Shown here piece after piece: positions 1 to 37,755 of a DNA stretch of 37,755 nucleotides (positions are counted from its first letter, which is position 1; each line of letters opens with the position of its first letter). A model generated the notes under the pieces. It was given only the letters and a program-made list of their open reading frames with translations. It did not search any database and had not been told where the DNA came from. The translations under genes were made by a program, and so were the position numbers. This stretch comes from a virus (Duplodnaviria; Caudoviricetes), in the IMG/VR virus record IMGVR_UViG_3300037467_000574, positions 1-37,755 of that record. One strand, 5' to 3'.

Positions 1-409
1 CGGCGTCCAGGAGGGCGCGCTGCTGGCGGATGTAGTCCTCGGAGACCTCGCCCGCCTCGACCTTGGCGATGACCTCCTGGACGGCGTCCTGGCTGACGTG
101 GGCGCGCTGGCGGGGGCGGGTGGCCTCGTCCAAGAACTTCTTGTAGCGGGCAATCTTCTCGTCCGCGTCGGCCTTGACCTTGTCAATCTTGGCCTGCCAG
201 TAGGCGGCGGTCTCCTCGCGGGTCTTGTAGGACCGCTTCTTCTCGCCTTCCTCGCTGTCGGCGGGGGCAGCGGGCGCGGCGTCGGCGGCCGGGGCCTCGG
301 GGGCGGGAGCGGTGGAAGCCTGCTGCATCGGCTTGGAGTTGGCGGGCGCGGCGGCGTCCTTGTTCTTCTTGGCGGCGGCGGCCTTGAGCGCGGCGGCGGA
401 AGCGGTCAT
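1..409 (-). CDS. Ala/Lys-rich hypothetical protein, truncated by the window edge (MTASAAALKAAAAKKNKD...)
   Basis: Not in the ORF track because it runs off the edge. ATG at 409, AAGGAG RBS upstream, sigma70-like promoter at 468-496, frame open to position 1. Confidence 0.8.
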   Translation of the reverse strand, partial: MTASAAALKAAAAKKNKDAAAPANSKPMQQASTAPAPEAPAADAAPAAPADSEEGEKKRSYKTREETAAYWQAKIDKVKADADEKIARYKKFLDEATRPRQRAHVSQDAVQEVIAKVEAGEVSEDYIRQQRALLDA

Positions 410-467
410 CTTGGATTCTCCTTCACGAAACTTAGGGTTGTCGGTTCGCCCATCGGGCACAGTAGAT

Positions 468-496
468 ACCTTACCAGTTGTCGTTTACCCTGTCAA
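468..496 (-). promoter_or_regulatory. sigma70-type promoter TTGACA-N17-TAAGGT
   Basis: Perfect -35, 17-bp spacer, TAnnnT -10, intergenic, upstream of the gene starting at 409. Confidence 0.75.
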
Positions 497-515
497 CGGT
501 TCTAGCGAAAATATT

Positions 516-1700
516 TTAGAGGCCCAACACGAGGTTCTTAGACGCCCTGGTGATGCCGGTATACAGGAGTTGCTTGCATTGGTTGACATCGCCGAAGCCG
601 TCGTTAAAGAACACAACATTGTCCCACTCCGACCCCTGCGACCGGTGGCAAGTGATGGCGTACCCGTAGTCGAACTGCTGGGGCTTGCCGTCCTTGCTGG
701 GCTCCATCATAGGGTGAGGCTCGAACCAGTCCAAGTTGCACTCCAGCAGGTAGAAGCGCGCTTCGGGGTCGTGTAGCGGCGTGATGTCCAACATAATGGT
801 GCGGTCGCCGTAGTTAAGGTCTTCCTTCAAGTCAATCTCACGGGCCACATAGCCCATAAGACCGTTGACCAGGGGGGTGACCATACGACCGTAGGCCATA
901 GTCTCCCAGTCATTCTTGAGGCACACCAACTTCTCGCCCAGGTTGGGCAGGCCGGAGTACCCGTGGTACCGCCGGATGTCCTCGTTAAGCTGCTTACGCC
1001 GCTTGTGCCGACAGCAGATGACCTGGTCGTACTGGGCCATCCACTCGACCTTAATCTGGTACATCGGCACCACCAACAGGTTATCGCCGTGGGAGCCGTA
1101 AGGGATGGGACGACCCTCGCGCGCCTGCATCGCGGCCCACAGGACCGGGTTGTCTGCGGCCTGGCGGTGGACGTTCTTGAGGAAGGCGTCGGGCGTCTGG
1201 AGGAGCCGGTTGTCCTGCCCCATCACGGGCGGAAGCTGCGCCGGGTCGCCCAGCACCAGGAGGCGCACGCCGAAGCTCATCAGGTCCACCAGTAGCTTCA
1301 TACTGACCATAGAGACCTCGTCCACCACGATAAGCTTGTAGTCCTTGGGAAGCGACCGGGCCAGCCGGAAGCCTGCCACCTTGGACCCCTTGAGCTTGGT
1401 AATCGGGTGCGTGAACGTCGCCAGGATGGGCTCGTAGATGAGCGAATGGATGGTCTGGGCCGGGATGTTCTTGGTGTTAAGCACCAGCGCGGCCTTGCCG
1501 GTGAAGGTAACGAACGCTACGTCGTCCAGGTCGATGTCTAGCGCCTGCATCGCGTAGTTAACGACGGTGGACTTGCCCGTACCGGCATAGCCTGCCAGGG
1601 TAAAGACCTTCTTACGGTGGTCATTCTCGAACCACTCCATAAGGTCCGTAACAGCGTCAAGCTGCTCGTCCGTCAGGTCAATGTCGGCCTTGGTGGTCAT
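516..1700 (-). CDS. SF1B helicase, Dda/RecD-like
   Basis: Walker A GYAGTGKS, FTGKAA, TIHSLIY, Walker B VVDEVSM, LGDPAQLPPV, HRQ, and C-terminal YAITCHRSQGSEW...LYTGITRA. Confidence 0.92.
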   Translation of the reverse strand: MTTKADIDLTDEQLDAVTDLMEWFENDHRKKVFTLAGYAGTGKSTVVNYAMQALDIDLDDVAFVTFTGKAALVLNTKNIPAQTIHSLIYEPILATFTHPITKLKGSKVAGFRLARSLPKDYKLIVVDEVSMVSMKLLVDLMSFGVRLLVLGDPAQLPPVMGQDNRLLQTPDAFLKNVHRQAADNPVLWAAMQAREGRPIPYGSHGDNLLVVPMYQIKVEWMAQYDQVICCRHKRRKQLNEDIRRYHGYSGLPNLGEKLVCLKNDWETMAYGRMVTPLVNGLMGYVAREIDLKEDLNYGDRTIMLDITPLHDPEARFYLLECNLDWFEPHPMMEPSKDGKPQQFDYGYAITCHRSQGSEWDNVVFFNDGFGDVNQCKQLLYTGITRASKNLVLGL

Positions 1701-2026
1701 CGAGTTACTCCCCAGGGGTACGTGCGCTCGAAATAGCGCCTAATGTGCGTCGGATATGTCTGATGAAGGGACGAGCCCACTGTAACCAGGGGCGAATGGT
1801 ACGGTCGGGGAAAGCCCTTCTTCCAGCGCCTACACAACCACGCAAGACGTTGTTCCAACCGGTCGTATGCTTCGTCACTGATGTCGGAGCCTCCTAAGAC
1901 GTAATACTGGTAGCGATAGTACCAGACCAGGTTAGTGACCACCCCAATCTCGTGCAGCGGTCCCCGGAAGCGAAAGCCCGGGTAGAAGCGGTAGGGTGAG
2001 TAGTCAAAGTCAGTTGCCAATGTCAT
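1697..2026 (-). CDS. Stand-alone NAD+-dependent DNA ligase subdomain Ia-like protein
   Basis: YYVLGGSDISDEAYDRL...SPLVTVG resembles the LigA Ia motif YYxxDxPxISDxEYDxL...SPTxxVG. Start reassigned to the ATG at 2026. Confidence 0.65.
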   Translation of the reverse strand: MTLATDFDYSPYRFYPGFRFRGPLHEIGVVTNLVWYYRYQYYVLGGSDISDEAYDRLEQRLAWLCRRWKKGFPRPYHSPLVTVGSSLHQTYPTHIRRYFERTYPWGVTR

Positions 2027-2204
2027 CGTAGAACGCCCGTACAATCGCTTTAGCCGTCCACACCTTGAATCCCAGGTCCACCAGCAACCAGAAGTCCAGC
2101 CGTGCCCGGCACAAGCGGCAGTAGTGCGCGTGCTCGCACGGGGGCACCGCATCGAGAACGCCGCAGTAGTGCAGCCATAGTGTCGGCGGGGTGAACGGCA
2201 GCAT
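2010..2204 (-). CDS. Small Cys/His-rich hypothetical protein
   Basis: ATG at 2204 overlaps the upstream stop (TGATG); contains CEHAHYCRLC. Confidence 0.5.
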   Translation of the reverse strand: MLPFTPPTLWLHYCGVLDAVPPCEHAHYCRLCRARLDFWLLVDLGFKVWTAKAIVRAFYDDIGN

Positions 2205-2425
2205 CAGCCCGGGTCCTGCGTGGCTCCAGCCTTGCGGCGGCGGCGCGCCTGCTCCGTCTTGATAGCCCTGATGTGCCAGCGGACCCCGTCCTTGTCGGCA
2301 AGCTGCTCCAGGAAACGAGTCCACCGCGTAAGTAGCTCGACAAGGCCCTTGTCGCTTTCGTCGGCGAGCTGCTCCTTGAACGAAGCGCGCACAGCGCGGG
2401 TGGTGGCGCTATCCGAGCGGCTCAC
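2204..2425 (-). CDS. Hypothetical protein
   Basis: GTG start with GGAG upstream; tiles between its neighbours. Confidence 0.55.
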   Translation of the reverse strand: MSRSDSATTRAVRASFKEQLADESDKGLVELLTRWTRFLEQLADKDGVRWHIRAIKTEQARRRRKAGATQDPG

Positions 2426-2455
2426 GCGGGCTCCACCTTGTTGTCTACCGGCTTG

Positions 2456-4000
2456 CTAACCATACACGACCCCCTTAATCTCGTGGATGCGGAACGCAGG
2501 CTCGCTCTTGTAGATAGCCAGTCGCTTGTAATACTGGCTCTTAAAGATGCTTGCATTGTCGATGAGGTCGTGAACGACGGCACGGGTCTTGCTGCCGTCC
2601 TTCATCCGGCGAAGGATGCGGCCGATGCGCTGCAACGCCTTGGTACTGCTCTTACCCGCGCGTGCGAGGATAAGCACGTTGAGCGCCGGGATGTCCAACC
2701 CCTGGTCGGCGATGCTAGTAGCAATCAAGCATCGAATCTCGCCCGAGCGGGTCTTATCAACGATGTCCTTGCGCGCCTTGTTGGACAGCGTGCCGTGGAC
2801 GAACACGGAGCCGGGAATCATTTTCTCCAGCATATCACCGTGCGGGATGCGCTTGATGAGGATAAGCACCACTTCGCCCCAGGCCATATGCTGCACCGCC
2901 AGGTCGGCGATGTACTTGTTACGGCGCATATCATTGGTAATCCAGGCATCGTACAGCTTGTTGTAGTCCTGGGCGTTACGGTCCAGATTGCCATCCGTGG
3001 GGGCCGGTAGGTGGTGGATGTGGATGTCGGGCCGAACCAGCCAGCCCCGCTCGATAAGCTCGCTGGCGGTAATCTTGAAGGCCGGGGGCGCGCACGCGGC
3101 TTCGATGAGGATGTCGGAGCCGTCATCCCGCCAAGGGCTGGCCGACAGGCCCACCACCGACACGGCATTGGTCGCCGACGACACCGCGCCGTACGCCTGG
3201 AGCGCGCCGAGGCCGTGGCACTCGTCCACGAACACCACCCGGGCGTCCTTCATCATCTGGAGAATCTTACGCTTCCGCTCGTAGTTGGGTACGGCCTCGA
3301 CGCCCTGTACCAGCGCAATGGGGTCAAGGTGCATATTGACGGCACCGTACACCGTCTGTACCGTCGCCACGGTGATATGCCGGATGTCGCACTTGTTGTC
3401 GCCGACACGGCCCACCTTGCAGCCCAGGAACTTCTCGAACTCCTCGGCGGTCTGCCGAAGCAAGTCCTTCTGGTTGACCAGGAACACGGTCGGGGTCGCC
3501 ATCATCTGCGTGTACTTGGCGGCCATAGCGGTCTTACCAGCGCCGGTACCGGCCTGAAGGACACCGCCCAGGCGCGGGTGCCCGAAGCCCCACGCAAGCG
3601 GCTGGGGAGCGAGGAGCGAGAACACGGCGGTATCTTGGTAGTCGCGGGTCTCAAGCTCATCGGTGCCCAGGCCGAGCATATCGGGGTGCGGCGTGTGCGT
3701 CGGAATACCGTTGAACACCTGGAAGGGTACTTGGGCGTGGGCCAGCAGGCCGGTAAGGCGCTGGAGCAGGCCAGTCGGCAGCTTATGGAACTGCCCGGCA
3801 AATTGCGCCCAACTCTCGTCAGGCGCAATCGGCGTAAACAGGTTTACCCGCCCGTCCCAGGTGCCGTAGATGTACCGCTCGTCCTTCTCGTAGTCGGGGG
3901 ACATATAGAAGGTATTGGTGCGGATGTAGGTCTCTAGGTCACTTCCGTAGCCTACGCCACCGACGTAGGTGTCGATGGAGTACACGTACAAGTGAATCAC
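2456..4000 (-). CDS. SF2 DExH helicase, UvsW/XPB-like
   Basis: RDYQ Q-motif, AGTGAGKT, VDECH, GLSASP, QGLDIP, QRIGRILR; N-terminal WDGRVNLF as in UvsW-type helicases. Confidence 0.92.
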   Translation of the reverse strand: MIHLYVYSIDTYVGGVGYGSDLETYIRTNTFYMSPDYEKDERYIYGTWDGRVNLFTPIAPDESWAQFAGQFHKLPTGLLQRLTGLLAHAQVPFQVFNGIPTHTPHPDMLGLGTDELETRDYQDTAVFSLLAPQPLAWGFGHPRLGGVLQAGTGAGKTAMAAKYTQMMATPTVFLVNQKDLLRQTAEEFEKFLGCKVGRVGDNKCDIRHITVATVQTVYGAVNMHLDPIALVQGVEAVPNYERKRKILQMMKDARVVFVDECHGLGALQAYGAVSSATNAVSVVGLSASPWRDDGSDILIEAACAPPAFKITASELIERGWLVRPDIHIHHLPAPTDGNLDRNAQDYNKLYDAWITNDMRRNKYIADLAVQHMAWGEVVLILIKRIPHGDMLEKMIPGSVFVHGTLSNKARKDIVDKTRSGEIRCLIATSIADQGLDIPALNVLILARAGKSSTKALQRIGRILRRMKDGSKTRAVVHDLIDNASIFKSQYYKRLAIYKSEPAFRIHEIKGVVYG

Positions 4001-4009
4001 GGGGTACTC

Positions 4010-4297
4010 CTAAGCTTGTGGGGGCAAGTCCGGGACGCGGTTAACCGCCTCGTTAATGGCCTTCTCGCTCTCCGTGGGCACCGCGCGGGCGGTACGCATA
4101 TGGGTCAGCATCACGCGGAAGGCCGACATCAACAACTGGTTGTTGGTCGCCATAACCTCTGCCACGGTGGACAGAAGCATATCGACCTGGGGGTCCACCT
4201 CGAAACGGGGGTTCTTGCTAATCTCCCGGTCGAGGGTGCCCTTAAGGGCCTTGTACACCCCGTCGAAGGACAGGGCTTGCTCTAGGCGCGGGTCCAT
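4010..4297 (-). CDS. Hypothetical helical protein
   Basis: Tiles in the operon with phage-like codon usage. Confidence 0.65.
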   Translation of the reverse strand: MDPRLEQALSFDGVYKALKGTLDREISKNPRFEVDPQVDMLLSTVAEVMATNNQLLMSAFRVMLTHMRTARAVPTESEKAINEAVNRVPDLPPQA

Positions 4298-4303
4298 CGC
4301 CGA

Positions 4304-4555
4304 CTACTTGTTCATCGGAAACAGGTACGACATCTTGTAGTGGTCCTGCTTCTCGTAGATGATGTAGGTCTTACCCCACTTCAGCGCCATCCAGTTCTCG
4401 GGCAGCGTGGCCCGGTTGGCGTTGCAGTTGGGCTCGATGAAGTTGCGCGCCGCGTGCTGGATGTGGCTCTCGCTCTTGCCGGTGAGTTCCGCGAACTCCT
4501 TAACGCTGAAGAAGGCCGGGAACGCCTGTACTACCTGTTGTTCGTCCATCAGCAC
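4304..4555 (-). CDS. Excisionase/MerR-like HTH DNA-binding protein
   Basis: FSVKEFAELTGKSESHIQ helix-turn-helix plus ALKWGKTYII wing; GGAGG RBS. Confidence 0.7.
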   Translation of the reverse strand: MLMDEQQVVQAFPAFFSVKEFAELTGKSESHIQHAARNFIEPNCNANRATLPENWMALKWGKTYIIYEKQDHYKMSYLFPMNK

Positions 4556-4582
4556 TTTTATACCTCCGTATGGGGAGCGTAA

Positions 4583-4610
4583 GGGCGGTAACCGTCACCA
4601 GTTACCGCCC
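4583..4610 (-). terminator. GC-rich 10-bp hairpin, possible weak terminator or processing stem
   Basis: GGGCGGTAAC-N8-GTTACCGCCC right after the 4624 stop; U-tract is poor. Confidence 0.4.
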
Positions 4611-4623
4611 CGACGACGTTGGG

Positions 4624-5526
4624 TTACGCCTTGGCCTTGGCCGCCGCCGCGAGCATCTTCAGCGCCAACGACAGGTCGTCGTTGAAGGTGCTGGGCGACT
4701 CCGCGTAGAACTGCGCCAACTGCCCCTGGATGCGGAGGGCCTGCATCGTGCGGGCCTCCCACGTATTGCTGTCCACGCTCTGCGTGGGGGCGCTGGCGGC
4801 CACGCCGGGGTCCACCGCCGCAGCGGCAGCACCCTTCTTGCCCTTGCTCTTGGGAGCCTCGGCCGCAGCGGGGGCAGCGGCAGGGGGAGCAACGGGCGGC
4901 GGGACCGGGGCACCCGCCGGGGGCGCGACGGGAGGCGGCACCACCGCCGGGGCGGGGGCAGTGGTAGGCGCGGCCACCGGGGGAGGCACGACGGCCGGAG
5001 CCGGGGCAGTGGTGGGAGGAGCGACCACAGCGGGGGCCGGGGTGGTGTACTTCGCCACAACGGCCAACGCCTCGGGGTCCTGGTCCTCGGCGATGCTGTC
5101 CAGGTAGTCCAGGTAGAGTTGGGCGACCTCCAACTCGTTCCACTGGCGGTCCTGGGCGATGCCGCGCGCTTCCATCAGCGCCAGCACGTCGGTCAGGTCG
5201 CCCTGGCCGTTGACCTCGATGAACTTCAGGGCGAAGTTGAGGGCCACCGGGTTGTCGAACGTGTGGCGGCTGGAGAAGAAGTCGGTAACCGGCCCCTCCA
5301 GGTTGTTCTCGCCCTCATCGGCCGCAGCGGCGGGGACGGCCCCGGCGGCGACCAGCTTTTCGGCCGGGATGCCCAGGGTGCCCGGGTACGTGCCGGAAGG
5401 GTCGATACACTGGGCGACCTTCTTCGGACCCACGTCGCGGAGCGCCTTGATGGTCAAGGTCAGCCCTTGCGGGTAGTCCTTGTACTGCTCCGACAGTTGG
5501 ACCGTTTGGCCTTCTTGCAGACTCAT
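4624..5526 (-). CDS. Hypothetical protein with Pro/Ala-rich repeat linker
   Basis: 300-aa ORF with strong GC3 bias; PTTAPAPAVVPPPVA is repeated. Confidence 0.8.
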   Translation of the reverse strand: MSLQEGQTVQLSEQYKDYPQGLTLTIKALRDVGPKKVAQCIDPSGTYPGTLGIPAEKLVAAGAVPAAAADEGENNLEGPVTDFFSSRHTFDNPVALNFALKFIEVNGQGDLTDVLALMEARGIAQDRQWNELEVAQLYLDYLDSIAEDQDPEALAVVAKYTTPAPAVVAPPTTAPAPAVVPPPVAAPTTAPAPAVVPPPVAPPAGAPVPPPVAPPAAAPAAAEAPKSKGKKGAAAAAVDPGVAASAPTQSVDSNTWEARTMQALRIQGQLAQFYAESPSTFNDDLSLALKMLAAAAKAKA

Positions 5527-5553
5527 TTGGTGTTGTTCTCGCTTTCTGGGGGA

Positions 5554-6684
5554 CTAGGGAAGCTGCGCCGCGCCGTACGCCACGAGGACGCTGTTGAACT
5601 CCGGCTTGCTCAACTGTTGGGGGATACGACCACCGAAGTTCTGCTGGACGTACGCGGTCATCGCGTTCCAGTCGTGGCCCTTCGCCGCAGCACCGGTCGC
5701 CAGGTGTTGCAGGTCTTGTGCCGTTGGCACCCACGGGCCAGCCGTAGCGACGGGCGGCGGGGGAGTCGAAGGCGCGGCGGCCGGAGCGGCCCCAACGGGC
5801 GGGGGAGGCGCGGCAGGCATCGCAGCGGGGGCGACACCAGCAGGTTGACCGGCCGGGGGAGCCAAGCCAGGAGCCGCCAGCGGGGGTGGGGCCACGGCGG
5901 GAGCCGCGACCGTCTGGGCCTGGACGGTGATGGTGGGAGGCGTGCCGTTGCGGCGGGCAATCTCGGCCTGGGCCGCGTTGCGGAACTCCCAGTCGGGCGT
6001 GACCTTGTCGGACAGCATCGCCTTTTCCACGTACCACTGCAAGAGGCCCACGTCGTTCAACGGGGACGCCAGCGAGTGGCCCTTGCCTTCCTTGGCGTAG
6101 CCCTTCATTTCCTGCCCGTTGGCGCGCAGGTAGGTCTGGCCGTTGAAGTTCACGCCAGCAGGCGCAGCGCCCGCAGGAGCGGCCACCGGCGGCGCACCGG
6201 CCGGAGCGGCGATGCCCGGGGGAGCCGCACCCGGAGCAACGGCGGCAGGAGCCGCGTAGGCGGGACCGGCGACACCCGCAGCCAACATTTCCTCGGCCAT
6301 CGCCTCGGACACGTTGAACGCCGCCGAAATGGCACGGCCCATCGCACGCGTTTCCGCCATACGAGGGTACGCCGCAGCGGTGTTCTGGCTGGTGCAGTTG
6401 GTGGGCGTGGCGTCACCAATGCCGGTGAACCGCATCACCCCGTTTTCGGGCTCGTAGTCCGACTTGACCTCGATGACGGCCTTGAAGATGCACATCGGCA
6501 ACTCCGCCGTAGGAAGAAGCAACGGCTGCACATCGTAGCCAACGATGTAGAAGCCACGGTCGATGGCGTTGCGATGGGCCTTGTCCACCAGGCCGTCAGC
6601 GGTGGGGTGTTGCTTGTTACCGATGGGAGTGGTCTTGGTAGCGTCCAAGCCGTTGAGGTGTTTCATCCCTTGACTCATCGTCAT
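5554..6684 (-). CDS. Probable Rad52/Sak-like single-strand annealing recombinase with Pro/Ala linkers
   Basis: N-domain FTGIGDA...YPRMAETRAMGRAISAAF resembles the Rad52-fold signature; AAGGAG RBS; adjacent to a Gam-like gene and helicases. Confidence 0.6.
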   Translation of the reverse strand: MTMSQGMKHLNGLDATKTTPIGNKQHPTADGLVDKAHRNAIDRGFYIVGYDVQPLLLPTAELPMCIFKAVIEVKSDYEPENGVMRFTGIGDATPTNCTSQNTAAAYPRMAETRAMGRAISAAFNVSEAMAEEMLAAGVAGPAYAAPAAVAPGAAPPGIAAPAGAPPVAAPAGAAPAGVNFNGQTYLRANGQEMKGYAKEGKGHSLASPLNDVGLLQWYVEKAMLSDKVTPDWEFRNAAQAEIARRNGTPPTITVQAQTVAAPAVAPPPLAAPGLAPPAGQPAGVAPAAMPAAPPPPVGAAPAAAPSTPPPPVATAGPWVPTAQDLQHLATGAAAKGHDWNAMTAYVQQNFGGRIPQQLSKPEFNSVLVAYGAAQLP

Positions 6685-6699
6685 ATGGGCTTTCTCTCC

Positions 6700-6864
6700 T
6701 TACTTCCGTTTAGGCGGGGCGGGGCGCTTTTCCACGGCATCCGCGAAGTCGTCAAAGATACGACGGGCAATCTCTGCGATGCCCACGCCGCAGCGGGAAG
6801 CTTCGTCGTTAAGGGCCTTGAGTTGTCGCGGGGTCAGGGAAAAGGTCTTCTTGTCTAGCGCCAC
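6700..6864 (-). CDS. Ribbon-helix-helix (CopG/Arc-like) regulator, 54 aa, not in the ORF track
   Basis: My translation: MALDKKTFSLTPRQLKALNDEASRCGVGIAEIARRIFDDFADAVEKRPAPPKRK. Beta strand KTFSL, helix, G-turn, EIARR helix; GTG start with AAAGGAG RBS. Confidence 0.75.
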   Translation of the reverse strand: MALDKKTFSLTPRQLKALNDEASRCGVGIAEIARRIFDDFADAVEKRPAPPKRK

Positions 6865-6921
6865 AAGCTGGGCACTCCTTTCGAGGCGTGCGCGGTGCGT
6901 GGTGTACTGTGGATGTACTGG

Positions 6922-6950
6922 AGTGTACCGTACCCGCGCACGCCTGTCAA
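6922..6950 (-). promoter_or_regulatory. sigma70-type promoter TTGACA-N17-TACACT
   Basis: Consensus -35, 17-bp spacer, good -10; upstream of the RHH and recombinase genes. Confidence 0.8.
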
Positions 6951-6971
6951 GCGCCCCGGTACATTCCGTAC

Positions 6972-7544
6972 CTACCCGATGTAGAACCGCTTTTCGGCGG
7001 GACGTACCGCCAGGCCGGGCGGCATTTTGGGAAGCTTCTCGACGTACTTATTGACCATCCGCTTGTCGTACTTGGGCTCGAACGACACCGCTTCGGGTAA
7101 ATGGTTGCTTACCCAGTTTTGGTAAGCCTGCTCGTCCGTTACCTCGATAGCAGCAGGTACCTTGCGGAAGTACAGCTTTGCGCCACAAGGTAGGTTTACC
7201 GTTTCGGCCTTCTTACCCGCCAGTTGCCGCGCGGCGAACGCCTGGAGGTTGGGCATGTACCGCCGGGTGAGCCAGCTAATCTTGCTCTCCAACTCCCGCT
7301 TCTTGGCCTGGAAGGCGGCTTCCCGGCGGGCCAACTCCTCTTTGTACGCGGTCAAGCGCGCCATAACGGCGTCGGCGTCGTCCTCGGAGGTAACAGCCCA
7401 GTCCAACGACAGCATTTCGCCGAAGTCGCTCAAGTCCTCGTAGACGAGCGCGTACCCTTCTTCCTGGTACAGTTCGGCGTGCTGATGTGGCGGCACCGCA
7501 TCCGGGGCCGGAAGCGGGATGAGTTCTTGGTTTTCGGTCGTCAC
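6972..7544 (-). CDS. Host-nuclease inhibitor Gam / Gp157-like DNA-end-binding protein
   Basis: Coiled coil followed by KKAETVNLPCGAKLYFRK...EVTDE...W...PKYDKR, typical of the Mu Gam/Gp157 families. Confidence 0.75.
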   Translation of the reverse strand: MTTENQELIPLPAPDAVPPHQHAELYQEEGYALVYEDLSDFGEMLSLDWAVTSEDDADAVMARLTAYKEELARREAAFQAKKRELESKISWLTRRYMPNLQAFAARQLAGKKAETVNLPCGAKLYFRKVPAAIEVTDEQAYQNWVSNHLPEAVSFEPKYDKRMVNKYVEKLPKMPPGLAVRPAEKRFYIG

Positions 7545-7567
7545 GGCCGCTCCTTTTCTGGGTTCCC

Positions 7568-7596
7568 ATTATACCGCATGTAAGGTAATGGGGCAA
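7568..7596 (-). promoter_or_regulatory. sigma70-type promoter TTGCCC-N17-TATAAT
   Basis: Perfect -10, 17-bp spacer, upstream of the Gam-like gene. Confidence 0.75.
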
Positions 7597-7601
7597 GCTC
7601 T

Positions 7602-7811
7602 CTAAGGTTCGCGCGTACCGGCCTTCCAGCCCCACCAGAACGACCGGAGTTCTTGGATGTACCCCATCCGCCACACCTCCTGGCCGCCGAAGAAGGCTTT
7701 AACGTGCCCGGTACGCTCTCCGAAGTACCTAAGCTCCCAGTTGCGTTCTCGCAAATGCAAGATGCACTCCTGGTTGTCTCGGCACCATTCTTCCCACTTG
7801 TGACGCAACAT
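7602..7811 (-). CDS. Trp-rich hypothetical protein
   Basis: TAATG coupling to the upstream gene; GGAG RBS. Confidence 0.6.
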   Translation of the reverse strand: MLRHKWEEWCRDNQECILHLRERNWELRYFGERTGHVKAFFGGQEVWRMGYIQELRSFWWGWKAGTREP

Positions 7812-8038
7812 TAACCTACTCCGTGCTCGCGCATTTCAAAACACGACATATGCGTGTGTTCTGTCTTGTCCGGGATATTCGGTCGGTTCAAGTAGTCCAG
7901 GTAACGCGACTTGTACTTTCGGTGCCAGTAGCGGCTCAAGACGTAACGAAAACCCTTGACGATAAGTTCGCCACAAATATCGCAGGGGTGTTCTTTAGCC
8001 GCTTTACGGAGGTCGTGCTGGCCTTCATCTAGGGTCAT
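7811..8038 (-). CDS. Small Zn-binding phage protein
   Basis: RKAAKEHPCDICGELIVKG..Y and C-terminal HMSC; GGAGG RBS. Confidence 0.7.
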   Translation of the reverse strand: MTLDEGQHDLRKAAKEHPCDICGELIVKGFRYVLSRYWHRKYKSRYLDYLNRPNIPDKTEHTHMSCFEMREHGVG

Positions 8039-8202
8039 TATTCCTCCAAGTCGAACACATCAAGCTCGAACTCCTTGAGTTGCTTCAACAGGTGTTCCTT
8101 GAGACCGTCGTCGCCCTCCTTTTCCTTGAGCCGTTCAACGGTCTCACGAAGGGCGTCGATGTTCGCCTGAATCTTGTCGAACACCGTAATCTCGTTACCC
8201 AC
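8038..8202 (-). CDS. Acidic coiled-coil protein, 54 aa, not in the ORF track
   Basis: MGNEITVFDKIQANIDALRETVERLKEKE...; AAGGAGG RBS; stop overlaps the next start. Confidence 0.7.
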   Translation of the reverse strand: MGNEITVFDKIQANIDALRETVERLKEKEGDDGLKEHLLKQLKEFELDVFDLEE

Positions 8203-8371
8203 GCTTTACCTCCTTGGGCCACGCTACGGCCCCTGTCTTGGTGTCCACCACTACAAGACGAAGCCCCGGCTTGCGGGCCAGGGCGTTGCGTCGGGATTGA
8301 ATCGCCTCATCGAGCGTTAACCCAGGCGAGGACCAGTAGACGTTGTGGTCCGCGAGTTTTACGCAGTACAT
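8195..8371 (-). CDS. Hypothetical protein (MYCVKLADHN...)
   Basis: AAGGAG RBS before the ATG at 8371. Confidence 0.65.
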   Translation of the reverse strand: MYCVKLADHNVYWSSPGLTLDEAIQSRRNALARKPGLRLVVVDTKTGAVAWPKEVKRG

Positions 8372-8379
8372 GAGGCTCC

Positions 8380-8586
8380 TTACCAGCGGTTGAACCGCAT
8401 AAAGTCGTAAACGTAGGCCGCGTCGTCTTTGACGAAGTACGAGCCTACAGTCTCTCCAGCGTCGTTCATTTCGAACACGATGCACCCACCGTACCAAATT
8501 TTGGTCAGCTTGGCCGTTCGGTCGTATTTGAACAGTTTGGCCTTGCTTACCGCGCGGAGTAGCGGCGGTACATCTTTTGGTGACAT
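8380..8586 (-). CDS. Hypothetical protein (MSPKDVPP...)
   Basis: GGAGG RBS and a promoter upstream. Confidence 0.65.
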   Translation of the reverse strand: MSPKDVPPLLRAVSKAKLFKYDRTAKLTKIWYGGCIVFEMNDAGETVGSYFVKDDAAYVYDFMRFNRW

Positions 8587-8620
8587 TAGCTGGGTAACCT
8601 CCGTTCTTTGACACCGGGAC

Positions 8621-8649
8621 ATCTTACCCCGATTAGGCCCCCAGCGCAA
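8621..8649 (-). promoter_or_regulatory. sigma70-type promoter TTGCGC-N17-TAAGAT
   Basis: 17-bp spacer; GG precedes the -10 as in the promoters at 468, 6922 and 7568. Confidence 0.6.
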
Positions 8650-8654
8650 GGGGT

Positions 8655-8873
8655 CTAGGAATCTTCTTCCTCGTTCGCGTCGGTCTCCTCGTCAGCGCCG
8701 ACCTCATCCGGGTTGCGCTCCTCCCAACGTTCGAGCACGTCGTTGTTGAAGTGCTCGCTAACCGCTTCGTAGACCCCGGGGACCATCAAGACGGCTTCCA
8801 TCCCCTGCTCCTCCATAATCTCAAGGAGGTGTTCGCGGAAGTCGTCGTTGGACATCTTGTCGTACTTACCCAT
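8655..8873 (-). CDS. Highly acidic small protein
   Basis: AGGAGG RBS before the ATG at 8873; D/E-rich C-terminus. Confidence 0.75.
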   Translation of the reverse strand: MGKYDKMSNDDFREHLLEIMEEQGMEAVLMVPGVYEAVSEHFNNDVLERWEERNPDEVGADEETDANEEEDS

Positions 8874-8883
8874 TGTAGACCTC

Positions 8884-9288
8884 CTAGTCTCGCTCGAACT
8901 CGGTAATACGGAGCTTGCGGGGACCGCCGCGTTGGTCGGCAAGGCGCTTAAGCTGGGCGTCCCAGCCTTTGTGTTCGCTCCAGCGGAGGTTAGGGCGCTG
9001 CGCACGTAACTTCTCCTTGAGCATCTTGAACTCCCAGTCGTCCAGTACGCCGGTGATATGAAGCTCGGAAGCCAGCATAATCTGGCCGTTGTACCAACCC
9101 CAGGCGTTAAGGAAGGCGCTTTGGCCGGTAGGGGTGTAGTTGAAGAAGTCGCTTAGAGCCGTCACGACCGCCTTGCGATGGTTCTCAAGGTCCACAACTT
9201 GCCGCATAGCCGCGTCCCGTTGACCAACCAAGATGTTTCGAGCATTGTTAATTTCACGGGCGAGGTTAAGGTCGTCATTGGCTTTCAT
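8884..9288 (-). CDS. Hypothetical protein
   Basis: AGGAGG RBS; tiles in the operon. Confidence 0.7.
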   Translation of the reverse strand: MKANDDLNLAREINNARNILVGQRDAAMRQVVDLENHRKAVVTALSDFFNYTPTGQSAFLNAWGWYNGQIMLASELHITGVLDDWEFKMLKEKLRAQRPNLRWSEHKGWDAQLKRLADQRGGPRKLRITEFERD

Positions 9289-9296
9289 ACGCCCTC

Positions 9297-9641
9297 CTAG
9301 TGGGGATGCTTGGCTTGTACCGTTTCGGCGTAGTTTACCACCGCCTCGTCCACGGCGGCGGACATCTGTAGCTGCTGCGCCGTTGTAGCCAGTTGGTGTG
9401 CAATCCGGCGTTGCTCGGCGATGTCGCGCCTGCGCAGGGCGACGGCCGCAGGCAAGAGGCGTTCGGCCAACGCGGCCTCCTCACCCACAGGCGGGTACAG
9501 CGCGCCCCAGGTAATGGCCTCGTTGAGCATCACGGCGCGCAGCTCGCCATCGGGGACGTTGTGGGCGATGTGGGACAGAATGTTGGAGTAGTCCCAGTCG
9601 GGACGCAGCCAGTCAGGCTTTCGGGGCACAGCGGGGTTCAT
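9297..9641 (-). CDS. Hypothetical protein
   Basis: ATGA overlap with the upstream gene. Confidence 0.7.
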   Translation of the reverse strand: MNPAVPRKPDWLRPDWDYSNILSHIAHNVPDGELRAVMLNEAITWGALYPPVGEEAALAERLLPAAVALRRRDIAEQRRIAHQLATTAQQLQMSAAVDEAVVNYAETVQAKHPH

Positions 9642-10012
9642 TCTTCTTCTCCTTCGAAGATGCTACCTTCCACGGCCAGTTCGAGGCCACGTCGGATGTA
9701 CTTGCAGAACTTGTCCCAGTCAGAGGTCACCGTGGTAGCCTTGCGCCCGTGGAACGCGTTGACCGAGCCACCGATGTCTCGGCCGAAGCTGGCGCACAGC
9801 CTTTCGGTGCTTACCCACGAGCACATGAACGCGGTATCCCCGGCGTCCAGGCTGACGAACCCCTTGAGTTTGCCAGCCCGGAGGGTCAGGTAGACCTCGC
9901 GGGGCCGGTCGATGTCCACTTCGGCGGTCGCTCCAACCTCTGCGGCCAACGCGCACAAGGTCTCCGACGCTTTCTTGCGGTCGTCGGCTCTGCTCAAGGC
10001 TTTGGGTTGCAT
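9638..10012 (-). CDS. Hypothetical protein (MQPKALS...)
   Basis: AGGAGG RBS before the ATG at 10012. Confidence 0.7.
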   Translation of the reverse strand: MQPKALSRADDRKKASETLCALAAEVGATAEVDIDRPREVYLTLRAGKLKGFVSLDAGDTAFMCSWVSTERLCASFGRDIGGSVNAFHGRKATTVTSDWDKFCKYIRRGLELAVEGSIFEGEEE

Positions 10013-10020
10013 ACGTCCTC

Positions 10021-10176
10021 CTAGTGGCGGCAGTCGGGACACTGGTCCCAGTCGTGATAGCCGTGGTCGCACGGCGCTTGCGGTTCTTGGGGCTGCATAG
10101 CGGCCAGCGCCACCAGGGCCGTTAACAACGACCCCAGGGCGCACCCCGTTACCAACCCGATGCAGAAGCCTACCAT
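10021..10176 (-). CDS. Small membrane protein with C-terminal CxH..CxxC, 51 aa, not in the ORF track
   Basis: MVGFCIGLVTGCALGSLLTALVALAAMQPQEPQAPCDHGYHDWDQCPDCRH; GGGAG RBS; fills the gap exactly. Confidence 0.65.
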   Translation of the reverse strand: MVGFCIGLVTGCALGSLLTALVALAAMQPQEPQAPCDHGYHDWDQCPDCRH

Positions 10177-10179
10177 CGT

Positions 10180-10398
10180 CTACTCCCGCTTGGCGAACAC
10201 GGCGGTCACCTTGGGCTTGCCCACGATGACAATGTTCTCCTTGGCCTCGTGGAAGATGCGTTCGACGTGGTTAACGCTTTCCCGCCCGGCCTGGTCGTAA
10301 ATTTGATTGACGGTGCAGTCGTTACCCCAGGTACTACCCGCGTCCAATTCGATGGTCAGTTGGACGCGAGCGCGGGCCGTTGTTTGGTCTTGTGCCAT
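10180..10398 (-). CDS. Hypothetical protein (MAQDQTT...)
   Basis: GGAG RBS; tiles in the operon. Confidence 0.65.
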   Translation of the reverse strand: MAQDQTTARARVQLTIELDAGSTWGNDCTVNQIYDQAGRESVNHVERIFHEAKENIVIVGKPKVTAVFAKRE

Positions 10399-10402
10399 CG
10401 TT

Positions 10403-10813
10403 CTAGACTCCGACGATGGTGTACCGCTTGGCGGCGTATAACTCGACGCGTTCGAACAGGTGCTTGTACGCGCCATTCAGGTCGTCGGTGTAGTGGCCGT
10501 GCGCCCACTCGTTGTCCCCCACCCGGTACCAGCCCGTCACGTAGTCGCCAGGGCCGTTCTCCAGGAGGATAATGCCGCAAGGCCCGGTGCTTTGCACCTC
10601 CGTTTGCACGAACGCCAGCACGCGCTTACCCCGCAGCTTGAGCGGGACCTGGATGCTGTTGCGCGCGTTCTTGCTTTCTGCCTTGCCTCGGGCTTCGGCG
10701 GCCAGCAAAGCTTGTTCGAGGGCAATCACGGCCCCATCAAACTTGGCAGGCACACCGATGGACCGTTCGAGCGCAGCCAGAAGGCTTTGTGCTTGTTCGC
10801 GGCAGTGTCCCAT
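10403..10813 (-). CDS. Hypothetical protein
   Basis: GGAGG RBS; C-terminal YVTGWY...WAHGHY domain. Confidence 0.7.
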   Translation of the reverse strand: MGHCREQAQSLLAALERSIGVPAKFDGAVIALEQALLAAEARGKAESKNARNSIQVPLKLRGKRVLAFVQTEVQSTGPCGIILLENGPGDYVTGWYRVGDNEWAHGHYTDDLNGAYKHLFERVELYAAKRYTIVGV

Positions 10814-10816
10814 TGT

Positions 10817-11290
10817 CTAAGCCTCCCCGTTCTCGATGGCGGCGATGTTGCGTTTGTGGTGCTCGCGCTCCTCCGCATCGTTCTCGCTCTGGACGGTGTG
10901 GTCGATGAGGGCATCGAGGGCCTTGATGGCGTCCTTCGCCAACTCCTCGACGTACCCCAGGCCCAAGGTGTCCTTGAGCGTTTCGCCCGGCTGGAACTCG
11001 ATGTGGCCCATCGACAGGCCGGTCAACGGGCGGCCCTTGCGGATGACCGTGGCGCTCACGATGACATCCCAGACGTTGGCGATGTTGACCTGGTGTTCAC
11101 CCATACGGGCGAGGTCGTCCAGGCTGGACGGCGCGTAGGTGGTAGGCTGGCGGCGTTGCGCCACCAACACCCGGTTGGGCCAGTCCCGGTTGAGGAAGTC
11201 CAGGTACACCGCGTTCTCGCCCAGACGGAACGGCGACATATCCGGGTCAACCTTGATGCCGGGGTTTTCGGGGTTAGCGTTCTCGCTCAT
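10817..11290 (-). CDS. Hypothetical protein (MSENANP...)
   Basis: GGAG RBS; ATGA overlap with the upstream gene. Confidence 0.7.
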   Translation of the reverse strand: MSENANPENPGIKVDPDMSPFRLGENAVYLDFLNRDWPNRVLVAQRRQPTTYAPSSLDDLARMGEHQVNIANVWDVIVSATVIRKGRPLTGLSMGHIEFQPGETLKDTLGLGYVEELAKDAIKALDALIDHTVQSENDAEEREHHKRNIAAIENGEA

Positions 11291-11589
11291 TTCGGTTCTC
11301 CGTACTTGAGGGCCAATTCGCGGAACCACAGCGGCAACACGAGATTGACCTGGCCTTCTACCTTTGATAGCTCCGCTTCCACGTCGTACGCGCCAAGCGG
11401 CATAGCGGCGTAGTAGGGCAACACGCTGAAGGCTTCGCGGAGTACCTTCGACGCGTCGTACGCCAGCATATCCAACCGGGCTTTGCTGACGCGGCGTTCC
11501 TTGATGACGCCCTGGGCGAGCTTGGTGATGACGATGAACGAGGCTTGGTAGGCAAGCTGTTCTTCCCGGCTGGCAGGGTTAGTGGTCAT
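11287..11589 (-). CDS. Hypothetical protein (MTTNPAS...)
   Basis: GGAGG RBS. Confidence 0.7.
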   Translation of the reverse strand: MTTNPASREEQLAYQASFIVITKLAQGVIKERRVSKARLDMLAYDASKVLREAFSVLPYYAAMPLGAYDVEAELSKVEGQVNLVLPLWFRELALKYGEPK

Positions 11590-11839
11590 TGGGGTCCTCC
11601 AACTCGACTTCCCAGTGGTCGCGGTGCATATCGCTTTCCGCGCTGCTGATGCCCCGGTCCTCGACCGTGTAGCTGCTGATGCCACCGCCCGCCAGGAAGA
11701 TGGCTTGCCGCCGCACCCAGTCGGGGTCCTCCGGGTCGTAGGTTTCCAGGATGGGGTCCAGGTAGACCCGGCGGAACTCGGTGCGCACGACGGGCACCTT
11801 GACGATGGCGTAAACGCCTTGCTTTTCCTGCTCGCTCAT
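11579..11839 (-). CDS. Hypothetical acidic protein
   Basis: AAGGAG RBS. Confidence 0.7.
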   Translation of the reverse strand: MSEQEKQGVYAIVKVPVVRTEFRRVYLDPILETYDPEDPDWVRRQAIFLAGGGISSYTVEDRGISSAESDMHRDHWEVELEDPNDH

Positions 11840-12184
11840 TTAAGACTCCTTGTAGAACGCGGTGGCGTGGGCAATCTCCTTGTCGTAGCTTTCCTTGTCG
11901 GGAGCCACAACGACAGTGATGTCGCCTTCGGTGTACGTGATGGTCATCAACGCCTTCGGGTTGGTCCAGACGATGCGGTACGGCCACTCGGTCCAGTTGC
12001 GCCGCAGCGTGAACCCGGGGCACTCCCGTTCGACGTAGCCCGCCACCTCGTTACCTTCGGCGAGCGTGAAGGCTTTGTACAGGTCGGCGTGCCCCGCGTT
12101 GGTAGCGCGGTCGGGCTGGGCGTTCTCGCCCCCTACCAAGAACCGCTTGGCGAAGATGTGGATGGGCTTGAGGTCGTTATTCAT
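11840..12184 (-). CDS. Hypothetical protein (MNNDLKP...)
   Basis: Tiles in the operon; codon bias. Confidence 0.7.
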   Translation of the reverse strand: MNNDLKPIHIFAKRFLVGGENAQPDRATNAGHADLYKAFTLAEGNEVAGYVERECPGFTLRRNWTEWPYRIVWTNPKALMTITYTEGDITVVVAPDKESYDKEIAHATAFYKES

Positions 12185-12425
12185 GTGCAACCTTCCCGTT
12201 CGGCAGGCAAGCCCGCCACACACCGTTGACCAACACTTCGAACTCGATAGGGTGGTAGTGTGGCACCACGCAGCCCTCAAGGTCCGCTTTGCTGGTCATC
12301 CGCGACAACAGCACCCGGAAGTCGTCTTGCTCCAACTTCAGGTCGGAGAAGTGCCCAACGTTGAGGGTAGGCATCGCCTGCACCTCGGCCAGCGTCAGGT
12401 GGCGGCCCAGCTTATCAACCCACAT
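12177..12425 (-). CDS. Hypothetical protein
   Basis: AAGGAGG RBS. Confidence 0.7.
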   Translation of the reverse strand: MWVDKLGRHLTLAEVQAMPTLNVGHFSDLKLEQDDFRVLLSRMTSKADLEGCVVPHYHPIEFEVLVNGVWRACLPNGKVAHE

Positions 12426-12846
12426 CGCCCAAAGCCTCCTTCAAGCGGTACATCGCCTCGTGAGCGGGGCACAGTTCCCACGCGTTCACCCCCGCTACCG
12501 GCTTGCAGTCGGGGTACGCCGTGCTGTGGAACTGCTCAATCTCCTTGAGAGCCAAGCGCATCGCGTTGTCGGCTTTGGTGCCGTTGATGAGAACACGCTG
12601 GCGGATGAGCCCGTCGATAAGGGACTGTGCCCAGTTGACGGCGTAGAGGATGACGCGGCCGGGGACGCGTTCGGCGGTGTGGCCCACGTCGGAACCGCCC
12701 TCACCGTAGGTGACACGGTAGCCGCCGCTCAAAGGGTAGTTGTCGATGTACCAGCCCTTACGGCCTTCGCGTTCGATGACACCGTGGCCGATGGTACGGA
12801 TTAGGCGGCCGACCGCTTCGGCGACCTTCTTAGTGGTTACGGGCAT
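12415..12846 (-). CDS. Hypothetical protein
   Basis: CCGAAAGGAG RBS (partial copy of the 16-nt element); TAATG coupling. Confidence 0.7.
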   Translation of the reverse strand: MPVTTKKVAEAVGRLIRTIGHGVIEREGRKGWYIDNYPLSGGYRVTYGEGGSDVGHTAERVPGRVILYAVNWAQSLIDGLIRQRVLINGTKADNAMRLALKEIEQFHSTAYPDCKPVAGVNAWELCPAHEAMYRLKEALGDVG

Positions 12847-13301
12847 TAGATTACAACTCCTTTCGGCAAGTTGAGGCGTCGGATAACGAATCGACGCACG
12901 TAAGCGGGGGGACGCGTGGGGAGCCAGCGAACTTGCTGACCTGGGCCATTGGGGTCGTCGATGACCATCCAGCGGGTACGTTCGGTGGGGTACTTCACCG
13001 GGAACACCGACTTAGACCCTAGCACGGCAATCCATTTGCCGTCAATAAGCCAAGCTCTGGCTTTGTCCAGGTCCCCAACCTGATAACCGGACTGGAAGAT
13101 GGCGGCGGTGTTCTTGTCGGGGTTGTACCCACTGTATGCGTAGATGTTCCAGCCGAAGTGCTCGAACTGACTCTTGGGGTCGGGAGCACGTTCGACAACC
13201 CACACGCTAGAGTTGCCGTAGCTGCTGCGCCAAGCATACAGCACGGCATCCACGATGTTGACGCGGTAGCCTCGGAAGGCCGAAGGCACAGGGTTACTCA
13301 T
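12846..13301 (-). CDS. Hypothetical aromatic-rich protein
   Basis: Tiles in the operon. Confidence 0.65.
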   Translation of the reverse strand: MSNPVPSAFRGYRVNIVDAVLYAWRSSYGNSSVWVVERAPDPKSQFEHFGWNIYAYSGYNPDKNTAAIFQSGYQVGDLDKARAWLIDGKWIAVLGSKSVFPVKYPTERTRWMVIDDPNGPGQQVRWLPTRPPAYVRRFVIRRLNLPKGVVI

Positions 13302-13509
13302 ACTTCACCGCCTTTCCGGCCTCGTAGTAGGCCAGAGCGTTCTTGGGAGGCACCGCGCCGTTCTTGTACTGGCACACGTCGAAGCCGCCGTAGAAGCCTT
13401 CTTCCACGGTCCAGATGCCCGTGTAGATGCTGCTCAGGTCTTGAGCTTTGACGGCGGAGTCCTCCTGCTTACGGTGCCACGACCGCTGGTACTCGACGTT
13501 GCTGCTCAT
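13294..13509 (-). CDS. Hypothetical protein (MSSNVEY...)
   Basis: ATGA overlap with the upstream gene. Confidence 0.6.
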   Translation of the reverse strand: MSSNVEYQRSWHRKQEDSAVKAQDLSSIYTGIWTVEEGFYGGFDVCQYKNGAVPPKNALAYYEAGKAVKYE

Positions 13510-13907
13510 CCTTCGATGCACTCCAAGTCCACGGCGTAATCCAGTTCGCCGGGGTCGTTCTCGTCTACGGCGGGGTTCAGCGTGAACACACAGCCGCCGT
13601 AGATGGCCTGACTGACCTTGCGCCACTCCAAGATGTGGGGTTGCTGCTTTTCCTCGGCGTCGTAGGCCCCGGTCTCCCAAGGGTCCATCTGGGCGAAGCC
13701 GATGGCACCCCGTACAGCCAACTCGTCGTCGCTCATATCGGCGTTGACGCCCTGCACGCGGCACTTAGGCAGGCCGATTTTGCGCATACAGCCGACGCGC
13801 TTGCCCTCGGGGTTGATGAAGGCCACGACGTAGTAGGTGCCGTCGTTGGTCACGCGGAACTGCCAACCGGACGAGTTCCGCCAAGTAGTGCTGATGTGGA
13901 CTTCCAC
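13506..13907 (-). CDS. Hypothetical protein
   Basis: GTG start 7 nt downstream of 16-nt element copy 1. Confidence 0.75.
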   Translation of the reverse strand: MEVHISTTWRNSSGWQFRVTNDGTYYVVAFINPEGKRVGCMRKIGLPKCRVQGVNADMSDDELAVRGAIGFAQMDPWETGAYDAEEKQQPHILEWRKVSQAIYGGCVFTLNPAVDENDPGELDYAVDLECIEG

Positions 13908-13914
13908 GGGGTTA

Positions 13915-13930
13915 GCTCCTTTCGGGTAGC
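13915..13930 (-). repeat. Start-associated 16-mer GCTACCCGAAAGGAGC, copy 1
   Basis: Exact repeat containing the SD AAAGGAG. Confidence 0.95.
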
Positions 13931-13931
13931 T

Positions 13932-14273
13932 TTAGAGGCGGTTCGACTCCACGAAGTCGCCCCAGCAAGTAATCCAGATGTGACCGGTGTCAACCTTACG
14001 CATCAGCGTGGTAACGTACGGGTCACCGTGGTTGATGTATTCGGCAATACACTTGCCGTTCTTGTCGATGCCTTCGACGCCGCACCCTTCCGTAATCTCG
14101 TTAAGCGCGGTCATCAGGCGATACGGGTAGTCTGGCGGGTTGAAGCATTGGCGTTCCAACTCTTGCACCGACTTGTAATCGCGGGTCTTACGCTTCTTCG
14201 TGAGCAGTTCCCGCAACTCCTTCCCCTTGCCCGGGAAGGCTTCTTCCAGCCGTTTCTCGCTGGGCACGCCCAT
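13932..14273 (-). CDS. Hypothetical phage protein (MGVPSEK...YINHGDPY...WGDFVE)
   Basis: ATG at 14273 just downstream of copy 2. Confidence 0.8.
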   Translation of the reverse strand: MGVPSEKRLEEAFPGKGKELRELLTKKRKTRDYKSVQELERQCFNPPDYPYRLMTALNEITEGCGVEGIDKNGKCIAEYINHGDPYVTTLMRKVDTGHIWITCWGDFVESNRL

Positions 14274-14279
14274 TGTGTA

Positions 14280-14295
14280 GCTCCTTTCGGGTAGC
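14280..14295 (-). repeat. Start-associated 16-mer, copy 2
   Basis: Exact repeat; a degenerate GCTACCCCACAGGTGGC hairpin lies at 14307-14323. Confidence 0.95.
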
Positions 14296-14322
14296 TCGTA
14301 GACTTCGCCACCTGTGGGGTAG

Positions 14323-14808
14323 CTAGTCCTTGATGCGTTCGAGTTCGAAAGCTGGACGATGCCCGCCGGATTCGCTTCGAACGTCGATAACGTAGATAGT
14401 GTACTCGTCCTCACCCTCGAAGTCAACCGACTTGCGGTGAACGCGGGGCTGGATGAGACCCAGGCGCTTTAGCTCCCCAAACAGGTCTTTGTTGAGGTCG
14501 ATGTTGTACACGTCGCCCTTACGGCGGTCGTTGACCGTAAAGCCGTCCCGGGCGTTGCCCCACAGGTCGTACGACCACTCTTGGAACTTTGCCTCAGCCC
14601 GAGCTTTGACAGTCTTGTGCGCCTCTGCCCAGGCCGAAGCCTGGTTATCTGCGGTGCCGATGACTTCGAAGCTGCCATCGAAGGGCGGGCGCATCGGAAC
14701 CTGGGCCTCCCAGCGCCAGGTACGCTTGTTGTGGACGAGGCGGGCACCGGGGTAGACTTTGGCTACCGCAGCTTCGAACTCGGGCCCGGTGGTGGGAATC
14801 TTGCTCAT
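14323..14808 (-). CDS. Two-domain hypothetical protein (MSKIPTT...)
   Basis: TAATG coupling; N-domain shared with the 17387 and 18334 proteins; C-domain YDLWGN..DGFTVND. Confidence 0.7.
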   Translation of the reverse strand: MSKIPTTGPEFEAAVAKVYPGARLVHNKRTWRWEAQVPMRPPFDGSFEVIGTADNQASAWAEAHKTVKARAEAKFQEWSYDLWGNARDGFTVNDRRKGDVYNIDLNKDLFGELKRLGLIQPRVHRKSVDFEGEDEYTIYVIDVRSESGGHRPAFELERIKD

Positions 14809-15269
14809 TAGGCCATATCCCACGCCATACCCGCCTTGTAGTTCCGGATGCCGTTCTTGGCGTCGTCGTGGGTCTGAATCTGCAAGAACCAGATTTCCGT
14901 GCAACCGACGTTCGGCGCTCCGAAGTCCTGCAACGGGGCGAAGCAGGTTTCGTCCATCGGCCCGTAGTAGATGCCCGCGTAGGCGATACGCCCGTCATCG
15001 TCCACCAGGCGGAAGGGCTGGGGCTGGTACTCCAGCAAGATGGCCCCGGTGTTGGGCCCGACCGGCGACATCTGGCCCACGGCGTTGAGGTTGGTGCCCT
15101 GCGGCTCGAACCGCTCCGCGTTGTTGTCCTGCGTGATGACCCAGAAGTACCCGGTTTCGTGACGCGGCTTCTCGACGGCGCGGGCCAGCACACTCCAGTC
15201 ACCACCCAGCACGGTACCGGTAGGCAGGGAGTTGACCACCGACTTGATAGCGTCAAACAGGTTATCCAT
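14808..15269 (-). CDS. Hypothetical phage protein (MDNLFDA...FRLVDDDG...PLQDFGAPNVGC)
   Basis: ATG at 15269 just downstream of copy 3. Confidence 0.8.
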   Translation of the reverse strand: MDNLFDAIKSVVNSLPTGTVLGGDWSVLARAVEKPRHETGYFWVITQDNNAERFEPQGTNLNAVGQMSPVGPNTGAILLEYQPQPFRLVDDDGRIAYAGIYYGPMDETCFAPLQDFGAPNVGCTEIWFLQIQTHDDAKNGIRNYKAGMAWDMA

Positions 15270-15275
15270 TGTGTT

Positions 15276-15291
15276 GCTCCTTTCGGGTAGC
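15276..15291 (-). repeat. Start-associated 16-mer, copy 3
   Basis: Exact repeat. Confidence 0.95.
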
Positions 15292-15292
15292 A

Positions 15293-15895
15293 CTAGCAGG
15301 CTTCGGCGTTCAGCCAGCCCGTACGTTCGAGGTCGGCGCTAACCGCCTCTTGCATTTCCTTGAGGGCTTCGGCGGCTTTATCCTCCGCTTCCTGCTCCTC
15401 GCGTTGTTTTTCGTTGTACTCGCGTTCGTCCTCCGCGATGCGGTCGGCGAGCTTGTCCGCAGCCCACGCGGCCCGCTGGATGTCGGTGTAGACAGCCCGC
15501 GTGCTCAGTTCGCCAGCCATCTGGGAGGCCGTGTCATCGTTGCCCTCGCAGTAGGCCCAGCCGATGAGGAAGCCCCGCGACTTTGGCAGGCGGAACACCA
15601 GGCCCCGAATTTTCTGGTCCTCCTGGTCGTCGGTGAACCAGCCGGTGTGGTCGATGCCGACCCCGCGCACCCGGTCGCACCACTCCCAGCGCAACCCCGG
15701 CATAAAGTCGCTGCCGTGGTAGAAGAAGGCGTTAGGGGCGTTCGGCTCGGGGGCGACCTGGTAACCGCCCGTGTAGGCGTAGCGTTCCTTGCGGTCCTGC
15801 AAGGTACCCTTGGGCAGTTCCGGCAGGTAGCGCGGAAACGAGAAGCCCGCGAACTCGAATTTCGTTTCGAGTGGACGTTGACGGCCCTTAGGCAT
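15293..15895 (-). CDS. Hypothetical protein (MPKGRQR...) with acidic coiled-coil tail
   Basis: AAGGAG RBS; overlaps the upstream stop. Confidence 0.75.
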   Translation of the reverse strand: MPKGRQRPLETKFEFAGFSFPRYLPELPKGTLQDRKERYAYTGGYQVAPEPNAPNAFFYHGSDFMPGLRWEWCDRVRGVGIDHTGWFTDDQEDQKIRGLVFRLPKSRGFLIGWAYCEGNDDTASQMAGELSTRAVYTDIQRAAWAADKLADRIAEDEREYNEKQREEQEAEDKAAEALKEMQEAVSADLERTGWLNAEAC

Positions 15896-16334
15896 CTTCG
15901 GTCTCCTTGTCTGCTTCGGGGTCACCGTAGCTGCTCTCGATGGCCTTGTTGCAGTTGGAACACTGCTCGGTCGGGCCTTCGTCGTACGCTTGGGCCGCAA
16001 CGATGCGCGGCCAGTCCAAACCCCGCTTTGTGACCTGTTCGAACGCGCACTTGGCGCACAAGAACTCGCAGTCCTTGGCGACGTAAACCAGCGTACCGCC
16101 CCCGGGCCAGTAGTGGCTTTGGAAGCCGTCCACGGCACGGGGCGGGAACACCATCCGCTTGGGGTTCAACACGTCCTTGTGCGCGTAACCCACGCCCCAC
16201 GAAAGCTGGTGCGTCACATACGGCAGCAACGCCTTGATGTTGCCGTTCTTGTGCCAGAACGTGTGCATCGGGTACGGAAGCCAACCGGGCTTGACCGGAC
16301 GGGGGTACTTGCGCCCCTTGACTTTGATGTGCAT
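15888..16334 (-). CDS. Zn-binding hypothetical protein (WPGG...LCAKC...CSNC)
   Basis: ATG just downstream of copy 4; two CxxC pairs. Confidence 0.75.
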   Translation of the reverse strand: MHIKVKGRKYPRPVKPGWLPYPMHTFWHKNGNIKALLPYVTHQLSWGVGYAHKDVLNPKRMVFPPRAVDGFQSHYWPGGGTLVYVAKDCEFLCAKCAFEQVTKRGLDWPRIVAAQAYDEGPTEQCSNCNKAIESSYGDPEADKETEDA

Positions 16335-16338
16335 CCTA

Positions 16339-16354
16339 GCTCCTTTCGGGTAGC
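16339..16354 (-). repeat. Start-associated 16-mer, copy 4
   Basis: Exact repeat. Confidence 0.95.
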
Positions 16355-16362
16355 TTTAACGT

Positions 16363-16489
16363 GCGTAAAGGGTGCTGCCTCACTTCTTCCGCCACCACGG
16401 CCCGGTCCAGACTGATGTGGTGGTTAAACGGGTTGGGCGCATACCGGGCGTCCCCGGCTCTGCCCCAACAGAGGCAGCACCTTTTACGC
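16363..16489. ncRNA. Candidate structured RNA: three-way junction closed by a 19-bp stem
   Basis: Inverted repeat 16363-16381/16471-16489 (18 of 19 Watson-Crick) enclosing two further hairpins; intergenic. Confidence 0.55.
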
Positions 16490-16512
16490 CCGTCGTTAGA
16501 CGAGCGCGGTCG

Positions 16513-16722
16513 TTAGACCTTCCGCGTGGTGTAGCGGTCCTTGATGTGGCTGGCGAAGTAGCTGCCGACGCTTTCGGCGTCCATCATCGCCTCGTACTCG
16601 GAGAACGGCACGTCATCGTACTCGTACGTCGAACCCTTCTTGAACTTGACGCGCAGCTTCTTGGCGTCCTGGTCGTACCCGACCGCCTCGATGTTGCTGG
16701 ACACCACGGTTTGCAGTTGCAC
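16513..16722 (-). CDS. KTSC domain protein
   Basis: VSSNIEAVGYD...LRVKFKKGSTYEYDDVP..Y..MM.AESVGSYF..HIK is the canonical KTSC pattern; AAGGAGG RBS. Confidence 0.92.
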   Translation of the reverse strand: MQLQTVVSSNIEAVGYDQDAKKLRVKFKKGSTYEYDDVPFSEYEAMMDAESVGSYFASHIKDRYTTRKV

Positions 16723-16735
16723 CTTTGTTACCTCC

Positions 16736-17131
16736 TTAGTAATCGTCGTCGTAGCGTTCCCCGGCGTCGAGGTAGTCTACATCCCGGGCCAAGCAACGGA
16801 CCTGTTGGCCGCTGCTGTTGTAGATGGCGTTGCACTTGTCGCAGACGTTGTCCATCGGGTCGTACAGTTCGACCTCCGCGCCGCAGCCACAGCGCAGTAC
16901 CGCCGGAACCATCCAACTCCAGCGGTGCGGCTCCAACCGGGGCTTTACGCCCATACGACGAACCCGGCTGTAGTTTCGCCGGGCCGCACGGGGCATCTTC
17001 TGGACGTTGACCTTGCCCTCACGGTTACAGGGGAACCAGTACCCGGCACCGCGTTCGGGGTCGGTGTCGTAGCACAGGTGGTACTCCACCCGCTCCTCCC
17101 TACGACGGGGGCTGATGATGTTGTCCCGCAT
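16736..17131 (-). CDS. Zn-ribbon hypothetical protein
   Basis: CGCG...CDKC; GGAGG RBS. Confidence 0.75.
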   Translation of the reverse strand: MRDNIISPRRREERVEYHLCYDTDPERGAGYWFPCNREGKVNVQKMPRAARRNYSRVRRMGVKPRLEPHRWSWMVPAVLRCGCGAEVELYDPMDNVCDKCNAIYNSSGQQVRCLARDVDYLDAGERYDDDY

Positions 17132-17385
17132 TAGCGTTGCACCTCCACGAACACCCCATCGACGTAGTACCCGCCGAGACCGTTAGCGAGGGCGAGGTTA
17201 CGTGCCGCGCCTTTGGCCTCGGCCGTAAACCAGTGAGCCGAGCAGGGCACGCCGTTGTGCAGCACGCGAGCTTCCCGGCGGTCGCCAGGCTGCTTAGTCG
17301 TGTCCACGTCCACGCGCTTTAGGGGCACCGTACCGCCGAATGTGGGGTCGTCGGTCGGTGCGTTGATGTCGTAACGGTACGTCAC
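17131..17385 (-). CDS. Hypothetical protein
   Basis: Tiles in the operon; TAATG coupling. Confidence 0.7.
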   Translation of the reverse strand: MTYRYDINAPTDDPTFGGTVPLKRVDVDTTKQPGDRREARVLHNGVPCSAHWFTAEAKGAARNLALANGLGGYYVDGVFVEVQR

Positions 17386-17386
17386 G

Positions 17387-18058
17387 TTAGCGGGCCTTGC
17401 GACGGTTCATCTGGCGGGACTTGGCGGCCAGCTTGTTCTTGTGGCGGCGGTGGGCCTTGACTTTGGGCGGGACGTTGCGGACGTTGTTGTAGGTCTGGGG
17501 TTCGGGCTCGGCCTTGCTCGTACCCAGGTCGGCAGGGGTCAGGACCCGGCCGTAGTCCAGCAGGCCCATCGACCGCGCGGCGCGTTCGGACGGCTTACCC
17601 GCCAACAACGGCTTTCGGGCCTCCTTCGGTTCCATCATCACCCCCTTGTCCGCGCGGACCTGCTCCAAGCGGCGGGCGAAGCCGTCATCACGTTGGATGT
17701 TGAGTTCGACCTTGTTGGGGTCGTCGGTGGTGTGGACCGTGAGCTTGTCCCCGGCGTTGAGCGTCAACGGGCCGTCCACGGGGACGAACGTGGTGGTGTT
17801 GCCTTCGCGTTCGAGGGTGACCGCGTGGACCTCCTTGGGCTTGTTGTGCTCCATCACGCCGAAGCGGGCCGGGTCGGCCTCGGCGGTCTTGAGGGCGCGG
17901 GACCAGGCCCCGGCGGCGTTCTTGGCCTCGCCCAACACGGTGCCGTTCATCAACTCAACCCGGTAGGTGTCGTCGATGAGGAGGTTCTTGGTCACGACCA
18001 ACTTGGCGTCGGCGAAGTGCGCCGTCACGAGGGCCTTGGGGGACAGCTTCTCGGTCAT
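17387..18058 (-). CDS. Hypothetical protein with C-terminal Arg/Lys-rich helix
   Basis: ATG downstream of copy 5; ends KAHRRHKNKLAAKSRQMNRRKAR. Confidence 0.8.
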   Translation of the reverse strand: MTEKLSPKALVTAHFADAKLVVTKNLLIDDTYRVELMNGTVLGEAKNAAGAWSRALKTAEADPARFGVMEHNKPKEVHAVTLEREGNTTTFVPVDGPLTLNAGDKLTVHTTDDPNKVELNIQRDDGFARRLEQVRADKGVMMEPKEARKPLLAGKPSERAARSMGLLDYGRVLTPADLGTSKAEPEPQTYNNVRNVPPKVKAHRRHKNKLAAKSRQMNRRKAR

Positions 18059-18067
18059 TGTTCGGTT

Positions 18068-18083
18068 GCTCCTTTCGGGTAGC
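18068..18083 (-). repeat. Start-associated 16-mer, copy 5
   Basis: Exact repeat. Confidence 0.95.
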
Positions 18084-18092
18084 GTCTGACGT

Positions 18093-18300
18093 TGTGCTAG
18101 GGTAGCACATTGTAAGGCCCGGCGAAAGAACGGCCGCCAGGCCCTACGGTGTGATACCTAAGGGTTAAGAGTTGTTGTGTCTGGTGCAACGCCTGGACGG
18201 CGTTAGCTGTCGCCTCCGCGTTTAACGGGTTTGGAGGTCTTATCACATCCCGTCACGTCACGCCGGTACGTTCGGCCGTAGCTTACGCCCTACGGTGGCG
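18093..18300 (-). ncRNA. Candidate multi-hairpin intergenic RNA
   Basis: 250-nt gap without a credible ORF containing at least six stems; G-U wobbles fit the minus strand. Confidence 0.45.
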
Positions 18301-18333
18301 TTGTCGGTATGCCGTTCACTGTAACGTTCCCTT

Positions 18334-18804
18334 CTACTTGTCGGCCGAGCCTTCGGCCTTCTTGACGGCCACGAGGGCCGCGTCCCACGCGTCCGCTTCG
18401 GTGGCACCCTCGCCGAGCAGGAACGTTAGCGCGGTGTCGTCCACGCGCCAGCCGGTGTCGCTCTGCGAGGCCACAGCGGACGGGATGACCTTCAGGACGG
18501 CCTCTTTCGGGCTGTCCTTGTCGGCCAACTCCTCCACGTATTCGTACCCCCGGATGCTTACCAGGAACATGTTTTGCATCACGTTCGAGGAGCTATGCGC
18601 GCCGTCGGCGTTGAGCGCGATGGCCGCACCCCGGAAGTATTCGAGGGCGACAATGTGCATAGCCGCCTTCGACTTGGGGTAGTACGACGGGTTCTTGCGT
18701 ACCATCGTCACGAAGGCCCGCGCCAGCCGTTGCCGGATGGGCAGGCTGGTGTCGTTCTCCGCGTTGGGGTACTGGGGTTTGGGCGCTTTGGGCTTGGTTG
18801 CCAT
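18334..18804 (-). CDS. Two-domain hypothetical protein
   Basis: GGAGG RBS; TAATG coupling. Confidence 0.75.
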   Translation of the reverse strand: MATKPKAPKPQYPNAENDTSLPIRQRLARAFVTMVRKNPSYYPKSKAAMHIVALEYFRGAAIALNADGAHSSSNVMQNMFLVSIRGYEYVEELADKDSPKEAVLKVIPSAVASQSDTGWRVDDTALTFLLGEGATEADAWDAALVAVKKAEGSADK

Positions 18805-19040
18805 TACCGATGTCCTCCGTACTTGTGCAGTTGGGCTTTAGCCCAGGCGAGGCCGCTTTGTGCCACGGCCAAGGCTCTACCGGCGTCGAACAGCCGGGAC
18901 CAGGGCGCGTGGCACATCTGGAAGTCGAGGGTAACCCACTTGTGGTGCTGTTGGGCCTTCTCGTGGGCGCGTTCGGCTCGGTCGTGCTCCACCACGGCCT
19001 TGCAGCGTTGGTGGAGGGTGGGCGCGTCGTTCCGGCGCAT
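18804..19040 (-). CDS. Hypothetical protein
   Basis: AAGGAGG RBS. Confidence 0.7.
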   Translation of the reverse strand: MRRNDAPTLHQRCKAVVEHDRAERAHEKAQQHHKWVTLDFQMCHAPWSRLFDAGRALAVAQSGLAWAKAQLHKYGGHR

Positions 19041-19402
19041 TAGTCCTCCTTGCGCACGGCGAAGACGAACTCCTTGACGTACTCCAAGGCTTCTTCCACC
19101 TCGGAGTCCGTGACGGCGTTGACGTACGCCTTGCCCGGGTTGACGGTGTACGCGACGATGTCCCCGTTTTCGACGGTGACGCGCACGACGTTCTCGTCGT
19201 CCGAGTGGTAGGTGAAGCCGGGGTCGGCCTTGTCGATGACGTAGCGGTGACCGGCCGTGGCGAACAGGTACGTCGGGTTGGGCGCGGTGTAGTTGGCCGC
19301 GTTGGTGGCGACGATGGGCGCGTACTGGGGTTGCGTGGCAGCGCAGCCCGTGAGGCCCATCACCAGCATCAGCAGGGCCAGGTGTTGGCGGTAGTTACGC
19401 AT
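19040..19402 (-). CDS. Lipoprotein with Ig-like beta domain
   Basis: Signal peptide with lipobox LTG-C at residue 20; FTYHSDDENVVRVT...PGKAYV resembles a Big_2 pattern. Confidence 0.7.
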   Translation of the reverse strand: MRNYRQHLALLMLVMGLTGCAATQPQYAPIVATNAANYTAPNPTYLFATAGHRYVIDKADPGFTYHSDDENVVRVTVENGDIVAYTVNPGKAYVNAVTDSEVEEALEYVKEFVFAVRKED

Positions 19403-19416
19403 CTTTCGAATCTCCT

Positions 19417-19770
19417 CTAGTCCTTCAGGTGGACGTGGTTGCCGTTCGCATCGAAGAAGGCGACGTTGCGGACGCCGTCCTCGTGCTGCTTGAAGTAGTC
19501 GTAGCGGCCTTCGGGACGGTCGCTGCGGGCGTCGTGGTACATTTCCACGTACCAGTTCTCGTCCACGTCGCTTTCGCGCTCCTTGGTGCCCTGGTCGTAG
19601 GGCTGGCCCTTCTTGATGGGGTAGTTATGCGCGGTGGCGACCTTTCCGCTGAAGGTCATCCCCTTGTACCCGCACACGACGGTCAGCGGCTTTGCTTCGA
19701 CCTGGTGCTGGTACACCGCGTTGGGGTGCTTGGAGTCGTTGACGAAGGTGGCCTTGTGTTCGGTGTTCAT
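19417..19770 (-). CDS. Hypothetical protein
   Basis: AGGAG RBS. Confidence 0.75.
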   Translation of the reverse strand: MNTEHKATFVNDSKHPNAVYQHQVEAKPLTVVCGYKGMTFSGKVATAHNYPIKKGQPYDQGTKERESDVDENWYVEMYHDARSDRPEGRYDYFKQHEDGVRNVAFFDANGNHVHLKD

Positions 19771-19782
19771 TGCAGCGTTCTC

Positions 19783-20034
19783 CTACTTGCTCCAGGCCGT
19801 CACGCTCGCGTACTTGCCCACGAGGGGCATCGGGAAGGTTTCGTGCCACTTGTCCGCGTTGCCGCGCAGTTCACGGGCGATGTTGGCGATGTCATCCACC
19901 TGCGCGTCCGTGAGGGGCACGGCACACTGGACCAGCACTTCCAAGCCCTTGCCGTTGGCGAACGGGCGCTGGTAGCTGTACGTGCCGTTGTAGGCGGGCG
20001 CGTTGACGCGCTGGACCGGTTGGGTCGTGTTCAT
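19783..20034 (-). CDS. Hypothetical protein (MNTTQPV...)
   Basis: ATG at 20034 just downstream of copy 6. Confidence 0.75.
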   Translation of the reverse strand: MNTTQPVQRVNAPAYNGTYSYQRPFANGKGLEVLVQCAVPLTDAQVDDIANIARELRGNADKWHETFPMPLVGKYASVTAWSK

Positions 20035-20040
20035 AAGGTT

Positions 20041-20056
20041 GCTCCTTTCGGGTAGC
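20041..20056 (-). repeat. Start-associated 16-mer, copy 6
   Basis: Exact repeat. Confidence 0.95.
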
Positions 20057-20132
20057 CAAAGATAGCACAATGAGGCCCACCCCCGCCGTAGTAGGGGATG
20101 AGCCCGATGTGCTTTCTACATAACCCACCTCC

Positions 20133-20435
20133 TTACGGTAGCGGGTAAGGTTCGGCGCGGTTGACCGAGCGCCAAGTCTTTTGGTGCTTGTCCCACCACT
20201 TCTTGTTGCGACGGCGTACGCGCTCTTGCAGTTCGCGGCGCAACATCCGGCGAAGGTACTGGTTGCGACGTTGGGGATGCAACGCGGCTTCGTACCGGTA
20301 GTAGAACAGGTCTTCGACCCATTGCGGCACCGGGCGCTGGTAGCACCATTCGAGCTTTTGAGCCCGAGCGGCCCGCCACATCAGGTACCAGGCGTGCCGG
20401 GCGAACCGGTCATCGGTGGTAGCTTTGCGAGTCAT
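20133..20435 (-). CDS. Arg/Trp-rich basic protein (MTRKATT...)
   Basis: CCGAAAGGA RBS upstream (partial copy of the element). Confidence 0.65.
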   Translation of the reverse strand: MTRKATTDDRFARHAWYLMWRAARAQKLEWCYQRPVPQWVEDLFYYRYEAALHPQRRNQYLRRMLRRELQERVRRRNKKWWDKHQKTWRSVNRAEPYPLP

Positions 20436-20553
20436 ACCAACGTCCTTTCGGCCCACGGCCACAGGTCCAGCAAGGCGCAAGCCTGGTCGAAGATGCTATC
20501 GGCGCGTTGCTGGACGCGTATTATCCCGATGAAGGTGGGGTTCACGGTCGCAC

Positions 20554-20685
20554 CTACACTTTCTGCGTGACAACGTGCAGCGGGGCGGCCTTGCACTCGT
20601 CACACCCGCAATCCCACACGGGGATGGTGTTGTCGAATTGGCGCAAGCAGACGCGCTTGTCCCAGATGGTTTGCCAAGCTTCCAT
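20554..20685 (-). CDS. 43-aa Cys-rich peptide (MEAWQTIW...CGCDEC)
   Basis: ATG just downstream of copy 7. Confidence 0.65.
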   Translation of the reverse strand: MEAWQTIWDKRVCLRQFDNTIPVWDCGCDECKAAPLHVVTQKV

Positions 20686-20692
20686 CGTTGTA

Positions 20693-20708
20693 GCTCCTTT
20701 CGGGTAGC
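20693..20708 (-). repeat. Start-associated 16-mer, copy 7
   Basis: Exact repeat. Confidence 0.95.
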
Positions 20709-20725
20709 TTTGTGGGTTACATACG

Positions 20726-20776
20726 ACCTGTGGCGGGAATCGAACCTGCACGGCTTGCGCCGCTGCCTACACAGGC
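20726..20776 (-). ncRNA. Minimal tRNA-like RNA (acceptor stem and T-arm, no D or anticodon arm)
   Basis: GCCUGUG UAGGCAG CGGC-GCAA-GCCG U GCAGG-UUCGAUU-CCCGC CACAGGU: 7-bp acceptor, U8-A9, GGUUCGAUUCC T-loop consensus. Confidence 0.65.
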
Positions 20777-20828
20777 ACGGACGTAGCTGGTTGCCACGCC
20801 GTTCTACGGGTTTGTGCGGTAAACAGCA

Positions 20829-20860
20829 CAAGAAAGCCCCCCGGCAAGTACCGAGGGGCT
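20829..20860 (-). terminator. Rho-independent terminator
   Basis: AGCCCCUCGG-UACUUG-CCGGGGGGCU followed by UUCUU, 20 nt after the 20879 stop. Confidence 0.7.
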
Positions 20861-20878
20861 AATTTGTGACGTTTGGCG

Positions 20879-21385
20879 TTAGGTGGCGGCGTACCAGTCG
20901 CCGGGCCGCCGGAACGCATCCGGGGTACGCTCCTTGACCGTGACGCTATAGCTTTGGGTGGCGATGGGCCGACCCTTGCTATCCGTCCCGGTGATGTGCC
21001 CGGCGCGGACCTTTACGGCCTTCGTCGGCGCGGAGTACGGGCGAGGCACACGCGCCGTTTTGAGGTCGTTGTGGTACTCGCGCTGGCGACGTTGGTTGTC
21101 GCGGTTGCGTTCCCAAGTAGTCACACCGGTAGCTTTGAGGGGGCGCAGACGGTTGGGGTTCTTGCCCGCCTCCTTGTGCGCCTTGCACCGCGCGTTGAAG
21201 CTCTCCGCGCTTTCGTCTGTTAGACGTTGGGCGCTGGAGCCGAGGTAGCAAACGGCCTCAACGTCCTTTTGCCAGTTGGTACGCGCGGACAGGTCGGGTA
21301 GACCTTCCCACTTTCGTACTTCTGCACGTTCCGCGCTTTGGACCTGCTTTCGCGCCTTGTTCCGCGCCTTATCACGGGCCCGCAT
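20879..21385 (-). CDS. Very basic, Arg-rich early protein
   Basis: 168 aa, TAATG-coupled; N-terminus MRARDKARNKARKQVQSAERAEVRKW. Confidence 0.75.
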   Translation of the reverse strand: MRARDKARNKARKQVQSAERAEVRKWEGLPDLSARTNWQKDVEAVCYLGSSAQRLTDESAESFNARCKAHKEAGKNPNRLRPLKATGVTTWERNRDNQRRQREYHNDLKTARVPRPYSAPTKAVKVRAGHITGTDSKGRPIATQSYSVTVKERTPDAFRRPGDWYAAT

Positions 21386-21585
21386 TAGTACGCCACCACG
21401 GACAGCTTCCAGCCGGCGGGGTACTCACGGTAGTTACCGGAGTTGTGGGCTTGAACCAGAGTCTCGGCAAATTCCGCATTACGGATGTTGGTCACCACCT
21501 CGAAGGTGGGGCCGATGGTCTTGCCGAAGGCCGTCAGTTGGCCCATCACGGCGTAGGCTATGCCGGATTCGGGGTACTTGTGCAT
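21385..21585 (-). CDS. First gene of the leftward arm, hypothetical
   Basis: AAGGAGG RBS. Confidence 0.75.
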   Translation of the reverse strand: MHKYPESGIAYAVMGQLTAFGKTIGPTFEVVTNIRNAEFAETLVQAHNSGNYREYPAGWKLSVVAY

Positions 21586-21613
21586 TGTAACCTCCTTGCG
21601 GTAAGGTGACTGT

Positions 21614-21643
21614 AACTTAACATTTGTTAACCTTCTGTGGCAA
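21614..21643 (-). promoter_or_regulatory. Leftward early promoter TTGCCA-N18-TAAGTT with extended -10 TG
   Basis: Lies immediately upstream of the first leftward gene and its RBS. Confidence 0.6.
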
Positions 21644-22116
21644 CCCGTGGTTACCAGTCCGGGGTTAGAGTCACCTTGGTAGGGTACTCTAGTCCCGGCC
21701 CGGTTAGGGGCAGGGGTGGCGGGTACGGTTAGCAGTAACCGCCTAACTTGCTTCGACCTCCGCTAGCCTGCTTACCGGCTTGGTTGCGGGGTCCCGGCCC
21801 GGGTGGACTTACTATCGTCTGCCTCTGGGCCGTTATGCGGCATAGTGCCTCACATCCACCGGCAGGGCCCGCTTAGGGGGCGCAAGGGCCGTATCAGTTA
21901 CCCGCTAGGCTCAACGCTCGCCGCCTGGTGGTGTCGGGTAGGCTTGCGCCCGTCCCTAACCGAACCCCGGTACTACCCGGGACCAGTGAGATTGCCTAGC
22001 AGCCGTAACCCGGCCGCCTGGTGAATCAGGAACTATGCGGTTGTCAAGGTGCCGTGCGGGCCGGTGGCCTACACTGTACCGCTTCATCCCGTCCCCCCGG
22101 CTCGCTCGCTTGTGTT

Positions 22117-22239
22117 CTCTCTGCTGGTATCGGGTCGGGACCGTCAACGGCCAGAGTAGCACCCGGCGAGTCTGCCGGTTGGGTACCGCGCCGTGCTCTC
22201 TGCTGGTATCAGGCTTGCGCCGTCAACGGCCAGAGTAGC
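22117..22239. repeat. Two 44-bp direct repeats with a variable 9-bp core
   Basis: CTCTCTGCTGGTATC-N9-CCGTCAACGGCCAGAGTAGC at 22117-22160 and 22196-22239. Confidence 0.9.
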
Positions 22240-22829
22240 GGCCGGGGTACCGGGGGATGAAGTTGGGAAGGTGCTAACCGGAGTTGTGTAGGCGGTCTGG
22301 TCGCGGGCCCTATTGGGTGGTGGGCGGTGACCTCGTCGCCATCGACAAACACATTATGCCCACAACTCCGAAAAACTTGCCACCCCGAAACAACATTCTC
22401 GAAGCCGGAAACGACGCAACCACGTTAACGACGTTGCCCGTAGAAAACTCGTTTCGCCCGTCCCGCCTCGCTTCCCGGCGATTACCGAAAATTGGGTAAA
22501 AAAGTTTTTGGGCAAGCGGTACAGAAAACCCGGAAACCAAGTGGTAATCAGGTGATCCCGCCTGTACCCGAATCCCGGTACTACCCGGGGTGGGTCCGGC
22601 TGGCACACAGCAAACGCGCGCGATTATATAGGGGGTAGGTCCGGTCACCCCCGGCCGGTCCCCCGGGCCTGCTAGCGGGCCTGCTAGCTGGCAAGGATGA
22701 CCGGTCCCGGTGGGCCCGTCCCCCGTCCCCCTGCTACCAGGTGGGATATGTAGGTAACTACATAGGGGTAGCTCGGATGGGGTGGCGATCGCCAGAACAC
22801 AGGCAGGACGCGCGCTAGCGAGCAGGCAG

Positions 22830-22943
22830 ACCCGCAAGCTCGCCCGGTGGGCTGGATACCGGTAAGTGGGTACACACCCGGATACCATCGAACCCGCAAG
22901 CTCGCCTGTGACCTACGTCTGCGGGTACCCGTGCCCGCAAGCT
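22830..22943. repeat. Three CCCGCAAGCT direct repeats
   Basis: ACCCGCAAGCTCGCC at 22830 and 22892; CCCGCAAGCT at 22934. Confidence 0.8.
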
Positions 22944-23180
22944 GGCGCGCTGCCTGTGTCTGCGGGCCTGCCGGGTACCTGGTACCCACCGGCCGGTATG
23001 ACATGCCGCCGACGTGCCCGCCGGGGGTAGGCCACCCCCACTACGGCAGGCGCAGCCCCGGTCGGCGCGGGTATCCCGCAACCGATTCGCGCATAGTTTT
23101 TCATATAGTCGTCCCGTCGCCCGGGTACAGGCTAATTGTGGCCGTTAGACGTGTCGATAGCGTGTACCCAGAATTGGGGA

Positions 23181-23674
23181 TAGGACTTAGTTTTTCGAGC
23201 AGTTTGGGGCTATAAGCTGTTTTCGAGGTTTTTATGATGTCAATCCGCTTCGTCGTGATGTCATGTTCCTAGTTGGAAAACGGTGATTCTACTGTGTTTC
23301 AGCATTTGGATAGGACTTTTTCGTGTCGTTTCTGGGTCACTCCTAACTGGAAACAGGCTCTAAAAGCCAATCTACAGGTAAAATAGGACTTTAGGACTTC
23401 CGACAACTTTTCCCTATAGAGATTCTACGTGACGTGACGAGAGCAGAGAGCTGTACCTACCGTGGGTGACTCACAACTCAAGTCGGTTTCTTCCTATACG
23501 CGAGAAAAAGTCAGAATTTAGTCCTAAAGTCCTATTCTCTAGCCAGTTACTTGGTTTCAGGCTAGGACTTTATATATATAGTGTCCTACCCTTCCTATCC
23601 TTATTATTATAGGCTGTTTTCGGGGTAGGACAGACGAAATAATGCGGGTTTGAGCCCTCCCACGGGGATAGGAC
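23181..23674. repeat. AT-rich array of TAGGAC hexamers; candidate packaging (cos/pac) site or replication origin
   Basis: Ten exact copies in both orientations; perfect 17-bp inverted repeat at 23382-23398/23520-23536. Confidence 0.8.
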
Positions 23675-24044
23675 ACAGCCGTAGCGCCTGTCTACAGACT
23701 TCAGGTACACGTATTTTGACGGTGCAATGCGGTTCTACAGGCGTGAGGTGCCCCTGGAAACGCATATACGATTCCGAAACGACCGCCTGCAAGGTACCCA
23801 TTTTGAGTTAAAGCTCGAGATTTTACGCTAAAAACGGTACTCTGCAGCTTACCCAAACCCGGGTACTCAATTTCGGGTACAAAAATTTTCTGCTCCGCAG
23901 GTTGGCCCATTGGTTGTACCGCATTTCTGTTACTTAGGTGCTAGGGATTCGACCTCTACGACGGGGGCGCGAGGGGTGCGCCGCGACCGCCCGGGGCAAG
24001 TTGTGGCAGAATGGCATAAGTTACCAAATGTAACAAAATTCAGG

Positions 24045-24074
24045 TTGACACGCGTGCGTGCGCGCGGGTACATT
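24045..24074 (+). promoter_or_regulatory. sigma70-type promoter TTGACA-N18-TACATT
   Basis: Directly upstream of the AAGGAG RBS and the ATG at 24102. Confidence 0.7.
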
Positions 24075-24101
24075 AGATGGCGAAGTCCTCAAGGAGCCGT
24101 T

Positions 24102-24995
24102 ATGAGTACCCCGACGCCTTATCAGCCTACCGCCGCCGAGCGCCTTAGGATGGCCCAACAGATGAAGATGGGCCACCCCGGGTCGAAGACGGCCCAGGCC
24201 GCGCGGGCCGAAGTGAAGGAGTACGAGCGTACGCCCGTCACCACCGCGCCGCCCATCCCGACGACCATCGTCGCCGCTGCCGTGAAGGCCGTAGACGTGA
24301 TGATGCCGCAGGATATGGAGCAGCGGGTGTTGCGCATTACGGAAATGTACCTGCGCAAGACTCCGTATAAGGAGATTGCGGCGCAGTTGGGGTTGCCGGA
24401 AGCTACCGTGCTGAGCGAGATTAAGCGCATCGACCACTACCGCGCTACCGCCTTCGCCACGAACCCCGAACTGGCCGTAAAGGTGGTCGAAACGCACTAC
24501 GACGTGCAGAAGGAGACCATCAAGCTCATCCAGAACGGCGAAAAGATTATGGCCGCCTTCGCCGAGGAGTTGCTGTCCGACCACGAGAACCGGTTAGAGG
24601 CTGACAAGCGCAAGGACCCGTACGCGTCCAAGATGGGCATCAGCCCGCACAAGGTACAGGCGTACTTCCTGGGTATGGAAGCCATCGGCAAGCAGAAGGA
24701 CCGCATCGCCGACATTCAGGGCTTGTTGGGCAAGCACGCCGAAGCCGCCGTCCAGAACGTCACCAACGTCCAGAACAACACCGTCGTATTCCAGGAAAAG
24801 CACCTCAACACCCTTAACGGAATGGTGGACACGCTGATGAAGAAAGCCGGGCACTCCGTCATCGGCGGCCAAATTGCCGTCGAGGAGGCCCAGCGCGTGG
24901 CCCACCACCAGTTGGCCCAGGTACAGGCCGTAGACACCCCCAACGGCCTCCCGGGGCCTGTAATCGACGTGATGGCGTCGAGAAACGAGGACTAG
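24102..24995 (+). CDS. Putative terminase small subunit (HTH plus coiled coil)
   Basis: TPYKEIAAQLGLPEATVLSEI HTH and RIADIQGLL helix; first gene of the packaging operon; start reassigned using the RBS. Confidence 0.6.
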   Translation: MSTPTPYQPTAAERLRMAQQMKMGHPGSKTAQAARAEVKEYERTPVTTAPPIPTTIVAAAVKAVDVMMPQDMEQRVLRITEMYLRKTPYKEIAAQLGLPEATVLSEIKRIDHYRATAFATNPELAVKVVETHYDVQKETIKLIQNGEKIMAAFAEELLSDHENRLEADKRKDPYASKMGISPHKVQAYFLGMEAIGKQKDRIADIQGLLGKHAEAAVQNVTNVQNNTVVFQEKHLNTLNGMVDTLMKKAGHSVIGGQIAVEEAQRVAHHQLAQVQAVDTPNGLPGPVIDVMASRNED

Positions 24996-24996
24996 G

Positions 24997-25245
24997 ATGA
25001 TTCGTTCGTTGCTTGCAGCGGCCTTGACACTGGTTGGTGCGGGTGTCCCCGTTGCTGAAGTCCTCGCCACGCCCTCGCGTGACCTCAACAGGCTTGCCGA
25101 CGCTGTTACGGGGGCACCACCTGCGCGTACCTGGAAGGACTACGACCGCAAGTACAAGAAGCGCAAGGCCGCCGGTTACCCGGAGAACTTCTCCAGCCTG
25201 CCGAAGAAGGCCAAGAAGAAGTACCAGCGCCGGAAGAAGGGTTAA
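24997..25245 (+). CDS. Hypothetical protein, hydrophobic N-terminus and Lys-rich C-terminus
   Basis: GAGG RBS; tiles in the operon. Confidence 0.6.
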   Translation: MIRSLLAAALTLVGAGVPVAEVLATPSRDLNRLADAVTGAPPARTWKDYDRKYKKRKAAGYPENFSSLPKKAKKKYQRRKKG

Positions 25246-25404
25246 ATGCGACAGCACGACGCCAACGAACCGTACCCCGAGGACTACGTGGTCTGCACCC
25301 TTTGCGACCGCGAGTTCAAGGCGCGTCACGCCGCTAGCGGTGGCGAAGTGCCCATCTGCAAGGAATGTTCCCCGCCCCAGCGACCGCCGTTGAGATTCTA
25401 CTAA
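25246..25404 (+). CDS. Zn-ribbon peptide, 52 aa, not in the ORF track
   Basis: MRQHDANEPYPEDYVVCTLCDREF...PICKECSPP; stop overlaps the TerL start (TAATG). Confidence 0.65.
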   Translation: MRQHDANEPYPEDYVVCTLCDREFKARHAASGGEVPICKECSPPQRPPLRFY

Positions 25405-27041
25405 TGGTCATCCCGCCGATTAACGGTAACAACGCGCTCAAGCCCGCCGCGCCACTGCCCCAGCCGGGCGTGCCGCTGGCGGTACACGCGCCCGTTGACC
25501 CCGAGAACATCCCGCACGGCTATAGCTACGAGTGGGACGCCGACAACCCGACACACCTTCCCGAAGGCTTGTCGGTCTTCGACCAGTTCCCGGGCGAAAG
25601 CATCGACGCCATCCGACAAGCCTGCCGGATGCGCTTCGACTTCTTTACCGCGTTCGTCCTGAAGTACGACGTTACCGAGTTCCACGTAAAGATGATGGAG
25701 CATCGTCTGACGCGTAAGAACTCGATGACACTCGCAGGACGAGGTTTCGGCAAGTCTACCATCCTTACCGTCGCGTGGCTGCTGTGGCGGCTCATTCAAG
25801 AGAACGGTGGCAACCTCCGCATCTGCATCGCCAGTAAGACCGGCGACCAGGCCAAGGCGTTCTTGGGCCAGATTAAGGCCCATATGACCGACAATATGGA
25901 CTTCATCGCCCTGTTTGGCGAAATGCGTGGTCCCGTGTGGAACGAGGACGAGATTATTGTCTCGACCCGTACCAAGATTCTCAAGGAGCCGACTATTACG
26001 GCCCTTGGCGCGGGCGCTGGCGTCCCCGGCCGACACTTCGACATCATCGAAGGCGATGACATCGTAGACGACGAGAACAGCCTTACGCCGCACCAGCGCG
26101 ACCGTATGGAACGCTGGTTCAAGCTCACCCTGCGCCCCACGCTGGAGCCGGATGGCGAGTTCCACATCGTAGGCACGCGCTGGCACCCCGACGACCTGTA
26201 CGGTCGCCTGGCGAAGCAGAAGAATGGGCAGTACGCCAACAAGCGTTTCGGCCCCAACGTTCTCGTAATCCCCGCCGTCTACCGCGACGAGGAGGGTAAC
26301 GAGTGCAGCGCCCTCCCATTGATGTTCCCCATCGAGTTCCTACAGGCGGAACGCGAGGATATGGGGCTCCTGCTCTTTAGCCTCGCTTACCAGAACGACG
26401 CCACTATCGCGGACGGTGGCATTATCAGCCTGGACAACCTCGAACCGTACGTCTGGCAGTTCGAAGGGGCTCCCGGCATCGTGTTGGGCGGGTTGAACCG
26501 CTCCCGCCCGCCGATGAACGAGCTTATCATCTACCAGGGCGTGGACCCCGCTATTTCGGAGAAGGCCGCCGCCGACTTCTTCGCACACTGCACTATCGGC
26601 ATTTCCAAGCTCGATTACCACATCTACGTGCTGGAAATGATTAAGCGCAAGCTCAAGCCGGAGGAGCAGGTACAGCTTATCATCGACCAGTGGATGAAGT
26701 GGGGCGCACAGAAGATTGGTATCGAAATTAACGCGTACCAAAAGGCGCTAGCCCTGTTGGTCAAGGGTGCCATCCCTTATATTCCGGTATACGAAATTCG
26801 TACGTCCAAGGACAAGACGCAGCGCGCTATGGTCCTTGCGGCGTACACCGAACGTCACGAGATTCACTTGCACCATACGATGACCGACACGATGGAAACC
26901 CTGGTGCAGATGCCTAACCCCGAATCGGGCCACGACGACGACTTCGACGCGCTGGACTTTGCCGTCGAGACCGCCAAGACGGAAGTTCTGTCCGGTAGCG
27001 TCGTTGCCCGAGTTGACGCCCGAAAGGTACGCCGCCGCTAA
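25404..27041 (+). CDS. terL: Terminase large subunit
   Basis: Walker A GRGFGKST, Walker B DIIEGDD, VGTRWHPDDLYG, nuclease GVDPA and HDDDFDA. Confidence 0.95.
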   Translation: MVIPPINGNNALKPAAPLPQPGVPLAVHAPVDPENIPHGYSYEWDADNPTHLPEGLSVFDQFPGESIDAIRQACRMRFDFFTAFVLKYDVTEFHVKMMEHRLTRKNSMTLAGRGFGKSTILTVAWLLWRLIQENGGNLRICIASKTGDQAKAFLGQIKAHMTDNMDFIALFGEMRGPVWNEDEIIVSTRTKILKEPTITALGAGAGVPGRHFDIIEGDDIVDDENSLTPHQRDRMERWFKLTLRPTLEPDGEFHIVGTRWHPDDLYGRLAKQKNGQYANKRFGPNVLVIPAVYRDEEGNECSALPLMFPIEFLQAEREDMGLLLFSLAYQNDATIADGGIISLDNLEPYVWQFEGAPGIVLGGLNRSRPPMNELIIYQGVDPAISEKAAADFFAHCTIGISKLDYHIYVLEMIKRKLKPEEQVQLIIDQWMKWGAQKIGIEINAYQKALALLVKGAIPYIPVYEIRTSKDKTQRAMVLAAYTERHEIHLHHTMTDTMETLVQMPNPESGHDDDFDALDFAVETAKTEVLSGSVVARVDARKVRRR

Positions 27042-27448
27042 TGGGTATGAAGAAGGAACAAGCCGAAGCCCTCGTCACGGAGCATATGAGCCGGTACAAG
27101 GACATCCTGAAGGTCTGGAACTGGAACATCGAGCTTCATTACGGCGTTTGCAACGATGATGCCTTCGGCGAGTGCGTTACCCTCGCGGAGTATCGCAAGG
27201 CCACCATCACGATTAACCTGGCGAAGCACGACTCGCCTCGTCAATTCCTGTCAACGCTATTCCACGAGCTGTTGCACGTCTGTACGGCCGACTTCGACCT
27301 TGTACAAGGGTATATGCGGGCGTTCCTGAAGGACAAGGGCGAACGGGATGGGTTCGACGTAATCTTCTATCAATGCTGCGAGCGGGTAGTCTGGCAGCTT
27401 GAACAGGTGTTTGAGTCGCAGATTATGCCAGAGGAGGCCGCAGCGTGA
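27041..27448 (+). CDS. HExxH zincin-like protein, paralog 1
   Basis: TLFHELLHV with a downstream E (CERVVWQLE). Confidence 0.7.
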   Translation: MGMKKEQAEALVTEHMSRYKDILKVWNWNIELHYGVCNDDAFGECVTLAEYRKATITINLAKHDSPRQFLSTLFHELLHVCTADFDLVQGYMRAFLKDKGERDGFDVIFYQCCERVVWQLEQVFESQIMPEEAAA

Positions 27449-27900
27449 ACAAGGATGAATGTAAGGCTATCGTGGAGGATTACCTCAAGCGGGTAATGTG
27501 GGACTTCCAGGTCAATATGTGGACCATCGACATCGTCTACACGCAAGCGCCTCCAGACGAGTCGTGGACGATGCAGGTACAGCTAAACGCGGCGTACCAC
27601 CAGGCGAATATTCTTATCGACTACGAGCGCCACGATACCGCCGACGAGGTGCGTGCGGCCTTGCAGCACGAGTTGCTGCACATCGTCCTTGCGCCGTTCG
27701 AGTCCTACGTGGCGCTGTCCAAGAACCTCTGCGGCACCAGCCAGGCCAAGCTCAACGCCTTGGACGGCCAGGCACATATCTCCATCGAACAAGTGGTGTG
27801 GAACCTGGAGAACCTGTTGAAGCACGGGCTGCGCTACAACACCGACCACATCACCAACCGTCGTCATCCTGAGTTCCGTGTGAATATGGAATCGGATTAG
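27445..27900 (+). CDS. HExxH zincin-like protein, paralog 2
   Basis: ALQHELLHI with a downstream E (IEQVVWNLE). Confidence 0.7.
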   Translation: MNKDECKAIVEDYLKRVMWDFQVNMWTIDIVYTQAPPDESWTMQVQLNAAYHQANILIDYERHDTADEVRAALQHELLHIVLAPFESYVALSKNLCGTSQAKLNALDGQAHISIEQVVWNLENLLKHGLRYNTDHITNRRHPEFRVNMESD

Positions 27901-27939
27901 GCGGTAACCCGTGCCCACACTATCAGAGGAGTACCTAGA

Positions 27940-28230
27940 ATGGCTAAGAGCGCAGGAAGCAAAAAGGCTAGCACTACTAAGCAAAAGGCCGTCAGCCCTG
28001 TTGACGTACCGGCTTACAAGCCAAGCCTACATCTGGACGGTAAGCAGGCGCAGAAGCTACAAAAGAGCCACGGCGTCGGCAAGAAGGTCAAAATGGTGGT
28101 CACGGCTACCGTTGCTGGACACAGCGTCGGTAAGGATTGGATGGACCCCACGCAGAAGCGGCACAGCACGCACCTCGAAATCGAGTCGATGAAGCCGCAC
28201 AAGTCCAAGCCGAAGCCGAAGAAGCCCTAG
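27940..28230 (+). CDS. Small Lys-rich protein
   Basis: AGGAG RBS; followed by a terminator. Confidence 0.7.
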   Translation: MAKSAGSKKASTTKQKAVSPVDVPAYKPSLHLDGKQAQKLQKSHGVGKKVKMVVTATVAGHSVGKDWMDPTQKRHSTHLEIESMKPHKSKPKPKKP

Positions 28231-28242
28231 ACACGCCACTTG

Positions 28243-28276
28243 AGGCCCCTGGCAGTCCGCCGGGGGCCTTCTTTTT
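28243..28276 (+). terminator. Rho-independent terminator
   Basis: 11-bp stem AGGCCCCTGGC/GCCGGGGGCCT followed by TCTTTTT. Confidence 0.8.
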
Positions 28277-28315
28277 ACGGTTACTGGGTACAATCTTACC
28301 CGGAAGCTTGACCGT

Positions 28316-28338
28316 GTGTAACGGTTTTGTGCTATGCT
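28316..28338 (+). promoter_or_regulatory. Candidate late promoter GTGTAAC-N7-TGnTATnCT
   Basis: Same layout as 30172-30194; lies after a terminator and before the portal gene. Confidence 0.5.
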
Positions 28339-28448
28339 GTCAAGCAGTACCCGACCCGGGGCACAGGGGACACGCGGCCACTTGACGCGAAAACCACGCG
28401 TTGCGCCACCGACCACGGGCCGGGTGCTTTATATGTAGAGGGCCGAGG

Positions 28449-30155
28449 ATGCCGAACAAGTTGAGCCCGGACACCGTCAACCGCATTAAGACCGCTATTG
28501 CTGAGAACGGCGTTCTGCGGGATATGGCGCGTTACGTCACCGATTACGCCAACGACCCCCGCTATCTCGAACTTCACCGGAAGGAAGGCTACTTCCGGGG
28601 CTGGGCCTACGACGGCCGACCGTACGACTGGGCGGGCAATCGCCGCCGCGACGTGTCTCTGAGCCAGTTCGGCGCGTGGACGCCCTCCTCTAACGAGGAA
28701 GTGCCGCCGTCCCGCGTTCGCAAGCCGGATGCGCAGTACCACTTGGCGCGCATCATCACCAACCGGTTTGTGACGCTCCTTATGGGAGAAAGTCGCTTCC
28801 CGCGTATCAGCGTCCCCAAGGACAAGAACACCGAACTCTGGGCTAACCAGGTCATCGAAGACATCGAAATGCAAGCGTCGATGATGGAGGCTGCTACCGA
28901 AGGTGGCAATAAGGGCTCCGTTATCGTGATGTTCAAGCTTGTGGACGGCGCGTTCGAGTTGGAGTGCTTCAACACGAAGTATTGCAACATCGAGTGGGTC
29001 AACTTCGCCAAGGGCAAGATGTCGGCCTTTACCGTCAGCTACCCCTTCAACAAGCAGGAGTACGACGAGAAGGACGAGAAGTGGGTCACCAAGCTCTACT
29101 TGTACCGTCGAATGGTGACCGAGCAGTTCGACGTGGAGTTCAAGCCCGCCGAACTGATGGTCAAGGGTGGTAGCTACGTCTTGAAGGACCCGAAGGCCCT
29201 TCCGGAGCTTGACCCCGACAAGACCACGTTCCACGACCTCGGCTTCTGCCCGGCCCGCTTCATCCAGAACCTTCCTCGTTACGACGAGGTAGACGGTGAT
29301 GCGTCGGCCGAACTGGCGTACGAACTCATCGACCGCATCAACGAGAACCTTAGCGGCATCAACGCCGCCACCCAAGGCAACCTCGACCCCACGCTGGTCC
29401 TCAAGATGACGCCGGATGACTTCCGCCGCCTTGAGGAGACCGGCGGTCCCATTCAGCAAGGCAGCGACGGTTACGCCCTTGTGGTCGGTGCCACGGGTGA
29501 CGCCAAGTACATCGAGATTACCTGCGCCGGTATCGAAGTGGCGATGAAGATTATCGACAAGATGCGCGAGTGGGCGTTGGAAATGTGTGATTGCATCATT
29601 GCCGACCCCCACAAGCTTAGCGGCGCTGCGCAGTCCGACTCGGCTATCTCCAAGCTGTACGCCCCTATGCTGTCGAAGCTCGGCTTGATGCGCATCCAGT
29701 ACGGACGCGCCATCCGTGGGCTGCTCGCCGATATGATTGCGGCGTATCACGCCAAGTCGGCCGTGCAGGTCACCGAAGAAGGCCCCGTGGTGCATACCTT
29801 CACGCCGGTAGAGGTCTTGGACCCGCAGACGCAAAGCGTGGTGGAAGTTAAGCCCAAGAAGGGTATCAAGGCCACGGACATCAAGACTACCTGGGGTCGT
29901 TACTTCGAACCCAGCGCGAACGACGTGTTCCAGTACACCGAAGCCGCCGTTATGGCCGCTGGCGGTAAGGCCGTTACGACGCAGGCGCAGGGTGCGCGCT
30001 TCCTTGCGGGTATCCTCGGTGACCCCTCCGTCGAGACCACCATCGTCAAGTTGGAGAAGGAGACCGAGGATGCGCAAAAGCTGGCAGAGAAGGCGGCGAC
30101 CGCTTCTCCGGCTCGCCCACCCAGCGTAGCTACCGAAGACAAGGTAAAAACTTGA
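28449..30155 (+). CDS. Portal protein, SPP1 gp6-like
   Basis: 568 aa after TerL; HDLGFCPARFIQN, LIDRINENLS, AQSDSAISKLYAPM resemble gp6-type portals. Confidence 0.85.
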   Translation: MPNKLSPDTVNRIKTAIAENGVLRDMARYVTDYANDPRYLELHRKEGYFRGWAYDGRPYDWAGNRRRDVSLSQFGAWTPSSNEEVPPSRVRKPDAQYHLARIITNRFVTLLMGESRFPRISVPKDKNTELWANQVIEDIEMQASMMEAATEGGNKGSVIVMFKLVDGAFELECFNTKYCNIEWVNFAKGKMSAFTVSYPFNKQEYDEKDEKWVTKLYLYRRMVTEQFDVEFKPAELMVKGGSYVLKDPKALPELDPDKTTFHDLGFCPARFIQNLPRYDEVDGDASAELAYELIDRINENLSGINAATQGNLDPTLVLKMTPDDFRRLEETGGPIQQGSDGYALVVGATGDAKYIEITCAGIEVAMKIIDKMREWALEMCDCIIADPHKLSGAAQSDSAISKLYAPMLSKLGLMRIQYGRAIRGLLADMIAAYHAKSAVQVTEEGPVVHTFTPVEVLDPQTQSVVEVKPKKGIKATDIKTTWGRYFEPSANDVFQYTEAAVMAAGGKAVTTQAQGARFLAGILGDPSVETTIVKLEKETEDAQKLAEKAATASPARPPSVATEDKVKT

Positions 30156-30171
30156 CAAACGCCCTTGTCAG

Positions 30172-30194
30172 GTGTAACCGCGTAGTGTTATCCT
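30172..30194 (+). promoter_or_regulatory. Candidate late promoter GTGTAAC-N7-TGnTATnCT
   Basis: Extended -10 TGtTATCCT, with TTGTCA 18 bp upstream. Confidence 0.5.
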
Positions 30195-30241
30195 CGTAAC
30201 GACCTACCGGTACAAGCTACACCTGATAGGAGGTAACCCCA

Positions 30242-30772
30242 ATGTCCAACAACCGGACCCCCCAGGCGCTGGGCCTGCGCGAGCTGAACAACCCCACGCC
30301 CGGCGTCCTGTCGTCCGTGCTGGCGGCCATCACCTGCGCGGCGTTCGGCGCGAGCGCGACCGTCCCCTTCGGCGACCTGGTGAACAAGCTCATCGCCCAG
30401 GGCAACCAGGGCTCGTCCTCGACCGCCGCCGCCCGCACCGCCACCGTGGCGGGTACCGTCGCGGCCGGTGACGTGCTGACCCTGACCATCGGCGGCGTGG
30501 CCTTCCCCCACACCATCGTTGACGGCACCGACGCCACCAGCGCCGCTACGGAGTACAAGAACTCCCTGAACGCCGATGCGACGTTCTCGGCCGCCTACAC
30601 CGCGTCCAACGCGGCGGGCGTCATCACCATCACCGCCAAGCGCAAGGGTACCGGCGGCAACGCCATCACCTTCGCCGCTGCCAAGACCGGCTCCGGTGGC
30701 ACCACGTTCACCGCCGCTGGCGCGACCCTGACCGGGGCTACCGGCGTGGACGACCTGCTCGCCATCGTCTAA
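30242..30772 (+). CDS. Ala/Thr-rich virion protein, possible head decoration
   Basis: AGGAGG RBS; beta-rich domain shared with the sheath and the 34688 protein. Confidence 0.65.
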   Translation: MSNNRTPQALGLRELNNPTPGVLSSVLAAITCAAFGASATVPFGDLVNKLIAQGNQGSSSTAAARTATVAGTVAAGDVLTLTIGGVAFPHTIVDGTDATSAATEYKNSLNADATFSAAYTASNAAGVITITAKRKGTGGNAITFAAAKTGSGGTTFTAAGATLTGATGVDDLLAIV

Positions 30773-30874
30773 CCCCTGGTCGGTTTCAATATAACCCAAC
30801 GGCGGTAGGAAGGAATTATCGCCAAAACTTACGCAGGAGTGGATATTGCGGTCAACCACCGAAGAAAGGCACCA

Positions 30875-31663
30875 ATGACGACGACTATCGCGCACTCGGT
30901 ATCCCTTACGCCTCGCCCGGGGCAGTTCCCAGCCGTTATTCGGTTCCGACCGACCGGCGGCGATGACGAGAACCCGGGCGGAACTGGCGACCCCAACAAC
31001 CAGCCTGGCAACGGCGAAGAAACCCCTCCCGGCAGCACGCAGGGGTCGGAAAACCCTCCGGGGGACGCTACGCCGCCAAAGGTCATCACCTTCACCCCCG
31101 ACAAGCTCAAGGAACGGCTGCAACGCGAGGCGCAGACCACCGAGAAGGAGTTGTGGAAGAAGTTGGGCGTCACCAACGCGGAGGACGCCGCTGCACGGCT
31201 GAAGAAGCTCAACGACCTGGAGGACGCCCAGCGTTCTGAGGTCGAAAAGCTCCAGAAGCGCGCAGAGGACGCCGAGAAGGAAGCCAACGAGTACAAGGAC
31301 ATCGCCCAGCGCGAGGTCTCCAACCGGAAGCTCCAAGAGCGTAACGCCGTCATCAAGGAAGCCGCCACGGACGCCGGGGTGAACCCCGCGTACCTGGACG
31401 TGCTGACCCCTCTCATCGAGAAGGTCATCACGGAGAACTTCGAAGGTGTTGAGGACTTCACGGCTGCCGACCTCAAGGTCCACGTCGAGAAGCTTCGTAC
31501 CGACAAGCCCGCGCTGTTCGAGGCGGTCAAAACGCCCGCCGCGACCAGCCCGGGGCACAAGACCCCGCCGCCCAAGCCCAAGGATAAGCAGGAAAAGTTC
31601 ACCGTCAAGGGTATGTCCGACAAGGAATACAACGACTACCTGCGTTCCAAGGGCCTCAAATAA
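30875..31663 (+). CDS. Capsid scaffolding protein
   Basis: Disordered acidic N-terminus, long coiled coil and KPALF motif, directly before the major capsid gene. Confidence 0.8.
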   Translation: MTTTIAHSVSLTPRPGQFPAVIRFRPTGGDDENPGGTGDPNNQPGNGEETPPGSTQGSENPPGDATPPKVITFTPDKLKERLQREAQTTEKELWKKLGVTNAEDAAARLKKLNDLEDAQRSEVEKLQKRAEDAEKEANEYKDIAQREVSNRKLQERNAVIKEAATDAGVNPAYLDVLTPLIEKVITENFEGVEDFTAADLKVHVEKLRTDKPALFEAVKTPAATSPGHKTPPPKPKDKQEKFTVKGMSDKEYNDYLRSKGLK

Positions 31664-31676
31664 GGAGTACGCCACA

Positions 31677-33038
31677 ATGGCTATCCAGTTCCCTCCTGCG
31701 GTGCAAGCCCTCATCGACGACGGCGTGCTCATCCGCACCATCGAAACCGCGCTGCGCCCCAAGCAGCTTTTCCGCACCGTTGCGGCCGTCCGCGAGAAGT
31801 TCGAGGGTGAGATTGGCGAGACCAAGACCTACACCCGCGAGGGCCTGTTCGGCATCGACACCCGGCCGAACACCCCCGGCCAGGACCCCACGCCCCAGGC
31901 CGACGCGTCGGTGGAGCAGTGGACGGTCTCGCCGAAGCAGTGGGCCGACACCAAGGACACCCTGCTGCCGAACTCGTACATCAGCATCCAGCGCAAGGTG
32001 CGCGCCGACGCGGAGAAGCTCGCCATCCAGGCTGGCACCACCATCGCCCACGTCGCCCGCAACAAGATGTACGGCGCGTATATGGGCGGTAACGCCTACA
32101 TCAGCGCCACCAAGGGCTCCTCGACCAGCATCCCCGTCAACACCCTCCAGGGCTTCGACAAGGTGATGGTCAACGGCACCCCCAAGGACGTGTCGGCCAG
32201 CAACCCGCTCACCATCACCATCAACGGCGTGCCGAACACGGTCGTCGGCGTCCAACCGAACGACGCCAGCGTGCCCAACGGCCCCGGCCTGCTGACGGTC
32301 GGTACGGCGGTCGCGGTCACCCAGTACCAGCCGGTGCTGGCTGCGAACCGTTCGGTCATCCTCCGCGCCGGTGGCGGCACGAGCAGCAACGCGCTGACCT
32401 CGACCAGCCTCCTGACGCTCCGGATGATTCGTCAGGGCGTCACGATGCTCCGCAAGGCCCAGGTGCCCACGTACGACGATGGTACGTACCACATGCACTT
32501 GGACGAGGACTCCGAGGCGTGCTTGTTCGAGGACGCGGAGTTCAAGTCGATGCTGACGGGCGTCCCCGACGACCACCAGCACCGCGCCTTCGCCATCGGC
32601 AACTGCGTCGGCGTCACCTTCCTCCGCAACTCCGAGTGCCCCAACGCGGGCAACACGGATGCCACCAAGGACTACATCCCCGGCGACACCATCGTCCAGA
32701 ACGGCGCTGGCGCGGGCCTGGAGATTAAGCGTCCCATCCTGTGCGGTCAGACCTCCATCCGCGAGGTTTACATCCCCGTGCAGGCGTACGTGGACGAGTC
32801 CGGCGTTGCGCCGTTCGGTTCGGTCGGCGAGTTCACGTCGGGCGAGCAGGACGCCGAGGCGTGGCTGGAGGGCATCCGCTTCATGGTGCGCCCGCCGATG
32901 GACCGCCTGAAGCAGCGGATGGACCAGACCTGGTCGTTCGAAGGCGACTGGGGCATCCCGACCGACTCCGTCAACTACGTCAACCGCCAGTCGATGTACT
33001 TGCGCGCCGTCGTGATGGAGCACGTCCCGGCCTACTAA
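31677..33038 (+). CDS. Major capsid protein
   Basis: 453 aa, AAGGAG RBS, extreme codon bias, follows the scaffold; GETKTYTR...LRKAQVP..DGTYHMHL pattern of HK97-fold capsids. Confidence 0.88.
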   Translation: MAIQFPPAVQALIDDGVLIRTIETALRPKQLFRTVAAVREKFEGEIGETKTYTREGLFGIDTRPNTPGQDPTPQADASVEQWTVSPKQWADTKDTLLPNSYISIQRKVRADAEKLAIQAGTTIAHVARNKMYGAYMGGNAYISATKGSSTSIPVNTLQGFDKVMVNGTPKDVSASNPLTITINGVPNTVVGVQPNDASVPNGPGLLTVGTAVAVTQYQPVLAANRSVILRAGGGTSSNALTSTSLLTLRMIRQGVTMLRKAQVPTYDDGTYHMHLDEDSEACLFEDAEFKSMLTGVPDDHQHRAFAIGNCVGVTFLRNSECPNAGNTDATKDYIPGDTIVQNGAGAGLEIKRPILCGQTSIREVYIPVQAYVDESGVAPFGSVGEFTSGEQDAEAWLEGIRFMVRPPMDRLKQRMDQTWSFEGDWGIPTDSVNYVNRQSMYLRAVVMEHVPAY

Positions 33039-33052
33039 GGCCACAACACGGT

Positions 33053-33080
33053 GGGGAGCGCCAGCAACGGCGCTCCCCTT
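33053..33080 (+). terminator. 10-bp hairpin after the capsid gene, weak terminator or mRNA stabiliser
   Basis: GGGGAGCGCC-AGCAAC-GGCGCTCCCC followed by TT only. Confidence 0.55.
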
Positions 33081-33128
33081 CCCTAGCTAGTGATAAGGTT
33101 GGCGCAAGCCAATAAGGAGGAAACCACA

Positions 33129-33524
33129 ATGGCTGGTGAAGCAAAGAACGCAAGCAAGGGCGCTGCGGCGGCGAAGGAGTCGTCACCGGTAGCCGCTGGA
33201 GCGACCGCGCCTGCGGACGCGCTGAACCAGCCTGCCTCCGACGCCGCCGAGGCGGCCCCGGCTGCGCCCCAGGAAGCCCCCGCCGAAGCGACCGAGGAGC
33301 TTCCCGACCCCCCGATGTACGTGCGCGTGCTGGAAGCCGGTACCGCCGTTCTGCCCGACCAGGGCGGGCGCATCACCTTCGAGAAGGGCCGCGAGTTCGT
33401 GGAGTGGGACTTCGACTGGCAGACGATGGCCCGACAGGGCGTCAAGCTGGAAGGCTTCTTCCCCGGCTCCGATGGCGAGCCCATCGACCTCAACGACTTC
33501 GTCAACAGCCCCGACGAGGAGTAA
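33129..33524 (+). CDS. Acidic Ala/Pro-rich protein following the capsid gene
   Basis: TAAGGAGG RBS before the ATG at 33129. Confidence 0.8.
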   Translation: MAGEAKNASKGAAAAKESSPVAAGATAPADALNQPASDAAEAAPAAPQEAPAEATEELPDPPMYVRVLEAGTAVLPDQGGRITFEKGREFVEWDFDWQTMARQGVKLEGFFPGSDGEPIDLNDFVNSPDEE

Positions 33525-33530
33525 GACCCA

Positions 33531-33932
33531 ATGCCCGCGTTCTCCGACACCGACAAGAGCCGTATTCGTGCCCACCTGGGTTACCCCGACGTGGACACGG
33601 GCGCTTCCGGTTTCGGAGGCGTGGTGCGGGCCAACACCGTCCAGAATGAACTTGAGTTCGCTATGGACCACGTCACCGCGAACTGCGTGACCCGGGTACA
33701 AGGCTTCTTGACCTCGCTCGATGGCATCGAGACCCAGATGGTCGAAGCCAACGAACGCCTCCAGGCCAGCAAGGCCGACGTGGTCGTTCTGAACCCCGAC
33801 GAGCACAAGGAACTGCTAAGGCAGTACAAGTATTGGCAGAGCCGTGTCTGCAACGTAATGGCCGTCAAGGTCAACCCCTACGCCGAATCGAGCGGCCTGG
33901 GTATCAATGTGCGGCTCGCCCGCCGGAGGTAG
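33531..33932 (+). CDS. Putative head-tail adaptor
   Basis: FSDTDKSRIRAHLGYP N-terminus, helical; typical position. Confidence 0.6.
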   Translation: MPAFSDTDKSRIRAHLGYPDVDTGASGFGGVVRANTVQNELEFAMDHVTANCVTRVQGFLTSLDGIETQMVEANERLQASKADVVVLNPDEHKELLRQYKYWQSRVCNVMAVKVNPYAESSGLGINVRLARRR

Positions 33933-33935
33933 CTT

Positions 33936-34688
33936 GTGCCCTTCGACTACCGCTTCGTACAGAAGCTAAGTAACTTCGGACGCGGGTTGGCTGGCGAGTT
34001 TGTCGGCCAACCCTTCACCGTGTACCGGTTGAACGCCTCGTCTACGGGCGATGTGCTGGTTCCCGGTAACGTCGTGCTCACCGACCTGGGCATCAAGGTC
34101 ACCCACCAACGTAAGATGGACTCCATCGAGAACGACGTGCTCAAGGCCAATACGTTCGAGTTCTTGGTGTCGAGCGACGTTGTCAAGATTGGTGACGTGC
34201 TGGTGCAAGGCGACACGGAGTACGGCAGCGACAGTCGCTACGCCATCATCAGCAACCGGCCCTTGAAGCCGGTAATGGCGGCGCGCGTCGAAGCGAACTG
34301 CTACATCAAGCGTCCCTGGGCCGCGCACACGGGCGACGACTACAACGGCTCTACCACGGCTAGCGAACTGCCTTACGTGCTGAACAACGGCGCGTTTAGC
34401 ATCGGGCAGACCGCCGACACGCCCGCCGTCATCCCGTGCGGCATCACGTCCATCGCCCAGTTGAAGAATATGAAGCCGGAACGTCTGCCGTTGGACGTTA
34501 CGACTAGCTGGTGGTACATCTACGTGCCTTATATGACCGGGCTGCAACGTATCCGCGAGAACGACGTAGTATACCACCTCAACGGCACCGATGACGATGT
34601 TCCCATTCGTTACCGCGTCCACATCCCGCTTATTTCCGATGCGGGGTCTGCGGGCCAATTCCTAGTGTGCGAAAGGTTGACCCCGTAA
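33936..34688 (+). CDS. Putative head closure/neck protein
   Basis: GGAGG RBS with GTG start; beta-rich; position. Confidence 0.55.
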   Translation: MPFDYRFVQKLSNFGRGLAGEFVGQPFTVYRLNASSTGDVLVPGNVVLTDLGIKVTHQRKMDSIENDVLKANTFEFLVSSDVVKIGDVLVQGDTEYGSDSRYAIISNRPLKPVMAARVEANCYIKRPWAAHTGDDYNGSTTASELPYVLNNGAFSIGQTADTPAVIPCGITSIAQLKNMKPERLPLDVTTSWWYIYVPYMTGLQRIRENDVVYHLNGTDDDVPIRYRVHIPLISDAGSAGQFLVCERLTP

Positions 34689-35566
34689 TGGCTACCTTGG
34701 ACAGTGTGATGGTCCTTCTGAAGCAGACGGTGGAGCAGGCGTTGCTGCCCCTCCAGACCACGCCGCCCGCTCAACCCGCGCACAAGGTTTACCGGGGCTT
34801 CCCCGTGCCTGAGACCTTGAACAACGACTTGCGCCAGAACATCGTTCACGTATCCATCGCCGTGGCCCAGGCGGGGGACCGCGCGGATGACAGTATGATT
34901 ACGTCGATGCAACAGCTTACCGACCCCGACGTACAGTTGACGGCGGTAGTGTCTGGTACGCAGCTAAACGCTGCTTCGACTAGCGTTCCGGCCACGGGTA
35001 CCATCACCTTGAGCGGGACCGTGGTGGCAGGCACGCACACAATGACCCAGATTGGCGACGTGTACGTACCTTACACCCCACCGGTTGGTGCAACGCCCGC
35101 GCAGGTCGCTACGGCGGTCGCCTCTGCCGTGAACGCTAACACGGATGCCGCCGCTATTGCTACGGCAGTGGCGGTGGGTAACGTCATTACCGTGACCACC
35201 GTGGGCAACGCCGTTAACGGTCACCGTGTAAAGTTCGACTTCAAGATTGGCGGTACCGCGCTGATGGTAGAGGAAACGGGCCGCCGCCACGTCGAGTTTC
35301 AGATTAACGTCTACGGGTACGATGACCCCAGTCGTGCGCGGTACGCCAACACCCTGGACACGGCCCTGTCCGCGATGGACTTCCTTGTACCCGAAGATGA
35401 CGTACCCGCAAAGCTAGTCTACGTGCGCTCCCAGCAGATTGACAGGGAACTGTCACACGTAGTCTATAGACGCACCCTTGTTTATTCGGTACAATATACC
35501 CAGACGGCCTTGACGACAGGCTATCAGGTACTAGCTGAACTCGTGAAAGTTCAAAGAGGAGGGTAA
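34688..35566 (+). CDS. Putative tail terminator/completion protein with inserted beta domain
   Basis: VYRGFPVP..L..DL N-terminus and YRRTLVYSVQY C-terminus; directly before the sheath; TAATG coupling. Confidence 0.6.
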   Translation: MATLDSVMVLLKQTVEQALLPLQTTPPAQPAHKVYRGFPVPETLNNDLRQNIVHVSIAVAQAGDRADDSMITSMQQLTDPDVQLTAVVSGTQLNAASTSVPATGTITLSGTVVAGTHTMTQIGDVYVPYTPPVGATPAQVATAVASAVNANTDAAAIATAVAVGNVITVTTVGNAVNGHRVKFDFKIGGTALMVEETGRRHVEFQINVYGYDDPSRARYANTLDTALSAMDFLVPEDDVPAKLVYVRSQQIDRELSHVVYRRTLVYSVQYTQTALTTGYQVLAELVKVQRGG

Positions 35567-35572
35567 TAACTG

Positions 35573-37429
35573 ATGCCTGTCACGCAGCAATCCAATTTCG
35601 TGGCGTCGAGCTTGGCGGTCAATGACATCTACGTGGTCATCGTCCGTCCGGTCAGCGTGTCCGTGCAGGGCGTTAGCACGTCCATCTGCGGCCTCGTCGG
35701 TACTGCGGCCTGGGGCCCGCTGAACACGCCCCTGACGGTCGGCTCCCCGCAGGAGTTGTCGCAGAACTTCGGCCCGCTCCGCAACAAGCCGAACGATATG
35801 CCCACGGACGCGCTCATCCTGCTCCGCGCTGGCGTTCCCGACGTGGAGTGCGTGCGCGTGTCGGACGGTACGGACGCTGCGGCCACCGCGCCCTGCGTCA
35901 GCGCCTCCACCGGCACCGTGACGGTCGGCGGCACGTTCAGCGCCGGTACGACCATCAACGTGACGGTCGCCGGTAACCTGGTGTCCTACCTCACCGTGGC
36001 GGGCGACACCAACCTGGCCGGTGTGGCCGCCAGCCTGGCCCTGGCGCTCAACAGCAACGCGACCTTCAAGCTGAGCTTCGAAGCCGTTGTGCTGTCTGGC
36101 TCCATCGTGACCATCGTGTCGAGCAAGAACGACAACACCACCACCCTGACCACGAGTGCTTCGGGCGGTACGGTCACCACCACCGCTTCCGGCGGCACCC
36201 TGACCGGCGGCGGCACGTCGCTCGGCACCTGGAACGCGCTGTGGACCGGCGACGAGGGTAACTACCTGTCGTGGCAGGCCACCAAGGGCGCGAAGTCCAC
36301 CCCGGCGGCGCGTACCTGGGACGTGACCATCTTCCGCACGGGCGCGGTCAACACCTCCGAGACCTTCAAGGACATCCCCCAGGCCACCTTCTCGGCTTCG
36401 CTGTCGAGCGCGTTGCTGAACGGCCAGTCCTCGACCCGTGGTCCTTCGGAGTTGGCCCGCTTCACGTCGGCCGGTGGCACCACCGCGCCGCATCAGCAGG
36501 CTACCGCCTTCACCGGCGGCCTGAACGGCGATGTGTCCGTTCTGACCGACGCCCAGCAGATGGGTTCGGACGTGGCGGAACCGGCCACCGGTATGTACTC
36601 GCTGCGCGGTCGCGGCGTGCAGCACATCGGCCTGTGCGGCAACACCAACTCGACCTCCTGGTCGGGCCTGCTGTCGTTCGCCAAGCAGAACGGTATGCTC
36701 GCCTACACGGCGTTCCCGACCGGTACGACCACTACCGCCGCCATCGCCGCGAAGGTCGCCGCTGGCATCGACGACCCTTACATCACCTTCGACAAGGACT
36801 TCGTCCAGTTCAACGACACCTACAACGGCCTCCTCCGGATGCTGTCGCCGATGCCGTTCGTGATGGGCCGTAAGGCCACGCTGCGTCCGAACGAGTCGCA
36901 CGGCAACAAGCCGATTGACGACATCCAGGCGACGGAGCGCACGTTGCAGAAGAAGACCTACCAGGTCGCGGAGACCGACAAGCTGACCCGCGCGGGCATC
37001 GGCTTCATCACCAACCCGTGCCCCGGCGGTGCCTTCTTCGGTCGTCGTCACGGCCTCAACGCCAGCAGCGACAACGCCGTGAACGGCGCTGAATACACGA
37101 CGATGACCAACTTCCTGGCGTACTCCCTGGTGGGTGCGTTCGGCAGCGCCATCGACAAGATTCAGACCCAAGCGCCGCGCGACCCCCTGCGCGTCAACAC
37201 GGAGACCAAGCTGCGCAACTTCCTGGGCTCCATCGGCCCCGGTACCTCCGAACAGCTCATCGAGGCGTACAACGTCGATATGAGCTTCGGCGCGGGCAAG
37301 GTCAACACCCCGCAGTCGGTGACGGATGGCTTTATGGTCGCGGAAGTCCCGGTCAAGTACATGTCCGTGGTCCGCTTCTTCGTCCTGCGACTCATCGGCG
37401 GTAAGACCGTCGAGGTCAAGGTCAGCTAG
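35573..37429 (+). CDS. Contractile tail sheath protein
   Basis: GVSTSICGLVGTAAWGPLNTP, CVRV, ALWTGDEGN, FTGGLNG, TGMYSL and a C-terminal sheath domain. Confidence 0.92.
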   Translation: MPVTQQSNFVASSLAVNDIYVVIVRPVSVSVQGVSTSICGLVGTAAWGPLNTPLTVGSPQELSQNFGPLRNKPNDMPTDALILLRAGVPDVECVRVSDGTDAAATAPCVSASTGTVTVGGTFSAGTTINVTVAGNLVSYLTVAGDTNLAGVAASLALALNSNATFKLSFEAVVLSGSIVTIVSSKNDNTTTLTTSASGGTVTTTASGGTLTGGGTSLGTWNALWTGDEGNYLSWQATKGAKSTPAARTWDVTIFRTGAVNTSETFKDIPQATFSASLSSALLNGQSSTRGPSELARFTSAGGTTAPHQQATAFTGGLNGDVSVLTDAQQMGSDVAEPATGMYSLRGRGVQHIGLCGNTNSTSWSGLLSFAKQNGMLAYTAFPTGTTTTAAIAAKVAAGIDDPYITFDKDFVQFNDTYNGLLRMLSPMPFVMGRKATLRPNESHGNKPIDDIQATERTLQKKTYQVAETDKLTRAGIGFITNPCPGGAFFGRRHGLNASSDNAVNGAEYTTMTNFLAYSLVGAFGSAIDKIQTQAPRDPLRVNTETKLRNFLGSIGPGTSEQLIEAYNVDMSFGAGKVNTPQSVTDGFMVAEVPVKYMSVVRFFVLRLIGGKTVEVKVS

Positions 37430-37464
37430 TCGTAGGCCCAGAAGATAGCTAGGAGGTATTAACC

Positions 37465-37755
37465 GTGGCTAATAAGGCATTGTTCAAGGCGTTCAACTTG
37501 GGGCGCGATATGGAGCTTCAGCTTCAGATTGACAAGCTCCTGAACGCCGTCATCCCCGCCTCCGCCGGTTCTCCGGCGGCGGTGCCCAACTTCGACATCA
37601 GCGAGATTGGGCTCCTCAAGTCGTTCAAGTGCGACCCGGTGTTCGAGAGCATCAACGTCGATGCTATCAACCTTGGTGGCGGCGAGACCAGCCGTGACGA
37701 GTTCAAGAAGTGGGACGGCCGCTTCGTGCTCATCCGTCAGACCGCCGCCAGCGAC
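37465..37755 (+). CDS. Probable tail tube protein, truncated by the window edge
   Basis: AGGAGG RBS, GTG at 37465, frame open to the end (MANKALFKAFNLGRDMELQL...); follows the sheath. Confidence 0.7.
   Translation, partial: MANKALFKAFNLGRDMELQLQIDKLLNAVIPASAGSPAAVPNFDISEIGLLKSFKCDPVFESINVDAINLGGGETSRDEFKKWDGRFVLIRQTAASD

What the first reader, a model, noticed from the sequence alone, without database searches (positions are those of the whole stretch)
13915..20708. Seven identical 16-nt SD-sequestering hairpins head selected early genes
Seen: GCTACCCGAAAGGAGC (minus strand) occurs exactly at 13915, 14280, 15276, 16339, 18068, 20041 and 20693. Each copy lies 4-9 nt before a start codon and contains the SD AAAGGAG. 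As RNA it folds GCU/AGC plus CC/GG, with either a bulged A and a CGAAA loop or an AC bulge and a GAAA tetraloop. The flanking pair is A-U in four copies, U-A in one (covariation) and mismatched in two. Partial copies occur at about 12857, 20444 and 14307-14323. Established: cluster K mycobacteriophages have start-associated sequences, and the MS2 operator is a bulged-A hairpin over an RBS. Inference: a translational operator or regulon for a phage RNA-binding protein, since far more than the SD is invariant.
Basis: partly seen in the sequence, partly recalled or inferred. Interest (0 to 1): 0.8.

Follow-up and report, generated by a model that had tools for sequence, protein, structure and literature searches.

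The report
Bulged hairpin over phage ribosome sites
An uncultured soil phage puts the same 16-letter word over the ribosome-binding site of seven early genes, and three more genes carry altered versions that keep the same predicted hairpin, which likely marks these messages for joint control by a still unidentified RNA-binding protein.

Summary
In detail: 7 exact copies on the minus strand, each 4-9 nt before a start codon. Three more gene starts (21585, 20435, 12846) carry variants with a different bulge and compensatory stem changes. All ten fit: 3 or more base pairs, a 2-3-nt bulge, then CC-GNRA-GG (null mean 0.4). This favours an RNA hairpin with a GNRA tetraloop over the MS2-like bulged-A register. 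The exact word heads 7 of 7 early-operon genes that start after a gap over 20 nt. The hairpin is weak and does not make these sites harder to open than other starts, so it would repress only if a ligand binds. No reader was identified. The best-placed candidate is an Arg/Lys-rich protein of a small unnamed family, encoded behind the promoter-proximal variant. No multi-copy relative was reachable. It is a start-associated sequence (SAS) of the kind described in Cluster K mycobacteriophages, with shape evidence added. The scan noted similar elements on other phage DNA. Operator about 45%; ligand-free standard leader spread by copying about 27%.

The parts
20693..20708 (-). Exact copy, before gene 20685-20554 (43 aa)
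20041..20056 (-). Exact copy, before gene 20034-19783; the hairpin is poorly populated here in context (lower-stem probability 0.0-0.4)
18068..18083 (-). Exact copy, before gene 18058-17387 (223 aa, basic C-terminal tail)
16339..16354 (-). Exact copy, before gene 16334-15888
15276..15291 (-). Exact copy, starting 1 nt after the upstream stop codon, before gene 15269-14808
14280..14295 (-). Exact copy, before gene 14273-13932
13915..13930 (-). Exact copy, starting 1 nt after the upstream stop codon, before gene 13907-13506 (GTG start)
21590..21607 (-). Variant: 4-bp lower stem with the outer core pair G-C changed to C-G, UA bulge, GCAA loop; heads the first gene of the early operon (21585)
12854..12873 (-). 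Variant: 5-bp lower stem with G-C changed to A-U, UG bulge, GAAA loop; inside the last codons of gene 13301-12846, heads gene 12846. The MFE closes the stem with an 8-nt loop and leaves the upper two pairs open
20441..20457 (-). Variant: 3-bp lower stem with two swapped pairs, 3-nt bulge, GAAA loop; inside a doubtful 37-codon ORF, heads gene 20435. Not the MFE fold locally
20116..20149 (-). Degenerate variant (1-nt bulge, GUAA loop that holds the upstream stop codon, first core pair broken) within a -13.8 kcal/mol hairpin, followed by ATG-TAG
21614..21643 (-). Promoter-like site (TTGCCA, 18 nt, extended -10 TG-n-TAAGTT); read by eye, not listed by the promoter scan
   Evidence: sequence; absent
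21385..21585 (-). 66-aa first gene, no family
20879..21385 (-). 168-aa Arg/Lys-rich protein (22% K+R), coupled to 21585 by a TAATG overlap; 7 full relatives, no named family; candidate reader
20835..20860 (-). Intrinsic-terminator-like hairpin (11 pairs, imperfect U tract) between the Arg-rich gene and all seven exact copies
20801..20812 (-). Second shared element AACCCGTWDAAC, copy 1 (104 nt before the 20708 copy)
18220..18231 (-). Second shared element, copy 2 (148 nt before the 18083 copy)
16423..16434 (-). Second shared element, copy 3 (80 nt before the 16354 copy), inside a very stable fold
16360..16490 (-). Non-coding multibranch RNA fold, z -6.9 against shuffles, ending just before an exact copy; no Rfam match
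14307..14323 (-). Lone 5' half (GCTACCC) overlapping the upstream stop codon, locked in its own 6-bp hairpin
18093..18109 (-). Lone 5' half inside a 7-bp hairpin, 23 nt before an exact copy

Best explanation
The word is a start-associated element that is predicted to fold into a small bulged GNRA hairpin over the Shine-Dalgarno sequence, and it likely acts as a protein-read translational operator that would switch the whole early accessory operon at the level of translation. Shown: the copies, their place before start codons, their presence at every long-gap gene of the operon, and the pair-keeping variants. Computed: the hairpin alone is too weak to block the ribosome. Inferred: free ribosomes initiate at these cistron heads early in infection; a basic protein then accumulates, clamps the hairpin and shuts them, and the coupled genes behind each head fall silent with it. 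Also inferred: the variant at the start of the transcript makes the loop autoregulatory, with the Arg-rich 168-aa protein as the best-placed but unproven reader; and copying or recombination between sites helps keep the seven copies identical.
For: 7 identical copies include a 5' half that has no role in pairing with 16S rRNA. The descriptor hits 11 minus-strand sites and 1 plus-strand site, against a null mean of 0.4 and maximum of 3; 10 of the 11 are at gene starts. The three variants change 4 lower-stem pairs, all on both sides, and break none. The chance of a stem of 3 bp or more at each is 0.047, 0.031 and 0.068, a product of about 1e-4. In other phage records 1 of 35 comparable CC-GNRA-GGA starts has the lower stem, and that record was fetched because it holds the word. 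The exact word heads 7 of 7 genes with gaps over 20 nt between 20685 and 8873, but 0 of 5 long-gap genes further down, and there is no copy on the late (+) strand. So it marks one operon, not all de novo starts. Marginal stability fits a ligand-stabilised switch. The Arg-rich protein has a conserved basic core in 8 sequences and sits behind the promoter-proximal variant.
Against: No protein in the window has a recognised repressor fold. The Arg-rich protein has no Pfam, PHROG, Atlas or PDB match, and its model is poor (pTM 0.30). The bulge differs in all three variants, so it is either not read by sequence or those sites bind differently. The upper part (CGAAAGGA) is a common ribosome-site context in GC-rich phages, and 35 of 120 single metagenome matches lie before a start. 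The alignment-level covariation test is modest: 3 double-change cells (2 of 500 shuffles) and a score reached by 25 of 500, with one variant out of register. Copies share flanks up to 22 nt, so identity may reflect copying and not selection. All support comes from one genome. Two of the three variants are not the local MFE fold.
Confidence: 0.45

Rival explanations
1. A ligand-free standard leader. The weak local hairpin keeps a strong Shine-Dalgarno sequence out of long-range pairing in a 62% GC message and opens easily, so genes that cannot be translationally coupled still initiate. Short-repeat recombination or leader duplication spreads it and lets gene blocks be exchanged, as PeSLs do in T4-type phages.
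For: The net opening cost of the 5' half is about zero. Variants keep the shape but not the bulge. Sub-families of copies share 19-22 nt. Two copies start 1 nt after a stop codon, and two lone 5' halves look like duplication scars. An earlier AI note read a similar element this way (a lead only).
Against: 0 of 5 long-gap genes outside the operon and no late gene use it. There are no copies with 1-3 mismatches, which drift should produce unless homogenisation is recent. There is no promoter in the repeat, unlike PeSLs.
Confidence: 0.27
2. A cleavage or processing site for a structure-specific endoribonuclease that cuts in or next to the Shine-Dalgarno sequence and inactivates or separates early cistrons, as T4 RegB does.
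For: GGAG is in 9 of 10 sites. RegB cuts GGAG in the initiation regions of early genes (PMC3014915, passages). Long structured leaders and a tRNA-like piece suggest a processed transcript.
Against: The RegB 3' consensus is matched at only 1-3 of 7 positions in the exact copies. The same review says secondary structure protects GGAG from RegB. No RNase family was found among the scanned proteins, though the record is likely incomplete.
Confidence: 0.1
3. A DNA site (stoperator-like) bound by a phage repressor that blocks transcription at gene junctions.
For: Perfect identity, one orientation and an intergenic position resemble Cluster A stoperators as described in PMC4351075 (passage).
Against: The variants change both ends in a complementary way and change bulge length, which a double-stranded DNA reader would not require. 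The spacing to start codons is fixed at 4-9 nt. The DNA hairpin is only -1.0 kcal/mol.
Confidence: 0.08
4. A boxB-like antitermination signal read by the Arg-rich protein in the manner of lambda N.
For: The layout is promoter-like site, GNRA hairpin, basic protein gene, terminator, downstream early genes. Lambda N is an arginine-rich-motif protein that binds boxB (PMC2724277, passages).
Against: The seven exact copies lie downstream of the only strong terminator-like hairpin, and the next listed minus-strand one with a long stem is at 8284. No boxA with fewer than 2 mismatches lies near any site. It does not explain the overlap with the ribosome site. It could still apply to the 21607 variant alone.
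Confidence: 0.07

Closest known systems
Start-associated sequences (SAS) and extended SAS of Cluster K mycobacteriophages (PMC3203893; passages read) and Cluster EF Microbacterium phages (PMC7302621; passages read)
   Same: A short asymmetric repeat that holds the Shine-Dalgarno core a few nt before start codons; one orientation; non-structural genes only; tied to longer intergenic gaps; complementary outer ends; a second upstream element at some sites; function unknown.
   Different: Different sequence; 16-18 nt instead of 13; 7 exact copies in this partial record against 11-19 in Cluster K. Natural variants here keep a bulged GNRA hairpin, whereas the passages read give no RNA structure for SAS and argue against hairpins for the ESAS inverted repeats. 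The upstream element here is a single 12-mer 80-150 nt away, not an adjacent inverted repeat.
Levivirus (MS2-type) replicase operator hairpin (PMC3561173; passages read)
   Same: A hairpin of about 20 nt over the initiation region with unpaired stem bases, proposed to repress when a protein binds.
   Different: The MS2 operator is a single site around the start codon itself, read by coat protein through a loop A four nt before the start codon and one unpaired purine. Here there are about ten sites, the start codon is outside the hairpin, the conserved register has a 2-3-nt variable bulge and a GNRA loop, and the phage is a tailed dsDNA phage.
T4 RegA and RegB post-transcriptional control (PMC3014915; passages read)
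   Same: Phage-wide control of many early messages at the ribosome-binding site.
   Different: RegA sites lack conserved sequence or structure. RegB needs an unstructured GGAG with an A-rich 3' consensus that is not met here. No homolog of either was found.
PeSL cassettes of T4-type phages (PMC2839356; passages read)
   Same: Repeated leaders ending in a Shine-Dalgarno sequence and start codon that border small accessory ORFs and could recombine.
   Different: PeSLs contain a sigma-70 promoter and a terminator-like stem-loop. This repeat has neither and is only 16-22 nt.
Lambda nut site and N protein (PMC2724277; passages read)
   Same: A small GNRA-type hairpin and an arginine-rich protein gene ahead of a terminator.
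   Different: No boxA; most copies lie downstream of the terminator and on ribosome sites; no sequence similarity to N was detected.

Membership tests
Start-associated sequence (SAS), descriptive class | Short repeat, conserved beyond what pairing with 16S rRNA needs, containing the SD core | tested here: met
   16 nt identical in 7 copies, AAGGAG inside
Start-associated sequence (SAS), descriptive class | A few nt before start codons, in one orientation | tested here: met
   4-9 nt, 7 of 7 on the minus strand
Start-associated sequence (SAS), descriptive class | Restricted to non-structural genes and tied to larger intergenic gaps | tested here: met
   none on the structural strand; gaps of 23-275 nt (4 of 7 exceed the 50 bp named for Cluster K)
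Cluster K SAS proper | The Cluster K 13-bp consensus | tested here: not met
   Direct comparison with the consensus quoted: only the AGGAG core and outer complementarity are shared
Cluster K extended SAS | Pair of imperfect 17-bp inverted repeats just upstream | tested here: not met
   no such pair listed; instead a 12-mer in 3 leaders
Start-associated sequence (SAS), descriptive class | Conserved across related phages | tested here: inconclusive
   No DNA of a close relative was reachable; distant records lack it
MS2-type operator | Single unpaired purine in the stem, start codon within the hairpin | tested here: not met
   the bulged-A register is broken in the variants; start codons lie 4-9 nt beyond the word
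MS2-type operator | Specific protein binding represses translation | not testable with these tools
   Needs binding and reporter assays
T4 RegB target | GGAG followed by the A-rich consensus RAYARAA | tested here: not met
   1-3 of 7 positions in the exact copies (5 of 7 at the 21606 variant)
Lambda-type nut site | boxA close upstream of the hairpin | tested here: not met
   only 2-mismatch look-alikes, at 3 of 10 sites
Lambda-type nut site | Site lies between promoter and terminator | tested here: inconclusive
   True for the 21607 variant only; the promoter was read by eye
PeSL cassette | Contains a sigma-70 promoter and a stem-loop terminator | tested here: not met
   no promoter-like site at any copy
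PeSL cassette | Recombination between copies yields mini-circles | tested here: inconclusive
   no joints in contigs of one run, but contigs drop rare forms

The most novel reading that the evidence does not exclude
A small, unnamed family of arginine-rich phage proteins reads a bulged GNRA hairpin in two ways: at the first copy it controls its own synthesis and passage through the terminator, and at the seven identical copies it gates translation of every independent cistron of the early operon. This would be an N-like protein acting as master of a translational regulon, and a mechanism for start-associated sequences.
Probability: 0.12. Interest if true: 0.8.

Novelty: new variant of a known kind. 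Interest (0 to 1): 0.45.

Why it matters
The papers I read leave the role of start-associated sequences open, and 3 literature searches bearing on it listed no title or abstract opening that settles it. Here natural compensatory variants say which shape to mutate, the operon layout says which genes should respond, and a candidate reader sits behind the first site, so the question becomes a simple reporter experiment. A 16-nt operator with a small cognate protein would also be a compact tool for translational control. The limits are one uncultured genome, an unknown host and no identified reader.

Tried and rejected
Multi-copy relatives by the exact word: 4 single-copy loci in viral contigs. 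A version with a free bulge gave 118 single-match viral loci from 37 of 64 parts, with an AC bulge in 2 of 118. None of these loci shared a protein with 49 minus-strand genes of the window (full flanks were held for only 80 of the 120 metagenome loci). Relatives by protein: terminase none; capsid relatives in viral contigs only up to 40% identical; capsid in genome contigs none; Arg-rich family none with DNA. 35 records searched for CCGAAAGGAG held at most 2 copies each. A search of 16 of them for repeated 11-mers before starts found no equivalent hairpin family; one record, G011, repeats an unstructured 11-mer 5 times. Three Casjensviridae early regions that share one or two proteins gave promoter-type or tandem repeats, not this word. 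An antisense RNA against the word: longest complement 9 nt, rejected. Rfam and ARAGORN found nothing relevant. The CsrA-type consensus (recalled motif) is absent from 7 of 7 exact copies and present at the 21606 variant. KTSC protein 16722-16513: the domain is confirmed and called RNA-binding in one passage (PMC7824862), but its gene has no hairpin and nothing links it to the word. The fold search of the Arg-rich model found no match, on a low-confidence model. No RNA holder was listed. No complex prediction was sent, as that tool does not take RNA.
Full report
Setting. The window is a whole virus record of 37,755 nt, 61.6% GC. It carries terminase, portal, scaffold, capsid and sheath genes on the plus strand. 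On the minus strand it carries two helicases, a Gam-like gene and about 40 small genes, mostly of no family. It is probably a partial genome of a contractile-tailed phage (inference from the sheath genes and the missing baseplate and fibre genes). The only run that holds it is labelled soil metagenome and may be its source. The host is unknown. The gene calls used below are mine, chosen by Shine-Dalgarno match and overlap, and are not verified.

Observation. The word occurs exactly 7 times, on the minus strand, at the stated places, with no site at 1-3 mismatches on either strand (shuffles mean 0.48). One contig covers 11000-24500 without differences or joints between copies.

The family is larger than seven and is defined by shape. 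I listed all CC-GNRA-GG cores: 28 on the minus strand and 11 on the plus strand. With a 2-3-nt 5' bulge and at least 3 Watson-Crick pairs below it, 11 minus and 1 plus remain; 200 Markov controls give a mean of 0.4 and a maximum of 3. Ten of the 11 sit at gene starts: the 7 exact copies and variants before genes 21585, 20435 and 12846. The eleventh (7167) and the plus hit (28577) are inside genes. Of the other 17 minus-strand cores, none has the stem; two of them have a chance downstream start that is not an annotated gene. The variants change four lower-stem pairs, each on both sides, and change the bulge every time, while the two upper C-G pairs and the GNRA loop stay. Two variants lie inside upstream coding sequence. 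The chance of a stem of 3 bp or more, given the 3' side, is 0.047, 0.031 and 0.068. In 60 stretches of 16 other phage records plus 3 annotated stretches, 1 of 35 comparable starts has the stem, and that record was chosen for holding the word. The alignment test is more modest: 3 double-change cells (2 of 500 shuffles) and a covariation score reached by 25 of 500, with the 20457 variant one column out of register and a fourth, degenerate variant included. The tetraloop register keeps both upper pairs in 11 of 11 rows. The bulged-A register loses its extra pair in 3 rows and has a gap in one, although it is the slightly better fold of the exact word itself.

Placement. Between 20685 and 8873, all 7 genes that start more than 20 nt after the previous stop have the exact word, and none of the 26 genes with gaps of 14 nt or less has it. 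The second half is partly circular, because the word and its spacer need about 20 nt; the first half is not. Five long-gap genes further down, some behind their own promoter-like sites, and all late genes lack it. So the word heads each independently initiated block of one operon, and most other genes abut or overlap the gene before. Upstream lie a promoter-like site read by eye (21643-21614; not listed), the 21607 variant, a 66-aa gene, the coupled Arg-rich gene and a terminator-like hairpin at 20860-20835. The three longest leaders share a second 12-mer, with 10 of 12 columns identical; 1 of 300 controls reached that (the regions were chosen after I saw the match).

Strength of the hairpin. 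Alone it is -2.7 kcal/mol. In context the lower stem forms with probability about 0.75-0.95 at most copies, but poorly at 20056 and in one window at 15291. Opening the ribosome footprint costs 6.8-7.0 kcal/mol on average at the 7 sites against 7.6-8.5 at 24 other starts (p 0.39 and 0.20), and replacing the 5-nt 5' half by random bases changes this by +0.14 and -0.05. So the hairpin is not predicted to be a standing block. It is either a switch that needs a ligand or a neutral, tidy leader.

Candidates for a reader. The 168-aa protein is 22% Lys+Arg. A profile search of 1.84 billion representatives gave 9 hits: the 4 inputs, 4 new proteins of similar length and one 4034-aa repetitive protein that I left out. 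The 8 aligned sequences share a basic core. There is no Pfam, PHROG, Atlas or PDB match, and the model is mostly isolated helices with pTM 0.30. An extended basic helix would suit an arginine-rich RNA-binding motif (established for lambda N), but this is resemblance only. The 66-aa protein gave only sub-threshold leads. The KTSC domain is real.

Elsewhere. I found no second genome with several copies, and no DNA of a close relative. Closer capsid relatives exist as proteins only. Single copies are common as ordinary ribosome sites in GC-rich DNA. Conservation across phages is therefore untested.

Mechanism. I commit to a translational operator (0.45). Identity beyond the Shine-Dalgarno core, conserved shape, marginal stability and restriction to one operon together fit a site that a protein clamps shut. 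The main rival is a ligand-free leader spread by copying (0.27). It is supported by shared flanks of up to 22 nt and the free bulge in the variants, and I took its wording from an earlier AI note. The RNase site, DNA site and antitermination signal are less likely, for the reasons listed under rivals.

Comparison and novelty. It meets the descriptive features of a start-associated sequence but is not the Cluster K or EF sequence (PMC3203893 and PMC7302621, passages only; their supplementary alignments were not read and may bear on structure). It works, if the best reading holds, like a multi-site version of a levivirus operator (PMC3561173, passages) but fails that family's features. PMC3014915, PMC2839356, PMC4351075, PMC2724277 and PMC7824862 were also read as passages only. 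Eight literature searches were answered; I saw listings and abstract openings, and none showed this word or a mechanism for SAS. The library lacks most subscription papers. Earlier notes of this scan describe similar start-associated hairpins in at least 7 other genomes and none for this genome or sequence; they are unchecked leads. Verdict: real, a new variant of a known but unexplained kind, interest 0.45.

Noticed in passing
window 20726-20776 (-): A tRNA-like piece: a 7-bp acceptor-type stem, a GG-containing linker, a GNRA hairpin and a T-loop (TTCGATT) arm, ending 17 nt before the first exact copy. Not called by ARAGORN or Rfam and not unusually stable (z -0.5). It could be a processing signal.
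   Followed up: partly
window 16360-16490 (-): A very stable non-coding multibranch fold (z -6.9) right after the KTSC gene; no Rfam match. A candidate small RNA or leader.
   Followed up: partly
window 18085-18333 (-): A 250-nt intergenic stretch with several hairpins (z -2.05), including a 14-bp stem.
   Followed up: partly
window 20116-20135 (-): A strong Shine-Dalgarno sequence overlapping a stop codon is followed by ATG-TAG, a start-stop mini-ORF or a collapsed gene.
   Followed up: partly
window 21600-24100: About 2.4 kb without convincing genes between the divergent early and late arms, with a 53-nt direct repeat (22114, 22193), a 33-nt repeat (21949, 22557), a 40-nt inverted repeat (22797-22959) and an AT-rich part. 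A possible origin or packaging region.
   Followed up: no
window 6862-6897 (-): The 54-aa gene 6864-6700 has a different -10 kcal/mol hairpin over its ribosome site. The protein looks like a ribbon-helix-helix type by eye (recalled resemblance; no family hit).
   Followed up: no
window 5554-6684 (-): A 376-aa protein with no family hit, next to a Gam-like gene. Its N-terminal part recalls Rad52/Sak single-strand annealing proteins (from memory, untested), which could promote recombination between short repeats.
   Followed up: no
L342 (G011) 5440-9779 (-): A distant capsid relative repeats an unstructured word around CGAAAGGA before five clustered gene starts: its own SAS-like element.
   Followed up: partly
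L007 6421-16622: Aeromonas phage AhMtk13b repeats a promoter-type cassette of 36-60 nt five to six times across its early region.
   Followed up: no
window 15293-15895 and 13932-14273 (-): Two early proteins are about 45% identical to early proteins of Casjensviridae phages (AH2, BcepNazgul, Aeromonas phages), whereas the capsid resembles Streptomyces phage Kromp and Ralstonia phages at about 30%: a mosaic genome.
   Followed up: partly
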